This document shows positions 1 to 64,000 of a DNA stretch of 64,000 nt, piece after piece. The stretch comes from an uncultured delta proteobacterium (GTDB taxonomy: Bacteria > Desulfobacterota > RBG-13-43-22): NCBI GenBank assembly GCA_963802945.1, contig CAWDKY010000032.1:77797-141796 (forward strand), written 5' to 3'. The notes beneath the pieces were generated by a model. The model had not been told where the DNA came from, made no database searches, and saw only the letters and a program-made list of their open reading frames with translations. The stretch's first letter is position 1. Each line of letters starts with the position of its first letter. The translations under genes were made by a program, and so were the position numbers.

Positions 1-717
1 TTGGGCCTGTCCCCAAGGGGACGGAGGTAAAAATAACCGATAATGGGGAACTGATTTATCGTCAGCCCGGCATTTTTGTCGGATATTATAAGGACCCGGA
101 GAAGACTGCCGAAGTGCTAAAAGACGGGTGGTTTTATAGTGGAGACAGCGGTTTCATCCGGGAGGATGGACACATTGTATTTTTGGACAGGGTCAGAGGA
201 CTTAATTGAGCTGGAAAGTGGCGAAAAACTGGCCCCCCAATGGATTGAGAGCCGGCTGAAATTCAGTCCTTATATCAAGGAAGCCTGGGTTCTGGCCGGA
301 CCGGACCAGGCCTACGCCTCGGCAATATTAATCATTAACTATGATACATGTCAGAAGGTGGGCCGGACAAAAGAGGGTGGCTTATACTACCTTCGCCGAG
401 CTTTCCCAGAAGGCCGGAGGTTTACGAGTTGGTGAAGCAGGATATCGACAGAATAAACAGCACGCTTGCCCCCGGGTTGCAGGGTGAAGAAATATGTCAA
501 CCTGCACAAGGAATTCGATCCGGATGAGGGCGAGGTAACCAGGAACAGAAAGCTGAGGAGGACCTTTTTGGAAGAGCGTTATCGCGAGCTTATCGATGCG
601 ATCTATGGGGATAAGACCGAGGTGTCGATAGAAGCCCGGGTCAGGTATCAGGATGGGCGGACGGGAACCATAAAGACGACTCTTAGCATCAAGTCTGTTG
701 AAGGAGCCTTCGTATGA
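1..717 (+). CDS. Long-chain acyl-CoA synthetase (AMP-binding), C-terminal part; truncated by window edge, frameshifted
   Basis: GWFYSGD, GEKLAPQWIESRLKFSPYIKEA and EFDPDEGEVTRNRKLRR motifs spread over ORFs 139-435 and 466-717. Confidence 0.85.
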
Positions 718-1601
718 CCTTCTTCCTTCAATTGGTGGTAACCGGTTTTGCCCTGGGCATGGTCTATGCCCTTGTCGCCATAGGCTTTGTTATTATTCTA
801 AAATGCTCCAATGCCTTTAACATTGCCCAGGGACACTTTGTAATGATTGGTGGTTACCTGGGCTATACCTTCCTGGTGCCCTTCGGCCTGCCGATATGGG
901 CCACCCTGATTCTGGCAATAGTAGTGGCCATCATCATGGGTTTGTTAATAGAACGCCTTACCCTGCGCCCTTTGATGGGTCAATCAGAACTGGCTGTCAT
1001 CATGATGACTATTGCCTTGGCCACTGTATTGGAAGGGCTGGCAACCCTGATCTGGGGCGGCGAATATAAGACCTACCATGGAGTACTGCCGACGCTGACC
1101 CTGAAACTGGGTCAGATATCCATACCCCCGGAGTCGCTAATCGGACTCATCGTCTCTGTTGTTTGCGTAACGTTGCTCATGCTTCTCTTCCGCTATACCA
1201 AAATCGGACTGGCCATGAGGGCCACTGCCGAGGATTTGCAGGTGGTGCAGAGTGTGGGTATCAAGGCAACCACGGTCTATGCCGTCTCCTGGGTCATTGC
1301 CTGTGTCGTCGGTGTGATCGGCGGCATTCTTTTGGGCGGCGTGTCCGGCGTTATGATACCCCTCGCCGAGATCGGTTTGAAAGCATTCGCCGTGGTGCTG
1401 CTGGGAGGGGTGAACTCAATTGGCGGGGCCATTGTAGCCGGGATCATACTGGGTATGCTGGAAAATGTGGCTGCCGGGTACCTGGACCCATTACTGCCCG
1501 GCGGCGGGCTGGCCCAAATATTTCCGTTTATGGTCATGATCATTGTGCTCATCTTTAGGCCCTATGGTCTATTTGGTCTGGTCAGGATAGAAAGGATTTA
1601 A
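714..1601 (+). CDS. livH: Branched-chain amino acid-type ABC permease (LivH-like)
   Basis: Hydrophobic; FNIAQG and TKIGLAMRATAED motifs. Confidence 0.9.
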   Translation: MTFFLQLVVTGFALGMVYALVAIGFVIILKCSNAFNIAQGHFVMIGGYLGYTFLVPFGLPIWATLILAIVVAIIMGLLIERLTLRPLMGQSELAVIMMTIALATVLEGLATLIWGGEYKTYHGVLPTLTLKLGQISIPPESLIGLIVSVVCVTLLMLLFRYTKIGLAMRATAEDLQVVQSVGIKATTVYAVSWVIACVVGVIGGILLGGVSGVMIPLAEIGLKAFAVVLLGGVNSIGGAIVAGIILGMLENVAAGYLDPLLPGGGLAQIFPFMVMIIVLIFRPYGLFGLVRIERI

Positions 1602-1604
1602 TCA

Positions 1605-2650
1605 ATGGGTTTACGCTCCGGAACCTTTCAAGAAACCTACGCGCAGGATATGGCTGTCTTCCGCACCAAGGCTGCAATGGGGAATGCTCCTGGTCTTTCC
1701 TCATCTTTCTTTTCACCTGCCCATTGTTATTTCAGTGACAGGATACTGACCATCATGACCATGATCGGTATTGCCATTATCAGTGTTCACGGGCTCAATA
1801 TTCTGACCGGATACTGCGGCCAAATCTCCATGGGCCATGTGGGTTTTATGGCAGTCGGCGCCTATGTCTCGGCGATCTTAACCGCCAAGCTCGGCTGGTC
1901 ATTCTGGGCGGCCTTGCCCTGTGCCGCCCTGGCCGCGGGAATGGCAGGTTTGATCTTCGGTCTGCCGTCCTTAAAGATCAAGGGTTCTACCTCATTATGG
2001 CCACCATCGCCGCCCATTTTATTATTATCTGGCTGATCCTCCAGCTCCGAAGTATCACCGGCGGAGCTGACGGCATGGCTGTGCCCAAACCCCGGATAGG
2101 CAGTATCGTGTTGACGTCCAAAGCCAGCTACTTCTACCTGGTTATGATAATGGCCTGCCTGGCCACGTTCTTGGCTGTAAACATGGTCAGGACCAGGGCA
2201 GGCAGGGCCTTCGTCGCCATCAGAGATAACGACCTGGCGGCTGAGGTCATGGGGATCAATCTGTGGAGTTATAAGCTGCAGGCATTCTTTATCGGCTGTG
2301 TTTATGCCGGAGTGGCCGGGGCCTTGCTGGTTCACTACTATGGATTCGCCAGTGTCGACCAGTTTCCCTTCATGGATTCCGTCTGGTATATGGGCATGCT
2401 GATTGTCGGCGGAATGGGCAGCATCCCGGGGGCTATTCTCGGCGCCGTATCTCTCAAGCTGCTGGATGAGCTGGTCACCATTGTCGGCCCCATCTTATCG
2501 GCAGCCGTTGCTGCCCAGGCAGCCGCTTCATTGGCCCTCATCACCCGGGGATTAGTCATTATTCTCTTTCTTATTTTTGAACCCAGGGGACTCGCACACC
2601 GGTGGGAGACTTATCAAGGCCTATTTCAGATTGTGGCCTTTCTCACATGA
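1605..2650 (+). CDS. livM: Branched-chain amino acid-type ABC permease (LivM-like), frameshifted
   Basis: GLNILTGYCGQISMGH and GRAFVAIRDND motifs in two overlapping ORFs. Confidence 0.85.
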
Positions 2651-2735
2651 AGAAACAGAGTGAAGGGGGTGATTGATCCGACAAAATACTAAACTTGTTG
2701 TTTAAACCATCAAACCATGTTGAGAGGAGGAGACA

Positions 2736-3995
2736 ATGGCTAAAATTAAATTTGGTTCAATGTGGGTCGCATTCGTAATGTTGTTTATGGTAGGTGGATT
2801 GCTGTTTTCCCCGAAGGCCAACGCTGCCGGAAAAACCGTGTATATCGGCGGCACCATGTCGCTGACCGGACCCTACGCTGAGGATTCGGCGGCAATCCTG
2901 GCTGCCTTTGAGGACTATGTTAAGTATGTAAACGAGACCAAACGTTTGGCCCCCTGGCGCAAAGAGAAATGGCCCGCCGATATAAACCTGGAACTGCTCT
3001 GGCGCGATGACGAGCTCAAACCGGCCAAGGCCCTCTCCATCTACGAGGAGCTCAAGGCCAAAGGGATGCTGGTCTACAGGATATCGGGATCGCCCATCGC
3101 CCTGGCCCTCAAGGACAGGCTGAATCAGGACCACATGGGGGCCACGAGTATGGCCTCCGGACCCTACCTCCTGAAACCACCGCAAACCGTTTTTACCTAT
3201 TATCCCATTTATACCGATTCCCTGGCGGCAATCGCCGATTGGTTTAAGGCCCAATGGAAGGGGCCGGGGAAACCAAGGGTGGCTTACCTGACCGCTGATA
3301 ATGCCATGGGCAAGTCGATTGAAATACCTGAGATGAAAGCCTATCTTGAGAAGGCGGGATTTGAATTTGTCGGTATCCAGTATGTGCCCCTGGTCCCCAC
3401 CTCCCCGCCTACGACCCAATTAATGTGGCTGAAACAAAACAAGGTTGACCTGGCCCTGGGTGTGATGGTCAACCCCGGCTCACAACCGACCATCAAAGAA
3501 GCGGTAAGACTGGGCATGGGCCCCCATCTGGATTACAAAATCGTTTTCGGTCAAGCCTTACCCAGCCACGCCGCCGTGTTCGCTCCGGCCATGGGTGTGC
3601 TGGGTGACGGTTTTATCTGTGCCGGGAGTTTTCCTCCATTGGATGATCTAGCCACTCCGGGGATAAAATTCTGTGACGACCTGCAGAAGAAATATCACCC
3701 AACCAAAAGGGCCACCCATGTCATGTACGTGGGCGGTATGCTCGAGGCCATGGTCCAGGTTGAAGCCTTAAGGCTGGCCTTGCAAAAGACGCCCCTTGAA
3801 AAGCTGAAACCGGAAGATGTGCTTCAAAACGGGTTCTACAAAATTAAAAATCTTTCTACCGGGAACTTGAGTGCCACCCCAATGAGCTATGGTCCGGGGA
3901 ATGTCGAAGGAGTTAGTGCAGTACGTATAGACCAGGTCCAGAAGGGAAAAGTGGTCAACCTGGGCACAACATGGCCGATTCGGCATATTTATTAA
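2736..3995 (+). CDS. ABC transporter substrate-binding protein (Liv/HAAT family)
   Basis: Signal peptide, SLTGPYA motif, GAGGAGG RBS, follows the permeases. Confidence 0.9.
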   Translation: MAKIKFGSMWVAFVMLFMVGGLLFSPKANAAGKTVYIGGTMSLTGPYAEDSAAILAAFEDYVKYVNETKRLAPWRKEKWPADINLELLWRDDELKPAKALSIYEELKAKGMLVYRISGSPIALALKDRLNQDHMGATSMASGPYLLKPPQTVFTYYPIYTDSLAAIADWFKAQWKGPGKPRVAYLTADNAMGKSIEIPEMKAYLEKAGFEFVGIQYVPLVPTSPPTTQLMWLKQNKVDLALGVMVNPGSQPTIKEAVRLGMGPHLDYKIVFGQALPSHAAVFAPAMGVLGDGFICAGSFPPLDDLATPGIKFCDDLQKKYHPTKRATHVMYVGGMLEAMVQVEALRLALQKTPLEKLKPEDVLQNGFYKIKNLSTGNLSATPMSYGPGNVEGVSAVRIDQVQKGKVVNLGTTWPIRHIY

Positions 3996-4375
3996 CCCTA
4001 ATCACGATCATTCCGGGGGCTCTGCGTCAAGGGCCCCTGGTTACCTCAGTCGTAAACCTTTTTTATTAGCTACGAACCCACACAGACTCACGGGACAAGT
4101 CAAGGGCGATGAACTACTTTCTCGCCCTTGACGAGGTCGGCCCTACAACTATTCTAAAGAGACCATTCCGAAGGTTAACGATTACCATTTAAAATCTGCA
4201 TAAAAAAAAGGGGGGGGCCGCATTTGCCCATCACTTTATTTGAAATGACTAAGAGTCAAGGGTAGACTTGACCCCTTTTTTAACCATCTAGTCCATTCCA
4301 GCGATGGTGGTGTCCGACACGAGGCCTGTCTGGAACTGCTTTTTAGACGAGTCTAAAGCGGACTGCCGGGCCGCC

Positions 4376-4643
4376 TCATTTCTTTTGATTCGCTACGATA
4401 TATTCAGCCATGGTTCTTATAGAGGTGAATATCTTCCGCCCTTCTCTTAGGTTTTCGATCTTAATACCGTAATTGTTTTCCATAAGAATGGCAAGCTCCA
4501 TCGCATCAATAGAATCAAGACCCAACCCGTTTCCGAAAAGAGGTGCTTCCGTTTCAATTTCTTCCGGTGTAAGGTCTAACAGGTTCAGCAGCGGTTATGA
4601 TCTCTTCCTTCAGTTTGAGAATCAATTCCTCCATGATTTTCAT
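4376..4643 (-). CDS. Acyl carrier protein (not in ORF track; one frameshift near 4590)
   Basis: Minus strand reads MKIMEELILKLKEEII.../NLLDLTPEEIETEAPLFGNGLGLDSIDAMELAILMENNYGIKIE...ANQKK*, with GLDSID phosphopantetheine motif. Confidence 0.85.
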
Positions 4644-5041
4644 TTTCCTTTAAATAGTTTTTCCAAATTAAAAAGTAAATTTTAACACATTCTTTAAATT
4701 TTTTAAATCTTTTTATCCTGTCTTCCTGCTCAACCACGAAGGGAGAAAGGAGGCTATTCTACAGGAGCGAAGAGAAAAGAAATGGTTGAATGAATGATAA
4801 GAACTTGCTTTTTATGGGAGGAAGTATAAGTTGAAAAAAAAGTCGAAGTCAAGGAGAAAATCAGGTCAAAATTTGATAAGAAGTTGCTTTTTGATGGGTA
4901 AAGTATAAGACAAAGAAAAGTTTAGATCAAGAAGAAAAATAGGGCGGAAGGTAAGATGACAAAGGGGGACGTTTGAAGAAAAAAGGGACTTTGCCAGTTG
5001 GGATTATACCAAGAGTGAGAAATAAGGGGGAAAGAAGGCCT

Positions 5042-6152
5042 GGCAGATTCTACTTGCAAGTGCGCCACATTAGATAACCGCAGGACATGATGGGATTTTC
5101 TGGTAGTGTGTGAAGCACGACCAACACGCACCCCAGAAAGGGACCCATCATGCCCTATACCCATCTTACAGAAAAAGATCGATATGTCATCAGCCATTTG
5201 AAGGTGGCCGGTTTTTCGCTACGGGAGATTGGACGTCGTCTCGGGCGAGACCATGCCACCATTAGTCGGGAGATCAAACGTAACGGCCCAACCTATCCTG
5301 AAGGAATATACTGGTACGATTTCACACAACCCCGGGCCATTGAGCGGCGTCATAAAGCCCGGCATTATCGCCGGCATGATCACCGTACGCTGGTTGAATA
5401 TGTTGAAGCTAAAATCCGTATCGAATGGCCTCCGGAAGTTATTGCTGCTCACCTAAAGCTTGATCACCCAAACGATAAAACCATGCGTATCTGCCAGGAA
5501 ACTATTTATCGGTGGATATTTCAAGATGCTCAACAAGGTGGCGATCTCTACTGCTATCAGAGACGCCGTCACAAAAAACGCCGCAAACAAAGACGCTATG
5601 GCTCGGGAAGACGTTTTATCCCTGGGCGTGTTTCCATTGATCAACGTCCATCCCTGGTTGATTTACGCCAACGGTTTGGGGACTGGGAAGGGGACACGCT
5701 GGAAGGTGGAAAAGGAAAAGGGGGCCTGGCCACTCATGTCGAGCGTAAAGGCCGTTATCTATTGGCAGCCAAGCTCTCGGACAAGACCTCCAACACCATG
5801 ACTCAGCAAAGCATTAAATCCTTTCGGAAAGCTCCCCGGACCCTACGCCATACCCTCACCGTTGATAATGGTAAAGAATTTTCTAATTTCAAAGAGCTCG
5901 AAAATAAAACCGGGTTAAAAGTCTATTTCGCAGACCCCTATGCAGCTTGGCAGCGGGGAATCAATGAAAATACAAATGGTCTGTTAAGACAATATTTCCC
6001 AAAAGGAACTGATTTCCAAAAGATATCGGAAAAAGAGATTGCTTTTGTCGTTAAAAAACTAAATAATCGCCCCAGAAAATGTCTCCACTACCAGACCCCT
6101 CATGCGGTCTTCTGTCAGGCTCTTAGTGGTGCACTTTGAAGTAGAATCTGCC
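5042..6152 (+). mobile_element. IS30-family insertion sequence
   Basis: 27-bp imperfect terminal IRs: GGCAGATTCTACTTGCAAGTGCGCCAC (5042) and revcomp GGCAGATTCTACTTCAAAGTGCACCAC (6126-6152). Confidence 0.93.
5150..6139 (+). CDS. IS30-family DDE transposase
   Basis: [50 protein letters not shown]. Confidence 0.97.
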
Positions 6153-6249
6153 GTTTCACCTAAGGGGAACAACCCGAAGTATAAAAATCACCCTGCACCT
6201 TTTGAAAAAGGGAGGACCAGGGGAAATTTTAATAAGGTGTAGGACATTC

Positions 6250-7157
6250 ATGGATCAAATTTTAAAAGGACTTTATCGCTTGGGAGTACGTGAGTTTCCT
6301 TCTTATCTCGTAGTGGGGAGCAGTCTAATTATTCAGGTTGATGCTGGAACCACATTTACGGGGCCGCAGGTCCTCCAAGATATTCAAGAAGCGCTGGGGA
6401 AAGGAAGGGGACCGGACTTTCTTTTCCACACCCATTCCCACTTCGACCATGTAGGCAGCACCCCTTTTCTCAAGCGGCACTTTCCGGAGATAAAAATAGG
6501 CGGCAGTGAAACGTTCGCCAGGCGGCTCTCTCAGCCCAAGGCCGGGAAAGCCATAGCTGATCTCAACCGTGCGCTTGTTCAGAAAAATAATATGGACCAG
6601 GGCTTTATTCCCGGGGATTTTGACTACAGCCTCTTGACGGTTGAGCGGATTCTTAAAAACGGGGATTTGGTCGATCTGGGTGGAGGGGCATCGCTTGAGG
6701 TCCTCGCCACTCCCGGCCACACCAACGACAGCCTGAGCTTCTTTCTCCCCCATCTGGAGGTCATGCTGCCGGGCGATGCGCTCGGGATCCTTCCGGGAGA
6801 TGATGTTTGGGTGGCGCCCCAGTTTCTATCTAGCTACGAGGATTATCTCGACTCCATCGATCGGGTTAGAAAAAAAGCGCCGAAAACCCTTCTCTTGGGC
6901 CATCACTCCGTGGTACGCCAAGCGGAATCGACCGATTTTTTAAGGCCGCTGTTTCCGACTGCCAGGCCTTCCGGGAGATGATCGAACAGTATCTGAACGA
7001 ATTCCAGATGAAGGAAGAAATGGTCGTCCAGCGTATCCAGGCCGCCGAGTATCAGACGCTCCGCAAAAGCAAACAGCCCGAGGCGGCTTTTCTTTTAAAC
7101 CTTGCCGCCCAGGTCCGCTTGATCGCGAGAGATATGAAAGGGGATCGGATGGGATAA
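6250..7157 (+). CDS. MBL-fold metallo-hydrolase, frameshift near 6940
   Basis: THSHFDH, TPGHT, GDA, GHH motifs; second frame continues ...QPEAAFLLNLAAQ... to TAA at 7157. Confidence 0.85.
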
Positions 7158-7280
7158 TATTATTTTCAGGCAAAATGCCTGACCTATTTAATTTTGAGCT
7201 TTGAGTTTCGTTCCCACCCATAGCGTGGGAACAATAAATAGGTTTGTGGTTTACTTCAGCTTTCAGTTTTCAGCTATTTT

Positions 7281-8801
7281 TTATTTTCCGAGCTTATCCT
7301 TAAGCTCCCTTTTCAGTATTTTACCGGCACTATTGCGGGGGAATTCTTTTACAAAAACGACCTTTTTGGGAATCTTAAAGTAGGCAATTTTTTCTTGGAG
7401 GACTTCGAGCAGTACTTCTTCGGTCATCGTAGCGCCCTTGTTCAGCAAAACAAAGGCCGCCACCACTTCGCCCCGCTTGGAATCGGGCATCCCGACCGCT
7501 GCGGCCTCCGACACTTGAGGAATCGATTCGATGGCGCGCTCCACTTCGGCGGCATAGATATTCTCTCCCGAACTGATAATCATATCGATCTTTCGGCCGA
7601 CAATATAAAGAAACCCCTCACGATCCTGTTTCCCTAGATCGCCAGTGTAAAACCATCCATCGCGGAAAGACGCCTGCGTCTCTTGCTCCTTATTCCAGTA
7701 TCTTAAAAAAACGGTGGGGCCCTTTACCACAACCTCACCAACTTCGCCCGGCGGCACATCCTGGCCGCTTTCATCCACGATTCGCAAGTGGGTGTGGAAT
7801 ACCTCTTTGCCGACCGACCCGGCTTTGCGGATAGTGTCTTCGAGATCCAGGGAGGTCAGTCGCAAAGTTTCGGTCATGGCATACCCCTGCGTGAACCGGA
7901 CTCCCTTTTCCTCCTGATACTTGCGGATCAGGTCAACGGACATGGAAGCCCCGCCGGCAATGAAGAAATAGACGTGGGAAAAATCAGCTCTTTCCCAGGC
8001 GTCGGTTTTGGCCATCATTTCAAACATCACCGGTACCGCAAACATGTAGTTGATTTTTTCAGCGCAGATAAGCTCAACAACTTCCGAAGGGTTGTCGAAA
8101 CTTTTAAGAACCAGCGAGCCTCCGGCATAAATAGCCGGCGTGGCCGAGGCGGCCAGGGCCCCGATGTGGAAAAGGGGAGCTACTACAAGGGATTTGCAGT
8201 TGGAGCTGATGCCGTAGCCGATCAGGGAATGGATGGCCCCAAAAAGAAAGTTTTCATGCGAAAGCACGGCCCCTTTGGGATCGCCGGTCGTCCCGGATGT
8301 ATACATGATGACTAAGGGATCTTTCAGGGTCAATTCCTCCGCGGGAATCGGTTCTTCTTCCGGAAATGAGGCTGTAAAATTCGCAAGAGAAGCATCGCTG
8401 GAAAATCGGTCGCCGCCATGCTGGAGATAATGCTCAACCGCTGGGGATGCAGCTTTAAGCCCCTCGGCCTTGTCTACAAGTTCAGCAGAATAGATCAGGG
8501 CCCGGGGAGCGGCATCTTTAATGATATAACCCATTTCCGGCAGCGCCAGTTTTAAATTAATGGGGACGATCATCGCACCGGTTTTGGCGCAGGCAAAAAA
8601 GACTTCCAGAAATTCGCTGGAGTTGACCATCAGGGTTGCCACCCGTTCACCCTTTTTGACGTCGAGCGCTGCCAGCGCATGGGCGGTTTGGTTCACCCGC
8701 GCATTGAACTGGCGGTTGGTGAATGCCCGGTCTTCCTGTTTTAGAAAAGGCCGCTGCGGATAAGTCAGCGCGCGCTTGTAAATCCACTCCCCAATGTTCA
8801 T
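7281..8801 (-). CDS. Acyl-CoA ligase (FadD/MenE-like AMP-binding enzyme)
   Basis: YTSGTTGDPKG, GYAMTE, GWFYTGD, PRNSAGKILK. Confidence 0.93.
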   Translation of the reverse strand: MNIGEWIYKRALTYPQRPFLKQEDRAFTNRQFNARVNQTAHALAALDVKKGERVATLMVNSSEFLEVFFACAKTGAMIVPINLKLALPEMGYIIKDAAPRALIYSAELVDKAEGLKAASPAVEHYLQHGGDRFSSDASLANFTASFPEEEPIPAEELTLKDPLVIMYTSGTTGDPKGAVLSHENFLFGAIHSLIGYGISSNCKSLVVAPLFHIGALAASATPAIYAGGSLVLKSFDNPSEVVELICAEKINYMFAVPVMFEMMAKTDAWERADFSHVYFFIAGGASMSVDLIRKYQEEKGVRFTQGYAMTETLRLTSLDLEDTIRKAGSVGKEVFHTHLRIVDESGQDVPPGEVGEVVVKGPTVFLRYWNKEQETQASFRDGWFYTGDLGKQDREGFLYIVGRKIDMIISSGENIYAAEVERAIESIPQVSEAAAVGMPDSKRGEVVAAFVLLNKGATMTEEVLLEVLQEKIAYFKIPKKVVFVKEFPRNSAGKILKRELKDKLGK

Positions 8802-8818
8802 CGAGATTACTCCTTAAC

Positions 8819-8941
8819 AGGTTGCTGAAAAAGGCCCATCTACTGTGTTGCCCTCATCCCTCGTCATTGCGGCGTACCTCTGTGTACGCCTCACAGTCTC
8901 GGAATTTCGGCGCCTTGTATCTGGACCTTTTCGAGCAACCT
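8819..8941. repeat. MITE/REP-like element, copy A
   Basis: Terminal IR AGGTTGCTGAAAAAGG...CCTTTTCGAGCAACCT; body is the reverse complement of the element at 46266-46459. Confidence 0.85.
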
Positions 8942-8969
8942 TTAAAATAAATTGGTAATACGCAAATTG

Positions 8970-10193
8970 TTAAGTAATATTTTTCAGCACCAGCGAAACA
9001 AAGGTCCCCCCGGATGAAAACCCGTTTATCAGACCGAAATTAATTGGAAGGTCTATCTTTTTTTCCATGACAAACCGCAGCGGACGGATCGGATTTTTAA
9101 GACCGACCGTGGGGGGAATGCTTCCCGCCTTTATCGATAAGGCCATGGCCGCCGTCCTTATCCCCCCGGATGAGAAGCTCTCACCCACAGCCCCTTTAAT
9201 GGCGCTGATATAGGGTCGATCAGTAGCGCTTCCAAATACGATAGACAGCGCCTCGGCCTCAAGGGCGTCCAGTCTGCTGCCGCCGCTGGCGGCGGCCGAG
9301 ACATAATCGATTGCGCCGGGGGCGATCCCGGCCGAATTCAGCGCCCGGGTGATCGCCAGGACCGACCCCCGGGGATCTGAAGGCCAGTCGGTGGGCGGGG
9401 CCGGCGCTGAGCTCAGGCCCCATCCGACAATTTCACAATAGGGTCTGTGCCCGCGGGCCTCGGCCTGCGAGAAGGTCTCAAGGCATACCATCCCCGCCCC
9501 CTCGCCGACTACCGGTCCGTTTCGACGGATGTCAAAGGGACGTGCTCCCTCCGGCCCGCCGCCTAACGGGGAAAGGGCCTTAAAATGGGTCAGCACTCTA
9601 AAAAAGAATTCTGAAATAATATCTACGCCACCGGCAAACATAAAATCGGCCCGGCCTTGTTTAATCTCAGAAGCGGCGTAGACGATGGCCGTCTCGGCCG
9701 AGGCCTCACGGTGATTGATGGTTGAGTTGATCCCCCTGAAGCCAAGCTCGATGGAAGTATGGCCGGCCGGCGCGTTCATCACCGTATTCGGCACCTGAAA
9801 GGGACCGACCATCCCCGGGCCTTGGCTGAGAAGCACTCCGGCAAACTGGGCGGCAACGTCGGTGCTGCCGACGGCGGTCCCCAGGATAATCCCCGTCCGA
9901 TCCCGGTTGGAGACGTCTATGCTGACCCCGGCATCCTCCAGGGCCATCCTGGCTGAAGCGCAGGCCAGAGAGGATGTCCGGTCCATCTTGCGAAGGTTTT
10001 TCACGGAGATGAACGCTCTGGGGCTAAAGTCCGTTACAGCCGCTCCCAGTTTGGAAGCAAAATGGGACGTATCAAAATGCGTAATCGGGGAGATGCCGCA
10101 GTCTCCCCGGAAAAGTTTCTGCAAGAAATCATCCTTTCCAACCCCTAAGGGAGTGACCAGGCCGACCCCGGATATGACCACACGGTTACTCAT
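8970..10193 (-). CDS. Ketosynthase-like protein lacking the catalytic Cys (chain-length-factor-like)
   Basis: FabF fold (VVISGVGLVTPLG, GEGAG), but NHREAS at the Cys position and no HGT motif; start MSNRVV overlaps the KS stop. Confidence 0.85.
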   Translation of the reverse strand: MSNRVVISGVGLVTPLGVGKDDFLQKLFRGDCGISPITHFDTSHFASKLGAAVTDFSPRAFISVKNLRKMDRTSSLACASARMALEDAGVSIDVSNRDRTGIILGTAVGSTDVAAQFAGVLLSQGPGMVGPFQVPNTVMNAPAGHTSIELGFRGINSTINHREASAETAIVYAASEIKQGRADFMFAGGVDIISEFFFRVLTHFKALSPLGGGPEGARPFDIRRNGPVVGEGAGMVCLETFSQAEARGHRPYCEIVGWGLSSAPAPPTDWPSDPRGSVLAITRALNSAGIAPGAIDYVSAAASGGSRLDALEAEALSIVFGSATDRPYISAIKGAVGESFSSGGIRTAAMALSIKAGSIPPTVGLKNPIRPLRFVMEKKIDLPINFGLINGFSSGGTFVSLVLKNIT

Positions 10194-11433
10194 GGGCAAT
10201 CCCTCTCGGGGTATAACTTCCCAAAACGATGGCGGTGTTGTTTCCGCCGAAGGCAAAAGAATTGGAAAGAACGATATTCACCTCCGCCTCCCGGCAGCCT
10301 TCGGTAACATAGTCCAGATCACATTCGGGGTCGGGTTCGGTCAGGTGAATCGTCGGCGGAATAAAATGCTGAAAAATAGCCAGAACGCAAGCCACTGCTT
10401 CGATGGCGCCGGCCGCGCCCAAGGTGTGGCCCGTCATGGATTTTGTGGAACTCACCGGGAGGTGATAGGCCCGTTGGCCGAAAACCGCCTTGATCGCCTT
10501 GGTTTCTACAGGATCGTTGGCCGGGGTGGCCGTGCCATGGGCGTTGATATAGTCCACCTGCTCAGGGGCTAGGCCGCTGTCCTGCAAGGCGGCTTCTATA
10601 CAGCGCACCGCCCCCGAAGCCTCAGGGTCCGGAGCGGTCATATGGTAGCTGTCGCAACTCACCCCGTATCCGAGGACCTCCCCGTAGATGCGCGCTCCCC
10701 GCTTTTGCGCCTGGCTCAAGGCCTCCAGGATCATGATGCCGGCCCCTTCGCCGAGAGAAAGCCCCTGCCGGTTTTTGTCGAAAGGCTTGCAATATTCCGG
10801 GTCCACCGCCTGCAGCGCGTTAAAAGCGCCGTAAGTAATCCGGCAAAGGGGTTCGGTGCCTCCGGCGATAACCACGGTTGCCGTCCCCTCCCGGATCAGA
10901 TCCCTGGCATACCCGATGGCCGTGGCGCCGGATGAACAGGCGGTCATGAATGTGGTTTTGGGTCCCATCAGCCCTAAGTTTGAGGCGATCTGGTCCGCGG
11001 AAGAGGCGCAGCAAAAGGCCGAAAAAGGCGAATAGCGGACGCCTTTACCGCTGCCCTGGAGATATTGGCGATAGGCCTCCTCGCCTTCCAGCATGCCGCC
11101 GGCCCCGCCGCCGATAACAACGCCGGTATCGGCCTGCAGGACTTCCGGAAAAGGAAAAAGTCCCGCATCGCTCAAGGCCTCCAGCGCAGCCGCCATGGCC
11201 ATGCGGTCCGAACGAGACATCCGCTTTAATGAGAATTCCGGCGGGATCATCTCGCGTGGGGCAAAATTTTTCACTTCCCCGCCGGTATGGGTTCTGAAGT
11301 CGGTCGTATCAAAGACCGTGACCGGTCCGATGCCGCATACCCCTTGCCTTAGAGCTGCGCTGAATTTAGACGCACTCCCGGCAATGGCATTGATGGTTCC
11401 CAGTCCGGTGATGACGACTCTTTCTTTTTCCAT
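10186..11433 (-). CDS. Beta-ketoacyl-ACP synthase II-family ketosynthase
   Basis: TACSSG, NAHGTAT and KSMTGH catalytic Cys-His-His motifs. Confidence 0.93.
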   Translation of the reverse strand: MEKERVVITGLGTINAIAGSASKFSAALRQGVCGIGPVTVFDTTDFRTHTGGEVKNFAPREMIPPEFSLKRMSRSDRMAMAAALEALSDAGLFPFPEVLQADTGVVIGGGAGGMLEGEEAYRQYLQGSGKGVRYSPFSAFCCASSADQIASNLGLMGPKTTFMTACSSGATAIGYARDLIREGTATVVIAGGTEPLCRITYGAFNALQAVDPEYCKPFDKNRQGLSLGEGAGIMILEALSQAQKRGARIYGEVLGYGVSCDSYHMTAPDPEASGAVRCIEAALQDSGLAPEQVDYINAHGTATPANDPVETKAIKAVFGQRAYHLPVSSTKSMTGHTLGAAGAIEAVACVLAIFQHFIPPTIHLTEPDPECDLDYVTEGCREAEVNIVLSNSFAFGGNNTAIVLGSYTPRGIAHE

Positions 11434-11532
11434 AAGAACTTATTAGTTCACAGAAAGCTGTAATAATAGGCAGACAGATTGAATGTTTTTTATTTGATAT
11501 TTTTTAGCTAGGAACTTGCTTTTTGAGAGGAG

Positions 11533-11561
11533 ACTATAAACCAAGGGAAAAACGGGGTCAA
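11533..11561 (-). promoter_or_regulatory. Sigma70-like promoter for the KS operon
   Basis: Minus strand TTGACC-17 nt-TATAGT about 100 bp upstream of the KS start. Confidence 0.6.
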
Positions 11562-11635
11562 GGAGAAAAGGGTTATAAAGCAAGAACCCAGTATGACAAT
11601 TTTAACCAAAGAAGAGAAGTAACAGAAGATCAACC

Positions 11636-13594
11636 TTACTCTTCTATAGTTTCCATTTTCAATATCGAATCTTCCCAATAAGCCGTCAGCTGATTCACTT
11701 CTTTTTCAATCCGGGTATAGTCCTGCATCAAATCCTCGAATTGAGAACGATCCTTATAAGTCTCGGGATCGGCCAAAAGCGTTTCCATCCTTTTCTTTTC
11801 CTCAAAGGCATTCGAAAGCTGTTCCTCCAATTCTTTGATTTGTTTTATTAAGGGCGCCTGGCGTCGAAAAAGGGCATTTCTCTGTTCCGCCTCTTGACGT
11901 TTTTCTTCCTGGGATTTTCGAACAACGGATTTATTGGCCGGGGTTCCTTCTTTCTCCCTACGGGTTCTCGGCAAGGGATAGATATCGGAGAGGCGGGCTT
12001 TCCAAATTTCTTCAAAGTCCTGGTAATTGCCTGGAAAAAGTTCCGCCTTTCCATCACGGATATAGAGGACCTTGTTGGACAGGGCATTGATCAGATGACG
12101 GTCGTGGGTTATAATACATAAGGGCCCGGAAAAGGATTTCAGGGCTTCCTCCAATACTTCCCTGGAGGGGATATCCAGGTGATTGGTCGGCTCATCGAAG
12201 AGCAAAAAATTGGCCCCGGATAAAAGCATCTTGAGGATGATTAGACGGCTCTTTTCCCCACCGGAGAGGACGGACACTTTTTTTTCAATATCTCCTTCTC
12301 GAAAAAGAAAGGCCGCCAGTAAGTTTCGCAAGGTCCCGTAGGTTCGATCACCGGCCACCTGAGCTGCCTCCTGCCAAACGGTGTGGGTCTCCTCCAACTG
12401 TTCCAATTGATGTTGGGCGAAATAGCTGACCGTAATGTTATGACCCAGAATGCGCTGCCCGGAATCGGGTTGAATGACCCCGGCCATGATTCTTAAAAGG
12501 GTGCTTTTTCCTGCTCCGTTCGGCCCCAAGATGGCTATTCGATTTTCCCGGGTAATCATCAAATCCAATTTTTGATAGAGATGGTTTTGGCCGTAGGATT
12601 TTGAAATACCCTTCAGCTCCAACACAGCCTTTCCGGTCCTTGCCATTTTTGGAAAATGGAAGGAAATACTTTGTTCGGCCGAGGGGGGTTGGATTCGTTC
12701 CAGATGTTCAAGGGTCTTGATCCGGGATTGGACCTGTTTGGCTCGATCTTTCCGGGAACGGTTGCGGGCAATAAAGTCTTCAAGCTGGCGTATTTTTTCC
12801 TGCTGGTTGGCAAAGGCGGCTTTTTGGAGTTGAAGCCGCTTTTGTTTTTCAATAAGATAGCGGCTGTAGTTCCCGGGAAAGGAAGTAAGGGCTCCTTTTT
12901 CCAATTCAAAAGTCTTTTGAACAACCCGATCCAAAAAGGCCCGGTCATGGGAGATTAGGAGCAGGGCCGAGGAAGTGTTTTGTAAGAAGGTCTCCAGCCA
13001 GATCAAAGAATCCAGATCCAGGTGGTTGGTTGGTTCATCCAGAAGCAAGAGATCCGGTTGGCTCAAAAGGAGCCGGGCCAGGGCCACCCGCATGATCCAG
13101 CCCCCACTTAAAGTTTCCACCGCTGTCTGGAAAGATTCCTCTTTAAAGCCCAAACCGGCCAGGACCTGTTTGGCTCGAAATTCCAGATCATAAGCCCCGA
13201 GGCGTTCCATCTCTGCCAGCAGATGGCTTTGCCTTTTGGCCAGAACCTCCAATTGGGCCTGATCGGTTGTCATATCCAGTCTCTGGGTGATTTGCTTAAA
13301 CTCAGCCAAGATTTGTTGAACAGAGGAATCGACTTCCATCACTTGCTGAAGTACGGTTTTCCCGGTCAACTCTATGACATCTTGGGGGAGATACCCGAGA
13401 CGAAGCCCTTTCTTTCTGTGGACCAGACCACTGTCCGGCTCCATAACCCCTAGCAGGATCTTAAAGAGGGTAGTCTTGCCGGCACCATTGACCCCTACCA
13501 GGGCGATTCGTTCTCCGGCATGGATGGAGAGCGAGACATCTCTCAAGACATCTTGCTTTCCGTAGAATTTATCGACGTGACTAAGAGCAATCAT
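11636..13594 (-). CDS. ABC-F family ATPase
   Basis: Two ABC domains (GVNGAGKT, LSGG, DEPTNHLD twice), no TM segments, C-terminal coiled coil. Confidence 0.95.
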   Translation of the reverse strand: MIALSHVDKFYGKQDVLRDVSLSIHAGERIALVGVNGAGKTTLFKILLGVMEPDSGLVHRKKGLRLGYLPQDVIELTGKTVLQQVMEVDSSVQQILAEFKQITQRLDMTTDQAQLEVLAKRQSHLLAEMERLGAYDLEFRAKQVLAGLGFKEESFQTAVETLSGGWIMRVALARLLLSQPDLLLLDEPTNHLDLDSLIWLETFLQNTSSALLLISHDRAFLDRVVQKTFELEKGALTSFPGNYSRYLIEKQKRLQLQKAAFANQQEKIRQLEDFIARNRSRKDRAKQVQSRIKTLEHLERIQPPSAEQSISFHFPKMARTGKAVLELKGISKSYGQNHLYQKLDLMITRENRIAILGPNGAGKSTLLRIMAGVIQPDSGQRILGHNITVSYFAQHQLEQLEETHTVWQEAAQVAGDRTYGTLRNLLAAFLFREGDIEKKVSVLSGGEKSRLIILKMLLSGANFLLFDEPTNHLDIPSREVLEEALKSFSGPLCIITHDRHLINALSNKVLYIRDGKAELFPGNYQDFEEIWKARLSDIYPLPRTRREKEGTPANKSVVRKSQEEKRQEAEQRNALFRRQAPLIKQIKELEEQLSNAFEEKKRMETLLADPETYKDRSQFEDLMQDYTRIEKEVNQLTAYWEDSILKMETIEE

Positions 13595-13697
13595 TTAAAG
13601 AGAGAGACTGGATGCTGGATAAAAGTAAAAAGACTGATACTGGATTTCGGAAAAATCCAGCATCTAGTATCCAGTATCAGGCATCTGGCAATGTGCA

Positions 13698-14051
13698 TCA
13701 AAATGATTTCTTTTCTTTCTGCAGGTATTCCCCCAAAAGGCCCCGGGAATGGATATCCTCGTGGCAATAGGCACAAAGATTTTCCCAGTTACTTCCGTCC
13801 GGCGGGTTGTTCAGATGGTTTCCATCCTTATGGTGGACGGTCAGGAGTTGCCTCTGGGCAGGGGTAAATTCCCGGCCGCAACGGGCACAGATCAAACCGT
13901 GTAGGGTCAGCGATCGTTCCCGGTAATTCTCCTTAACGGGGATGTTGGTCCGGATTTCCTGTACAATCTCCTTGATGGTTTTATTGCCGGGTTGCCCGGG
14001 TTTTTTCCCCCGCTGGGATTGCCGGCCTGGTCCGAAAGTCATACGGCCCAT
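13698..14051 (-). CDS. YajD-family HNH nuclease
   Basis: CARCGREF...LTVHHKDGNHLNNPPDGSNWENLCAYCHEDIH. Confidence 0.9.
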   Translation of the reverse strand: MGRMTFGPGRQSQRGKKPGQPGNKTIKEIVQEIRTNIPVKENYRERSLTLHGLICARCGREFTPAQRQLLTVHHKDGNHLNNPPDGSNWENLCAYCHEDIHSRGLLGEYLQKEKKSF

Positions 14052-14116
14052 GGCGAGTATTTTCCTCTTTGAACATTTTTAAAGGGAAGGTTAATGCAGT
14101 ATCCATTCCGTCAAGC

Positions 14117-15370
14117 CTAGTCCTTCTCGGAGGTGGCTTTTTCATCACCGCTTTTTATTTCCACGGTATCCTTTCCCTTGATCACTCTTTTAAAACAATT
14201 GGAACAAAAATTATAAGTTTGGCGTACTGCCGGTACCTGACCAAGACCAACGCGCATTTTTAAGGGAACATAGCCGGCCAGGGTGGACCAAGGTTTATCA
14301 GGGAACAGGTACAAATTATAATAAGATCTTCTCTTCGCTTGCCAATTCTGGTTCCAGGCATAATCAGTCAGGAGATTGATTTCATCCACCTCGCCGGAAT
14401 GAAAGGCCCTTTCAAACATCTTTTCCAACAGCACGGCGCCTGGAGAGTAAGAGGAATAGGCTTCATCATAGCAAATCTTTAAAATGATCAAAGACCGATT
14501 TATTTGAAAGGCCAGGTGAGCAGCAATCGTTTTCCCTTCAGCTTCCAGGAAGTGCCACTCCAACCAGCCCAGGTCCGTCAGCCGACCGGTCAAGGCTTTA
14601 TAAAAAGACACCAAGGAATCGCCTTGACATAAAGCGCTGCCTTCGGTGTACTTCCAGCTGCAGGCCTCCACCGCCATGAAACGGGAAAGTTCTTGTTCGG
14701 TAAGGGAATCCCCTGTCAAAAAGGAAATTTTTGCCCCTGGAAGGGTAAACAATTTGCGTTCCAGGCGGCGTAAGTTTCGGACATATTTGGTTCCCAGGAG
14801 GGCCTTATATTCATCAAAAGATCGATCAACTTTAACAAAAGAGCCGTAACCGTCAAAAACAGACACCGCCTTAATTTTTCTTACTCCGTTATTCATGAGC
14901 TTTATGGTGGGAGAACTTTCAGGGAGGCGTCTCATCTCAAAACTAAAACAGGTCGGTTGCATACGGGTCAGTTGAGACAGAAGTAAGGGGATGATCTCTT
15001 GTTCGCCGCCCGATTTAACCAAGAAATCAACCGAAGCAGTCTGGTCGTTATAGGGGGTCCGGAATTTATGGCAAGGCATTCCTATTCGTTTAATAGGAGT
15101 GATTACTACCGGAAGCACACCCACCAGAGTTGAATGGTCATAAGCAAAAAGACAAAACCAACCCTCTCCGGGACTCAATTGATACTCCAGGTAAGAAGCG
15201 ATCCAGGCGTGGGATGGATCCGGCAATCGATGCGGGGCCTGGAAGGCCAGGTCATTCCAGGCAGTTGCATGGGGTTTAAGCCCTTCAAGGGTTCTCACCG
15301 TTTGAATTTGAAAACCATTGTGATTCTTAAAAATAGGTTCTCCTGAGGAATCTCTTTTTGGGGTGATCAT
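14117..15370 (-). CDS. GNAT-family acetyltransferase (CelD/BcsL-like)
   Basis: RNLRRLERKL, SWK, IAAHL, YDEAYSSYSPGAVLL motifs. Confidence 0.8.
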   Translation of the reverse strand: MITPKRDSSGEPIFKNHNGFQIQTVRTLEGLKPHATAWNDLAFQAPHRLPDPSHAWIASYLEYQLSPGEGWFCLFAYDHSTLVGVLPVVITPIKRIGMPCHKFRTPYNDQTASVDFLVKSGGEQEIIPLLLSQLTRMQPTCFSFEMRRLPESSPTIKLMNNGVRKIKAVSVFDGYGSFVKVDRSFDEYKALLGTKYVRNLRRLERKLFTLPGAKISFLTGDSLTEQELSRFMAVEACSWKYTEGSALCQGDSLVSFYKALTGRLTDLGWLEWHFLEAEGKTIAAHLAFQINRSLIILKICYDEAYSSYSPGAVLLEKMFERAFHSGEVDEINLLTDYAWNQNWQAKRRSYYNLYLFPDKPWSTLAGYVPLKMRVGLGQVPAVRQTYNFCSNCFKRVIKGKDTVEIKSGDEKATSEKD

Positions 15371-15466
15371 TCTTAAATTATCCTGTCTTCATCTACTTAA
15401 ACAGTGTATTACTTCCAAGGATTCCCTCTCGCCCTTTCCGGAAAGAGGGTAAAGGACAATTACCGC

Positions 15467-16639
15467 CTACTTACTGAGGAGGCTTCGATATACTTCTACA
15501 TTTTGTTTTGCAATCACATCCCAGCTAAATAATCTTGATGCCCTTTCATACAAGCGCCGGCCTATTTCTTCTCTCTGTTGTGAGTCACGGATAAGCCTAA
15601 GCATTTTTTCTGCCAAGTCGGCCGGGTCATTCTCTTTTACAAATATCCCATCTCCACCGATATACTCCGGCAGGCCAACCGATCGAGAGGCAATAACCGG
15701 CACAGCGTTAGCCATGGCCGTAGTTACTGTCGATCCGGCTTCACTGGTTGTATAGGGGATGACCAAGAATAAACTCTTTTGGTATTCCACCCACAATTCT
15801 TGCTCATTCGTAAAGACATAGTCAAACCATTTAACCTGATCAGTCAAACCCGATTGGGCAATGGGCTCAATTCCCTCTTCCTGACCGTATTCACGATTCA
15901 ACCCGTGGATAAGGACTTTTGGGCTAATCCCCTTTTCTTTTAAGATGACCAGGGCCTTTAAAAATAGATCGAAGCCCTTACCATGGGCCAAATGATGCCC
16001 GCCGCAAAAAATGATCTGATCTCGTGAATATGAAGTCAAATTCGGTAGGTGGGTCCCATGGGGGATGACATGAATCTTTTCAGCTTGAATACCCCAGGAT
16101 TCCAATTGTTTTTTCATGGGAAGCGTTTGAACAATAAGGGCATCAGCTTTATTATAGACCCGGTTTAATCGGACTGTAGTCAGCTTGAAATTCTTTAATT
16201 TAAATTGCTTCTGGATGGAATCGATTTCATGAATGGTGACCACCCGCTTAGACTCGGTCGGGAAAGTCAAAAAAGAAAGCAAGGGTAGAAAGCCGAAAGA
16301 GCCCTGGGTCTGCTGATAATTTAATATAGGCAGCTTCAGGTGTTTCAGGTACCGAGCCCCCTTGAAGACATCCCCCCCATATTCAGGCAGGAGTCGGGCC
16401 AGCCGTTTAATCCTGGACCCCGGTTTGGGGTAAAAATCGGCAAAATGCATTTGGGGAACAAGGGAGAAGGACAAATCGGGGTTAAACGGATCGTGACCAT
16501 AACACCGGCAGTTGGCCGACAGGATATGGACTTTCAGACCTGTTCGTTCAAGGGCCGAAGACAGCCTGTTGGCAAAGTTGCCGCAACTTTTCTCCTTATA
16601 CCAGCAAGCAATTATCCCAATTTCCTCCAAGTGATCCAT
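15467..16639 (-). CDS. Glycosyltransferase family 4
   Basis: VIPHG, KGFDLFLKA, AMANAVPVIAS, FSWDVIA. Confidence 0.85.
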   Translation of the reverse strand: MDHLEEIGIIACWYKEKSCGNFANRLSSALERTGLKVHILSANCRCYGHDPFNPDLSFSLVPQMHFADFYPKPGSRIKRLARLLPEYGGDVFKGARYLKHLKLPILNYQQTQGSFGFLPLLSFLTFPTESKRVVTIHEIDSIQKQFKLKNFKLTTVRLNRVYNKADALIVQTLPMKKQLESWGIQAEKIHVIPHGTHLPNLTSYSRDQIIFCGGHHLAHGKGFDLFLKALVILKEKGISPKVLIHGLNREYGQEEGIEPIAQSGLTDQVKWFDYVFTNEQELWVEYQKSLFLVIPYTTSEAGSTVTTAMANAVPVIASRSVGLPEYIGGDGIFVKENDPADLAEKMLRLIRDSQQREEIGRRLYERASRLFSWDVIAKQNVEVYRSLLSK

Positions 16640-17370
16640 TGAACCCCCTTCCTGATTAATGATTTAAGAAACCGCTTTCTTCCTTCGGTTAATTCCGGAT
16701 TTAGGATGAGTTGAAGTATTTGATCAGCGACCTCCTCGGGTCTTGCCGGAGAAATATTTTTTAAAAAATCTCTTGGAAAAAGGCTTAACATCTCCGTATC
16801 GACATATCCCGGGCAGAGGTAAGCAATTTTGATATTCGTAGCGGCCACCTCCTGTGACAAGGCTTCAGTCAAGCCAACCAGCCCGAATTTTGAGGCACAA
16901 TAAACGGCTAGATTAGGGAACCCTCCTTTCCCGGCCCCAGAGACCAAATTAATAATTTGCCCATAACCTTGCCTCAGCATGATCAACAATACTTCGCGCG
17001 AGCAAAGAAAAGCCCCTTTTAAATTGGTATCAATCATTTTATCCCAATCCGCGCTCGTTGTCGAGACCATTGGACCATAAACCAATACTCCTGCATTATT
17101 AATCAGAACATCTATCCGCCCATAGCGATCCACGACCTGAGCGATGAGGCTCTTCACTTCCTTCTCTTGTCGGACATCGGTAGGAATTGGAATACAAGAA
17201 CCACCCTTAGCCTTAATGAGGCCGCAAGCCTTTTCCAAGGCTTCCTTATTCCGTGCCGCCAGAATCACCTGTGCGCCTTTTTCAACCAAAATCAGAGAAG
17301 TTGCCAACCCGATTCCCTTGCTGGCGCCAGTCACAATAATCACTTTGTCTTGGACTAAACTTTTATTCAT
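16612..17370 (-). CDS. SDR-family oxidoreductase
   Basis: TGASKGIG, NNAG, YCASK. Confidence 0.95.
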   Translation of the reverse strand: MNKSLVQDKVIIVTGASKGIGLATSLILVEKGAQVILAARNKEALEKACGLIKAKGGSCIPIPTDVRQEKEVKSLIAQVVDRYGRIDVLINNAGVLVYGPMVSTTSADWDKMIDTNLKGAFLCSREVLLIMLRQGYGQIINLVSGAGKGGFPNLAVYCASKFGLVGLTEALSQEVAATNIKIAYLCPGYVDTEMLSLFPRDFLKNISPARPEEVADQILQLILNPELTEGRKRFLKSLIRKGVQWITWRKLG

Positions 17371-18373
17371 TGGCTAAGATGCTCATCATCCCAACAACTG
17401 CTCGAGCGGCCTTAACTAAAAACTTGGGGTTCAGCTTATCCAAGGTATCGTCCGCACTATGCATGTAGGGATTTCTGTAAAAGGAGGTAATGAACACCGC
17501 ATTATAGCCCTTCTCCCAGAAGGATAGTTCATCCCCTCAACCACACTGAGGGCCGATATTTTTTTTGATCCCAATGTCCCCCCCCTTCAAACGGGAATAA
17601 ATGTTCTCAACAAACGAGGTATTGGCCGGACGCCCGCCGACCAGTAAAATTTCATTAGGATTTTTAAATCCTGTTTGGACAAAATAAATCGGCTTTTTAA
17701 TCATCTGTTTGGCCAAGTAAAGCCCTTCTCTCAAAAAGCCTGTGCCTTGAGTTTCCCGCCACAAGGCCTTCAAAGAAGGTTGCGTGTATCCGATCGTATC
17801 GATGTTGATGACTCCTTTAATGGAACGACCCTTGGCCGCCAGTTCTTGGGCATAGGCTTGGCTGCCTTTGTGGCCCTGTTCTTCATTGGAAAAAAAGACC
17901 CACTCCACCGTGTTATTACCGGGATTCCCGGCTAAGAATCGAGCCCCTTCCAATAAAACCGCCACCCCTGTGCCGTTGTCGTCGGCCCCGGGGGCCGACC
18001 TGTGGGATTCCCAGCCGGCCGGGTGCGAATCGTAATGGGCGCAGACCACATAAACCGTTTCAGGATCTTTTTTCCCTGAAATGCGGGCCACAACATTTTT
18101 CCATATTTTGCCTTCTGCGGTATAAAAGGGGTAGTTTACATCCAAGGTTTTGTACGGTTTGAGTTTATGGTAAAGATAGTCGGCCACTTGATTCTGTTTT
18201 TCCCAGGTCGTTCGATTTCTAAAGGATTGCAGTTCCTCTAAAGTCTTGAAGATCGATCGTTCCGAGATCTCCATGGGTTCTCTTCCCGGCTGGCGGAAAA
18301 GGCTGGAAGCAACAGCTGGGCTTTGTTGAAAAAATACCCAGAGAAAAACAAGAAGCCATAATTTAATTTTCAT
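17363..18373 (-). CDS. Secreted M28-family metallopeptidase, 336 aa if the in-frame UGA at 17537-17539 is read as selenocysteine
   Basis: AHYDS, GADDNGTG, EEQG and NIDTIGY motifs; the frame stays open 57 codons after TGA, giving the M28 C-terminus (GDELSFWEKGY...NPYMHSADDT.DKL) and a TAA overlapping the SDR start. Confidence 0.85.
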
Positions 18374-18388
18374 TAAACCCGTCCTTTT

Positions 18389-19829
18389 TTAAAACCGATG
18401 GTCTTTCTTATCCTCTTTTTTATCCGGGTTAAGGCTCTTGACTTCTTTTTCAATTCGTTCTTTCTGCTGGGGATCTTTTTCAACATATTTCAAGGCGGTT
18501 TGGAAATGAAACAAGGCCTTCTTTCTATCTCCCTTCAAACCGAACGACTTTCCAAAATAATAATGGGCCTGTCCCAGATTGTTCAAATTTCCATAGACCA
18601 TACCCAGATAATAATAAAGATCCTCTCCCTCCGAACCGAGCTTCAAGGCCCTTTGAAAATTTTCCAGGGCCAATAGATTTTCCCCTTTTTCCTGGTAGGC
18701 TCGGCCTAGAAAAAAAGCGGTGCTGGCATCTCTTGGATCAAGAATGGAGGCCTGACCCAATTTTTGAATGGCCTTTTCCAGGTCTCCCTTCATAAAAAAG
18801 GCTTGACCTAAATCTCTCACCAGGTAGATCTCTTGCGGTCTTAGCAATAATGCCTTCTCAAATTGATCGACGGCATCGTCAAATTTCCCTTCACGGATAT
18901 CAATCCAGCCTTGGCCGTAATGGACCCAAAATAAAGTTTGGGTGTCCTTGGCCCAGGACTGAAAAAGATTTCTGGCCCTTTGTAAGTCACCATAGTTGGT
19001 CAGGATAATGGTTTGGACGCGTCGGAATTCATCGGAAGTCCCCCGCCAGGGACCCTGATTGGCATATTGTTGTATCAGGCTTTCAATATGGGACATGCGG
19101 TCCACGGTCAGGGGATGGGTCATCATATAGGCCGGGATCCCTTCTGAACCAAATGACCCCCAGCGGCGAAGGTTGTCGAACAGATCGATCATGCCCTTGG
19201 GATTGAATCCCGTCTTGGACATATATTTGAATCCAAAATTGTCTGCCTCGCTTTCGTCCTCTCGACTGTATTGCAGGAACAAGGTCTGGGCCGTGGCCAT
19301 AGAACCGGCCATGGTGGCCATCAGCTATGTTGGGATCTCCGGCCAAAATGCCGAGCAAAACCGCAGCCATGGTGGCCAGGCCGATCTTTTTTTGTTTTTC
19401 CATCTGTCTGGAAATGTGGTGGTGGGTGACATGGGTGATCTCGTGGCCGAGTAAACCGGCCAGTTCAGCTTCCGAGTTCATGATTTGAATAATGCCGGTG
19501 GTAACAAAGACATGTCCGCCCGGAACGGAAAAGGCATTCAATTGGGGATCCTTTAAGAGGTAAAAACGAAAAGGGTAGGGTTGTGGCCCGGCTTGTTTGA
19601 GAATCTCTTGGCCCAGTCTATTGAGATATTCCAGGAGCAAAGGATCATGGATCACGGAGAATTCCTTCTCCACTTCTCGGACTGCATCTTCTCCTAACTT
19701 TTGTTCCTCTGCGGTGGTCAGGGCGCAAATATTTCCTCCAGTTCCTGGCAACCAGAAATTGATTTGAAAAAATAGGAAAAATCCTATTAGCCCACTGATG
19801 ATCTTAATCAATTTGTTGCGCATGCTCAT
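18389..19829 (-). CDS. M48-family metalloprotease with TPR repeats (BepA-like), frameshift near 19325
   Basis: NAFSVPGG, HEITH, YSREDESEAD, THP and C-terminal TPRs. Confidence 0.88.
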
Positions 19830-21376
19830 CCAATCAAACAGCTTCCCGTCATCTCCTCGGGGATCGGAATATTTAAAATGGTCAGGATCGTCGGGGCAAC
19901 ATCAGCCAGTATCCCGTCTTTTAGCCGAACCTGGGGTCTTTCCGGATCTATCAATAAAACAGGGACCGGATTGGCTGAAGTATGGGCCGTATGAGGCCCC
20001 CCATTTTTTAGGTCGATCATTTCTTCGGCGTTGCCGTGATCCCCGGTTAACAATACCATCCCTCCTTGATCGGCTACCGCTGAGATCACCTGACCCAAAC
20101 AGGTGTCAACCACCTCACAGGCTTGAACAGCCGCTTCCAATTTACCGGTGTGCCCGACCATATCCAGATTAGCATAATTCAAGACCATAAATCCATAGCG
20201 CTTGAATCTTATCCGCTTGATGATCTCCACGGTCACTTCCGGGGCGCTCATAGCCGGTTTTAGATCGTAAGTAGGGACATCCCTGGTCGAGGGAATTAGA
20301 CAGCGATCCTCCAAGGGGAAAGGGGTTTCTACGCCTCCATTGAAAAAATAGGTCACATGGGCATACTTTTCGGTTTCGGCGATCCGGAGCTGAGGGATCC
20401 CTTGTTGACTGATGGTTTCTCCCAGGGTATGGGTTAGGTTTTGCGGAGGAAAGGCCACCTCTACCGCTGGAGAAAAATGGGAGTCATATTCAGTCATGGT
20501 CATAAATTTTGAAAGTTTAGGACGTCCGACCACCGAAAAGGGAGAGAAATCCTGCTCAATAAAGGCCCGGGTAATCTCTCTGGCCCGGTCGGCCCGGAAG
20601 TTAAAGAAAAAAACCGTATCCCCATTCTGAAGGGTTCCTATCGGACGGGCATCTTCTCCCATCAGAATTCGTGGAGCGATAAATTCATCCGTTTCTCCCT
20701 TTTGGTAGGCCTCCTTCATGGCCTGAACAGGATCCCGGCAAGGAATCCCCTGCCCTTCGGTCAAGGCTTGAAAGGCCTTTTCCACACGTTCCCAGCGATT
20801 GTCCCGATCCATGGCATAGAATCGTCCACAGATGGAGGCTATCCGACCCACCCCGATCTCCCGCATCTGTTCCTGTAATTGACGTATGAACTCCACACCC
20901 TTTTGAGGAGGGGTGTCGCGTCCATCGGTGATGACCTGGATCATCACCCGTTCCAAATTTTCTTTTTTGGCCAACTGGAGGAGAGCCAAAAGATGATTAA
21001 TGTGGCTGTGAACTCCGCCATCCGAAACCAGGCCCAGAAGGTGGAGAGTTTTTCCTCCATCACGGCATTGCCGGATCATGTTAAGTAATCCGGGATGAAT
21101 AAAAAATTCGCCTTTCCGGATGGACAGGTCAATCCGGGTTATATCTTGATAGACGATGCGACCGGCCCCAAGGTTAAGATGCCCCACCTCGGAATTGCCC
21201 ATCTGGCCTTCCGGCAGGCCGACCGATTCACCCCAGCACTTCAGTTTTGCATGAGGCCGGGTATTAAATAATTGATTCATAATCGGGGTGTTGGCCCGGG
21301 TTATGGCATTCCCCGGATAATCAGGACCTATTCCCCAGCCGTCCAGGATCATGAGGAGGAAAAGAGGAGAAGACAT
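19826..21376 (-). CDS. gpmI: 2,3-bisphosphoglycerate-independent phosphoglycerate mutase
   Basis: ILDGWG, QMGNSEVGH, AETEKYAHVT, DHGNAE. Confidence 0.97.
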   Translation of the reverse strand: MSSPLFLLMILDGWGIGPDYPGNAITRANTPIMNQLFNTRPHAKLKCWGESVGLPEGQMGNSEVGHLNLGAGRIVYQDITRIDLSIRKGEFFIHPGLLNMIRQCRDGGKTLHLLGLVSDGGVHSHINHLLALLQLAKKENLERVMIQVITDGRDTPPQKGVEFIRQLQEQMREIGVGRIASICGRFYAMDRDNRWERVEKAFQALTEGQGIPCRDPVQAMKEAYQKGETDEFIAPRILMGEDARPIGTLQNGDTVFFFNFRADRAREITRAFIEQDFSPFSVVGRPKLSKFMTMTEYDSHFSPAVEVAFPPQNLTHTLGETISQQGIPQLRIAETEKYAHVTYFFNGGVETPFPLEDRCLIPSTRDVPTYDLKPAMSAPEVTVEIIKRIRFKRYGFMVLNYANLDMVGHTGKLEAAVQACEVVDTCLGQVISAVADQGGMVLLTGDHGNAEEMIDLKNGGPHTAHTSANPVPVLLIDPERPQVRLKDGILADVAPTILTILNIPIPEEMTGSCLIG

Positions 21377-21768
21377 CAGGACACCTCAGGAAGGGAATCA
21401 TTCGAAGGGATAAGCAGGCGTGGGGCTTCCATCCAAAGCCCTTCCAAATCATAGAATTCTCTAACCGACTCAAAAAAGATATGCACAATCACCTCATCAT
21501 AATCCATCAAAATCCATTGCCCTGTTGCCATCCCTTCTTTTCCGCGAAGCCGGATTCCCTGCTTGCTGAGTGTCTCTTCCAAGTGACCGGCCAGGGCCTG
21601 GGTCTGACGGGTTGAACTCCCGCCCAGGATCAAAAAGAAATCGGCAAAGGAACAGCTTTTCCGCACATCAAGCAAAACAGGGTTTCGGGGCTTTCTTTGA
21701 AGGGCTGTCCGGGTCACCAACAGGGCCTTCCCCCGAGCGGATAACTTTTTATGATGTTTAGAGGGCAT
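21376..21768 (-). CDS. rsfS: Ribosome silencing factor
   Basis: WILMDY..VIVHIF...REFYDLEGLW; adjacent to nadD. Confidence 0.93.
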   Translation of the reverse strand: MPSKHHKKLSARGKALLVTRTALQRKPRNPVLLDVRKSCSFADFFLILGGSSTRQTQALAGHLEETLSKQGIRLRGKEGMATGQWILMDYDEVIVHIFFESVREFYDLEGLWMEAPRLLIPSNDSLPEVS

Positions 21769-22405
21769 AGAAATTTTTTGATAAAATATAGTCTTCCACC
21801 TTTTCAGGTAAGAGATACCGGATAGATTTTTTATGTTGTCTGAGCAAACGAATCCGGGTTGAGGAAATGTCCATCAGGGTTATGGGAAACACATAGATCG
21901 AAAATCCCCCCGGGTGCAGGAAACGATTCTCCTTGGGAAAATAAATAATATCAGGGGATATTTCCTGACGAATAAAATCTTTGATCCGGTTTCGATGATA
22001 TCCCGGACGATCCATGACCACAAAGTGACACAAGCCAAAAAGATCCCGATACGATTTCCAGGTATTGATTTCCAAAAAGGCGTCTAACCCAACAATAAAA
22101 AAAATCCCCCATTCGGGACCGAAGGTTTTTTTAAAAAACCGCACCGTCTGGATGGTATAGGACTTTCCTTTCCTCTTTTTTTCAACATCCGAGGCCTTAA
22201 AAGAGGGATGTCCGGCGATGGCCAAACGGATCATCTTTAAACGATGGACAAAAGGAATAAGATTCGTGGTTTCCTTGTGAGGCGGTAAGGCCGTTGGGAT
22301 AAACAGGACCTGGCTTAAGGAAAAGGCCTCCTGGATTTCCAGGCCAGCCCTGAGGTGACCCAAATGGATAGGATTGAAGGCCCCGCCGAAAAGACCAAGG
22401 CGCAT
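21758..22405 (-). CDS. nadD: Nicotinate-nucleotide adenylyltransferase
   Basis: GGAFNPIHLGH, PPHK, ISSTRIR; true start MRLGLF at 22405. Confidence 0.95.
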   Translation of the reverse strand: MRLGLFGGAFNPIHLGHLRAGLEIQEAFSLSQVLFIPTALPPHKETTNLIPFVHRLKMIRLAIAGHPSFKASDVEKKRKGKSYTIQTVRFFKKTFGPEWGIFFIVGLDAFLEINTWKSYRDLFGLCHFVVMDRPGYHRNRIKDFIRQEISPDIIYFPKENRFLHPGGFSIYVFPITLMDISSTRIRLLRQHKKSIRYLLPEKVEDYILSKNFYAL

Positions 22406-22592
22406 AGATTGCGGATTTCGGATTACGGATTGTAGAGTTTGGAGTTCAGAGTTCGGAGTTCGGAGTCTTTGGCTAAAAGCAGAAGTCTGTTTTAGACCTG
22501 TGTCGGTCCTTGAACCTCCTGCACCTGCGGGCCTGCAGGCGCAGGCCTTGAACCTTGAACCTTTTGTTTCTCGTCCCTCGTCCCTCATCCCT
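22406..22592. repeat. Cluster of short heptamer tandem repeats
   Basis: Runs of GATTNCG, GAGTTCG/GAGTTTG, CCTTGAA and TCGTCCC between proA and nadD. Confidence 0.75.
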
Positions 22593-22600
22593 CTTGCCTT

Positions 22601-23866
22601 CTAACTCCTCACCTGCCCCTGACCAAAGACAATAAATTTCGTGGTCGTCAATTCATTTAAACCCATAGGACCGAAGGCGTGCAGTTTGGAAGTGCTGATT
22701 CCGATTTCCGCCCCAAGACCCAACTGAAACCCGTCATTGAAACGGGTGGAGGCATTGACCAAAACCACCGAAGAATCCACCGATTTTAAAAACTCCCGGG
22801 CCCGGTCATAATCCTGAGTAACAATGGCCTCCGTATGTTTGGAACTGTATTTATTGATATGGGCTATGGCCTCTTTCAGATTAGACACTATCCGGACAGC
22901 CAGGATCAGGTCCAGATATTCTTCGTACCAGTCTTCTTCTGTGGCTTCCCGAATCCCTTTTCCTTTTCCAATGATCTTAAGGGTGGCGGGACAGCCTCGT
23001 ATCTCAACCCCTTCTTTGCGGAATCGTTGTACCATGCCGGGCAGGAATGCCTTGGCTATGTCCTTATGGACCAGGAGGGTTTCCATGGCATTACAGACCC
23101 CCGGACGCTGAACCTTGGCGTTGAGGCAAATCTGATAGGCCATAGAAATATCCGCCCCTTGATCGACAAAAACATGACAAACCCCTTTATAGTGCTTCAG
23201 GACCGGCATACGGGCCTGGGCCGTCACCATGCGGATCAGTCCCTCCCCGCCCCTGGGGATAACCAGGTCGATGTATTCTTCCAATTTCAACAATTCGGCC
23301 GTGGCCTCCCGGTCCGTAGTCGGTATGATCTGAATTGCCCCTTTGGGTATTCCTTCCTGAATCAGGCAGTCTTGAAGTATTTTGGTCAAGATCAAGTTAG
23401 ACCGGATGGCCTCGCTACCGCCTTTCAAGATGATGGCGTTGCCGGATTTCAGGCAAAGTCCGGCCGCATCCACGGTCACATTGGGACGGGATTCATAGAT
23501 GAAACCGATCACCCCCAGAGGGATACGCATGCGTCCTACCTGCAAGCCGTTGGGACGAAGCCACATTCCGGTAACCTCTCCCACCGGATCAGGCAACAGG
23601 GCGACTTCCTGAAGGCCCTGAGCTATTTCCTTTAAAATCACTTCAGTCAGTTTGAGGCGATCGAGAAAGGCATTGGGATGACCTGCTTTGGCGGCCTCTT
23701 CCAGGTCTTTTTTATTTTCTTTAAGGATAACCCTGGATTGTTTTATCAGGGCTTGGGCCATCCGTTCCAAGGTCTGGTTCTTTTGTTTGGAATTAAGTTC
23801 GGCCAAAGCTGGACAGGCCTCTTTGGCGTTTTTAGCTATTTGAAGAATTTGTTTTTTAAGTTCCAT
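22601..23866 (-). CDS. proA: Gamma-glutamyl phosphate reductase
   Basis: [42 protein letters not shown]. Confidence 0.97.
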
Positions 23867-23943
23867 GAACAATCTCCTAAAGATAATACGTTGTTCTTTT
23901 CCGTTGAAAAGGATCAGTCGACGAACGCTCAACGCCGAACGAT

Positions 23944-25084
23944 TTACCCTTCCGCCTTGGTTATGACCATATTGTCCCGGTGTATCACTTCATCCGAATG
24001 TTTGAATTCCAGTCGTCTTTCAATTTCCGAGGTCTTCAGTCCACGGATTTTCATTATATCTGAAGACGAATAATTAACCAGTCCTTTTCCAACAACTCGA
24101 TCTGTTTGATCCACAAGGCTGACACAGGCTCCGATCCCAAAACGCCCGCGCACTTCAACCACTCCTGAAGGCAGCAGACTTTTCCCCTTTTCCGTCACAG
24201 CCTTTTTAGCCCCTTCATCCACGACAATTTCCCCTTTGGGTTTAAGGGTAAAAGCGATCCAGTGTTTCTTCCGACTTAAGAGCGGTTTTTGGGGTAGGAA
24301 AAAGGTACCCAGGGGTTTCCCTTTGATGATCTCTTGTAGAACACCCGGCTTCCTTCCATTGGCGACAATGACCGGAATACCGCCGGCTGTGACCTTTCGA
24401 GCGGCCATTATCTTGGAGCGCATCCCGCCCAAACCCCACTGCTCCTGAATATTTCGAGGTATATTCGACGACCTTTCCATCGACATGTTCAACCACGGGA
24501 ATTAAGCGGGCCTTGGGGTCTTCCCGAGGATCCCGATCATAAAGTCCTTCCGTATCGGTCAGAACGATTAACAGATCGCTTTCGATCAGATGAGCGATCA
24601 AGGCCGAAAGGTTGTCATTGTCGCCGAATTTAATTTCATCCACAGCCACCGTGTCGTTTTCGTTGATAATCGGGATGATTCCCCATTCTAAAAGGGTGAT
24701 CAAGGTATTTCTGGCGTTCAGATACCGTTGACGATTGGTTAGGTCTTCACGGGTCAAAAGGATCTGGGCCACCAACAACTGATGGGTATTAAAGGCCTCT
24801 TCATAAGCATACATCAAGCTTCCCTGGCCGACCGCCGCCACGGCTTGTTTCTGAGGAATGGTAACCGGTTTCCGGCTCAGACCCATCTTGCCTACACCCG
24901 AAGCAATGGCCCCTGAACTGACGATAGCCGTTTGATACCCTTTCTTTCTCAAAAAGGCGATATCATCGGCCAAACGGGCAATGGCCGGACGATGCAATAC
25001 CCCGTTATCGGTCAGGACTGCGCTGCCGATTTTGATTACGATCTTTTTAATCCCTTTAATGAGGGCTTTTCGTTGTTCCATCAA
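23944..25084 (-). CDS. proB: Glutamate 5-kinase with PUA domain, frameshifted near 24440
   Basis: [22 protein letters not shown]; GGMRSKI and PUA domain in a second frame. Confidence 0.93.
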
Positions 25085-26104
25085 TCCGGTCCAATTCTCC
25101 AGAGTCTCTTGGTCGCAACAGTCGAAAAAAGGTGATCTATTAAAAAGGGAATACCTTCTCCGGTTTTGGCCGATATGGGAATCACATCCTGTTTGAGCTT
25201 TTTAAAAGCCCTTTGGATCCTTTTGAAATTGGCTTGCGATGGAGGTAAGTCCATCTTATTGACCACCACCAGTCGAGTTTTATCCAAAAGGGTCGTGATT
25301 ATAGGCCTCCATTTCCTTTACCAGGGTCTGATAGGAAAAAAAGGTTCTTTCCCTGGTAAGGAGCCGTCAATCAAAAACACTAGAACTTCAGTCCGATCAA
25401 TGTGCTTGAGGAATTTGAGTCCCAGCCCGGCCCCCTCGCTTGCACCGGCAATAATCCCAGGAATATCGGCTATAGTCAAGCGCTGTCCTTGATTATTTTC
25501 AAGAATCCCAAGGTTGGGTGCAAGGGTGGTAAAAGGATAGTCGGAAATTTTGGGTTTGGCGTGCTGAAAGCCTGGAAAGCAGGGTAGATTTCCCGGCATT
25601 GGGCAGGCCCACCAGTCCTATCTGGGCCAATACTTTCAACTCCAGTAACAGCCAGGCCTCGATGCCCGGCTCTCCTCTTTGGGCGAATCTCGGGGTCCGA
25701 TGAGTGGCCGTGGCAAAGTGCTTATTCCCCTTGCCCCCTCTCCCACCCCGGGCAACGACTAAGGTCTGACCTTCTCTGGTTAAATCCGCTAAGACTTCCC
25801 CTGTTTCCAGCTCCCGAACCAGGGTCCCCAAGGGAACGATGAGTCGAATGTCCTGGCCTTTTCTGCCGTCTCGATCATTACCCTGACCGTGGGCCCCTTT
25901 GGGGGCCTTAAAATGCTGATGAAAATGATAATCCTGTAAGGTCTGACACTGAGAGGTGGCGGTAATCAGGACGTCCCCGCCCTTGCCCCCATCGCCGCCG
26001 TCCGGACCTCCCCGGGGTTTAAATTTCTCCCGTCGGAAGCTTAGGCACCCATTGCCCCCGTCTCCGGATCGAACAAAAATTTTGGCTTCGTCAAAGAATT
26101 TCAA
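25081..26104 (-). CDS. obgE: GTPase ObgE, split by frameshifts
   Basis: [37 protein letters not shown] across three frames. Confidence 0.93.
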
Positions 26105-26300
26105 AGATAGCTGGAAGGAAACTGTGATGGGTTACGGTTTAATAAATCCTCATCCGAAGAAAATGAATTCGGATGAGTGCGGTCACTTATCTGCTTTCAG
26201 CTATCAGCAAAGACCGTTAGCAGCAATGGGTTGGCTAAATCCAGATCGCTGACTGCTGGAAGCTCCATCTGGAAATCTTTGATTTCCGGATGGGCACTAA

Positions 26301-26549
26301 TTAATAGACGCTGATCCTTTTTCGGTCTTTTCCCCAGCGCTCGAAGGTCACCACCCCATCTATTTTGGCAAAGATGGTAAAATCCTTTCCCAATCCCACG
26401 TTTTCACCGGGATGAAACTGGGTGCCGACCTGCCGGACCAGGATATTTCCGGCCTTAACCTTCTGGCCGCCATATCGCTTGATTCCAAATCGTTGTCCTT
26501 CGCTATCTCGGCCGTTTCTTGAACTGCCGCCGGCTTTTTTATGTGCCAT
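26301..26549 (-). CDS. rpmA: 50S ribosomal protein L27
   Basis: [16 protein letters not shown]. Confidence 0.99.
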
Positions 26550-26559
26550 AACAACCCCT

Positions 26560-26874
26560 CTAAACCCCTTGGATTTCTGTTATTTTAAACTGGGTATAAG
26601 GCTGCCGGTGTCCGACCATTTTCTTATACCCTTTTCTTCTCTTATGTTTAAAAATCAATATCTTCCGGTCACGGCCCTGATGGAGGATCTCCCCGACCAC
26701 CGAAACCCCATCCAAATAGGGTTTGCCCACCAGAATCTCCTGCTCCCGGGCGACAAATAGGACATTGGGTATGGATACCGTTGTCCCTTTTTCGCCCTCT
26801 AAGGTTTCGATCCGAATCACGTCTCCGGGGGCTACCTGATACTGTTTTCCCCCGGTCTGAATAATGGCATACAT
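26560..26874 (-). CDS. rplU: 50S ribosomal protein L21
   Basis: [12 protein letters not shown]...GHRQPYT. Confidence 0.98.
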
Positions 26875-27126
26875 GGCTGTTCCCTCACAAAAATTTATAA
26901 ATAAAAAGTTTAACATTTAGTAAACTTTTTGTCAAACATAAAAATAATTTACTTTTAGAAGTCATTTTTAATTGAACGCGGATTAAAAAAGAAACTCCCA
27001 GAACCTTGGACTTATTGATTATCTTGTAATTTTAAGCTTTTATTCAACATACTGGAGTGGTATACTGTCAGATAAGATTGGAAAAAACGAACTTCGTATA
27101 TTAAATTGTTGGAGCATTTAAAGGAT

Positions 27127-27313
27127 GATGGATTCGTAAAAAGTCATCAAATGAGACGGCACAGTAAAAAGCTCCGGATACAAGGCGCACAAATCCTGAG
27201 GAATGAGGCATACAAAGAAGTACGCCGCAATAAGCTTGCCCCGCTGAAAAGCGGGGAAGGGTGCAGAGCAATCCCGCGAAACGCGGGACTGATGGACTTT
27301 TTACGAGGCCGTC
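27127..27313. repeat. MITE-like element, copy C, with 6-bp flanking duplication
   Basis: IR GATGGATTCGTAAAAAGTC...GACTTTTTACGAGGCCGTC; AAGGAT on both sides; core TACAAGGCGC...GAGGAATGAGGC..AC..GAAGTACG..GCAAT shared with 46266-46459. Confidence 0.85.
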
Positions 27314-27325
27314 AAGGATGAGACC

Positions 27326-27772
27326 ATGGAATATCATGAAATACTAAAACGACTTGCACCATGCGGTCTGAGTTGCGCTAAATGTATGGCCTTTATTGAT
27401 GGAGACATAAAAAAGAACGCCAATGAGCTGAAAAGATTGCTGGGAGCTTTTGACAGCTACGCTGATCGATTTTCTCGTTTCAATCCGGTTTTCGAAAACT
27501 ACCCTTCCTTCAAGAAGTTGTTAGAGCATTTCGGGCAAGGCGGTTGTAAAGGTTGTCGTAATGGGGATTGTGTATATCCGAACTGCGGTGTGGTTGCCTG
27601 TTATAAACAGAAAGGAATCGATTTCTGTTTTCAATGCGATGAATTCCCCTGTGAAAAAACTAATTTTGATCTAAATCTCAAAGAGAGATGGATTAAAATG
27701 AATAATTTGATGAAGCAAAAAGGCGTCGAGGCCTACTTTGAGGAGACGAAAGATTCGCCCCGATATATTTAG
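27326..27772 (+). CDS. DUF3795-type Cys-rich protein
   Basis: APCGLSCAKC, CKGCR, CFQCDEFPC. Confidence 0.8.
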   Translation: MEYHEILKRLAPCGLSCAKCMAFIDGDIKKNANELKRLLGAFDSYADRFSRFNPVFENYPSFKKLLEHFGQGGCKGCRNGDCVYPNCGVVACYKQKGIDFCFQCDEFPCEKTNFDLNLKERWIKMNNLMKQKGVEAYFEETKDSPRYI

Positions 27773-28010
27773 CTTCTTCGATTATAGAAGGCTTTGATCC
27801 AGTTGATTGGCCTTAGAGGAATCTATACAAATAATTTAGGAGGCGGGACATGAAACGTTTATCGTCAGTATTGCGGCCTGGAAGACCATCCATTTTTTTA
27901 ATAATGATTGGATTGTCGTTGCCTACATGAAAATGAAGTAAAGTAGGTGGAAGTTCGTATATTAATTATTATGTGTCTTAATGATGAATATGAAGGAGAT
28001 TGAGGAAATT

Positions 28011-28793
28011 ATGGATGAATTAATAGAAGTGAGACAGCACGAGAATATTGTTGAAGTTGCTTTGAATCGGCCCAAAGCATTTAACGCCTTCAATCTTGAA
28101 ATGATTTCGGAGCTGGCAAATATTTTAATGAGGCTATCTACGGAGAGTTCTGTGAAAGGTATTGCCCTTACAGGAAAAGGAAGGGCCTTTTGTGCCGGTG
28201 GAGATCTTAAATGGGCTGTTCATTTTTCTGAGAAGCCCGGTTCTTCGTTCCACAGGTTAGCGTCACAATTACATCAATCTGTTGTTGAAATCCGGAGAAT
28301 GAATAAACCTGTTGTAGCCGCCATTAATGGTCCGGCAGCTGGAGCAGGTTTTGCCTTAGCCTTAGCCTGCGACTTTCGTGTCATGGAAGAATCGGCAGTT
28401 CTCACACAGGCCTACACCTCAAATGGTCTTAGCATGGATGGAGGTGGTAGCTTTATGTTGCCGAGAGTTGTTGGATTTGCCCGTGCTTTAGAAATTGCCG
28501 CATTTGACAAACCTATATCGGCGAAACAGGCGATGGACTGGGGATTGGCAACCAAGGTAGTTGAAGATGGGACGGCTCTGAAAGTGGCCATCGATATGTT
28601 GAATGAATTAGCAAAGGTTTCACTTCATTCTTTTGGCTGGTCGAAAAAATTGCTTAATGAATCTTTCAGCAATTCATTCGAATCACATATAGAATTAGAA
28701 AGAGAAGGACTTTCTGACTGTGCAAACCATCCTGATGGGAAGGAAGGACTGAACGCTTTCATTGAAAAGCGAAAACCTGTCTTTAACCGTTAA
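28011..28793 (+). CDS. Enoyl-CoA hydratase/isomerase family protein
   Basis: LNRPKAFNA, FCAGGDL, AINGPAAGAG, AFIEKRKP. Confidence 0.93.
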   Translation: MDELIEVRQHENIVEVALNRPKAFNAFNLEMISELANILMRLSTESSVKGIALTGKGRAFCAGGDLKWAVHFSEKPGSSFHRLASQLHQSVVEIRRMNKPVVAAINGPAAGAGFALALACDFRVMEESAVLTQAYTSNGLSMDGGGSFMLPRVVGFARALEIAAFDKPISAKQAMDWGLATKVVEDGTALKVAIDMLNELAKVSLHSFGWSKKLLNESFSNSFESHIELEREGLSDCANHPDGKEGLNAFIEKRKPVFNR

Positions 28794-28848
28794 AAAGTTT
28801 ATCGGAAATATACACATAATCGGTCGCTGACCCAGGACGCATAGACTT

Positions 28849-28903
28849 GGATCAGCCCTTTTGTCTTGATATCTTACTGATACCATAATAAAGGTCCTGG
28901 CCC
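28849..28903. repeat. RAYT-associated repeat R1
   Basis: GGATCAGCCCTTTTGTCTTGATATCTTACTGATACCATAATAAAGGTCCTGGCCC; homologous to R2-R4. Confidence 0.8.
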
Positions 28904-28928
28904 TTTTTACATTCAACAATCATTCTCC

Positions 28929-29246
28929 ATGGAGGGTTTTATGGAATGGTATTATTATCTCGCTGGCTTCTTCGCTGGTTTGTTTTTAACCAATGCTATT
29001 CCACATTTCGTGCATGGTATATCCGGTAATCGTTTTCCGACCCCCTTCGCAAAGCCACCGGGCAAAGGATTATCATCTCCAACAGTAAATGTTTTGTGGG
29101 CTCTTGCTAATCTCATTATCGGGTACATCCTCTTTAGAGTGGGTATGGTCTCTCAAACAAATATATGGACCCTTGTCACGTTTTTTGCCGGTGTCGCTTT
29201 CGCCAGTATAGTGTTAAGCCTTACATTCATTAATAAGGAGCATTAG
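28929..29246 (+). CDS. Small membrane protein of unknown function
   Basis: About three hydrophobic segments; NAIPHFVHGISG.FPTPFA motif. Confidence 0.75.
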   Translation: MEGFMEWYYYLAGFFAGLFLTNAIPHFVHGISGNRFPTPFAKPPGKGLSSPTVNVLWALANLIIGYILFRVGMVSQTNIWTLVTFFAGVAFASIVLSLTFINKEH

Positions 29247-29305
29247 GAACTCAAGCTAATTAAGGCTTGTAACATAAACCCTGTAAGTGAGAAACACTGT
29301 TGGGT

Positions 29306-29369
29306 AGAATAAGGGTAGGCCTGTTGTCTTGATTTTTTACTAACACCATAATAAAAGACCCTATTTTCT
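29306..29369. repeat. RAYT-associated repeat R2
   Basis: AGAATAAGGGT...TTGTCTTGATTTTTTACTAACACCATAATAAAAGACCCTATTTTCT. Confidence 0.8.
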
Positions 29370-29452
29370 GTGCTCGGTCGGACGAAGAACACACTCGTAA
29401 AGACTATTCGTCATTAGGGGAGGCACCCTATAAGGGAGCACGGAGGTGCACC

Positions 29453-30304
29453 ATGACATCATGGGAGGAAACACCGCTTGGTAGGCTTACAAGCCATATG
29501 CATAACCTTTTTGAAGAATACTTTAAGAAGCATCCCCAAAGAGACCACAGTCAGGACAATGCTCTCCTCGAGGTCCGCAATCTTGTTCTTCAATCTGTTG
29601 AAATTTTTCTTAAAGAGTCCAGCATTCATAAGCAGTATGGCGTGCCGATTGACTCCTTAAGTCTAGTCTCTTTTGCTTCCGATGATGAACCCGTCAATCC
29701 TCAAAGTTCCTGGATACCCATTCCAGGCGGTGAGGATAAGAAACGTCCCGCCGGGATCACAAATGAGGAGTTTACAGAATTCTCTGACCGCCTTAGTAAG
29801 CTCTTTATCGATCACGGAATGTATACATCGGGTCTTTTCGTTAATGTGCTTAACCTTTTCCGCGACGCGTACTTAAGGCCTGCAGAGAACAGACCCTTCA
29901 GGCAAGGCACATACACAAGGCTTATATTCGGCAACATAGTTTACAATGAAACAATCAAACAACAGGCTGTACCCTGTGAGGTATGTGGAGAGAATAGGGT
30001 TGTCGATATTTGCCATATCATCCCGAGGAGAATCAAGGGCACACAGAAGATTGATAATGTTCTCTTCCTGTGTCCGTCTCATCACCGCCTTTTTGATGCC
30101 TGCATGTTGACTAAAGAGGAGTGGGATAAAGTACTTTGGACCAGGAAGTCACGCAAGTCACAGATTTACGCTGAGAAGGTTCTTAAAGTGGCACATGGGA
30201 AATTCTGGGAAAAAGTAGAAGCTGCCAATTACCAGAAGCAAACAACTTGGGAAATAGGGCTTCATGATCTCTACAAGTCGAACGAGAAAGACATCGATGA
30301 ATGA
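29453..30304 (+). CDS. HNH endonuclease-domain protein
   Basis: CEVCG...CHIIP...NVLFLCPSHHRLFD; GGAGG RBS. Confidence 0.85.
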   Translation: MTSWEETPLGRLTSHMHNLFEEYFKKHPQRDHSQDNALLEVRNLVLQSVEIFLKESSIHKQYGVPIDSLSLVSFASDDEPVNPQSSWIPIPGGEDKKRPAGITNEEFTEFSDRLSKLFIDHGMYTSGLFVNVLNLFRDAYLRPAENRPFRQGTYTRLIFGNIVYNETIKQQAVPCEVCGENRVVDICHIIPRRIKGTQKIDNVLFLCPSHHRLFDACMLTKEEWDKVLWTRKSRKSQIYAEKVLKVAHGKFWEKVEAANYQKQTTWEIGLHDLYKSNEKDIDE

Positions 30305-30480
30305 TCTTGTCTATATCCCGATAAAAAGAATAAAGGGGACAAACAGGAAATCAAAATAATTAAGAAAGCAACGTATAATAAAAGCATTGTGCTGACAGGG
30401 GATAAGCCCGTTTTGTTTTTGCAAAAGCCGATTGACCCGTGCGGCTGATTCCCCTCGTTCGGCACAGAAGAAGACAGGCT

Positions 30481-31251
30481 ATGGAACCTAAGCTATCCAC
30501 GATCAAGAGACTGTTCGCTCTTTCGGGCAATCAATGCGCATTCCAAGGATGCTCTGCTCCCATTGTTGAGGGTAGCGGCTCGATAACAGGTGTTGTGTGC
30601 CACATCTGCGCACGAAGTCCTGGCGGACCTCGCTACTACCCCATGCAAACCGATGAGGATCGACACGGATTCGAGAATCTTGTCTTGATGTGTGCCCGAC
30701 ACAGCAAACTCATAGACAATGAGCCGGAGCGGTACTCACCAAAATTTTTGCGAGACATGAAGACCATGCACGAAAAAGGTGGGTCGATAGAATTGTCAGC
30801 ATTACAAGCTCATATGGCTACACTCCTTTGGGAAAACTACAAGTCAATTCACATCTCAGCTGGTGGCCATGTCATGGTCAACAGCCCAGGCGCAATACAA
30901 GCTGAAAAAGTCACTATCAAAACAAATCGAGCCAGCATCAGGCCTGCTCTTCGCGAAGGCACGATCGCTGCGGATCGCTCCAAACGAAATTACGTGAAAC
31001 ACCTCATCGACCAGTATAACAATTTTGCCTCAAAGCAACCGGGGCGGAAGTTTTCGTTCGTAGCGATTTATGCTGATATCAAGAAACGTTTCGGGGCGCA
31101 TTGGGAAGAAAATGCTATTGAGAAATTTCCTGATATAGTGGCATACTTACAGCAACGAACTGACGGGACAAGGTTGGGAAGGATCAACCACGGAAAAGGC
31201 TATCCCAATTATTCGACATACGAAGAGTATAGGCGGAAATATCGGGAGTAA
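30481..31251 (+). CDS. HNH-domain protein with C-terminal ORF6C-like helical domain
   Basis: TIKRLFALSGNQCAFQGC...HICARSPGGPRY...NLVLMCARH; C-terminal IYADIKKRFG. Confidence 0.75.
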   Translation: MEPKLSTIKRLFALSGNQCAFQGCSAPIVEGSGSITGVVCHICARSPGGPRYYPMQTDEDRHGFENLVLMCARHSKLIDNEPERYSPKFLRDMKTMHEKGGSIELSALQAHMATLLWENYKSIHISAGGHVMVNSPGAIQAEKVTIKTNRASIRPALREGTIAADRSKRNYVKHLIDQYNNFASKQPGRKFSFVAIYADIKKRFGAHWEENAIEKFPDIVAYLQQRTDGTRLGRINHGKGYPNYSTYEEYRRKYRE

Positions 31252-31259
31252 TAAAGCGT

Positions 31260-31407
31260 AGAATAAGGTCAGGTTATTGGTCTCGATGTATTACTAAGAC
31301 CTTAATAAAAGATCCGTTTCTATTCTATTTATTTCAGAAGAGTTGGGTATGCTCAATAAAGGCCTGAAATGCGATTTGGCGTGTACGGATGTAAACAGGG
31401 ACTTTAT
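31260..31407. repeat. RAYT-associated repeat R3 plus 60-bp duplicated tail
   Basis: AAGGTCAGG...GTCTCGATGTATTACTAAGACCTTAATAAAAGATCC; 31348-31407 (TATGCTCAATAAAGG...GATGTAAACAGGG.CTTTAT) recurs at 32287-32346. Confidence 0.8.
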
Positions 31408-31559
31408 CCTTCCAAATGGCTTTGGGGACGCTGGTAAGAAAATAAATTATCAAAAGGAATATATGAGTTGTTTGCCGCATATCCCGAATGAGTTTCTTAT
31501 TTATTTATCAGCATCCCAATGTGTCTATAGATAGAAGCCGTTTTTTTAACAAACGGCAT

Positions 31560-31712
31560 TTATCCGTCATTTAGATTTTTCTTTTTGTCCTGCCCTTCAA
31601 CCTGGCAGGAAGATTTAGACATTCAGCCCTGGATGCCGAATTTCGGAAAAACCCACCGATTCAGGGCATACCAACCGGCAATAATAATCAACAACCAGAT
31701 AATTGTTTTCAT
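31560..31712 (-). CDS. Uncalled 50-aa membrane protein, candidate selenoprotein (UGA at codon 30)
   Basis: MKTIIWLLIIIAGWYALNRWVFPKFGIQG-UGA-MSKSSCQVEGQDKKKNLNDG*; AAGGA RBS; SECIS-like hairpin after the UGA. Confidence 0.65.
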
Positions 31713-31753
31713 TTTCCATCCTTAATGAAACCTAAGAACTCACGGTTCTTAAA

Positions 31754-31972
31754 TTACGAAGCTCATGAAAATCCCGAAGAAGAGGGGCCGCAGGAAGAGG
31801 AAAAAGACGCCTCATTCCCCGACTGCTCCCCCGCCTTGGAAAACGCTGATAACAGTCGAATGACCTTTTCTCCTTTACAATAAGGGCATTGAACCGTTTT
31901 ATCTTTTGAATTCAAGATTATTTTTTCAAAGGTTCGGGAACAATCAGAACATTGATATTCATAAATAGGCAT
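31754..31972 (-). CDS. FmdB-family zinc-ribbon protein, candidate C-terminal Sec (...GFS-U-AS*)
   Basis: MPIYEYQCSDC...CPYC; UGA at 31763-31765 followed by two codons, TAA and a SECIS-like hairpin. Confidence 0.8.
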
Positions 31973-32209
31973 ATTCATCCTCCTTCCCGTTTTCGAAGAA
32001 TATTTAATAAAATAATGATAAATCCCTTTTTGTCAAGGGTCGAATCATATTAAATGCTACCAAGATGGTAGTAAAATAGGGAACGTTGATTCATAATTAC
32101 TGTTACTGAGGGATGTAGATTCCATTCATCATAACTCTCAAGTTACTCCCTCCCCCTCCGTTCGTTTGAACAAGGGCTTGCCAATGGGATCAGGTCAAGA
32201 GTAAATAAC

Positions 32210-32346
32210 AGAATCAGGTCTTTTGTCTTGATCTTTTGCTAATACCAGAATAAAAGACCCTAATAGTTCACAACGGGAGAATTTGTTATGCTCAATAAAG
32301 GCTTAAAGTGCAATTTGGGGTGCACCGATGTAAACAGGGGCTTTAT
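32210..32346. repeat. RAYT-associated repeat R4 plus 60-bp duplicated tail
   Basis: AGAATCAGGTCTTTTGTCTTGATCTTTTGCTAATACCAGAATAAAAGACCC, directly upstream of the RAYT gene. Confidence 0.8.
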
Positions 32347-32405
32347 AAACAAGGAGTCAGGGCTGCTCTTGATTCTTATTAATACTTTATGAAAAAGATT
32401 GGAAT

Positions 32406-33386
32406 ATGTCCAGACCATTGAGAATAGAATACCCGGATGCCTGGTATTATGTCATGAATCGTGGGAGACCGAGAGAGGAAGTCTTCACCGGCCCAAAAGA
32501 CTACAGGCAATTTATTGAAGTCATAAATGAAACAGCGGGGATTTGGAAACTGCGGGTAGCGGCCTATGGTTTGATGCCCAATCATTATCACCTTTTAGTT
32601 CAGACACCCCATGGCAACCTGTCCCGCTGTCTGCGCCACATCGATGGGGTGTATACCCAGAGATTCAATCGAGCCCACGGCACTAACGGGCCATTATTCC
32701 GGGGGCGCTACAAGTCGATTCTGGTCGAAGCCGACAGTTATTTGCTCCCTCTGGTAAGGTATATTCATCGGAATCCCTTGAGGGCCGGTTTGGCAAAAAC
32801 AATGGCTAGGTATCCCTGGAGCAGTCACAAGGATTACTTGTCGAGTGCCGAAATGAACCGTTGGTTCAATAAAGCCTTTGTACTTTCCATGTTTTCTGGG
32901 AAAAAGCAAGAGAGGCTAAGGGATTATCGACGGTTTGTTTCCTTGAAAGATGAAGAGGAAATTATAGAGATTTTAGGGAGAAAGAAGTGGCCGTCGGTTT
33001 TAGGTTCGAGAGATTTTATCTATCGGATAAAAGAGAGGTTTTATTCGGGCCAGACAGATAATGAAGTACAACGGTCCAAGGCATTGGCTCCGAAGGTAAA
33101 GCAAATCCAAGAAGCAATAGAAAAATTTTATAGGATCAGCAGGAAAGCTTTGATGTCTTCCCAACGGGGAGTTTTCAATGAACCGAGGAATATGGCCATT
33201 TATTTGACACGCCAGTTGAGAGGGGACAGTTTAAACCAGATCGGCCTGGATTTTCGTATGAACAATTACAGTTCGGCGAGCAGTGCAATTGAAAGAACCA
33301 AACGGTTGATGGCCGAGGACAGGAAGTTAAGAACAAAGGCAAAAAAACTCTTTTTTCAGTTGAGCAAGAGTCAAAAGCAGACTTGA
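32406..33386 (+). CDS. REP-associated tyrosine transposase (RAYT, HUH Y1) with C-terminal DnaA-C-like HTH
   Basis: MSRPLRIEYPDA, MPNHYHLL (HUH), LFRGRYKS, YIHRNP, YPWSS; RNMAIYL...SLNQIG. Confidence 0.93.
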   Translation: MSRPLRIEYPDAWYYVMNRGRPREEVFTGPKDYRQFIEVINETAGIWKLRVAAYGLMPNHYHLLVQTPHGNLSRCLRHIDGVYTQRFNRAHGTNGPLFRGRYKSILVEADSYLLPLVRYIHRNPLRAGLAKTMARYPWSSHKDYLSSAEMNRWFNKAFVLSMFSGKKQERLRDYRRFVSLKDEEEIIEILGRKKWPSVLGSRDFIYRIKERFYSGQTDNEVQRSKALAPKVKQIQEAIEKFYRISRKALMSSQRGVFNEPRNMAIYLTRQLRGDSLNQIGLDFRMNNYSSASSAIERTKRLMAEDRKLRTKAKKLFFQLSKSQKQT

Positions 33387-33459
33387 CTCCTACGCGGCCC
33401 CTCCCAGGGAAAAGGCCCGATGGGAGGCCATCGATTATTTTGTGAAAGTCAGGATTTAA

Positions 33460-35112
33460 CTATACAGATATTGTCAACTTTGCTGGTGACTTTCTTCCTT
33501 GTTTATTCCAGTCAAGTGTTTTTTATCTTTTAAGGCGTTATAGGTTTTGCCCTACCAGGCGGGTTCCCCATCGCTCTGTGACATCCTACCCAACCCTTGT
33601 AATTAGAAAGTCGTCTGAGAGACGCTTTTACCTTGCTCAATTGGAGTTAGGATGTTGACGGGGAGTCATGGACTCTGTACTGGGAGGTCGCTTAAGCGCC
33701 TCAATGGAAGAAAACGATGATCTCCCCGCCTGTGTGCTCATCCCTTAGGCAGCCTTTTTGAGCACTCTCCTTTCGGGGGCCTGGTATTGTCCCACATAGT
33801 CGTTGTCGTCCCGAACGATGGCATGGATGATCCCTAAGAGCTTCCTCGATACGGCAATCAGCGCCCTCATCCTGCCCATGCCCCTGTCGGTCAGTCTGAT
33901 ATAATACTCATACAGGATTCCATTCTTTCTTATCGTTTGGATAGCCGCATAGAACAGGATTTTTCTCAGAAGGCTCCGGCCCTTCTTGGATATCCTTCTC
34001 TGCCCTTTTCTTTTCCCCGAACTGATCTCGTAGAGGTCAAGCCCCGCCAGCTTCAGGATTTCGGACTGGGAACTGAACTTCGAAAAATCTCCCACCTCGC
34101 CAATGAGACCGGCCACTGATACTATTCCCAGGCCTTTGATCGACAACAACCTGGAGCTAAAGGGTATCCGTTCGAGGGTGGATTCCATCTCGGCTTCTAT
34201 CTCGGCCATAAAGCGCTTTTCAGCTTCAAGCTGTAGGAGGATATGCCGGATGTCCCTGACGATACCGGCCAGACCCTCTTGGATACCTACCGTCCCTTGT
34301 GCCAGGGCAATCAGAGACTCCGCATCTTGAAAACCGAACTTGCCCCGGCTCCGTTTCCACATCTCTTCCCCCAGCGCCTTCTTGGATAAGCTGCCTATCC
34401 TTTCAGGAGTGGTATATCTTTTCAGGAGGTACTGAGCCGTCTTGCCCCGGATTTCCTTCAACACGGTTTTGAATTCAGGGAAGATAAGGTAGACGAGCTG
34501 CTGGAGTTGATTGAGCAGTGCGGTCCGCTCTCCCACGTGCCGTTCCCGGGCGTGGGTCAACATCCTCAGATAGGCCGCATCCCCCTCGGGGACAATGATG
34601 GTCAAAGCCCTTCCTAGTCGGATGATATCCGCGATCACCCTCGGGTCCTTATCGTCCGTCTTCAACGGAGAGTTGTCATTGACTTCCTTCATCTTCTTCG
34701 TGTGCATGGGGTTGACCTGGACCATTTTGACCTGTTTATCCGCAAGATAATGGACCAGGGGTTCAGCATAGGGGCCTGTAGATTCATAGCCAACGAGCAC
34801 CTCATCACATCCAAAACGGTTCTTACTCGCTATAGTCATACCCCAAAACTTTTCGAATCCTTCCCGGGTGTTGCCAAACCTGAAAGTCTTGGTGCTTCTC
34901 CCGTCCATGGTTGTGCAATACCCTGTGTTGCTGGCTAAGCCTATATCCACCGTGGCAATCAGCGTGCCTTCCTTCACCGTTTTTACCCTTTTCGCCCTCA
35001 GTTCTCTCATTGTCATCTCCTCCTTGTTTCCTAATCGGAATAAACAGCTCCAGAAAAGGAGGATATCCTTACTTCTTGTTCCCCTCAATCATGAACTACA
35101 ATATAGCAAGCT
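33460..35112 (-). mobile_element. IS110/IS1111-family element (inferred ends)
   Basis: CT dinucleotide at both ends (+ strand); joined ends give TTGACA-17-TATATT; about 285-bp non-coding 3' region. Confidence 0.75.
33745..35016 (-). CDS. IS110-family DEDD recombinase/transposase
   Basis: VDIG, YESTG, KTDDKD, SSGK, GRSLLRKILF; AGGAGG RBS before MTMREL. Confidence 0.96.
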   Translation of the reverse strand: MTMRELRAKRVKTVKEGTLIATVDIGLASNTGYCTTMDGRSTKTFRFGNTREGFEKFWGMTIASKNRFGCDEVLVGYESTGPYAEPLVHYLADKQVKMVQVNPMHTKKMKEVNDNSPLKTDDKDPRVIADIIRLGRALTIIVPEGDAAYLRMLTHARERHVGERTALLNQLQQLVYLIFPEFKTVLKEIRGKTAQYLLKRYTTPERIGSLSKKALGEEMWKRSRGKFGFQDAESLIALAQGTVGIQEGLAGIVRDIRHILLQLEAEKRFMAEIEAEMESTLERIPFSSRLLSIKGLGIVSVAGLIGEVGDFSKFSSQSEILKLAGLDLYEISSGKRKGQRRISKKGRSLLRKILFYAAIQTIRKNGILYEYYIRLTDRGMGRMRALIAVSRKLLGIIHAIVRDDNDYVGQYQAPERRVLKKAA

Positions 35113-35215
35113 GAACTCGTGATTTTCTAAGATCCTCCTTCCATGCAACCTTCGATTAGTAATCAATAATTCTTGTATCAGCGGACAGTAAGAATATTTT
35201 TTCAAAAAATAAAGC

Positions 35216-35250
35216 TTGACAAGTGAAAGTAGATGTGTTAGCATGCTAAC
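35216..35250 (+). promoter_or_regulatory. marR promoter with overlapping operator palindrome
   Basis: TTGACA-17-TAGCAT; perfect palindrome GTTAGCATGCTAAC at 35237-35250. Confidence 0.75.
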
Positions 35251-35269
35251 TAATAAGGAGGAAGTAAAT

Positions 35270-35702
35270 ATGCCACTTCTCGACCCATTCGAAAGCCTCG
35301 GCTTTCACTGCCATCTTACACTCAAGGCTTTCATCGGTACTCTACAGAGAAAGCTTAAGGGTACAGACGTGAGTCCAGCCCAGCTTGTAGCCCTTGCGCA
35401 CCTTATTGCCTTAGGACCGCTGTCCCAGTCCGAACTCGGTGACCGCCTTTTTATCACGCGGGCTACCGCTGTGCGGCTTGTGGACCGTATGGAGCGGGAC
35501 GGGTGGGTAAATCGCCAGATTGATCCTAAGGATAGCCGTGTGAAACGTGTAGTGCCTACGAAGAAAGCGACCGAGGTGTGGGAGGAGGTGTCTTGGGCGG
35601 GTCGGGGAGCTCTTGGATCAGGCCTATCGTGGCGTCCACCCTGCTGAGATCGAGACCGTAAAGCGGGTACTGGAGCGAGTGCGGCGGAACCTAAAGGGAT
35701 AA
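35270..35702 (+). CDS. MarR-family regulator, frameshift near 35605
   Basis: SQSELG...LVDRMERDGWVNRQIDPKDSR; second frame ends ...RVRRNLKG*. Confidence 0.88.
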
Positions 35703-35718
35703 TTTTTTTGATAATATT

Positions 35719-35732
35719 GTTAGTATACAAAC
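35719..35732. promoter_or_regulatory. Second putative MarR operator upstream of the cupin gene
   Basis: GTTAGTATACAAAC, 11/14 identical to GTTAGCATGCTAAC. Confidence 0.6.
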
Positions 35733-35816
35733 ATTTTTCACTTTTGCTTTAACCGAAAACGCGATAAAGATTTCATTCATTTTGTAAAAAGACTACTTAT
35801 CGGAGGAGGATAGTGT

Positions 35817-36218
35817 ATGAAAAAGAAAAACTCTGCCGAAGTTATACCCCGTGAAATGAAGAACGAAGGTATCAAAGGTGTTTTTGCCCGTTATCTCTGG
35901 TCAACAGACGACGGCTGCAAGAATTTTGCCATGCGAGTATTTGAATTTGAAGCGGGTGGTTACACTTCTTATCATTCGCATCTCGAAGATCACGAATTTT
36001 ATTTCCTTGAAGGCGAGCCTGCATATGTTGATGCTGATGGTAATGAAGTTCGTTTAGCCCCTGGCGATACAATTTATTGTCCTCCTAGAGAGCCGCACCA
36101 AATTAAGAATATGGGTAGGGCAAAAATGAGAATGATCTGCGTGATTCCGATTCTCGGGAGCGGCGATGGGAAGATGAGTACGGGTTATGTGAGGAGAGAG
36201 AAGCACAAGGGAGAGTGA
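35817..36218 (+). CDS. Cupin-domain protein
   Basis: FAMRVFEFEAGGYTSYHSHLEDHE...EPHQIKN. Confidence 0.9.
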   Translation: MKKKNSAEVIPREMKNEGIKGVFARYLWSTDDGCKNFAMRVFEFEAGGYTSYHSHLEDHEFYFLEGEPAYVDADGNEVRLAPGDTIYCPPREPHQIKNMGRAKMRMICVIPILGSGDGKMSTGYVRREKHKGE

Positions 36219-36270
36219 TTATTTGATGTGGTAGAGGAATAAAACTTTTACCAGAAAGGGAGGTACTGTC

Positions 36271-36750
36271 ATGTTTGCCACGGCATTGTATGTTTTGACC
36301 GGCTTGCTGCTTTTTATCTCTTTTCGTAAAGACAGAAAAAAAACCATTCAGGGATTAAAAAAATCATGGAAGGCTTTTGAAAATATCTTACCCCTGTTCC
36401 TTTCGATCATCATGATTATCGGGCTGGGGCTTGCCCTCTTAAGCCCCCAGGTAATATCAAAGTGGATGGGCGAAAAATCCGCCTGGCTTGGAATAGCGGC
36501 TGCGGCCTTTATCGGCTCGGTGACTCTGATACCGGGTTGGATTACCTTTCCTTTAGCCGCTGTCTTATTAAAGAGTGGAGCAGGCTTAATCCAGATAACC
36601 GTGTTTGTGTCCACTTCCATGATGGTTGGAGTTGTCACCATGCCTGCGGAAATAAGATATCTTGGACGAAAAGTCGCTGTTTTTAGAAATACCCTAGCCC
36701 TTGTTTTTTCCTTCATCGTATCCTTGATTATGTGGGAGGTGCTAAAATGA
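36271..36750 (+). CDS. Predicted permease (DUF318/ArsP-like), subunit 1
   Basis: Hydrophobic; GSVTLIPGWITFPLAA, EIRYLG. Confidence 0.8.
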   Translation: MFATALYVLTGLLLFISFRKDRKKTIQGLKKSWKAFENILPLFLSIIMIIGLGLALLSPQVISKWMGEKSAWLGIAAAAFIGSVTLIPGWITFPLAAVLLKSGAGLIQITVFVSTSMMVGVVTMPAEIRYLGRKVAVFRNTLALVFSFIVSLIMWEVLK

Positions 36751-37283
36751 TAAACTTGTTTAAAAGATATAGATTTTTTTTGGCAATGGTTTTAATTAAT
36801 CTGATTTTGTTGTGGTTAAACTTGGAAGCAGGATTAAGATCCTTCAAAATATCAGCCGACAACATGCTTCAAGTCTTTCTTATCATCCCGCCTATTTTTA
36901 TTCTGCTCGGCCTGTTGGATATTTGGGTGAAGAGAGAAACCATGATCAAATTGATGGGAGAAAGCTCAGGTTTACTCGGAATAACCATTGCTTTCTTACT
37001 GGGGTCTTTTGCTGCCGGTCCCCTTTATGCGGCTTTCCCTGTTGCAGGTGTTTTGTTAAATAAGGGAAGCAGGTTTTCTAACATAATCATTTTTATAGGC
37101 GCCTGGTCGACTACCAAAATCCCTATGTTATTATTTGAAACATCAACCATGGGTTGGAGGTTCATGCTGATAAGATTTATTCTGGACATCTTTGGGATCA
37201 CAGCCATTGCCTATCTCACCGAAAAGATAATGACCACCCAGGAGAAAGAGATTATTTATCAAAATGCCAATATGCTTGCGTGA
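36747..37283 (+). CDS. Predicted permease (DUF318/ArsP-like), subunit 2
   Basis: PPIFILLGLLDIWV, AGPLYAAFP, WSTTKIPM; ATGA-coupled to the previous gene. Confidence 0.8.
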   Translation: MINLFKRYRFFLAMVLINLILLWLNLEAGLRSFKISADNMLQVFLIIPPIFILLGLLDIWVKRETMIKLMGESSGLLGITIAFLLGSFAAGPLYAAFPVAGVLLNKGSRFSNIIIFIGAWSTTKIPMLLFETSTMGWRFMLIRFILDIFGITAIAYLTEKIMTTQEKEIIYQNANMLA

Positions 37284-37284
37284 T

Positions 37285-37460
37285 TAAAAACATATTCTAT
37301 CGAGATATTGACCATCTTTTCCTCCTCCGGTGCGGACAATGATTGGGGACCTTTCCAGCACTGAACGTGTTCTAAAGGGGTTGCATATTGGTTTAACAGT
37401 GTTTGTTTGATTAAGTATCTTTGCGAACAAATCATTCCTTCACCACCCCACTCACTTTCA
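37285..37460. repeat. 176-bp direct repeat, left copy
   Basis: Matches 42180-42355 with one mismatch seen (GGACAAT/GGACAGT). Confidence 0.95.
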
Positions 37461-37541
37461 GAGGTGATGTTGTGAGAAGGAGAACATTTAATCATTTAGT
37501 AAAAGGGATTCAGAGTTTAACTTTGTGGGAGGTCAGAGTCT

Positions 37542-38945
37542 ATGAGGAAAATTAGGTTTGCGCCGGTGATCTTTATGGTGAGTCTCCTGCTCACCACTAC
37601 TTCTTCGGCACAAGGCATGGATCAGCAAGCTGGAGGCGTTCGGGGAATAGAAGATCAAGCCACCGCACAAGGAAATGATTATCAGGCACTGAGCCTCGAG
37701 GATTGCCTGGCCTTGGCTCATAAGTACAACCCCCTTCTGGGAGCCAGCCGAGAGAAGATCCGGGAATTGGTGGCCGACTATGATGCGGCGCAATCAAAAT
37801 TTTTCCCTTTGCTTGTCCTGGGATCTTATTATCAACGACTTGCCCCTGACAGGCTGCCACCGGGCGGCTCTCTCCCGCCCGGCCAGCAGTTGTTTGGCCT
37901 TGAGACTCTCAGCAGTGTTACCGGGAAACAAATAATATTCGACGGCTTAAAAACCTATTACAGTTCCCGGGCCGCTAAGATTGGTATTAGAGCCCATAGA
38001 ATGGAAGTGCAACAAACCGGAGATGAAGTGGCCTTTGCGGTGACCGAGGCATTCCACCGCTTGATAGAAGCCAAAGAGAATCTTAAGGTGGCCGAGGAGA
38101 CTCTGCAGCAACGACAGGATTTTGCCAGACTCACCGAGGCCTTTTTTAAGGCCGGTAAGGTTACCCGCCTGGATTCCTTTCGCGCTCAATCCCAGGTTTC
38201 AGACGCAGAACAGGCAAGAGTAGAGGCGGAAAACGGGGTTCGCATGGCCAGGGAAATTTTGAGCCGCACCTTGGGGCTAAAAGAGCAAGTCGAGGTGGAT
38301 ATTCGGGGGCAACTGTCCGAGCAGTTCGCTCCGGCGGGTACTGTCGAGTCATTGTGGCAGGAAGCGTTAAAAAATAATCCTGAAATCAAGTCACTCGATT
38401 TAGGAATAGAGCAGAGCCAGGCGTCAATCAAAGCAGCCCGGGGCGGGTATTTCCCGGAGATCAGCCTGCAAGGAAGCGGCGGGGTGCGCCACCGGAACGT
38501 GGGCGGCACGGAGCCGGAATGGCTGTTTGGGGTCTTTATGGAATATCCCTTTTTTGAAGGAGGATTGACCAAAGCTCAGGTGGCCAAGGCTTCCTCCCAG
38601 AAGCTGCAGCTATTGGAGAAAAAGCGCGACTTCCTCAACACCCTCAAGGTAGATCTCACCACTGCCAGGACGGACCAGGAGAACTCACGCCAGGGGGTAG
38701 TTACCAGCCGGCAAACTGTAGCCACCAACGAAGAGGCATACGCCAGTGCCCAAACCCTTTACCGGAATGGCAAGGCCATCGGCCTGGATGTGTTGCAGGC
38801 GCAAGTGGAGCTCACCAGCTCTCGGTTCACCTTCATCAAATACGCGGTGGCATACGAAGTCGCCCGGGCGCGGATCAAGCAATTGGTCGGCTCCGGAGTA
38901 TCCAAACCTTATCAACAAACCGACATTGGGGGGCAAGAGAAATGA
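37542..38945 (+). CDS. TolC-family outer membrane efflux protein
   Basis: Signal peptide, two OEP repeats (ALAHKYNP, ALKNNPEI, YFPEISL). Confidence 0.92.
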   Translation: MRKIRFAPVIFMVSLLLTTTSSAQGMDQQAGGVRGIEDQATAQGNDYQALSLEDCLALAHKYNPLLGASREKIRELVADYDAAQSKFFPLLVLGSYYQRLAPDRLPPGGSLPPGQQLFGLETLSSVTGKQIIFDGLKTYYSSRAAKIGIRAHRMEVQQTGDEVAFAVTEAFHRLIEAKENLKVAEETLQQRQDFARLTEAFFKAGKVTRLDSFRAQSQVSDAEQARVEAENGVRMAREILSRTLGLKEQVEVDIRGQLSEQFAPAGTVESLWQEALKNNPEIKSLDLGIEQSQASIKAARGGYFPEISLQGSGGVRHRNVGGTEPEWLFGVFMEYPFFEGGLTKAQVAKASSQKLQLLEKKRDFLNTLKVDLTTARTDQENSRQGVVTSRQTVATNEEAYASAQTLYRNGKAIGLDVLQAQVELTSSRFTFIKYAVAYEVARARIKQLVGSGVSKPYQQTDIGGQEK

Positions 38946-40102
38946 AATTTTCTGGCAGAAAGAAGGCTGTTGGGGTTGCCTTAGGCATTCTAATCATAAT
39001 ACTGCTGGGCTATCGACTGTTCTGGTATCGTCCCGCAGTGGCCGTAACCGTGGTTAAGAAGGCAGAGATTCAGAGCAAAGGCCATGGTCCGGGCACGGTG
39101 CAATCCAAAGTGCCGGTGACGGTGAGCACTAAAATTACTGGGATTTTGGAAAAACTCCATACCGATCAGGGGGATCAGGTGCAGAAAGGCCAACTCCTAG
39201 CTGAACTTGATATAGCTGAGCTGAGGGCCCGAACCGCCGCCGCCCGGGCAGCCAAGAATCGTGCCCAGCGAGACCTGGCGCGGGCCGAAGCCGATTTAGT
39301 CAAAGCCCAGGCTAACTTGGCCCTGGCTCAAAGCAATTATCAGCGGGACATGGAAGTATTCAAGCCTGGCTATATTTCACAGGCGACCTTTGACAACACT
39401 AAAGCCGCTCTTAAGGTGGCGGAGAGTGAAGTCAATGCATCTCAAGCTGCTGTGGCAGCTTTGCAGGCGCAGGTTGATCAGGAGGAATCGGAGACCCATG
39501 CGGCCGAGGCGGTATTTGCCTATGCCCACATCCTGGCGCCCATGAACGGGTTGATCACCGTGCGCAAGGCGGAGGTTGGAGATACAGTATCTCCCGGAAC
39601 ACCCATCTTTCAAATGGTGGATTACCAAATCTGGGCAGCCTCCTGGATTGATGAAACCAAGATAGCCCAACTGCGGGAGGGACAGAAAGCTTCGATCAAA
39701 CTGCGCTCGGGGCGAGTTTACCAAGGGGAGGTTATCCGCCTCAACAAAGAGGCCGATACCGTCACAAGGGAGTTGGAAGTCGATGTGAAATTTAACACCT
39801 TACCGCATCCCCTTGTTATCGGCGAAGAGACTGAGGTGGACATTGATACGGGCCGCCAAACTGCTTTGGCCGTTCCCTTATCTTCCATCATTAAACGGAA
39901 CGGCTCTCAAGGGGTGCTGGTGGTTTCCAAGGGTTTGGCAAGTTTCCGTCCCGTTGTTATTGGGTTGCAAGACGAGCACCAAGCTGCCGTCCTGGAGGGC
40001 CTCAGGGAGGGTGATATGGTAATAATTAATCCGGCGGGAATTGAACCGGGGAAACAAGTCAAGCCAGAAATTAAGTCCCCAGGGAAGAAGCAGAACCCAT
40101 GA
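38942..40102 (+). CDS. Efflux periplasmic adaptor (MFP)
   Basis: N-terminal TM, GDQVQKGQLLA lipoyl half, coiled coil, APMNG. Confidence 0.92.
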   Translation: MKFSGRKKAVGVALGILIIILLGYRLFWYRPAVAVTVVKKAEIQSKGHGPGTVQSKVPVTVSTKITGILEKLHTDQGDQVQKGQLLAELDIAELRARTAAARAAKNRAQRDLARAEADLVKAQANLALAQSNYQRDMEVFKPGYISQATFDNTKAALKVAESEVNASQAAVAALQAQVDQEESETHAAEAVFAYAHILAPMNGLITVRKAEVGDTVSPGTPIFQMVDYQIWAASWIDETKIAQLREGQKASIKLRSGRVYQGEVIRLNKEADTVTRELEVDVKFNTLPHPLVIGEETEVDIDTGRQTALAVPLSSIIKRNGSQGVLVVSKGLASFRPVVIGLQDEHQAAVLEGLREGDMVIINPAGIEPGKQVKPEIKSPGKKQNP

Positions 40103-40165
40103 GCTTAGTCGAATTCCATCTTAATTTATAAGCAGATGCTTAGCCCCCCTCTTTAAGGAGGATTG

Positions 40166-41365
40166 ATGGATTTAGCAGTCTATGACCTGAAGCTTCATAA
40201 AGTCCGGTTTATCGCCACGATTATCGGGATAAGCCTGCTGTTTACCATTGTACTCGCCATGAATGGCCTGTATCGTGGCAATATCTATGAAGGCCTCGCT
40301 CTCATCAAGGCCACTAATCCTGATCTGTGGGTGGTGGAAAGATATCGGGGCGGACCTTTTAACGAACAATCCACCATGCCCGAATTTTACCATTATAGTG
40401 TTAAGGCCATCCCTGGCGTAGAGAAAGCCAGTTCCTATATTTCTTATGCCGTGGAAAGGCAGATCGGGGGCAAGAGCCAACATTTCAGCATCGTCGGCTA
40501 TGATGTCTTTGGCGGGCTCGGAGGGCCGCAAAAGATCTACGCCGGGAGGAATATCGAGCACGCCCATTATGAAATGGTCGCTCATCCAAAATTAGGGGTG
40601 CACCTTGGGGACACGGTTCCTCTGGGCCTGCATACCTATACGGTGGTGGGTTTGACCCGGGAGTCGGTCGATCCGCAGGGGGATCCTTTGGCCTACTTGT
40701 CTCTGCCCGATGCCCAGGAAGTGCTCTTCCAAAAAGACAATGAAGAAGTTCGCAATCAGCGAGAACAACTGCTTCGCACCCTTTCCAGCCAGAGCTATTT
40801 ATCTGCAGCTCAGGCGGAAAAATTGCTCCCCAAGTTGGAGCCCGACACCCACATTATTAACGCCATCCTGGTAAAGCTGAGACCCGGGGCGAATCGCGCC
40901 GAGGTAGCTCGCCAGATCGAAAGCTGGCTCTATTTCAATGTCTTCACCACTCAGGAAGAAACCCAACTGGTGCTGAAAGGGCGATTGGCCGGCATGACTC
41001 AACAGCTTTTGCTTTTTAGAATCCTTCTGCTGATCATCTCCGTAATCATAATTTCCTTGGTTGTCCATACATTCACCATGGAAAAAATTCGCAGTATTGC
41101 TGTCATGAAACTCATCGGTGCTCCTAATTGGGTAATTGTCCGGATGGTGATGGAACAGTCGCTCCTTTTGACTATCAGCGCCTTTTTATTTGGACTGGTT
41201 CTGATCCAGAATACTTACCCCCTATTTCCCAAAACCATATTGAGAGTCCCCAGCGATGACCTGATTACTTTTATAATAGCCTTTGTCGGGGGTGTCCTTG
41301 CCAGTATTTTAGGGCTTTGGCAGGCATTAAAAACCGAACCCCATATGGCCCTGGGGGAACAATAA
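40166..41365 (+). CDS. ABC efflux permease (FtsX/MacB/DevC-like)
   Basis: N-terminal TM, periplasmic domain, EKIRSIAVMKLIGA and three C-terminal TMs. Confidence 0.88.
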   Translation: MDLAVYDLKLHKVRFIATIIGISLLFTIVLAMNGLYRGNIYEGLALIKATNPDLWVVERYRGGPFNEQSTMPEFYHYSVKAIPGVEKASSYISYAVERQIGGKSQHFSIVGYDVFGGLGGPQKIYAGRNIEHAHYEMVAHPKLGVHLGDTVPLGLHTYTVVGLTRESVDPQGDPLAYLSLPDAQEVLFQKDNEEVRNQREQLLRTLSSQSYLSAAQAEKLLPKLEPDTHIINAILVKLRPGANRAEVARQIESWLYFNVFTTQEETQLVLKGRLAGMTQQLLLFRILLLIISVIIISLVVHTFTMEKIRSIAVMKLIGAPNWVIVRMVMEQSLLLTISAFLFGLVLIQNTYPLFPKTILRVPSDDLITFIIAFVGGVLASILGLWQALKTEPHMALGEQ

Positions 41366-42051
41366 TGGAAGTCCTGAGAATCGAAGGCCTGAGTAAGATT
41401 TTCGGCACCGGTCGTTTAGAAGTTCGGGCACTCGAAGATATAAATCTATCCGTTTCGCAGGGCGACCTGGTTGCCCTCCTCGGACCCAGCGGGTCGGGCA
41501 AGACTACCTTGCTGCTATGCATCAGCTTGATTTTAGAACCCACCGGGGGCAAGATTCTTTTCGATGGTGAGACAATTTATCAAAAAAATGGTTGGGCGGA
41601 CGTGGACGTCCGCCGGCTGCGCCGGGAAAAAATAGGCTTCATCTTTCAGTCTCGCAATCTAATCCCTTTTCTCACTGCCCGACAAAATTTGCTTCTTCCT
41701 TTGAGCCTGGTGGGTCTGAAAGGAGCAGAAGCTGAGAGCCAGGTGAAAGACCTGCTGGAATATATGGAAATCGCTGACCGTGCCGATTACCTGCCCGCCA
41801 TTCTTTCCGGGGGTGAGCAGCAGCGAGTGGCCATCGCTCGCGCCCTGGCGAATAAGCCGAAGCTGATCCTGGCTGACGAACCTACAGGAGCCTTGGACAC
41901 CGCCAGGGGGATGCGGGTCATGGAATTGCTAAAGAAGATCGCCAAAGAAAATCAGTCGGCGGTAATTGTGGTGACCCACGATGTGCGAATGATTGAGGGG
42001 TTTGACTACGTTTACCATCTAAAAGATGGCCGCATCAACCATAACCAATAA
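41365..42051 (+). CDS. ABC ATP-binding protein (LolD/DevA-like)
   Basis: [25 protein letters not shown]. Confidence 0.95.
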
Positions 42052-42179
42052 TCACAGGGGTGCAAAACGGTTAGATCTTAATCTGCCAAATTTTATTCGA
42101 TTTATTCATCGAGGAGATTCTCTAGGCTTAGATTCCCGTTATCAGCCCAGGAATTCTTTATCCATTTGAATTTTGGACC

Positions 42180-42355
42180 TAAAAACATATTCTATCGAGA
42201 TATTGACCATCTTTTCCTCCTCCGGTGCGGACAGTGATTGGGGACCTTTCCAGCACTGAACGTGTTCTAAAGGGGTTGCATATTGGTTTAACAGTGTTTG
42301 TTTGATTAAGTATCTTTGCGAACAAATCATTCCTTCACCACCCCACTCACTTTCA
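42180..42355. repeat. 176-bp direct repeat, right copy
   Basis: Matches 37285-37460. Confidence 0.95.
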
Positions 42356-42590
42356 ACTGAAAATTAGTAACGTCTCCCGGGGACTTCGTCAAAAAGAAAA
42401 TGAAGATGCCCCGATTCCCCTACAATCTCTGAAGATACTTTACAAGCCGCCTCATTTGGCAGTGAGGCGGCCTGAAGAGTTCAAACCATAATCCTCAGTT
42501 TTGAGTCCTGCTCCCAAGCAAGAGTAATAGGTGTAAGCCGCAAGAAGAGTTATCTGGACACTGTACGTCAACCCAAATGCTGGTCAGGAC

Positions 42591-42727
42591 AATTATTTCG
42601 AGATGTTTTATAACAGCGATCGCCTTCATTCGTCTCTGAACTATAATACCCCTAATGATGTTGAAAGAAACTTCTTTTTGGCTAATGTAGCTTAACCCCC
42701 CTGTCCATTTTTAGTTGACTAGATCCA
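42591..42727 (+). pseudogene. IS3-family transposase 3' remnant with right IR
   Basis: YFEMFYNSDRLHSSLNYNTP...* followed by TGTCCATTTTTAGTTGACTAGATCCA. Confidence 0.75.
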
Positions 42728-42944
42728 TTCCCAACTTTCACCAAACTCAGCCCTTGCCACATCTGCCTTGGGGATGTCCCATCTTAATATCTTCCTCTTT
42801 TCTGGGGACATTTTGACTTTGTTATCGTATACCTTAGCTTTTATATTTGACTCTTGTTTCCTCCCTATTTTATACTTTGATCTCTTGGAAGAGGATTCAG
42901 TCAAAATAATAACTAATTCATTCTTATGAAAAGGAGACGTTACG

Positions 42945-44489
42945 ATGATTAAAACAGTCGAACAGTATCTTGAGAGCTTAAACGACGGCCGGCAGATCTG
43001 GTGTCTGGGAGAAAAGGTGGCCGATGTTCGAACCCATCCCACCCTCAGCAGTATCATCAAATCCGCCTGCATGGACTATGTCCTGCCCAATCATCCTGAT
43101 TTCCGGGACTTGTTCGTAACCAAGAACGAAGAAGGGGAGGATATTAATTTCCTGCTGACCTCTCCCAGATCTCCACAAGATCTACTACGAAGGAGGGAAT
43201 GTTACATCAATGGCGTCCGATCGGGCGGTGGGGTGATGGTTCATTGCATGGGCGCCGATGCCCTGGCTGCCTTTACCGTAGCGGCCGAGGTCATGGATAA
43301 GGAAATCAAGACCCATTATACGGAGCGGGTGGAAAATTATCGGAAAGTGCTGCAAAAACAGGACCTGGCCATCACCGGCGCCATCACCGACGTCAAAGGG
43401 GATAGGAGTATCCATGCCTCGAAACAGAAACAGCACCCGGACTATTATTTGAGAATCGTGGATAAACAGAAAGACGGCATCGTGGTGCGAGGGGCCAAGG
43501 TGCATATCAGCGCCACCCCTTGTTCCAATGAAGCCCTCTGCCTGCCCTGCCGGACCCATGGTGAGGAAGACAAGGATTATGCCTTGGCCTTTGCCATTCC
43601 TCTTAATACACCGGGCATCAAACTTTTAGCCGTGGAACCGGTATCACGAACCTATGGCGAAGAAGGGGAATTTGATTATCCCAAGACCAGCGCCACCCAG
43701 CCTACGGAGTGCCTCATCGTTTTTGATGATGTCTTTGTGCCCTGGGAACGGGTCTTCATGTGTGGGGAATGGCAGTACACACGCAACCTGGCCTATGCTT
43801 TTGCCAGCTATCACCGTCTTTTCGGCACCTGTAAGATGATCGGAAAGCTGGAGATCATCACTGGAACGGCGGCCCTGCTGGCCGAGTATAACGGGGTCGA
43901 GAATATGAACCATATCAGAAAAAAGCTGGCCTGGATGGCCATGATCACGGAATCGGTGGCCCTGCTGGGTAAGGCGGCTTGTCTTGATCCGATAACGGAA
44001 TTCGGGCACGATGTGGTCATGCCCAACCGGATGGCCATCAATGCCTCCAAGTACACCTTCGCCAGTAATTTTCACCAGATGTGCCAGCACCTGCAGGATA
44101 TCGCCGGAGGACTTTCAGCCACGGTGCCGACCTTCCGGGATTGGAACAATGCCGAAATACGTCCTTACATAGAAAAATATCTGAGTGCCAAGGACGGTGT
44201 TTCCACTGAAGACCGGCTAAGGGTGATGCGTCTGGCCAAGGATATGACCTGCAACTTTTATCAGATCGACACGATTCACGGGGAGGGGTCCATGGCCGCG
44301 CAAGAGATGTTTATTTACGGTAGTGCCGACTGGAATAAGCTCAAATCCGCGGCCAAACGGGCCGCCCATGTGAACGGTTGGCAGGATAATCCTATCTACG
44401 GAAAACTATTATCGGTCAAAGAACAGGTCAAAATGCCGGCCATTGACGAATCCTATAAAAGCATTCCGAAAACGGCCAAGAAAAAATAA
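42945..44489 (+). CDS. 4-hydroxybutyryl-CoA dehydratase (AbfD)/HpaB-family flavoprotein, paralog 1
   Basis: YLESLNDGR, TDVKGDRS, GAKVHIS, VFDDVFVPWERVF, HGEGS. Confidence 0.85.
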   Translation: MIKTVEQYLESLNDGRQIWCLGEKVADVRTHPTLSSIIKSACMDYVLPNHPDFRDLFVTKNEEGEDINFLLTSPRSPQDLLRRRECYINGVRSGGGVMVHCMGADALAAFTVAAEVMDKEIKTHYTERVENYRKVLQKQDLAITGAITDVKGDRSIHASKQKQHPDYYLRIVDKQKDGIVVRGAKVHISATPCSNEALCLPCRTHGEEDKDYALAFAIPLNTPGIKLLAVEPVSRTYGEEGEFDYPKTSATQPTECLIVFDDVFVPWERVFMCGEWQYTRNLAYAFASYHRLFGTCKMIGKLEIITGTAALLAEYNGVENMNHIRKKLAWMAMITESVALLGKAACLDPITEFGHDVVMPNRMAINASKYTFASNFHQMCQHLQDIAGGLSATVPTFRDWNNAEIRPYIEKYLSAKDGVSTEDRLRVMRLAKDMTCNFYQIDTIHGEGSMAAQEMFIYGSADWNKLKSAAKRAAHVNGWQDNPIYGKLLSVKEQVKMPAIDESYKSIPKTAKKK

Positions 44490-44502
44490 AGAGGGATGCT
44501 CT

Positions 44503-46158
44503 ATGATTTTTAGACCGCCTTTCTCTCGGCAGTTACCGAACCTTTTGCTGGGCCTTCTGTTGGCCTGGTCGATCGTTTCCTTTCCGGTTTCCCAAAACGC
44601 CTGGGCGGAACCCGCCAAGACCACGGAAATCATTCAGTTGGATACCGGGAAGATAACCGGTCTGATCATCGGCAGAGATCCCGAAATCCATGTCTTTAAG
44701 GGGATTCCCTACGCTGCCCCGCCTGTAGGGAGGCTGCGTTGGAAACCGCCGCAGCCGGTGAAGCCCTGGCAGGGTGTGAGATATTACGATACATTCGGTC
44801 CTGCCAGTCCCCAACCGGATACCCTTTCTCGTTTCTATAGACTCAAGTTCGACAAAATCAGCGAGGACTGCCTTTACCTCAATGTCTGGACTCCGGTTAA
44901 GGACTCCAAAGAAGCCCTCCCGGTCATGTTTTGGATTCATGGCGGTGGGAATATTTCAGGGGCCGGGTCCACACCTTCTTATGACGGCGAGGCCCTGGCC
45001 CGGCAGGGCGTGGTCCTGGTCAGTATCAACTATCGCCTTGGCCCGTTTGGGTTTTTCGCCCATCCCCTACTGTCTAAAGAATCCGGTCGTAATACATCCG
45101 GCAATTATGGTCTCCTCGATCAGATCGCTGCCCTTCAGTGGGTTCAGAAGAACATCCGTGCTTTTGGAGGCAATCCGAATCGAGTGACCATCTTCGGGGA
45201 ATCGGCCGGTGGGTTAAATGTCTGCTGCCTGATGACCTCTCCTTTGGCCAAGGGTTTGTTTCACCGGGCCATTGCCGAGAGCGGACATGCCTTCGGCCGT
45301 ATTCGGCATCTGCGAGAGACATGGTATGGACAGGAGTCCTTGGAAAAACAGGGGGAACAAATTACAAAAGAACTGGGATGTGCGGATGTTCCTGATCCCC
45401 TGACTGCCCTGCGCGCGCTTAGCACCGAAAAGATTCTGGAAGGATCCAAACCCATCCTGGGTTTCGGCGGGGAAATTGGGAATCGTTTTGGCCCCGGGGT
45501 GGACGGTTGGGCGATTCCCGATGATATCAATGCCATCTTTGAACAGGGGAAACAGAACGATGTTCCCTTAATCGCCGGGACCAATGCCAACGAGGGGATA
45601 ATATTTACATTGAATCCTAACATAAAGACTGTCGAGGCCTATAAATTGACGGCCAAGGCCCTGTATGGACGATTCTCAGATGATTTCCTGGCCATGTATC
45701 CCGTCAAGGAATCCTCGGAAATCAGAAAGGCATTAAGTGACGCTATCGGGGACCTGGGGTTTATTGCCGGAGCACGTACTTTTGTCCGCGGGATGCATAC
45801 GGTTAAATCCAAGGCCTATCTGTATCATTTCACCATGAAACCTCAGGGACCGATCGGAGAAATCCTGGGCGCATTTCATGGAGCGGAAATTCCCTTGGTG
45901 TTTGACAACCTACATAAAGGTCAACTCCCTCCGGATGAAAAGCACCAAGCGTTGGCTAAAGTGATGAGCGGCTATTGGGTGCAGTTCGCCAAAACAGGAG
46001 ATCCCAACAGAGAGGGTTTTCCCACATGGCCGGCTTATAATGCCAAGGGGGATCAGCACCTGGAATTTGGTGAGACGGTCAAGATGGGCAGTGGTCTTCG
46101 CAAGGCGGCCTGTGACCTTTTCGACAACATCCTGGCCGAACAGAGAAAAAACAGGTAG
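44503..46158 (+). CDS. Secreted type-B carboxylesterase
   Basis: GIPYAAPP, EDCLYLNVW, HGGG, GESAG, FHGAE. Confidence 0.95.
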   Translation: MIFRPPFSRQLPNLLLGLLLAWSIVSFPVSQNAWAEPAKTTEIIQLDTGKITGLIIGRDPEIHVFKGIPYAAPPVGRLRWKPPQPVKPWQGVRYYDTFGPASPQPDTLSRFYRLKFDKISEDCLYLNVWTPVKDSKEALPVMFWIHGGGNISGAGSTPSYDGEALARQGVVLVSINYRLGPFGFFAHPLLSKESGRNTSGNYGLLDQIAALQWVQKNIRAFGGNPNRVTIFGESAGGLNVCCLMTSPLAKGLFHRAIAESGHAFGRIRHLRETWYGQESLEKQGEQITKELGCADVPDPLTALRALSTEKILEGSKPILGFGGEIGNRFGPGVDGWAIPDDINAIFEQGKQNDVPLIAGTNANEGIIFTLNPNIKTVEAYKLTAKALYGRFSDDFLAMYPVKESSEIRKALSDAIGDLGFIAGARTFVRGMHTVKSKAYLYHFTMKPQGPIGEILGAFHGAEIPLVFDNLHKGQLPPDEKHQALAKVMSGYWVQFAKTGDPNREGFPTWPAYNAKGDQHLEFGETVKMGSGLRKAACDLFDNILAEQRKNR

Positions 46159-46265
46159 CGGCAGGCGTTGGAGAAAGAAGGATTTTTGTTTTTCGAGGTA
46201 AAGATGTCAGGGTTCCGATGAGGTAGGATTTTAATCTTTTAGCAGGATGCGGAAAACTCTTTTTT

Positions 46266-46459
46266 ACAGGTTGCTCAAAAAGGTTCTGTCGGCCTCCTTG
46301 GAGGCCTTTTATATAGGTCGGCAAAGCCGACCGGCTACAAGGCGCCCGAAACCCCGAGGAATGAGGCGTACATGGAAGTACGACGCAATAAACCTGCCAC
46401 GCCGAAAGGCGGGGAGAGATGAGGGCAACGCAGTAGATGGGCCTTTTTCAGCAACCTGT
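46266..46459. repeat. MITE/REP-like element, copy B
   Basis: IR ACAGGTTGCTCAAAAAGG...CCTTTTTCAGCAACCTGT; internal hairpins; abuts the ADH stop codon. Confidence 0.85.
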
Positions 46460-47553
46460 TAGAATTCCAAAATCGCCCGTCCTTGGATACGTCCCGCTTC
46501 CAAGGCCGCGACCGCCTCGTTCACCTGGTCAAGGGTGAACCGCTCTGTAACCAGGACATTCAGATCGAGCTGGCCGCTTTTGTGCCACTCAAGGAAAATA
46601 GGGAAGTCCCGATCTGGATGACAGGAACCCCCATTACTTCCGATAAACTTCTTCTCATTGATCAGAATGTCCAGGGCGTTCATTTCCATCTTGGTCTGCG
46701 GTATTCCAACCAAGACGGCCGTACCGCCAACCGAATCTCCAAACGTACCTGCTCGAACAACTCGAAGGATCTGCTCCATGGTCACTTTTTGCCCGATGCA
46801 GTCAAAAGCAAAGTCCACCCCGGCAACAGGTCTTTTAAGGGGGTCGAAGATCCCGACGTGCTCAGTCAGCTTTCGGATCGCTTTGACCGGATCCTCCTTT
46901 GAGGCATTGATGGTCGCTGTGGCCCCAAACCGACGGGCGAATTCCAACTTGCCGTCATTCAGGTCCACGGCGATGATGGGGTCGGCTCCCACCACCTTGG
47001 CTGCGGCGAGTGCGGAGAGTCCCACGCCTCCGACACCGAAGACGGCCACGCTTTCCCCTTTCTTCACACCGGCGGTATAGAGGACCGCCCCGGCGCCGGT
47101 CATCACTGCACAGGCAATCACCGCTGTAACATCTTTCACTGTGTCCTCAGGTATCCGGACCACGTACTGCTCATCAGCAATCGTCTGATCCGCCCAAGTA
47201 AAAACATTTTGAGACACCGCTAAAGTCCCGTCAGGTAATTTTAATGTAGCCGCCTTGGTGATCCGCGGATTGGTAGCCTTGTTTCTGGGAACCCAGGTTA
47301 CCAGCACCAGATCCCCCTCCTTCACATGAAAGACATCGCTCCCCTTGGCTATGACGACACCTGTGGACTCATGGCCCAGAACAACTGGGGTAGTCCTCGG
47401 CAAGTGGATCTGGTGGAGCTGGCTATGGCACACACCGCTTGAGAACTGCTTGATCACAACTTCGTGGGGACCAGGGTCAGGCAGATTCACTTCGACAATG
47501 GAGAGATGTCCTTTGTCCTGCGGTACTACGGCGACACGGGCTGGTGTTGGCAT
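46459..47553 (-). CDS. Zinc-dependent alcohol dehydrogenase (MDR family)
   Basis: GVCHS, GHE, CAVMTG, GVGGVG. Confidence 0.92.
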   Translation of the reverse strand: MPTPARVAVVPQDKGHLSIVEVNLPDPGPHEVVIKQFSSGVCHSQLHQIHLPRTTPVVLGHESTGVVIAKGSDVFHVKEGDLVLVTWVPRNKATNPRITKAATLKLPDGTLAVSQNVFTWADQTIADEQYVVRIPEDTVKDVTAVIACAVMTGAGAVLYTAGVKKGESVAVFGVGGVGLSALAAAKVVGADPIIAVDLNDGKLEFARRFGATATINASKEDPVKAIRKLTEHVGIFDPLKRPVAGVDFAFDCIGQKVTMEQILRVVRAGTFGDSVGGTAVLVGIPQTKMEMNALDILINEKKFIGSNGGSCHPDRDFPIFLEWHKSGQLDLNVLVTERFTLDQVNEAVAALEAGRIQGRAILEF

Positions 47554-48150
47554 GGAAAAGGCCTCCAATTGATAAAAAATTTTTCCAATTATAGTATATA
47601 TAATATAGACCTTAGTAAGTCAAGATAATTTGATTGTTTTTCTCCTTGACCTATCAAGGGGGCTTTTTTTATAGTACCATTATTATATTATGAAGATATT
47701 AATGGCCCCAAAATAACATAGACCATATTTTCTGTCAGGGGTTGGAGGGTTCTCTTTTCTGGGTTGTCCAAAAGGTAACGCATAGCCAAAACTGGGACCC
47801 GCTCCAAAGGAGTGGGCATGAGCATGGCTTTAGATGCGAAGAAATCCGGCCCGGATCTCGCCCGAGGCAGGATTTGGCCCGGCAAAGAAGCTTGAGGCCT
47901 TATGGTTAGGAGCCATTGGTTCGATAAAGAGAGATTATTTCTCACCCCAAAAAGAAGAACCGTTAAGATTCAGTTGCTGTATCCGCCTAATCCTTTTCCA
48001 CTTCGGGGCGCCATCGTCAAGGTCTTATGGTCAAAAACCCGTTTATTCCGAACGACCTTTTTGCTTGACATAGTGCCCTGAAGGAGTTACTCGTTTTCCC
48101 TCAAAGAAAGGGCCGGCTATTGAGAAAATTTGTATCCGAAGGAGAAAGAA

Positions 48151-48597
48151 ATGTTTGAAAAAATATTATTCCCTACCGACTTTTCCGATGTGGCTGCCAG
48201 GGCTCTGGAATTTGTAAAACAATTGAAAGATTCCGGGGCAAAAGAGGTCGTTGTCTTAAACGTCATCGAAGAAAAATATTTCTATCTTTCGGAAGAATAT
48301 CCGACTATCGATCTGGAAACATTGGACAAGAATCTGAAAAAGGATGTGATGAAAAAAATGGCTGTCGTAGCCAACGCCCTTTATGAAAAAGGTTTTAAGG
48401 TAAAGGTGATAACAGCCAAAGGGGTCCCGGCGAGTGAAATCATCCGGATCGAACAGGAAGAGCAGGTATCCATTATTGTTCTTGGATCTCATGGAATGAG
48501 CAATATCAGAGAAATGCTTCTGGGATCGGTTTCGGAGGCAGTCATCAGAAAATCCAAGCAGCCGGTGCTGGTCGTCAAAAGACAGTCCAAGGTATAG
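48151..48597 (+). CDS. Universal stress protein
   Basis: ILFPTDFS, IVLGSHG, LLGSVSE, PVLVV. Confidence 0.96.
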   Translation: MFEKILFPTDFSDVAARALEFVKQLKDSGAKEVVVLNVIEEKYFYLSEEYPTIDLETLDKNLKKDVMKKMAVVANALYEKGFKVKVITAKGVPASEIIRIEQEEQVSIIVLGSHGMSNIREMLLGSVSEAVIRKSKQPVLVVKRQSKV

Positions 48598-49115
48598 TCT
48601 GTTTCTGCGGGAAGTTGAAAACCAACGGCTGTATTTCTTCTTCGGCGAAATTCAACAGGAAATACTTTTTAGAAGGGGTGGTTGTTTTATTACCAAATGC
48701 AATAAATAGATTGCCTTTTTGCCACAGACAAAATAGACAACTGCAGACAAAACCTGATAAAATAACGCCCGTAGTTGTCCGTGTGGGTCCGTGGCCAAAA
48801 ACTAATTATGGTATCTTTTTTGTGCACCGTATTGAAAGCAATCAATTTTACGCTCTGCTTACTAACTGTAATTAAAGACAATTATGCCTTTCTGTTGGAT
48901 GAGAATTCAAAAATAGATTGAGAAGATCTCGAAAAATGGTCGGTCAAGGACGCATAAAAATAAATTGGAAACTGTGGCTCATGAATTATTGGACAAAAGT
49001 CTTAAAGTCAAAGCAAACTGGATTTTTCGTAAAAAACCCGATTATGGCGTGGCCAAGGCCAAATCAGAAACCTCTCTGGGTGGGAGTTGAATTGGGTATA
49101 GGGAGGGGATGATCA

Positions 49116-50360
49116 GTGAAATTTAAAATATTCTATGGCTGGTACATCGTTATTTCCGGTGCTGTTTTGGCCTTTTTTTTCGGTTCAATGGTCGGTTATG
49201 GTTGGACCGCTTTCCTGACCCCCATCATGACCACATTCGGCTGGAGCATGGCCCAAATTTCGCTGGCTTCTTCTCTGCGTAGCCTGGAAATAGGCGTTTT
49301 TAATCCGCTGTGGGGGCCGGCAGTTGACCGCTGGTCACCCAAGTGGTTAATGAGAATTGGAGTCGTTTGTGCGGCCCTGGGGTTATTTTGCTTAAGCCGG
49401 ATGCAGAATCTGGTTGTGTACTACCTCGGTTTCCTCCTGGCCGGTATCGGGAGTTCACTCGTAACCGGGATGCTTCCTCTGGTCGTGATATCCAGATGGT
49501 TTAGAAAAGATATCGGCAAGGCCAATGGTCTGTTTTTTATGGGTGCCGGGCTTGGTGGGGTGGCGATTCCCTTAGTGGTAACCGTCATAGACCATTTAGG
49601 TTGGCGGACAACACTTCTTTACACATCCATCGGATTTTTGCTTCTGGGCCTATCGTTGTCCTTTGTTTTTCGCAGCCGCCCCGAAGAATATGGATATCTT
49701 CCTGATGGGAAGGCCTCTGGTGAGTCGGAAAAGCCGGAATCTTCTTTTACACCAGAATTCGGCACAAGCGTTAAGGAGGCGCTCAAAATGCGGGCCTTTT
49801 GGCATATCGCCGTGGTGACCTTATTTCAAAATGCCACTATGAGCACCGTCATGTTATATGCCTTTCCCTACCTAACCCAGCTTGGCAAGACCAGAGCAAC
49901 TGCAGGAACCCTGGTCATGCTTTATACCTTTGTGAGCCTTTTTGGACGTGTCCCTTTTGGCATACTGGCTGATATGTTCAAAAAAAGTCATGTGACCGCC
50001 GTCTCTCTAATCCTTCAGGTGGTCGGCCTATGCCTATACTCGCAAATGGAAGGGACAAGCCCATTCTGGCTCATCGTCCTCTTCGCCATTCCCTATGGAT
50101 TAGGGGTCAGTGGAGTCCTGCCTCTCAGGGCGCCGCTTCTATCCGAATATTTTGGACTGAAGAACTTTGGAACTATTATCGGTCTGACGAGTGTATTTAT
50201 TGCAGTAGGGAATGTACTCTCTCCCCCGTTGGCCGGATGGATGTATGATACCTATCATAATTATAACATCTGGTGGAATGTGCTGATTGTTTTTGGGATT
50301 ATAGCCGTTATCGCCATCCTAACTATTCCACAACCACCAAAGAGGGTTGAAAACGGATAA
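49116..50360 (+). CDS. MFS transporter (monocarboxylate/OFA-like)
   Basis: About 12 TMs, FYGWYIV, GPAVDRWSPK, PEEYGYLPDG. Confidence 0.92.
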   Translation: MKFKIFYGWYIVISGAVLAFFFGSMVGYGWTAFLTPIMTTFGWSMAQISLASSLRSLEIGVFNPLWGPAVDRWSPKWLMRIGVVCAALGLFCLSRMQNLVVYYLGFLLAGIGSSLVTGMLPLVVISRWFRKDIGKANGLFFMGAGLGGVAIPLVVTVIDHLGWRTTLLYTSIGFLLLGLSLSFVFRSRPEEYGYLPDGKASGESEKPESSFTPEFGTSVKEALKMRAFWHIAVVTLFQNATMSTVMLYAFPYLTQLGKTRATAGTLVMLYTFVSLFGRVPFGILADMFKKSHVTAVSLILQVVGLCLYSQMEGTSPFWLIVLFAIPYGLGVSGVLPLRAPLLSEYFGLKNFGTIIGLTSVFIAVGNVLSPPLAGWMYDTYHNYNIWWNVLIVFGIIAVIAILTIPQPPKRVENG

Positions 50361-50535
50361 CTAATCTTTCCAAATGATCATCACGGATTGCCCATTTCCG
50401 ATACAAAAACACCTGACTTTTTTGGATTACAGAAGATCTTTCCGTTAAAACCACCAATATATACTGTTTCAGACGAGTTAATTTGACACGAAAAATCCCT
50501 TAATAGTATTCTAGACCCCAAATAAAACTTCCCAT

Positions 50536-50565
50536 AAAAAAAGAGGCCCGAAGGCCTCTTCTTTT
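50536..50565. terminator. Bidirectional intrinsic terminator
   Basis: AAGAGGCC-CGAA-GGCCTCTT with flanking A and T runs between convergent genes. Confidence 0.8.
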
Positions 50566-50605
50566 GGGATCATTAGTTTATGCTTATGGCCTTCCTGCGT
50601 CTCGA

Positions 50606-52331
50606 TCAATTACCCAATTTTTTAGCCTTTTGCATGAATTCATCCAGACGTTTCCGGATGGCGATTTTATCGTACTTGCCCACGCTCGTTTTGGGTATAT
50701 CGTCATAAAAGCCGACAAAGACCGGGAGCATCCAACGGGTTATCTTGCCCTTGGCGACGCCTTCCTCTTCCAAAAATTTCCAGACATCTTCTTCTTTGGC
50801 CTGGGCGCCGGGCGCCAATTTAATCATGGCCATCGGTCGTTCTCCCCACTTCTCATCGGGGACGCCGACATAGGTGGCTTCCAGAACAAAGTCGGCGTTG
50901 GCGGTCAGGTTCTCCAGAAGTACGGTTGGTACCATCTCGGCACCGCTTCGGATGACGTCGGTTATTCGATCGGCGATAATGATGTATCCGTCAGTGTCCA
51001 CTTTGGCGGCGTCACCGGTATGGAACCAGCCGTCCCGCCAGGCGGCAGCGGTCTTTTCCGGGTCATTAAAGTATTGTTCCATAATCCAGTGCCCTCTCAG
51101 GATGATTTCACCCATCGTCTGGTTGTCGTGGGGCACCGGTTTTCCATTTTCATCTACCACTTCAGCTTCAATGCCCAGATTTGGCAAACCGGTTTTTACC
51201 CTGACCTGGTCTAGGTCCTCTTTGCTCCAATTGACCATGTAACGTTTAAGGGTTGGATTCAATACCCCGGCTGCGGTTTCAGACATCCCGTATCCCGAGG
51301 AGGCGGTCAATCCAGGAAAGACCTTCTCGGCCTTGGCTTTCAGACCATAGGGCAAGGCGGCCCCGCCGGCCACTATGTTGGTCAGACTGCTCAGGTCATA
51401 CTTGTTGAAGTCCGGGTATTCCAGGAGCATGGCCAGCATGGTGGGGACTACCAAGGTACTGGTCACTTTTTCTCTTTCCACCAGCTCACAGAAACTTTCC
51501 GGAGTAAACCGGCTGGGAAAGACGATCTTACTGACCAAACACGTAAAACCAGGGTGCTCCCCAGGCATGGATGTGGAACAGCGGGATATTCACCAAAGGC
51601 ACATTAATCACCGGATCCGGCGGGTCATCGGGCAATCTGGGAGTCATTTGAAGCCCGGCAGTCAGATGGATACTTTGCAGATAGAGTTGGCGATGGTTAA
51701 AGGTAATCCCTTTGGGCAGTCCGGTTGTGCCGGTAGTGTAATAGAGCACCGCAGGGGTGTCTTCAGATAGATAAGGCCAGTCAAACTCTTTGGGCTGGTC
51801 TTTAATCAGTTCTTCGTAATCATAAAGAGGTTCAACTTTTGATTGAGGTTTTCCCGGACGGTCGGACATATAGACAAACATCTTGACCGTGGATTTTATT
51901 CTATCGTAGATCATCTCCACCAGAGGTAGAATCAGGTCGTCCACGAAGATGACCTTGTCCCCGGAGTGGGTTATGGTGTGGACCATATGGTCAAGGGATA
52001 GCCTCATATTAATCGGGTGGGCTACAGCACCGATACAGGCAGGTGCGTAGCAAAGTTCCAGATGCCGATGGTGATTGAGGGCCATGGTGGCCACCCGATC
52101 GCCGGGCTCCCCCGGCTTTCCCGGCTTGATTCCCAATTTCAGCAGGGCATGGGCGAGCTGGCAGGTTCGCTCGTACCACTGTCGCCAGGTAAACCTGAAA
52201 TATTCACCGGCATCATTCCGATAAACAATACCGATATCATCCGGATACATATTTAACGGCCTTTTCATAAAGGTAGTCAGGAGTAACGGATACCGTGAGC
52301 TGAATTCGGGGTAGGTTGTTTTTTTCGTCAT
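50606..52331 (-). CDS. Fatty acyl-CoA ligase (AlkK/DmdB-like), frameshift near 51540
   Basis: YTTGTTGLPKG, GYGMSET, GWFHTGD, PKTSVGK in two frames. Confidence 0.9.
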
Positions 52332-53227
52332 ACTAAATCGCTCCCTTCTTTATATATTTCCTATAATTAGAACATTCCAAGAAAGACTACTAACCTTTGT
52401 TCTGGGTATGAAAAAATTCTCTGAATTTCCGATCAATGAACAGACTGATAATATTTAATTTAATTTGGGGCTGTAAAGATTGTCAAGATAAATTTAGAAA
52501 CCTCATTCCTGTTGACCAGGAGCGGGTTATAAGGTTCGGATTTATATCTTCTTGACACCCAATGGGGTATTTTCTATACTTTATTTTACTGACTGAGATG
52601 ACCTCGAAGAGGGTATTTGAAAAGGCGGGGAGAAAAGTATCTTTCCCAAAATTGCGGGATTCCCGCCCTCAGGGAAGGCCTCGATCGAGAAGAAAAAAAG
52701 ATAAGTTAAAAGAAGGGAGGTAAATACCCAACGTGGAGCAAGTAAAACTTTTTGAGTACATCGAATCCCAAGTCGCTCAAATGGGCGGGGGAGTAAAAAG
52801 AGGGAGTTATTACCAAGAAAGAACTTGAAGCGGCTCAAGAAATCAGGGTATCCATACGGCCGACTAATCATATAGGCAGTACGGAGCTGTTTACCCTGCG
52901 CAAGCTGAAGCCCGAAGAATATCACCTGATGCTGGTTGCCGTTCCAAGAAAAAAAAGTAGTGTTTATTGAAAAACTTAACCTGTTTGAGAAATCATAAAA
53001 AGATGAAACTGTTGGCCGAATGATAAGTTCCATTCTGTCTGAATTACCGTGAAACCGTTAACCTTTAATGCGAAAATAAAAATTAAGAATCCAGAATTCA
53101 GGAGTCAGAATTCGGAAAAAAAACTTTTAATCACCTGATTCTAATGTTTATTTTCCTGTTTCGTGGTGCCTACCACAAGCGGGCATGAGGATTTAATCAG
53201 AAACCCTAAATAAAGAAGGAGGTTGTT

Positions 53228-54718
53228 ATGATTAGGACGGCAAAACAGTATGTGGAAAGCTTGAACGACGGAAGGGAGATCTATCTCGAGGGCAAAAAGA
53301 TCCCCGATATAACCAAAGACCCGTTGTTTAGGGGAGGAATCAACGCCAGGGCCTACTCCTATGAACTTTGTAATCACCCGGCATTTAAGGACCTGCTTAC
53401 CATGGGGGAGGGCAAGGACAAATACCTGTTCCTCTGGAACCAACCCAAAACAAAGGAAGACCTCGTTAGACGGAGGGATGTCTATATCACTTGCATGCGC
53501 TGGGGTGCGGCCATGAGCGGTATGGGACCGGATGCCCTGGCCGCCTCCGGGGTTACTGCGGCCAGATGCGATAAGGCCTTGGGTACTCATTATACAGAGG
53601 CGGTTGAGGATTACCGCAAGCATTTGAGAGAAACAGACCCGGCCATTACCGGGGCCATAACCGACGTCAAAGGGAACCGAAGCCTTCGGCCCTCGGCCCA
53701 GGAACAGCACAAGGATTTCTATGTGCGGGTAGTTGACAGGCAGAAAGACGGCATTTATGTTCAGGGGGCCAAGATTCATATCAGCGCCACCCCTACTTGT
53801 AATGAATTGATCGTTTCTCCTTCCCGTGCCCACCGGGAGGAGGATAAGGACTATGCCTTGGTTTTCGCCACCCCGGTCAATGCCAAGGGGATCAAACTGA
53901 TTACCACACCGCCACATGTTCATGAACTCGATGATGAAGAGGCTCAATGGAATTGGCCGTTACATGGACGGGGGAAGGGGGTCAGTGAATGCTTGATCGT
54001 TTTTGATAATGTCTTCGTTCCCTGGAACCGGGTTTTCCTGTGCGGCGAATATCAGTTTTCCAGGGACCAGGCCTGGATGTTCGGCGTTTTCCATCGCCTT
54101 TTCGGCACCTGTCACAAAGTCATCTCCACGGAAGAGGCAGCCGGGGCCGCAGCCCTGATGGCCGAATACAACGGTCTGGATCGTTATCCCCACATCCAGG
54201 AAAAACTGGCCTGGCTGGCCATGCACGCCCAATTAGTGGACGCCATGTCCAGGGCCGGTGTTGAACATCCCGACATTTTCCCGGATATCGGGTTGGCCAC
54301 CCCAGGCCAAATGTATACCAATATCGCCAAGTATCTTTTTGCCAACGATCAGCATGAACAGTCTAAGGTCTTGGCGGATATGGCCGGCGGCCTGGCCACT
54401 ACGGTATTTTCTTATAAGGACTGGATGAATAAGGAAGAAAGACCATATATTGAGAAATATCTGGCCGGGAAAGACGGCATACCGACCGAAAACCGGCTCA
54501 AGGCCTTTCGCTTGGTCAAAGATTTAGTTGGGCATGGTCTGGATGGGGCCTATATTCACACCGAAGGCTCCCTGGCTGCCCAGAAAATGGCCATTTTCGC
54601 CAATGCCCCTTGGGAAAAATATAAGGCCATTGCCAAACGGGTCGCTCAGATCCCGGGATGGGAAACGAATCCCGATTTAAAAGATCTACCTCCGCTTCCG
54701 ACCAAATGGGTCATTTAG
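53228..54718 (+). CDS. AbfD/HpaB-family flavoprotein, paralog 2
   Basis: Same motifs as 42945-44489 (TDVKGNRS, GAKIHIS, HRLFGTC, HTEGS). Confidence 0.85.
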   Translation: MIRTAKQYVESLNDGREIYLEGKKIPDITKDPLFRGGINARAYSYELCNHPAFKDLLTMGEGKDKYLFLWNQPKTKEDLVRRRDVYITCMRWGAAMSGMGPDALAASGVTAARCDKALGTHYTEAVEDYRKHLRETDPAITGAITDVKGNRSLRPSAQEQHKDFYVRVVDRQKDGIYVQGAKIHISATPTCNELIVSPSRAHREEDKDYALVFATPVNAKGIKLITTPPHVHELDDEEAQWNWPLHGRGKGVSECLIVFDNVFVPWNRVFLCGEYQFSRDQAWMFGVFHRLFGTCHKVISTEEAAGAAALMAEYNGLDRYPHIQEKLAWLAMHAQLVDAMSRAGVEHPDIFPDIGLATPGQMYTNIAKYLFANDQHEQSKVLADMAGGLATTVFSYKDWMNKEERPYIEKYLAGKDGIPTENRLKAFRLVKDLVGHGLDGAYIHTEGSLAAQKMAIFANAPWEKYKAIAKRVAQIPGWETNPDLKDLPPLPTKWVI

Positions 54719-54740
54719 CCATTTAATTCATTTTTAGCCA

Positions 54741-54779
54741 AGGAAGCCCCGTCATGCGGGATGGGGCTTCCTGTTTTTT
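54741..54779 (+). terminator. Intrinsic terminator
   Basis: AGGAAGCCCC...GGGGCTTCCT followed by a T run. Confidence 0.8.
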
Positions 54780-54787
54780 ATCAACGC

Positions 54788-55744
54788 CTATTGGCCGGCG
54801 GCTTCCTTTTCCCCCATACGAGTCAAGCCCGACCAGTGGACGCACTCCAGCCCTTCTTCCTTTGCCGCACACACCAATTTCTCCATAGTCTCCTCCGGAA
54901 TCAATCCCTCTTTTTCCAGATTCCAGTTGAGCCCCAACCTTTGATATTTTGAGGCGCAGGTATTGTTAAAAGCCAGAAGATCGTATCGTTCCACGGTTGG
55001 AAGGTTTCCCTTTATGAATCGAGCTGACTGTCTGATATTTTCCACCGAGTCATTGACCCCTGGAATAATAGGGGTGCGTACCCACATGGGCTTGCCTGTT
55101 TTCGATATTTTGCGGGCGTTTTCCAACACTAGATTTAGAGGGATGCCGGTAAATTTTCGGTGCTTTGCACTGTCCATTGTTTTGAGATCATAGAGGACCA
55201 GGTCAGCGAGGTTCACCAGTCTTTGCAAGGTCGGCCACTTTGTTCCCCCGCAGGTGTCTAGGGCCAGGTGTATTTTTTCCTTTCTTAATCTCTCCATCAG
55301 AGCCACGGAAAAATCGGCCTGCAAGGAGGCTTCGCCGCCGGATAAGGTGACGCCCCCATCAGATTTCTCATAAAACACCCGATCCTGCAACGCTTTGGCA
55401 GCCAGTTCATCGACTGTATAGCTTTTTCCGATCACCTCCAGGGCGCTGGCCGGGCAGGCCGTAGCACATTGTCCACAGGCATCGCAACGCTTCCGATTGA
55501 TAATCAGCCCATCAGGCGTCAGATTCAGGGCCTCCTTGGGACAGGCCTTCAAACAGTCTTTAGCACCCAAACAGCGCATTTCATACCAGATCAGTTCCGG
55601 CGAGGGTTTTATCCCTTCGGGATTATGGCACCAGGGACAGCGCATAGAGCAGCCCTTGAAAAATAGGGATGTCCGTATTCCAGGCCCATCCTCGGTGGAA
55701 TGCAACTGGATGTTAAAAACCATACCTGTTAAATCTGTTTTCAT
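54788..55744 (-). CDS. Glycyl-radical enzyme activating enzyme with ferredoxin-like insert
   Basis: DGPGIRT, CSMRCPWCHNPE, CDACGQCATACP, GGVTLSGGE. Confidence 0.96.
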   Translation of the reverse strand: MKTDLTGMVFNIQLHSTEDGPGIRTSLFFKGCSMRCPWCHNPEGIKPSPELIWYEMRCLGAKDCLKACPKEALNLTPDGLIINRKRCDACGQCATACPASALEVIGKSYTVDELAAKALQDRVFYEKSDGGVTLSGGEASLQADFSVALMERLRKEKIHLALDTCGGTKWPTLQRLVNLADLVLYDLKTMDSAKHRKFTGIPLNLVLENARKISKTGKPMWVRTPIIPGVNDSVENIRQSARFIKGNLPTVERYDLLAFNNTCASKYQRLGLNWNLEKEGLIPEETMEKLVCAAKEEGLECVHWSGLTRMGEKEAAGQ

Positions 55745-55824
55745 ATAAAACTCACGCTCGCCTTAGCGAGCACTACTAAAATAAAAAAGGATCCAATGTT
55801 AGTGAATACGAACAGATGTTGTCT

Positions 55825-57640
55825 TCAGTTACTCCTATAGAGAGCCTCCAACTGTTCCCCGTATTTCTTCCTCACATTTGCTCTTTTGAGCTTCATGGTC
55901 TGAGTGAGCATATCATTATCCAAGGTGAAATCTTCCGCGAGGAATAAAAACTTTTGCGGCACTTCATAGCCACCGTAGGTTTTGCGCAGGTGCGCGATAA
56001 TATCCTTGGACAGGTAGTCCTGCAACGTTATTTCCTTTAGGGATTCTTCCAGGGTGCCTTTCAACAGCGGCTTGATGTTCGGATCCGCTTGCAGCGCTGC
56101 AAAGTCGGGCACAACGATGGCCACATTGTAGTCTTTGCCGTCGCCGTAAAGCATCACATTGAGAACATATCTCAAGAGCTTCACTTCATTTTCAATGCCT
56201 TCCGGGTGGACGTACTTGCCGTTGGCCAGTTTGTATTCGTCTTTGAAGCGGCCGGTAATGTGCAGGAAACCTTCTTCATCGATCCAGCCACGGTCGCCGG
56301 TGCGGATGCCGGGGAAACCGTTCCATTTATCCGGCATCATGACTTCCGCCGTCTGATTTGGCTTATTGAGGTAGCCCATCATCACATGAGCACCGTAAGC
56401 GATGATTTCGCCATCAGGGCTGTCTTCACCCACACGTGATTTATCGATCACCACGTGCATGTTTTTCACGACTTTGCCAACGGTTCCGTATTTGTTGCCG
56501 TATTTGGGCGAGTTCATGGTGAGTGATGGGACCTGTTTCCGTGATCCGTAGCCATCAAACGTCGGCTGGCCGATATCTTTAAAAAAGAGAGCGATTTCCG
56601 GTTTCATCAGTGCGCTGCCGGTAACGAAGAATTTCAGATTCCCGCCGAAAACATTGCGGACCTGAGAAAAAACCAGCGCGTCGTAATCTTTGAATTCTTT
56701 TGTTTTCTCAGGAAGATCTCTGTTTTTAATCGCTTCGGCAACGGCTGCGTCAAAAAACTGTTTTTTAACCGGATCGGCGGCAACGCCTTGCTGTATCGTA
56801 TCATAAACCTTGTTGACGATACGCGGAACCACAGCAAAGCCCTGTGGGTTTGACTTCCGCAAAATTCTGAATCAGCTTTTCCACGGATTCGGCAAAAGCA
56901 ATGCCGCCGCCGCAAAGGACGTAATCGTGGAGGTCGGCGGCCAGGCCAAAGACGTGCGCCCAGGGAAGAATGGCTACCACATGCATGGTTTCATCCAGAT
57001 CGAACATATCCACACCGGACGCGCGGCATAAAGTAAGAGTCCCGTGAGAAAGCATTACGCCCTTTGGATCGCCGGTGGTGCCGGAGGTATAGACGATGTT
57101 GGCCAAATCCGACCAATGGGGTTTCACGGAAGGTGTGGGGTTTTTCCTGCCCATCTCTTCCAGGGCGTTCAGAGAGTTCTCGCCTTCACCGTAAACGACG
57201 AAGATATCCTTCAACGTGGGTATTTCTTTTTTGAAATCCTTGACTTTGTCATAAACACTGGCATCCCGGACAAACAGAAACTTAATCTCGGCGTCGGTGA
57301 TGATGTACTGCATGACTTTCTGAAGTTCCTGCAGGTACATGGGAACGAAAACACCGCCCAGACCGTGGACAGCCTGTTCGCAAATATACCATTCCGAGCA
57401 GTTGTTGAGGATAACGCCGACTTTCTCGCCTTTGGCTAAACCGAGTTTTTTCAGGGCGCCCCGAAGATTATTGACCCTGTCGGCAACTTGTTTGTAGGTT
57501 ACCCATTCATACTGTCCGGAAGCCGGGTTCTTTGTGCCGAAAAGTCTGTTGTTCGGCCACTTGGCCACGCTTTGCTCAAATAAATCGACCAGGTTATTCG
57601 GGCTGTCATACACGGAATTAATGTCTAATTCTTTTGTCAT
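55825..57640 (-). CDS. Long-chain acyl-CoA synthetase, frameshifted
   Basis: YTSGTTGDPKG, LPWAH, GYG, TGD, NGKYVHPE, TMKLKR. Confidence 0.9.
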
Positions 57641-57854
57641 AATTTCACCTCGTTGGGTAAGATATATAGTTCCCCCCTTATGAAAAAATGCAGGGGAATC
57701 CTCTATTTATTATAGAGCGATATTACCTATGTTTCAACAATTAAGGAATGATGTCCTTAAATTTAACAAGGTTTGTCGCAGATGTGTTCCTCCTTACTAA
57801 TCTAAATCCCAAAATATTTTTATGTGGCTACACCAGGGGCGTGAAAATTCAACC

Positions 57855-57936
57855 GTCATTCGCGAAAACGGGAACCCAGTCAAATCAAAGAACTGGATCC
57901 CGGATCGTCTCGTACTTGATACGGAACCGGAATGAC
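57855..57936. repeat. REP-like palindromic element
   Basis: GTCATTC-GCGAAAACGGGAACCCAG...CTGGATCCCG...GGAATGAC. Confidence 0.7.
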
Positions 57937-58026
57937 AGGAAGGTTTTTCTGATTAGTGCCCCGCGGTAGACCGCAGGGCATGGAGGTTGTTCTTAAAATA
58001 TCGAGGTCTCTAAGACATCAATATTT

Positions 58027-60474
58027 TTATATATCAAATTCTGTCCGGGCAATAATGTCGTCCTGAAGCGCTTTGGACAGGTCGACAAAACGATAGGAAT
58101 ATCCTGAAACCTTGACCATCAAATCCGGATAGTCGCCGGGATTTTTTTGCGCATCTAACAGCGTCTCTCGGCCCATGGGATTAAACTGGACCTGCCTGCC
58201 CCCCATTTCAAAATAACCTTCAATCAGGGCAGCGAATTTCTCTATATTCTCATCTGTTTTCAGCGTCAGAGGATTGAGGTTCATGTTCAAGGCCGTGCCG
58301 CCGGATAACTTCGCCAGGCAGGCCTGCGCAGCCGAATGGAACGCAGCAGTCATTCCCATGATATCCGTGCCGTTAGCTGGAGACATACCGTTGGCGACAG
58401 CTTCGCGGGCCAATCGGCCGTCCGGCGTTGCGCCGAGGGCGTGGCCAGCTAGAACCTGTCCGCCTGCGGAGATCATGAGTCCCCTGTATGTGCCGCCGTC
58501 CATAGGTCTTTTGTGTTTCCGGGATTCCTTGTCCAGTAAATCGGTGATCCACAGGGCAATGGCGTCGGCCTTCAGATCGTTGACGCCGTACTTGGGTGCC
58601 TTGCGGAGCAATTGTTGTCTCAATTCTTCAGCCCCTTTGAAATTATTCCGCAGATGGCCAACCAGTTCTTCCAAAGTCACCAGTTTTTGGTCAAAAACGG
58701 CCCACTGAATCGCCGCTAGAGAATTGACCACCGTGGCCAGGCCGTGGGCCGAAACGGTGCTATGATTGTATTTGGCCCCCCCTTGAGTAATGTCTCGGCC
58801 CGATTCGATGCAGCCCTCGATGGTGGACGATATAAGCGGCGTGGGGAAACCTTTGGCGAAGATATCGTCCTTCACGTCGCTGATCTTGACCATCATGGAT
58901 ACGGAATTGGCCAACTGGATCGCAAAGACCTTTTTCACATCCTCAAAAGACTTCATTTCAGAAGCCGGAGGTGTTTTCACGCCTACCTGTTCCCATTTGG
59001 CGGCATATATGCGACCCTCGTTAAGGGTCGATTCAACGACTCGTTCGAAGTGGCAAGTGCTGCCTGAACAATAGCCGTTGCTGTTTCCCGTCCCGGCCAG
59101 TTCGGCACAGCCGATGATGCTGTAATCCCTGGCGTCTTCGATGGCATATCCGTCCGCCATCAAGTCTCGGATGGCCACCGTGTCGTTGTAAAAAGCGATG
59201 CCGGCTGTCCGCCGGTGAACTTCGCAGGCCTTTAGCAGGAATTCCCTGGGTGTAATATGGGCAATCCTGACGGCCAAACCGTTGCGCAAGCCCTTCAACC
59301 GCCTTAAGCTTTCCAGCATCAGGTAGGAGACGTCGTTGACGGCGTTTTTGCCGTTCCGGCCCATCCCTCCGATGGTGACGTTATTGGGACCGAACCCGTT
59401 AAAATGGGACAGGTTAATAAAATATTCTTCGATGATCTCAAGGGCCTCGTCTTTCGTAATCCGCCCGGCTTCCAAGTCTGCCTTGTAATAGGGATAAAGA
59501 AACTGATCAACACGGCCGGGACAGAATATGGAATCTTCACCGTAGCTGATGGCCATCACCACCTGGGTCATCCAGACGGACTGCACGGCTTCCATAAAGC
59601 TGCGGGGAGGCCCCGCCGGCACCCGGCGGCAGCGATCGGCGATGGCCAGCAGTTCCGCTTTCCTTTCCCCTTCCGATTTTTGTGCCATCTCTTCTGCCAA
59701 TTTGGCATAGCGTTCGGCGTGTATGCAAACAGCCTTGGCCGCCACCTGAACGGATTCCAAAAAGTCCTTACGCATTTCGTAGCCCTTATCACCCTTTTTC
59801 AGCAGGCTGAGTTGCTTGGCCGCCTGGTCGGCAATCCCCTTAAATCCCAGGTCGAGGACTTTTTTAATACCGACGGTGACATGCCCCTGCATATCAGCCA
59901 CCTCGGCTACGGTGGTCCTGGGCCGTTCTTTGGAAATGAAGCCTTCTTTCAGGAATTGGGCGCGCATGATACTCGCCATGTTTTTGCCCACCCAATAAGG
60001 GTCGATTTCCTCCTTCACCTCCCTGATCTCTTCATCCGGCATGGTGAGCAGTTCCTTCAACCACTCCGGGTTGCCGCCGTGGCCGTCTTCCAGCCAGCCG
60101 AGGGAATCGACGTCCTGGCCGTGAAAAGGCATGGCAATCATATTGACACGATCCATATAGGTTCTTTCTATTCCCATGGGTCCGGCGATCTTCTTGCTCG
60201 CTTTTACCCCAACCAGTCTCGAATCATCTTCAATCCTAATGGACATATAGCGAAGTGTTTCCTCAAGTCCTCTGGCTGCGCGCATGCTGGGCAACTCGCC
60301 TTCCGTGCCCTTATAGGCCCTGGTATAATACCTGGCCCGTTCAATGTCCCCTTCATAGGGACTGGCCAACAACGCCTCTCTCATCCGGCTGATCCTTTCC
60401 GAATAAAGCATGCCTTGATCAGCAACGCCTGATATAGACTTACCTGTTTGACTGACTTGTGCTGCTGCTTCCAT
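58027..60474 (-). CDS. Glycyl radical enzyme (PFL-like family), substrate unknown
   Basis: Cys loop IIGCAE, TPDGR, Gly loop MVKVSGYS...QDDIIART; activase encoded nearby. Confidence 0.93.
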   Translation of the reverse strand: MEAAAQVSQTGKSISGVADQGMLYSERISRMREALLASPYEGDIERARYYTRAYKGTEGELPSMRAARGLEETLRYMSIRIEDDSRLVGVKASKKIAGPMGIERTYMDRVNMIAMPFHGQDVDSLGWLEDGHGGNPEWLKELLTMPDEEIREVKEEIDPYWVGKNMASIMRAQFLKEGFISKERPRTTVAEVADMQGHVTVGIKKVLDLGFKGIADQAAKQLSLLKKGDKGYEMRKDFLESVQVAAKAVCIHAERYAKLAEEMAQKSEGERKAELLAIADRCRRVPAGPPRSFMEAVQSVWMTQVVMAISYGEDSIFCPGRVDQFLYPYYKADLEAGRITKDEALEIIEEYFINLSHFNGFGPNNVTIGGMGRNGKNAVNDVSYLMLESLRRLKGLRNGLAVRIAHITPREFLLKACEVHRRTAGIAFYNDTVAIRDLMADGYAIEDARDYSIIGCAELAGTGNSNGYCSGSTCHFERVVESTLNEGRIYAAKWEQVGVKTPPASEMKSFEDVKKVFAIQLANSVSMMVKISDVKDDIFAKGFPTPLISSTIEGCIESGRDITQGGAKYNHSTVSAHGLATVVNSLAAIQWAVFDQKLVTLEELVGHLRNNFKGAEELRQQLLRKAPKYGVNDLKADAIALWITDLLDKESRKHKRPMDGGTYRGLMISAGGQVLAGHALGATPDGRLAREAVANGMSPANGTDIMGMTAAFHSAAQACLAKLSGGTALNMNLNPLTLKTDENIEKFAALIEGYFEMGGRQVQFNPMGRETLLDAQKNPGDYPDLMVKVSGYSYRFVDLSKALQDDIIARTEFDI

Positions 60475-60516
60475 ACCTAATACCTCCTCATATTTTTACA
60501 TGTATTTGTGTTCATC

Positions 60517-61395
60517 CTAAACGCTGAACTCAGTCCGGTTAATGATATCGTCCTGTAGGACCTTGGACAGATCGACGAACCGGAAGGAATACCCGGAGAC
60601 TTTCACCATGAGATCCGGAAAATTTTTCGGATTTTTCTGGGCCTCCTTTAAAGTTTCCCGGCTAAAAGGGTTGAATTGTATCTGCCGACCGCCCAGGTCG
60701 AAAAAGCCTTCTATCAATGAGACGAATTTATCCAGTCCCTCATCGATCCGTATGGTCATGGGATTAAGGTTCATGTTGAAACCGCAGCCATCGGACATAT
60801 TCGGCGAACAGACGGAGGCGACAGAGCGCATGGCAGCGGTCATACCGGTTCGCCCTTTTTGTAAATACCCGCCTCTTTCCAGCGGCGGATCATTTCGCTG
60901 CGAATGTCCTTGCCTTTCCAATAGGGTAGGATGTCTTCAGTCAATTCCTTATGCATCTCTTTCGGCATGGTCAGGAGCGATTTTAAGTATTCCGGATTCT
61001 GGCGTCCGATGTCATCCATAAAGGCAATGTCCTCCACATCTTTGCCGTGGAAACGTGTACCGATAGATGTTACAAGACTGACGAGGGATCTTTCTATGCC
61101 GATAGGGCCGGCGACCTTTTTGATGGTTTTTGCCCCGACCAATATTTCCTCATCCTCGATCTTGATGGACATATGACGCAGGGTTTCTTGGAGGCCTATG
61201 GCCGCTCTTAAGCAGGGAGGTTTGCCCTCGGATTGCCTATACGCCCTGGTATAATATCTGGCCCGTTCGATATCCGCTTCATATGGGCTGGACAGCAGAC
61301 CTTCCCTTAACCGGCCTATTCTCTCCGAATAAAGAATTCCCTCTTGTTTAGCCTTCGCTACCTGAGATATTGGCTTGGCTGATCCGGGCTGTCAT
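60517..61395 (-). pseudogene. Second GRE paralog with large internal deletion
   Basis: N-terminus (YSERIGRLRE...DIERARYYT...YKKGEP) joined near 60845 to the C-terminus (GMTAAMRS...MVKVSGYS); both halves align to 58027-60474. Confidence 0.85.
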
Positions 61396-61509
61396 CCTTT
61401 AACCCCCCCTTTATTCGATCACAAATCCAACTGCCTTCTATAAAATATCAGTTGGCTCTTTCATGATTTTCAGTATTTTTTACCTAACGTACTTTTAGGT
61501 TAAAAAAAG

Positions 61510-61538
61510 TTGACTATAAAGTTAAAATACTTTATAGT
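61510..61538 (+). promoter_or_regulatory. Promoter with overlapping inverted-repeat operator
   Basis: TTGACT-17-TATAGT overlapped by ACTATAAAG-N8-CTTTATAGT. Confidence 0.65.
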
Positions 61539-61779
61539 GTTTAAAACAGAATAAATATTTCAACCTATTTGTCAAATAAAATATTTTTCCGGTCTAATCG
61601 GGTTTAATGATATAATTTATTGTATTTTAATAATAATAATATTTTCTTTAACAGGTTTTTCATTATCTAACCTTTAAATCATAGGTATTAATAAATTTTA
61701 CATTATAGTTTCACTTAATAATTAATACTTTATAAATTTAGATTGTGCGGATAAACATTCTTAAGACCGAGGTGGCCTC

Positions 61780-62706
61780 ATGACACGAAGGGAAGGAATG
61801 ACCATTGGAGAATTGGAAAAAGCATCGGGCATCCGGCGTTCCACTATACATCATTATATCTGGTATGGTTTATTGCATCAACCTTTTCGCACCGGACAGA
61901 CCATGGCCTATTATGATCAAAGCCATTTACGAAGGCTGGAAACGATCCAAAAGATTAAAATGGATTACCTGAAGTCGGCGAAAACGTCTCGTGTCCCCCT
62001 GGATTTTATCAAGCATAGAATGACAGAAAGTTACACACTGACCAAAGATAAAGGAACAGCGGAAACAAGGACAAAGAAGATAAACGGCGAACTAGGAAAG
62101 AAGAAAAAGAATGAGATCATCGAGGCTACCCTCCAGTTATATGCCGACAGAGGATATTATCTCACCAATATCAGAGACATTGCCAAGGCGGTCGGCATAT
62201 CGGCCCCCACCTTTTATCATTATTTTCGCGATAAGCGGGAACTGTTTGTCGAAGTGATTGAATATGTCGTCCGGAATTCACAGGAAGAGGCTAGGGCAGC
62301 TTTGGAGGAAGAAAAGGATATCGGCCGGCACGGAAGCATTATGTTTGCTATCTTTTTCAAACACTATCCGAAAATCGGCGAAATCATCAACCAGTTAAGG
62401 GCCGGGGTGGCCATCGGTGACGAATGGGCGAGGGAACGGTTGAAAAAATTGTATGGAGAAATGACGAAAAATGTGGCCAGAGAGATTTCATTAGGGATCA
62501 AAAACGGGTTGATCCGCGATGTGGACCCGGAGCTGCTTGGATTCTTCAACCTTTTGCTGGATGAGATTGTCGTCCATCGGGCTTCATTAGATGATAAATA
62601 CACGCTTAATCAGGTCGGGTTGTTTGTCGCCGATATGCTCTCTCATGCCTTTCTCACAGAAAAAGGGAAAAAGGTAATCGGCACCTCTGAGAGATTTCGC
62701 TCTTAA
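61780..62706 (+). CDS. MerR-HTH/TetR fusion transcriptional regulator
   Basis: N-terminal MTIGELEKASG..STIHHY; internal IAKAVGISAPTFYHYFRDKRELF. Confidence 0.9.
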   Translation: MTRREGMTIGELEKASGIRRSTIHHYIWYGLLHQPFRTGQTMAYYDQSHLRRLETIQKIKMDYLKSAKTSRVPLDFIKHRMTESYTLTKDKGTAETRTKKINGELGKKKKNEIIEATLQLYADRGYYLTNIRDIAKAVGISAPTFYHYFRDKRELFVEVIEYVVRNSQEEARAALEEEKDIGRHGSIMFAIFFKHYPKIGEIINQLRAGVAIGDEWARERLKKLYGEMTKNVAREISLGIKNGLIRDVDPELLGFFNLLLDEIVVHRASLDDKYTLNQVGLFVADMLSHAFLTEKGKKVIGTSERFRS

Positions 62707-62839
62707 ATGAGGTTTTTAATCATAATAAAAACAGTGAGTCAAAAATGATCCCCCTTTTTACAAACTTGACAAAAATAGTTAATCCCGTAGTGGAAGAATT
62801 ATAAGATTTCATAAAAACAAGATACTGCAAGGAGGAGCC

Positions 62840-63833
62840 ATGCCGCCAGATGATGTTTACCAGGAGCTTTCAAAAAAGGTGGGGGTGGAAAACTCACACC
62901 TTCTGCCCGAAATATGGAAAATGCTCTGTTCACCCGAAGAGGCTGCCTTACTGAATGCCCTGCCGGCAACAACGGAAGATCTGGCCGGGCTTCTCGGAAA
63001 AACGACCGAAGAAATCAATCAAATGACCCGGTTGTTGTTCCGGAAGGGTGTTCTTTTTGAAGGCTCAAAGGGATTCCACATGAACAGGAGCATCGTCCAG
63101 TTCCACGACTCGACCACGCTCTGGCCTGAAGCTCCGAAGGAACTGACTGAGAAATGGCGGCAATTTGGTTGAAGAAGAGTATCATGATTATTATGCCTGG
63201 CGGATGTCCTCCAACCGGCCCCCTGTATTCCGCGTCATTCCGATCAACCAAAAGATCGAAATGAAAAGTCAGGTTCTCGCCTATGAAGACGCCGTCAGCA
63301 TCCTTGAAAAAGCATTCATCCTGGCCGTTACCCCATGTCCCTGCCGGACGATGATGCGCAATTGCAATAAGCCGTTGGAAACCTGTCTGCAGATGAACAA
63401 AGGTGCGACCTATGCTATCAAACGAGGAACCCGCCGCCAGATCGATCTTGAAGAGACTAAGGCCGTCCTCTTTAAAGCTGAAGAATCGGGTCTGGTCCAT
63501 ATGACGGGCAACCGAGCAGACATAGGAACGGTCATCTGCAATTGTTGCAATTGTTGCTGTATCTCCTTATCTTTTGAACGGGATGCTATTTCCGGTAGGC
63601 TGCACGGCCAGGTCAATCCCAGCCGCTATCGATCTTTCATCGACGGCGACCTCTGTACGGGTTGCGGCTTGTGTCTAGAGGAATGTCCCCTGCAAAATAA
63701 TATTACTCTGAATAATTTAAATATAGCCGAGGTGGCCGCCTCCTGCGTCGAATGCGGTATCCGCACCCATGTGTGTCCGCAGGACGCCGTTCATCTTAGG
63801 CTTATCCGGACGGAAGATCATATTCCCCCCTGA
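62840..63833 (+). CDS. 4Fe-4S binding protein, frameshift near 63168
   Basis: CPCR, AEESGLVH, ICNCCNCCC, CTGCGLCLEECP, CVECGIRTHVCP. Confidence 0.85.
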
Positions 63834-64000
63834 CGAAACCCTTTTTAGACAAACCCGAGAGAACCGAAAATTGAGGCCAAAAAGAAAGGGCTTTCTTGGA
63901 TTAATTTCTACGCCCGAATTGAAAAAATCTTTACCGATCCATCGGTTAACATTTGTTTCACTTCAAACTCTAATGATTCTGACGGGCCAGGGAGGATCAT

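Follow-up and report, generated by a model that had tools for sequence, protein, structure and literature searches.

We propose that the window analysed here, a 64,000-nucleotide stretch of DNA from an uncultured delta proteobacterium, carries the gene of a selenoprotein with the M28 hydrolase fold. The TGA triplet at positions 17539..17537 is, with high probability, a selenocysteine (Sec) codon decoded by SelB with the help of a SECIS element, and the product would be an exported hydrolase of 336 residues. In the subfamily of M28-fold di-zinc hydrolases to which this protein belongs, Sec is the rule and Cys is the exception. The features of the locus are collected in Table 1.

Table 1. Features of the putative selenoprotein locus; positions are those of the window
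Feature	Position	Strand	Basis and remarks
Selenoprotein gene, complete, M28-fold di-zinc hydrolase (putative)	17363..18373	minus	336 codons and TAA; Sec as codon 279
Signal peptide, N-terminal, approximately codons 1-23 (candidate)	18305..18373	minus	MKIK, hydrophobic core and AVA/SS; read by eye
Metal-site core (by alignment)	17798..18037	minus	His113 (18035-18037), Asp132 (17978-17980), Glu164/Glu165 (17879-17884), Asp192 (17798-17800)
Cys277 codon (TGT), C-x-U partner of Sec279	17543..17545	minus	Family alignments, C-termini of database entries
Sec-UGA codon U279 (putative)	17537..17539	minus	Same codon in orthologues and clade-B loci; Cys in some homologues
C-terminal extension of 57 codons behind the TGA	17366..17536	minus	GDE motif, helix 282-286, strand 292-297, His305, C-terminal helix
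Upper stem-loop of a putative bacterial SECIS, UCCUUCU-GGG-AGAAGGG	17508..17524	minus	Geometry, suppressed synonymous change, kept in clade B
His305 codon, last metal-ligand His, inside the extension	17459-17461	minus	HMMER alignment to solved aminopeptidases
SDR gene, downstream neighbour	16612..17370	minus	8-nt overlap of its start with the stop of the selenoprotein gene, in ATGAATAA
GT4 glycosyltransferase gene	15467-16639	minus	Pfam, NCBIfam
Acetyltransf_6 / Fem-like GNAT gene	14117-15370	minus	Pfam, NCBIfam

Reading frame across the TGA

With translation table 11 the open reading frame of the M28 gene is called at 18373..17537 (minus strand, 278 aa) and ends in ...GPQCG-TGA. This triplet is codon 279; it lies in the motif C-G-TGA-G-D-E and is the only in-frame TGA of the gene. 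Behind it the frame runs on as GDELSFWEKGYNAVFITSFYRNPYMHSADDTLDKL...ANE-TAA, with the stop at 17365..17363. The sequence-only reading of this DNA had described both the called end and the onward frame, and both are present in the sequence. It had also stated that the extended frame overlaps the start of the next gene. The next gene is the SDR gene, and the overlap with its start arises only when the M28 gene is read through the TGA.

It is very improbable that the TGA is a genuine stop, which would leave a 278-residue protein without the last metal ligand, followed by an untranslated frame or a decaying remnant. The triplet is called as a stop by every gene caller behind the databases, and an ORF of 44 codons starting with GTG can be drawn within the extension. 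Against this reading, the coupled overlap with the next gene requires read-through, the extension contributes a conserved His ligand as well as the fold's C-terminal helix, and the homologues with Cys at this position are continuous across the site. The extension is also open, ungapped and biased towards third-position changes in two clades that are about 37% identical to each other.

The TGA occupies the same codon in six of six orthologues (62-100% identity), and each of them has exactly one in-frame TGA. This set comprises G000 and five of 13 genomes of the same genus. The context of the triplet in the orthologues is GPQCG-TGA-GDE[LM]SFWEKGY, and the extension has 57 codons and no gaps in five of five. 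The second clade, clade B, is represented by metagenome loci, all eight of which contain CG-TGA-GDE[GE]SFW. In seven of the eight the frame runs for 58-59 more codons to a stop, and the eighth contig stops six codons after the TGA. Counted by codon position, the differences in the extension amount to 129/70/222 in the genus and to 78/77/194 in clade B, with the third position favoured. The 57-codon extension evolves as coding sequence. No Sec-type M28 gene was found outside the genus of the window in a phylum-wide sample of 401 genomes.

A sequencing or assembly error at the TGA is effectively refuted. The adjoining M48/TPR gene of the window has a 1-nt insertion compared with its orthologue, which indicates at least one indel or a pseudogene in the assembly and speaks for such an error. 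Against it, five other genomes carry the same TGA, and so do eight contigs from metagenomes. In addition, contigs of two independent public runs (X2 and X5) span the triplet, and among 40 of their 85 differences none falls at 17537-17539. The triplet on which the sequence-only reading depended thus recurs in independent assemblies.

Selenocysteine machinery and the SECIS-like hairpin

The genome contains a tRNA-Sec (74 bits, anticodon tca), SelA, SelB and a SelD with one in-frame TGA, so that selA, selB, selC and selD, for which the sequence-only reading had proposed a check, are all present. SelA is also found in five of five other carrier genomes. Elsewhere in this genome TGA serves as a stop. 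We propose that SelB and Sec-tRNA(Sec) would decode the TGA of the M28 gene, aided by a SECIS hairpin of small size.

A hairpin TCCTTCT-GGG-AGAAGGG with its loop 19 nt after the TGA had been noticed earlier, together with its resemblance to bacterial SECIS elements. It is present at 17524..17508. The hairpin starts 12 nt past the codon, and its apical loop is located at 17515-17517, with 19 nt separating the UGA from the loop. In 13 of 13 sequences a hairpin of 6-8 bp forms, whose G-rich loop follows the UGA at a distance of 18-19 nt. The published constraints on bSECIS elements are a loop of 3-9 nt, a stem of 4-16 bp, a G in the first two loop positions, a spacing of 16-37 nt and an MFE of -7.5 or lower (PMC13188914). 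The geometry of all 13 sequences lies within the limits given in this source, and the earlier claim of bacterial SECIS geometry is borne out.

The energies are modest in the window itself. Folds of 48 nt range from -7.5 to -14.2 kcal/mol across the sequences, with -8.2 for the window. The perfect stem has -5.9 kcal/mol in the window and -8.9 in four orthologues, so that in the window this stem lies above the bSECIS limit of -7.5 kcal/mol and the 48-nt fold alone passes it. A fold of 76 nt gives z = -1.95, and a scan of ten genes returned an equally good hairpin at the permitted distance for 2-15% of the codon positions. Taken alone, the hairpin is not strong.

The significance of the recoding signal comes from its conservation and not from the energy of the hairpin. 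Within codons 279-291 identical codons are used at 7 of 9 conserved degenerate positions, compared with 30 of 142 elsewhere (Fisher p = 0.0008). The conservation of the hairpin is partly driven by the protein, because its 5′ arm encodes a conserved Ser-Phe-Trp. The 3′ arm encodes EKG in one clade and DEG in the other; the pairing is kept and its register is shifted. Compensatory changes on both sides of a base pair were not seen in the hairpin. Between the two clades the register is thus shifted, and what they have in common in the 5′ arm is due to coding.

RNAalifold, applied to an ungapped alignment of 12 sequences, favoured another, invariant pairing (GAGGGG/UCCUUC), and the SECIS hairpin was absent from its result. 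The favoured pairing shows no covariation and takes in the GA of the UGA. A scan of positions 17300-17700 against Rfam gave only chance matches to snoRNA and miRNA families (E of at least 0.85).

Like the hairpin described here, the bSECIS consensus (the bSECISearch model with E. coli fdhF as prototype) is a stem-loop in the coding region directly after the UGA. The U-GGG-A of the window fits the pattern N1-G-[G|U]-N-N2, and its spacing of 18-19 nt falls within the permitted 16-37 nt. It differs from the consensus in being very short and in lacking the bulged U. We know of no likeness between the hairpin and fdhF at the sequence level. The Sec-type selD of the host has a similar loop, CGGGA, 16 nt past its own UGA.

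Database homologues and fold

The C-termini of 102 among 120 listed homologues fall into a single alignment column, with 96 proteins ending in CG, four in C-x and two in C. This column corresponds to the Cys aligned with C277 or lies one residue beyond it. Of the best 150 representatives at 50% identity, 29 have CG as their last residues, and 38 are shorter than 330 aa and stop at the Cys-x position. C277 itself is conserved to at least 90% in the family alignments. Counted over the listed entries, the family has about 38 clusters when grouped at 50% identity and 102 when grouped at 90%.

Full-length forms with C-G-C-G-D-E were recovered by an exhaustive HMMER search and are found in six of the 50%-identity representatives (P0127, P0128, P0131, P0133, P0170 and P0209). 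A word-based search restricted to near lengths, with residues 262-336 alone as the query, gave nine candidates and no matches, which reflects the limit of its sensitivity and not absence. In a quick tree the C-G-C representatives are scattered among the Sec forms, and well-supported branches force at least two changes between them; P0150 and P0165, which were meant as an outgroup, were placed inside the family. A few members (P0132, P0135 and P0228) have neither Cys of the pair, which indicates that the Cys/Sec pair is dispensable for the fold.

The Cys forms also bear on the question whether the TGA might be read through without Sec, either by a near-cognate tRNA for Trp or Cys or through a local change of the code. 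This is quite improbable. The full-length relative P0129 has W at the position of residue 279, which could be a real TGG or a call made under a code with TGA as Trp. On the other side, TGA is a stop elsewhere in the genome, the Sec machinery is complete and includes a Sec-type SelD, and a SECIS-like hairpin is kept at the right distance. Moreover, Cys takes the place of residue 279 in six of seven non-TGA homologues that retain Cys277, and this is the signature of a Sec site. The central claim of the sequence-only reading, Sec in a C-G-U motif of an M28 peptidase, is supported by the conserved TGA, the Cys forms and the machinery.

Ordinary M28 enzymes present a different picture at this site. 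A profile scan of the genome contigs with the pattern PGADDN[GA][ST]G yielded only ordinary M28 genes (at least 80 loci, 25-41% identity) and no Sec-type gene among the matches listed. These loci served as the control set for the aligned residue. At the position of residue 279 ordinary relatives have R, L, W, Y, A or F, and Cys occurs at neither motif position in any of the 37 aligned. The Sec/Cys pair is therefore limited to the subfamily and to the comparison with aminopeptidases of the AAP/LapA type. The expectation that homologues would show UGA or Cys at this position was accordingly correct within the subfamily and for AAP and LapA, and failed for the ordinary M28 enzymes.

The protein matches the M28 family of Pfam (PF04389) with 111.9 bits against a cut-off of 21.3. 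The match spans residues 93-203 only and covers model positions 1-104 of 193. In the family alignments the columns of H113, D132, E164/E165 and D192 do not vary; they align to His97, Asp117, Glu151/152 and Asp179 of AAP, in a numbering derived in part from the titles of the D118N and S228A entries. His305 aligns with the last zinc-ligand His in the HMMER alignment to solved aminopeptidases (NPYMHSADD against NPRIHTTQD of the Vibrio enzyme), and the extension does supply this ligand, as had been suggested from the sequence. Judged from the alignment, the set of five metal ligands (His, Asp, Glu, Asp, His) and the catalytic Glu would be complete only after read-through of the TGA.

The AF2 model (pLDDT 86.9, pTM 0.84) places the CGU loop between strand 268-273 and helix 282-286, and predicts an N-terminal helix 2-16 followed by a low-confidence linker 17-32. 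Several clade-B relatives have a lipobox-like L-x-G-C in place of the end of the signal peptide. The top Foldseek matches of the model are LapA, AAP and SGAP, with E of about 1e-18 and TM up to 0.78. In the alignments U279 is matched to the CSDH Cys of LapA and AAP; the i-Evalue is 0.006 for LapA, 0.17 for 5gne and only 250 for AAP. The model and these alignments suggest that Sec279 is situated in a loop over the metal site.

The closest enzymes of known structure, AAP of Vibrio/Aeromonas proteolyticus (PDB 1AMP) and the fungal or Legionella LapA (6ZEP/7OEZ, 5GNE, 6ESL), belong to MEROPS family M28 and have the same fold. According to the alignment they share with the present protein the His-Asp-Glu-Asp-His ligands and the catalytic Glu, and like it they are secreted single-domain enzymes. 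They differ in the loop, which reads C-x-x-x-C-S-D-H in AAP/LapA and C-x-U-G-D-E here, so that the partner Cys is two residues away and not four, and selenium stands where AAP/LapA have sulfur. A further difference is an insertion of about 70 residues (approximately 196-266, with helices 201-207, 213-233 and 249-262), which is absent from the Pfam model match. The protein scores 68.4 bits against the LapA/AAP equivalog model NF045908 of NCBIfam, the cut-off of which is 600, and its loop is C-G-U-G-D-E.

Possible role of Sec279 and significance of the family

According to PMC4012986, AAP has a loop that passes directly above its dinuclear zinc site and is held by the C223-C227 disulfide. In the alignment Sec279 stands opposite Cys227 of this enzyme. 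Most likely, Sec279 and Cys277 would form a selenenylsulfide that replaces the Cys223-Cys227 disulfide by which the loop is rigidified in the Vibrio enzyme. Such a Se-S lid could arise and remain stable at the low potential of an anaerobe's envelope. In the oxidised state the lid would be rigid and the enzyme active; on reduction the free selenolate could gain access to the zinc site and abolish activity. Provided that Sec is present, a lid that doubles as a redox switch is the role we tentatively prefer. The idea of a redox switch gains a structural rationale from the Vibrio enzyme, in which the aligned Cys is part of the disulfide that fixes the loop above the two zinc ions.

A counterpart of the AAP loop is found in DapE of H. 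influenzae (family M20). In PMC4012986, loop V of DapE with Thr325 lies over the dinuclear zinc and positions the substrate, T325 is directly above the zinc ions, and the T325C enzyme is inactive. The sequence G-G-T-S-D of DapE, which appears there in the mutagenesis primers, resembles C-G-U-G-D of the present protein, and Thr325 may be the counterpart of Sec279. DapE differs in its family, in being a dimer with a lid domain and in having Thr rather than Cys or Sec.

These comparisons can also be read in favour of Sec279 as a working part of the metal centre, which is a somewhat unlikely alternative. Sec279 would then ligate one of the metals or a third, thiophilic metal, possibly together with Cys277, or would attack the substrate, and the chemistry of the enzyme would be other than plain peptide hydrolysis. 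Consistent with this, 38 Sec-type representatives ending early stand against six with C-G-C, a ratio more typical of a catalytic than of a structural residue. The SDH of ordinary M28 enzymes is GDE throughout the family, and L119, P0127 and P0132 have Glu in place of the last His ligand. The position of the aligned DapE residue above the zinc ions points in the same direction, and a 2026 review considers Sec as a possible metal ligand in several recently described families. Against a role at the metal centre, the classical site looks complete without Sec, with five canonical ligands and the catalytic Glu retained, and the aligned Cys of the closest solved relatives sits in a disulfide. Furthermore, hydrolysis is lost in DapE when Cys stands at the equivalent position, which suggests that a free chalcogenolate there inhibits the classical reaction.

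UshA is a dinuclear metallophosphoesterase. In the 2026 inventory, Sec adjoins Cys, as it does here, in a UshA-like protein (NF041198, CxU) and in the MerB-like SaoL (CU). Their database entries, like those of the present family, systematically end at the Cys; both are found in anaerobes and a metal-related role is suspected for them. The folds and families of the UshA-like protein and SaoL are unrelated to M28, and neither of them is a peptidase or belongs to the M28/M20 clan.

Three neighbouring genes accompany the M28 gene (Table 1). The SDR gene is also linked to the Sec-M28 gene in L012, L014, L114 and L120, and a GNAT gene lies directly downstream of it in six clade-B loci and in L015. 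NCBIfam returned only generic GT4, SDR and GNAT matches for the neighbour genes, all far below the cut-offs. The conserved linkage with GT4, SDR and Fem-like GNAT genes weakly suggests that the Sec-M28 enzyme might trim an amino-acylated envelope glycoconjugate rather than carry out bulk peptide digestion. Combined with a metal-centre role for Sec279, the neighbourhood leads to a further, distinctly unlikely proposal. Sec279 and Cys277 would act as ligand or nucleophile at a remodelled dinuclear centre, and the protein, either a selenium-dependent metallohydrolase or an enzyme that is not a hydrolase, would belong to a GT4/SDR/Fem-like GNAT pathway that builds and trims such a glycoconjugate in anaerobes. 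If this were true, the M28/M20 clan would have its first selenoenzyme, and selenium a new use outside classical redox catalysis.

The Sec-M28 family is missing from the selenoprotein inventories checked, a comparison outside which the BSepDB family list lies. Table 1 of PMC13188914 has no M28, M20 or peptidase entry among its 119 families, in agreement with the earlier remark that M28 peptidases are not recognised as an established selenoprotein family. None of the terms 'peptidase', 'M28' or 'aminopeptidase' is used in the main text of PMC13188914, of PMC13326102, of PMC13745706 or of the preprint by Haft & Gwadz. None of the selenoprotein models of NCBIfam release 20 matches the protein, and a literature search linking selenoproteins to M28, peptidase or aminopeptidase returned only unrelated papers.

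To our knowledge, the bacterial selenoproteins described so far are, with few exceptions, oxidoreductases or proteins that handle metals. The locus described here points to a sizeable family of selenium-containing M28-type hydrolases which has been shortened by gene callers. All public copies examined are mis-annotated: they are 57-59 residues short and lack one metal ligand, and structural or functional predictions derived from the deposited sequences are therefore wrong. The putative Sec occupies the position of the disulfide that locks the active-site lid in the best-studied relative. The family thereby makes testable the question of what advantage selenium offers outside redox catalysis, for which a cross-link or switch at the low potentials of the anaerobe envelope is a candidate. 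The linkage to the Fem-like GNAT, GT4 and SDR genes provides a lead to an unknown envelope pathway.

Reading frame and conservation of the in-frame TGA

Under translation table 11, the Sec-M28 ORF encodes 278 residues and is closed by a TGA codon behind ...NIGPQCG. Reading through this codon gives a protein of 336 residues with the C-terminal end ...SILANE-TAA. The TAA codon overlaps the ATG of the next gene, which encodes a short-chain dehydrogenase (SDR) of 252 residues, in the octamer ATGAATAA. The in-frame TGA, the read-through frame, the overlap with the next start and a hairpin at the proper spacing had all been noticed in the sequence-only reading, and each was found again.

Coordinates of the features discussed (window positions unless a locus or contig is named)
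Feature	Location	Strand	Remarks
Sec-M28 ORF, table 11	18373..17537	-	ends at the TGA
In-frame TGA (codon 279)	17539..17537	-	
Hairpin	17524..17508	-	GGG loop 17517..17515; TGA-to-loop spacing 19 nt
Alternative invariant hairpin	17519-17538	-	same place in 11 other sequences
TAA stop of the read-through frame	17365..17363	-	
M48 peptidase/TPR (BepA-like) gene	18389-19829	-	two overlapping ORFs, 248 + 310 aa; 1-nt insertion near 19318
GT4/SDR/GNAT linkage to Sec-M28	window 14117-17370; L114 540-5068; L115-L118, L121		two clades, ~37% identity, gene orders differ
Glu in place of His305	L119 2270-2449		
selD of the window's genome (L122)	contig C17:415477-416388		selenoprotein gene

A six-frame search of 41 related genomes identified close orthologues in the window's own genome and in 5 of the 13 other genomes of the same genus, with 62-91% identity. 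Each of the six matches contains exactly one TGA, and its codon position is identical in the translation (6/6), within the motif GPQCG-TGA-GDE[LM]SFWEKGY. Across 401 sampled genomes of the phylum, the gene was found at E ≤ 1e-20 only in the same six. The seventh match of this sample, in genome G225, is an ordinary longer M28 protein with no stops. Nine DNA loci of clade B, a distant metagenome clade with ~37% identity to the window protein, were retrieved with the database protein P0058 as query, and CG-TGA-GDE[GE]SFW is present in all eight with sequence past the match. The frame stays open for 58-59 codons beyond the TGA and then reaches a stop in seven of them; the eighth contig ends 6 codons after the TGA. 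The site is covered by contigs of two public runs, with no difference at the TGA among the 40 listed of 85. Neither a sequencing error nor a private nonsense mutation can account for the TGA.

The extension comprises 57 codons and aligns without gaps among the five full-length orthologues. Pairwise differences at the three codon positions number 129/70/222 in these orthologues and 78/77/194 in clade B. Such a pattern is typical of purifying selection acting on a protein-coding frame. Both the His aligned with the last zinc ligand of solved aminopeptidases and the C-terminal helix of the fold are located in the extension.

Truncated database homologues and the Sec/Cys pair

Since gene callers stop at TGA, database homologues are truncated at the Sec site. 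Among the best 120 of 156 homologues (E ≤ 1e-10), 96 end in CG, four in C-x (x = H, A, V, Q) and two in C; these 102 ends all fall at one alignment column, at identities down to ~30%. The remaining 18 are two fragments, one protein ending in DDNG and 15 longer generic M28 proteins. The proteins P0076 and P0087 end in ...G-A-C and ...G-V-C, with the Cys one residue later than usual, which points to a C-U dipeptide form of the motif. Apart from C-U, C-x-U forms with x = G, A, V, H, Q, P, T, I or Y occur.

A word-based search with the extension gave no hits; full-length relatives were recovered by an exhaustive HMMER search over 1.84 billion representatives. Full-length P0127, P0128, P0131 and P0133 contain C-G-C-G-D-E-G-S/R-F-W, and C-G-C-G-D-E is likewise present in P0170 and P0209. 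Family members with UGA (6/6 orthologues and 8/8 clade-B loci) and with Cys (six representatives) at this position are both present, the pattern that the sequence-only reading had proposed to look for. In P0129, a full-length metagenome relative of 330 aa, the motif is C-G-W-G-D-E; its Trp reflects either a genuine TGG codon or a TGA that the source pipeline read with a TGA=Trp code. P0132, P0135 and P0228 have neither Cys of the motif. Of the best 150 representatives, 29 have CG as their last two residues, and 38, all shorter than 330 residues, terminate at the Cys-x position. The ratio of these 38 truncated forms to the six C-G-C forms implies that Sec is common in the family and Cys is rare. 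In a quick maximum-likelihood tree, Cys forms occur dispersed among Sec forms, and at least two Sec/Cys changes are forced by well-supported branches, as for P0128 in a 99% clade with P0148 and P0207.

Ordinary M28 relatives were compared at 80 listed loci from many phyla, of which 54 had a C-terminal alignment and 37 a residue at the position of codon 279. Cys occurs in 0/37 (R 15, L 6, W 5, Y 4, A 3, F 2, S 1, G 1), and the position of Cys277 is occupied by T, V, I, F, L, S or A. The 14 ordinary M28 loci of the window's own phylum gave the same picture.

The candidate SECIS element and the Sec machinery

A hairpin starts 11-12 nt past the UGA in 13/13 DNA sequences, of which six come from the genus and seven from clade B. 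It reads (G/A)UCCUUCU-GGG-AGAAGGG(C) in the genus, AUCCUUC-UGGGAY-GARGGAU in clade B and AUCUUUCU-GGGC-AGAAGGAU in locus L119. The constraints stated in PMC13188914 for bacterial SECIS elements are an apical loop of 3-9 nt with G within the first two positions (pattern N1-G-[G/U]-N-N2), an upper stem of 4-16 bp, a UGA-to-loop distance of 16-37 nt and an MFE ≤ -7.5 kcal/mol. The geometry so stated is satisfied in 13/13 sequences, U-GGG-A matches the loop pattern, and 48-nt folds give -7.5 to -14.2 kcal/mol.

Several observations nevertheless speak against a SECIS element. As an isolated perfect stem, the window hairpin reaches only -5.9 kcal/mol, and 2-15% of codon positions in Sec-M28 genes have a hairpin of equal quality within the permitted spacing. 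The 5′ arm codes for conserved Ser-Phe-Trp, and RNAalifold, applied to the ungapped alignment, passes over the SECIS stem for an invariant GAGGGG/UCCUUC pairing. No both-sided compensatory base-pair change was seen in the hairpin among the 13 sequences. In favor of the SECIS element, the 3′ arm codes for Glu-Lys-Gly in the genus versus Asp-Glu-Gly in clade B, with pairing retained through a one-base register shift, and where single bases differ, the changes are compatible with wobble pairing (UCC/UCU opposite G; GAG/GAA opposite U). Among the five orthologues, codons at conserved degenerate positions are identical in 7/9 cases within codons 279-291 versus 30/142 elsewhere (Fisher p = 0.0008). 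The alternative hairpin, whose GAGGGG includes the GA of the UGA, competes with the SECIS stem for one 5′ arm. Directly after the UGA, Gly is encoded by GGG in 13/13 sequences, although four synonymous codons are available.

The window's genome encodes tRNA-Sec (74.3 bits with Rfam; SeC, anticodon tca, with ARAGORN), SelA (535 bits), SelB (winged-helix match, 80 bits) and SelD with one in-frame TGA. SelA is also present in 5/5 other genomes carrying the Sec-M28 gene. The selD gene itself encodes a selenoprotein with the motif G-U-A-S-K and contains a SECIS-like hairpin, whose CGGGA loop, 16 nt past the UGA, resembles the U-GGG-A loop of the M28 gene; this, too, speaks in favor of the SECIS element.

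The conserved TGA, the coding extension, the Sec/Cys pair, the hairpin geometry and the Sec machinery make it highly probable that Sec-M28 is a real selenoprotein gene, and support the original proposal of a selenocysteine-containing M28 peptidase with a C-G-U motif. That proposal had also regarded M28 as not an established selenoprotein family, and no M28, M20 or peptidase entry is listed among the 119 families and subfamilies in Table 1 of PMC13188914 (May 2026). The terms peptidase, M28 and aminopeptidase are absent from the main texts of this paper, the BSepDB paper, the SelCysML paper and the Haft & Gwadz preprint; the BSepDB family list, a supplement outside this main-text scope, may hold an entry. 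Literature searches yielded nothing relevant to an M28-type selenoprotein, and NCBIfam release 20 contains no matching selenoprotein model.

Gene neighborhood, fold and proposed role of the selenocysteine

The minus-strand gene order in the window is M48/TPR protease, Sec-M28, SDR, GT4 glycosyltransferase and Acetyltransf_6 (Fem-like GNAT). The M48 gene lies upstream in 5/5 orthologous loci, SDR and GT4 genes follow in L012 and L014, and the GNAT gene follows directly in L015. The clade-B order is GT4, SDR, Sec-M28, GNAT (L114, L120), with GNAT directly downstream in 6/6 loci reaching at least 1 kb past Sec-M28; L113, L119 and L120 end earlier. Linkage retained across ~37% identity despite the different gene order suggests that Sec-M28, GT4, SDR and GNAT share a pathway, which we regard as a lead. 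The NCBIfam names of the neighbors are generic only. The C-terminus of the clade-B GNAT (515 aa) matches the anticodon-binding domain of cysteinyl-tRNA ligase (PF23493, 27.5 bits), which hints at a tRNA-dependent aminoacyl transferase. The M48/TPR gene of the window is split by its insertion relative to the orthologue in genome G005, where one frame of ~494 aa is present; the split is due either to an assembly indel or to recent pseudogenization.

The Pfam Peptidase_M28 match of the protein (111.9 bits) covers residues 93-203 only, and an insertion of ~70 residues lies outside the model coverage. The protein does not qualify as a LapA equivalog, since it scores 68 bits where the cut-off is 600. 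On inspection by eye, its N-terminus resembles a signal peptide; in several clade-B members a lipobox-like L-x-G-C is found instead. An AlphaFold2 model computed from an alignment of 31 rows reaches a mean pLDDT of 86.9 and a pTM of 0.84 and places the CGU loop (274-281) between strand 268-273 and helix 282-286. The top Foldseek matches are LapA (6ZEP/6ZEQ) and the Vibrio aminopeptidase AAP (1AMP, 3B35, others), with E ~1e-18 and TM up to 0.78. His113, Asp115, Asp132, Asn163-Glu164-Glu165 and Asp192 are invariant in the family alignments. In the HMMER alignment, the invariants correspond to the AAP ligands His97, Asp117, Glu152 and Asp179 and the catalytic Glu151, and His305 aligns with His256; the AAP numbering draws in part on the D118N and S228A entries. 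Glu replaces His305 in L119, P0127 and P0132 (NPYDES, NPYRES, NPYAET), and the metal site is therefore variable among family members.

HMMER aligned C-G-U-G-D-E-L-S-F-W with Y-G-C-S-D-H-A-S of Aspergillus LapA (i-Evalue 0.006), with C-G-Y-A-C-S-D-H-V-N-W of Legionella LapB (i-Evalue 0.17) and, weakly, with A-C-S-D-H-A-S-W of AAP. Sec279 would thus occupy the place of AAP Cys227, the AAP alignment itself being weak. The Se-S bond has a reduction potential below that of a disulfide in peptide model studies. According to PMC4012986, the C223-C227 disulfide fixes the AAP loop that lies right above the dinuclear zinc site, loop V of DapE, an M20 enzyme, is the counterpart of this loop, and the change of DapE Thr325, located just over the zinc ions, to Cys leaves no activity. 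The shared x-S/G-D pattern would make DapE Thr325 the equivalent of Sec279.

We infer the role of selenium from these comparisons. Cys277 and Sec279 may form a selenenylsulfide tying the lid loop, and the free selenolate, when reduced, might reach the zinc ions. If residue 279 is selenocysteine, such a lid or switch role is a tentative proposal with somewhat less than an even chance, and a role of Sec279 as direct ligand or nucleophile is less likely. The Sec-M28 gene belongs to a sizeable, systematically mis-annotated subfamily of M28-fold hydrolases. Owing to its lower reduction potential, the Se-S bond could remain intact in an anaerobe's envelope, in which a disulfide might be lost, and this would explain the dominance of Sec in the family.

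Follow-up and report, generated by a model that had tools for sequence, protein, structure and literature searches.

A predicted TIRtron and putative terminal-inverted-repeat dimer relics in a changeable accessory stretch of an uncultured delta proteobacterium

Does a transposase capture the genes that lie beside it at this locus, or do the repeats that separate those genes have another origin? The locus lies in a window of 64,000 nt (the whole stretch of DNA that was analysed: contig CAWDKY010000032.1 of assembly GCA_963802945.1, positions 77,797 to 141,796, forward strand) from an uncultured delta proteobacterium of GTDB lineage Desulfobacterota, RBG-13-43-22. A first-pass annotation, made by a model from the letters and a list of open reading frames without database searches, had read it as an integron-like array in which a RAYT captures repeat-delimited cargo. 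Here, the source genome (G000; its contig, C32) is compared with a sister species (G005) and with other members of the genus, among them G004 and G011.

The enzyme gene and its inverted ends

The protein encoded at 32406-33386 on the + strand is 326 aa long and matches Pfam Y1_Tnp (44.9 bits, cut-off 23, E 1.6e-11) and, over residues 232-296, Bac_DnaA_C (40.5 bits, cut-off 31.5, E 2.8e-10). PDB matches were obtained to DnaA domain IV (8btg, E 2.4e-5; 1j1v, E 5e-4) and to E. coli TnpA-REP (4er8, E 0.037). The HUH motif is H60-Y61-H62, and the catalytic residue is Tyr119 in a YIxxNP context (Y119-I120-...-P124); H60-Y61-H62, Y119-I120, and W138-S139-S140 are invariant in all 6 aligned homologs. 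The protein scored below the cut-offs of both NF047646 REP_Tyr_transpos (71.9 bits against 80) and the IS200 model NF033573 (16.1 bits against 55).

This gene sits in a 1,038-bp unit (32353..33390, + strand) bounded by inverted ends of about 23-25 bp, each with a 6-bp hairpin within it. The left end (32353-32375) has 4 mismatches to the family consensus in G000, and the right end (33368-33390), which overlaps the stop codon of the gene, has 2; in G004, G005, and G011, the inverted ends differ from the consensus at 0-2 positions. On the left, homology among G000, G005, G004, and G011 begins at GGGGTCAAG..., and on the right, homology to G004 ends at ...CTTGACCCC; the flanks in G004 and G011 are unrelated genes. 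The end reads GGGGTCAA in G005, G004, and G011 (7 of the 8 positions of GGGGWSAS) and GGAGTCAG in G000. This end type has 22 genome copies at ≤4 mismatches (0 for each of 5 shuffled patterns), and the genome contains at least 6 further RAYT-like loci. DnaA boxes (TTWTNCACA) are absent from 28841-33392, and the window as a whole has 5, compared with 4.4 expected.

Judged by its domains and ends, the gene appears to encode a TIRYT, that is, a RAYT-like nuclease of the HUH/Tyr kind whose tail resembles DnaA domain IV, inside a TIRtron of subclass 2.1.2. The first-pass annotation of a RAYT with a DnaA-C-like domain was right about a RAYT-like HUH/Tyr protein and about Bac_DnaA_C, but it had not placed the gene in an inverted-repeat unit of its own, and a canonical RAYT with REPs is not what the locus resembles.

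The repeats and the R-tail module

Four repeats, R1-R4, had been reported between the genes, and they are there. A repeat search of the window recovered a 58-nt family with 4 copies (at 28841, 29304, 31258, and 32203) that are 72-78% identical to the reference copy. An independent HMM, trained only on 8 copies from outside the window (1 on another contig of G000, 3 in G005, 1 in G011, and 3 on metagenome contigs), gave exactly four + strand matches in the 64-kb window (28849-28904, 29316-29360, 31267-31321, and 32214-32259; E 1.3e-9 to 8e-14), the next-best + strand match having an E of 0.83. The repeats, all on the + strand and about 55-66 nt each, comprise R1 (28841..28905), in the gap from an enoyl-CoA hydratase gene to a small membrane-protein gene; R2 (29304..29368); R3 (31258-31322); and R4 (32203-32267). 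A "partial copy near 32353" is missed by the HMM and is instead the left inverted end of the TIRtron, which aligns weakly to R (z 4.5).

Calling these repeats imperfectly palindromic was correct but understated their condition, as R1-R4 fold as single-stranded DNA no better than shuffles (z −0.18, +0.82, −0.25, and −0.99, respectively). A copy on contig C29 is intact and forms a perfect hairpin with a 17-bp stem (−18.3 kcal/mol, z −8.85). All four window copies are mutated relics whose hairpin potential is gone. Copy relationships are star-like, not serial: the distance from any copy to the master-like copies is smaller than the distances among the window copies. The inner ∼30 nt of R is kept better than the outer arms, which pure neutral decay does not predict.

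The R arm has 73 genome occurrences at ≤4 mismatches (0-4 for shuffles) and bounds shorter TIRYT paralogs at C16:245751-246683 and C33:35404-36337. Measured against shuffles, R aligns to the left end of the short TIRYT type with a z of 6.8 and to the left end of the adjacent TIRtron with a z of 4.5; R ends and short-type TIRYT ends read GGGGTCAG or GGGTCAGG. From these alignments, R would be a head-to-head dimer of a TIR type related to the TIRtron ends, with nothing between the two ends, so R1 is a putative MITE/REPIN-like relic and R2 a putative decayed TIR dimer. The R arms are closer to the ends of these shorter paralogs than to the ends of the adjacent TIRYT gene, although the repeats and the enzyme's own ends do belong to one superfamily of sequences. 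R1-R4 are neither the REPs of a RAYT nor attC-like sites. No autonomous element with the exact arms of R was found, and Rfam searches had no match in window positions 26000-36000 at E up to 1 or in G005 positions 4500-11500 at E up to 0.1.

R is also present on contig C29, in other genus members, and on metagenome contigs, in unrelated contexts; R-type copies occur in 7 of 14 genus genomes, each with 1-4 such loci. The expected enrichment of R near the enzyme is seen in this genome, where 4 of the 5 strong copies lie ≤3.6 kb upstream of this TIRYT gene, but some copies are far from any TIRYT-type gene, and the TIRtrons of G004 and G011 have no R copy within the 10-kb stretches examined. A strict R pattern applied to one genome per species returned 6 loci; 3 of these overlap one another on a single contig that has a G005-like three-R arrangement, and 3 look like chance. 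With the pattern loosened at one position, metagenome contigs gave 21 distinct loci (22 rows, one duplicate), of which only L059, L061, L073, and L074 are true R; L074 has the G005 arrangement. The idea that R sites are ancient orthologous positions was rejected, the proteins beside R being only 28% (the hydratase by R in G011) and 43% identical (the carboxyltransferases by R in G011 and G004). Every R copy is co-oriented with its downstream genes and lies 26-112 nt ahead of a gene start. An insertion bias towards one strand and a single orientation, as in IS200/IS605, would explain this co-orientation. Among the window copies, a GTAG motif precedes R2 and R3 only.

Downstream of R3 and R4, a spacer leads into a 69-nt tail (31339-31407 and 32278-32346, respectively; 84% identity), the second repeat family of the window. 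The resulting R-tail modules, R plus spacer plus tail, span 31258..31407 and 32203..32346 on the + strand, and the second abuts the TIRtron. Alignment bears out the direct repeats of ∼140 nt that had been described, R plus tail aligning over about 140 nt with homology stopping beyond. R-tail is present twice in G000 and twice in G005, and homology among these four copies ends at an identical 3′ position. No further copy of the tail was detected elsewhere in the genome by tblastn or blastn. The tail contains a possible short ORF start (MLNKGLKC...). Read as a peptide, its first 20 codons are alike in the 4 copies, one of which has ATA for ATG, and the variable sites are distributed 7:3:8 over codon positions (our own count over the 4 copies), which is not significant; read as RNA, it shows a compensatory change in 1 of 16 predicted pairs and has a covariation term of about 0.

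Gene turnover and its explanations

The gene content given by the first-pass annotation stands: a hydrophobic ORF, two HNH proteins, an FmdB gene with a TGA-containing ORF, and the Y1_Tnp plus Bac_DnaA_C protein. The hydrophobic protein (28929..29246, +; 105 aa, as read from the sequence) has no Pfam match. Next are a 283-aa protein with a Pfam HNH_2 endonuclease domain (29453..30304, +), for which no DNA match was found in the 40 relatives searched, and a second HNH-type nuclease (30439..31251, +; likelier start ATG 30484), which has no Pfam match and is recognized by PADLOC only (PDC-M68A, a candidate defence model, and HNH effector models). Between the R-tail copies, on the − strand, lie a small membrane ORF that is a candidate selenoprotein (31560..31712; in-frame TGA at 31623-31625, then a conserved hairpin) and an FmdB-family zinc-ribbon gene (31763..31978; CxxC_CxxC_SSSS). 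A C-terminal rve-type transposase remnant, which we take to be IS3-like, starts right after the TIRtron (33391..33441, +; continuation at about 42592-42700); beyond this first part lies an IS110-family insertion sequence (33492..35127, −; transposase 33745-35088) that is missing at the corresponding place in G005 and has 5 copies of 86-87% identity in G013.

The history of turnover is read from a single sister-genome comparison, with G005, and from one metagenome contig that has a G005-like arrangement. G000 and G005 have a common frame (hydratase-R-membrane gene ... R-tail ... R-tail-TIRtron), in which the ortholog of R1 in G005, copy Ra, is 88% identical. Both slots of this frame differ: the cargo is a restriction-modification pair and a PIF1/WYL helicase in G005, and HNH nucleases and the FmdB/selenoprotein pair in G000. 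Homology between the two genomes ends at 29285, 18 nt ahead of R2, and in G005 there is no R where the membrane gene meets the methylase gene. The largest difference is a 9.15-kb block present only in G000 (33442-42591), which splits the rve-type remnant and has neither R nor TIR at its ends. The stretch holds accessory and defence-type genes, and G005 has a different set of them. Cargo does vary at the R-tail borders, yet turnover reaches beyond the repeats. Paralogs of the membrane gene at G005:C108 and G009:C30 lack R, with homology starting just past R1; on this ground, the idea that each cassette brings its own R was rejected.

On balance, the locus is probably a TIRtron accompanied by mutated TIR-dimer relics (R1-R4) in a fast-changing accessory stretch. 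TIRYT enzymes would nick and rejoin hairpin-bearing ends on single-stranded DNA, like IS200/IS605 TnpA and E. coli TnpA-REP, and this activity could create and spread solo and dimeric ends. Such dimers may have landed in, or travelled with, the intergenic gaps of quickly changing accessory genes. The R-tail is most likely passive, offering portable homology by which gene blocks are swapped or looped out through ordinary recombination, and cargo would differ exactly at R-tail borders because the module acts in this way.

Direct R-tail repeats around different cargo in both species are also what a site-specific cassette mechanism would look like. Under integron-like capture, R or R-tail would be recombination sites used by the TIRYT to insert and remove gene cassettes in single-stranded form, and the array would be an HUH-driven analogue of an integron. 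Co-oriented repeats that divide gene blocks, a shared frame with both slots different, the common 3′ limit of the four R-tail copies, and defence-like cargo, as in many cassette arrays, all agree with this proposal, and direct R-tails flanking differing cargo are expected after integration of a one-copy circle. However, HUH enzymes require hairpins, as established for IS608 TnpA and TnpA-REP, and R1-R4 have lost theirs. It also has to contend with the membrane gene/methylase gene junction of G005 and the membrane-gene copies elsewhere, both without R, with the 9.15-kb block, and with the scarcity of R-type loci in the genus. Because R is decayed and nearer to the ends of other TIRYTs, the same TIRtron in G004 and G011 has no R or array in the 10-kb stretches examined, and turnover extends beyond the repeats, gene capture by the TIRYT is unlikely and is not the best reading; we give the integron-like form a slim chance. 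A narrower version, in which R-tail is an HUH/Tyr recombination site and single-stranded circles, each with one R-tail and a defence block, move in and out beside the TIRtron, is similarly doubtful. If true, the locus would be a counterpart of integrons that is driven by an HUH enzyme and works without an integrase, and the common R-tail frame with different cargo between direct copies would be explained.

The position of R 26-112 nt ahead of the next gene, always co-oriented with it, would suit a portable promoter or operator that drives the downstream block, with the DnaA-type helix-turn-helix of the TIRYT possibly serving as repressor. R1 and R2 contain TTGTCT-17-CATAAT, the R interior is better conserved than the arms, and the left TIRtron end, which is homologous to R, directly precedes the TIRYT start codon. 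Promoter-like sites are no commoner in the region than in shuffles, though (8 compared with 8.3 expected), R3 and R4 fail the promoter scan, the second base of the putative −10 element, normally the most constrained, varies (A, T, G, and C), and 28841-33392 lacks a DnaA box; we regard this role as improbable. R and R-tail could instead be leftovers of local segmental duplication in a recombination-prone region, unrelated to transposases, as the plain direct duplication of R3-tail and R4-tail and the confinement of the tail to this place in the genome might suggest. That reading is very improbable and already largely refuted by the dispersed R copies in unrelated contexts; R arms that are the ends of TIRYT units and star-like copy relationships also speak against it.

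Read as a TIRtron with dimer relics, the locus is a compact test set: the enzyme gene is intact and has its own hairpin ends, an intact dimer of a sister end type lies on another contig, and four dated relics are present. It also offers one clean case in which mostly defence-type gene blocks are swapped at the very edges of a duplicated end-repeat module. If R-tail-like modules are portable homology or true recombination sites, small relics of transposons would be among the causes of hot spots of accessory-gene turnover.

Comparison with known systems

Integrons and CALINs (attC clusters without an integrase) resemble this locus in having co-oriented imperfect palindromes between mostly co-oriented accessory genes and content that differs between close relatives (here a single comparison, with variation also outside the array). 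They differ in that this contig has no IntI-type recombinase (of the 4 genome matches to PF00589, none is on C32), the repeats here are transposon-end relics with degraded hairpins, and variation reaches beyond the repeat-bounded part. IS200/IS605 elements with passenger genes share the Y1 HUH chemistry and hairpin ends, but they have subterminal hairpins without inverted ends and a TnpA of ∼130-150 aa, whereas inverted ends are present here.

REP/REPIN-RAYT systems, reportedly the subject of Nunvar 2010 and of Bertels and Rainey 2011, also place an HUH/Tyr enzyme between inverted, hairpin-forming repeats, REPINs being non-autonomous doublets of two inverted units. The repeat there has hundreds of copies and serves one gene, whereas the counts here are in the tens (22 for the TIRtron's own ends and 73 for the R arm), with several paralogous enzyme genes per genome. 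The TIRtron, moreover, occupies different sites in related species, its protein falls short of the NCBIfam RAYT model, and GTAG is not a constant companion of the repeat.

The TIRYT/TIRtron class (Di Nocera, De Gregorio and Rocco 2013, PMC3733652) corresponds to TnpA-Y1 subclass 2.1, subgroup 2.1.2 (Quentin et al. 2018, PMC6006769). In the parts of these papers available to us, subclass 2.1.2 carries Bac_DnaA_C, the majority of TIRs but not all have a GGGGWSAS-type motif, many TIR elements occur in dimers or clusters, and TIRYTs are described as common and without biochemical study (PMC3733652; PMC6006769). On that partial account, the likeness includes a Y1 protein with HUH and Tyr motifs that is longer than RAYTs and ends in a Bac_DnaA_C-type helix-turn-helix; terminal inverted repeats that begin GGGG(T)(C)A, with the right end overlapping the 3′ end of the gene; and ends that make up a dispersed family of moderate abundance, dimers and clusters included, and contain no DnaA box. 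The locus departs from it in having four same-orientation dimer relics ≤3.6 kb upstream of the gene, relics of a neighbouring TIR subtype and not of the gene's own, and an R-tail of ∼150 nt duplicated around a slot with species-different cargo; the upstream relics, the neighbouring subtype, and the R-tail slot are absent from those parts of the published TIRtron descriptions (PMC3733652; PMC6006769). With these additions, the locus is an ordinary member of the described TIRYT/TIRtron class in an unstable neighbourhood.

Repeats and genes of the array

In the window, positions 77797–141796 of contig C32 of the source genome G000, a repeat search returned a 58-nt direct repeat in four copies (28841, 29304, 31258, and 32203; 72–78% identity to the reference copy) and a second repeat of 69 nt in two copies (31339–31407 and 32278–32346) that are 84% identical. 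Between the last two of these four co-oriented repeats (R1–R4), ~140 nt of repeat plus tail can be aligned, and there is no homology beyond that. To avoid circularity, an R HMM was trained only on eight copies from outside the window; across the 64 kb its plus-strand hits were exactly four (28849–28904, 29316–29360, 31267–31321, and 32214–32259), with E values of 1.3e-9 to 8e-14, and the next plus-strand hit had an E value of 0.83. Because a model built from copies elsewhere finds exactly these four, the R repeats are real and far beyond chance. Both searches thus confirm the four repeats reported in the first-pass annotation, and Pfam and PADLOC annotation agrees with the genes it listed.

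The plus strand carries genes for an enoyl-CoA hydratase (27981–28793), a 105-aa hydrophobic membrane protein of no family (28929–29246), an HNH_2 protein (29453–30304), a second HNH-type nuclease (30439–31251; PADLOC PDC-M68A at 9e-28, no Pfam hit), and a 326-aa protein with Y1_Tnp and Bac_DnaA_C domains (32406–33386). On the minus strand are a small membrane ORF with an in-frame TGA (31560–31712), an FmdB zinc ribbon gene (31763–31978), and an IS110-family transposase gene (33745–35088). The small ORF reads MKTIIWLL...GIQG-TGA-MSKSSCQVEGQD..., and its TGA is present in all nine homologs compared: the window copy, a paralog on contig C15 of the source genome G000, and one in each of seven further genomes of the genus or family. 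A conserved hairpin, CCTGCC...GGCAGG, follows the TGA, and a compensatory variant (CTTGCC/GGCAAG) exists; this ORF looks like a candidate selenoprotein gene with a SECIS-like element.

The TIRYT unit and the nature of R

The 326-aa protein is a TIRYT, a RAYT-like HUH/Tyr nuclease flanked by terminal inverted repeats (TIRs). A DNA search of 40 relatives located its gene in the sister species G005 (89–92% identity) and in two other genus members, G004 (79%) and G011 (80%), and the unit borders were taken from an alignment of these three loci with that of G000. The left limit of homology is GGGGTCAAGTCTGCTCTTGACTC, 30 nt upstream of the start codon in G000; the right limit, from G004, is the reverse complement of the left 23 nt and overlaps the stop codon. 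The resulting TIRtron, as a unit encoding a TIRYT is called, spans 32353–33390, with ends at 32353–32375 and 33368–33390. A GTCAAG/CTTGAC hairpin is present in both ends; the z for folding is −2.3 at the right end, and the left end in G000 has four mismatches and has lost its folding (z −0.18). Beside the unit, G004 carries genes for a DUF4268 protein and a thiolase-type enzyme, and its neighbours in G011 include a radical-SAM gene; both settings are unrelated to that in the window. Genome-wide there are 22 matches to this end type at ≤4 mismatches, versus 0 for each of five shuffled patterns, and C27:138084–138208 is a truncated TIRtron copy with the left end and first 24 codons (87.5% identical). 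The shared borders, unrelated flanks, and genome-wide end copies show that the TIRYT gene lies inside a discrete unit that was mobile during genus history.

C29:72691–72745 holds a fifth full R copy whose palindrome is nearly perfect (−18.3 kcal/mol, z −8.85): a 25-nt arm and its inverse stand on either side of a 5-nt centre. This arm (GGGTCAGGTCTTTTATCTTG...) has 73 genome occurrences at ≤4 mismatches (shuffled patterns: 0, 4, 2, 4, and 3), 33 of them at ≤3 mismatches, of which 28 lie outside ORFs of ≥90 aa. It forms both inverted ends of shorter TIRYT units (C16:245751–246683 and C33:35404–36337) and also of mini-elements (137 and about 250 bp) that carry no gene. R aligns to the left end of the short type with a z of 6.8 (0 of 500 shuffles equal) and to the adjacent TIRtron left end with a z of 4.5 (1 of 500). 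Because its arm frames the shorter TIRYTs and aligns better to their left end, R is a head-to-head TIR dimer, two ends without anything between them, of a subtype neighbouring but not identical to the window TIRYT's own end type. No autonomous element with R's exact arms was found.

Shuffled sequences fold as well as R1–R4 do (z −0.18, +0.82, −0.25, and −0.99, respectively), and the three G005 copies (Ra, Rb, and Rc) have z values of −3.15, −1.81, and −3.98. The 3' arm of R2 and R4 is short by 5 nt, the inner ~30 nt of R in general carry fewer mutations than its outer arms, and identities are star-like, at 64–75% among R1–R4 and 73–82% to master-like copies (on C29 and metagenome contigs L061 and L073). 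R1–R4 are thus best described, from their sequences, as decayed TIR dimers of the sister subtype.

The C29 copy, an intact R dimer, shares a 600-bp stretch (C29:72388–72987; 6389–6988 of L029) with two other, different elements of palindromic or TIR type, one a 100-nt hairpin whose arms read GGGGTCAAATC... and one a copy of GGGGGTCGGG.... This second group of end-repeat relics in G000 adjoins DksA/TraR-type and SEC-C-motif genes. Genome-wide, sequences that have only their first ~20–25 nt (GGGTCAGGTCT[A/T]T..TCTTG) in common run on into at least six unrelated downstream types, each found several times; the same end appears to be used by several mini-element families.

Variation at the locus and its explanation

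Contig C40 of G005 is collinear with the window at 92–94% identity. Both genomes share the L21/L27 genes, the hydratase gene, an R copy (R1 or Ra), and the membrane gene, and homology is lost at 29285, 18 nt before R2. R2 and the two HNH genes then stand in G000 where G005 has an N6/N4 methylase and an EcoO109I-type endonuclease. A ~150-nt module of R, spacer, and tail (R-tail) occurs twice in each genome (R3 and R4; Rb and Rc), and between its copies are the FmdB gene and TGA-containing ORF, on the opposite strand, in G000 and an 83-aa ORF and a PIF1-type helicase with a WYL domain in G005. Homology is weak again at ~32135 and clear at 32178, and the TIRtron and an rve-transposase remnant are shared, followed in G005 by Usp and MFS genes. 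Homology of all four R-tail copies stops at one common 3' position. Their cross-species identity is 74–80%, and because this is about the expectation for unconstrained sites at 92% coding identity, they may simply be orthologs. Cargo therefore differs at R-tail borders between G000 and G005, so the invariance that would have refuted the earlier interpretation is not seen. The difference is real but comes from a single comparison, at a locus whose surroundings are unstable overall; G005 is the one informative relative, and its arrangement recurs in metagenome contig L074.

Downstream of the Rb-tail and upstream of the helicase gene, G005 also has a conserved element of ~200 nt (L045, a stretch of G005 C40, about 8370–8590, minus strand) that looks non-coding and in which an internal hairpin is obvious. 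It recurs in G000 (C45:12798–13055, C30:57283–57479, and C16:101384–101507) and has no Rfam match at E ≤0.1.

The two genomes also differ outside the array. Upstream, a sensor-domain gene in G005 takes the place of the DUF3795 gene and dispersed repeat of G000. The rve-type remnant (33391–33441 and about 42592–42700), a transposase C terminus that we take to be IS3-like, is continuous in G005 and split in G000 only by a 9.15-kb block (33442–42591) that starts with the IS110 element and contains MarR, cupin, and permease genes and an ABC/HlyD/OEP efflux set. Neither R nor TIR copies were found at the ends of this block; a AATTATTT-like short string is present at both junctions. More G000-only genes follow until the shared Usp/MFS genes at 48139–50396. 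A ~190-nt MITE-like element (27125–27315) with 20-nt inverted ends (27126–27145 and 27295–27314) has 80–89% copies on at least four other G000 contigs and in many relatives, and no Rfam match. A ~90-nt dispersed repeat (46375–46461 and 8814–8862) has copies on a dozen G000 contigs and one just downstream of the G005 TIRtron region (L045 4722–4816).

We do not read the TIRYT as a gene-capture machine acting at R. HUH enzymes such as IS608 TnpA and TnpA-REP act on hairpins, whereas hairpins are lost in all four window copies, and R is not this TIRYT's own end type. The G005 junction between membrane and methylase genes lacks R, as do membrane-gene paralogs elsewhere and 10-kb stretches around the TIRtron of G004 and G011 (best nhmmer hit, E 0.64); conversely, R copies in G011, G004, G010 (a further genus member), and on C29 do not adjoin a TIRYT of the window type. 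Variation reaches well past the array on both sides, and the contig has no tyrosine recombinase. An integrase-free, HUH-driven cassette site is therefore quite improbable. The simplest account is an unstable stretch of accessory genes where end-repeat relics, above all the duplicated R-tail, could provide short homology for exchange.

A regulatory or site-specific role of R would also fit, as every copy is co-oriented with downstream genes and lies 26–112 nt ahead of gene starts, and its inner part is better conserved. Against regulation, a promoter scan showed no excess (8 sites versus 8.3 expected, with R1 and R2 the only copies to pass), and 28841–33392 has no DnaA box. Rfam gave no match in 26000–36000 at E ≤1. 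The idea that R copies beside crotonase (G011) and carboxyltransferase (G011 and G004) genes mark orthologous sites was dropped, given protein identities of only 28% and 43%.

Relation to RAYTs, REPs, and TIRYTs

Residues 223–319 of the enzyme match DnaA domain IV chains in a PDB sequence search (8btg, 2.4e-5; 1j1v, 5e-4), which found E. coli TnpA-REP (4er8) only at an E value of 0.037. The protein reaches neither the NCBIfam RAYT model (71.9 bits, cut-off 80) nor the IS200 model (16 bits, cut-off 55). Invariant in an alignment with five homologs are H60-Y61-H62, Y119-I120...P124, and W138-S139-S140. The earlier interpretation of a RAYT heading an integron-like capture array holds in part: the cargo is not invariant, but the enzyme is a TIRYT with TIRs, and R is not its own end type.

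R is a low-copy family, contrary to REPs. With a covariance model (E ≤0.001), matches were obtained in 8 of 41 genomes at one to four loci each: G000, 6 of 13 other genus members, and, with long insertions, 1 of 27 outside the genus. All of G000 holds only five strong R loci, four of them in the window. In the parts of two published accounts considered here (Quentin et al. 2018, PMC6006769; Di Nocera et al. 2013, PMC3733652), TIRYT proteins are RAYT-like, exceed RAYTs in length, and are flanked by TIRs in place of REPs; subgroup 2.1.2 has a Bac_DnaA_C-like tail, many TIRs share GGGGWSAS, these TIRs do not resemble DnaA boxes, and many TIR elements are arranged as dimers or clusters. As far as those descriptions extend, the enzyme and its unit belong to the TIRYT/TIRtron class as a further member.
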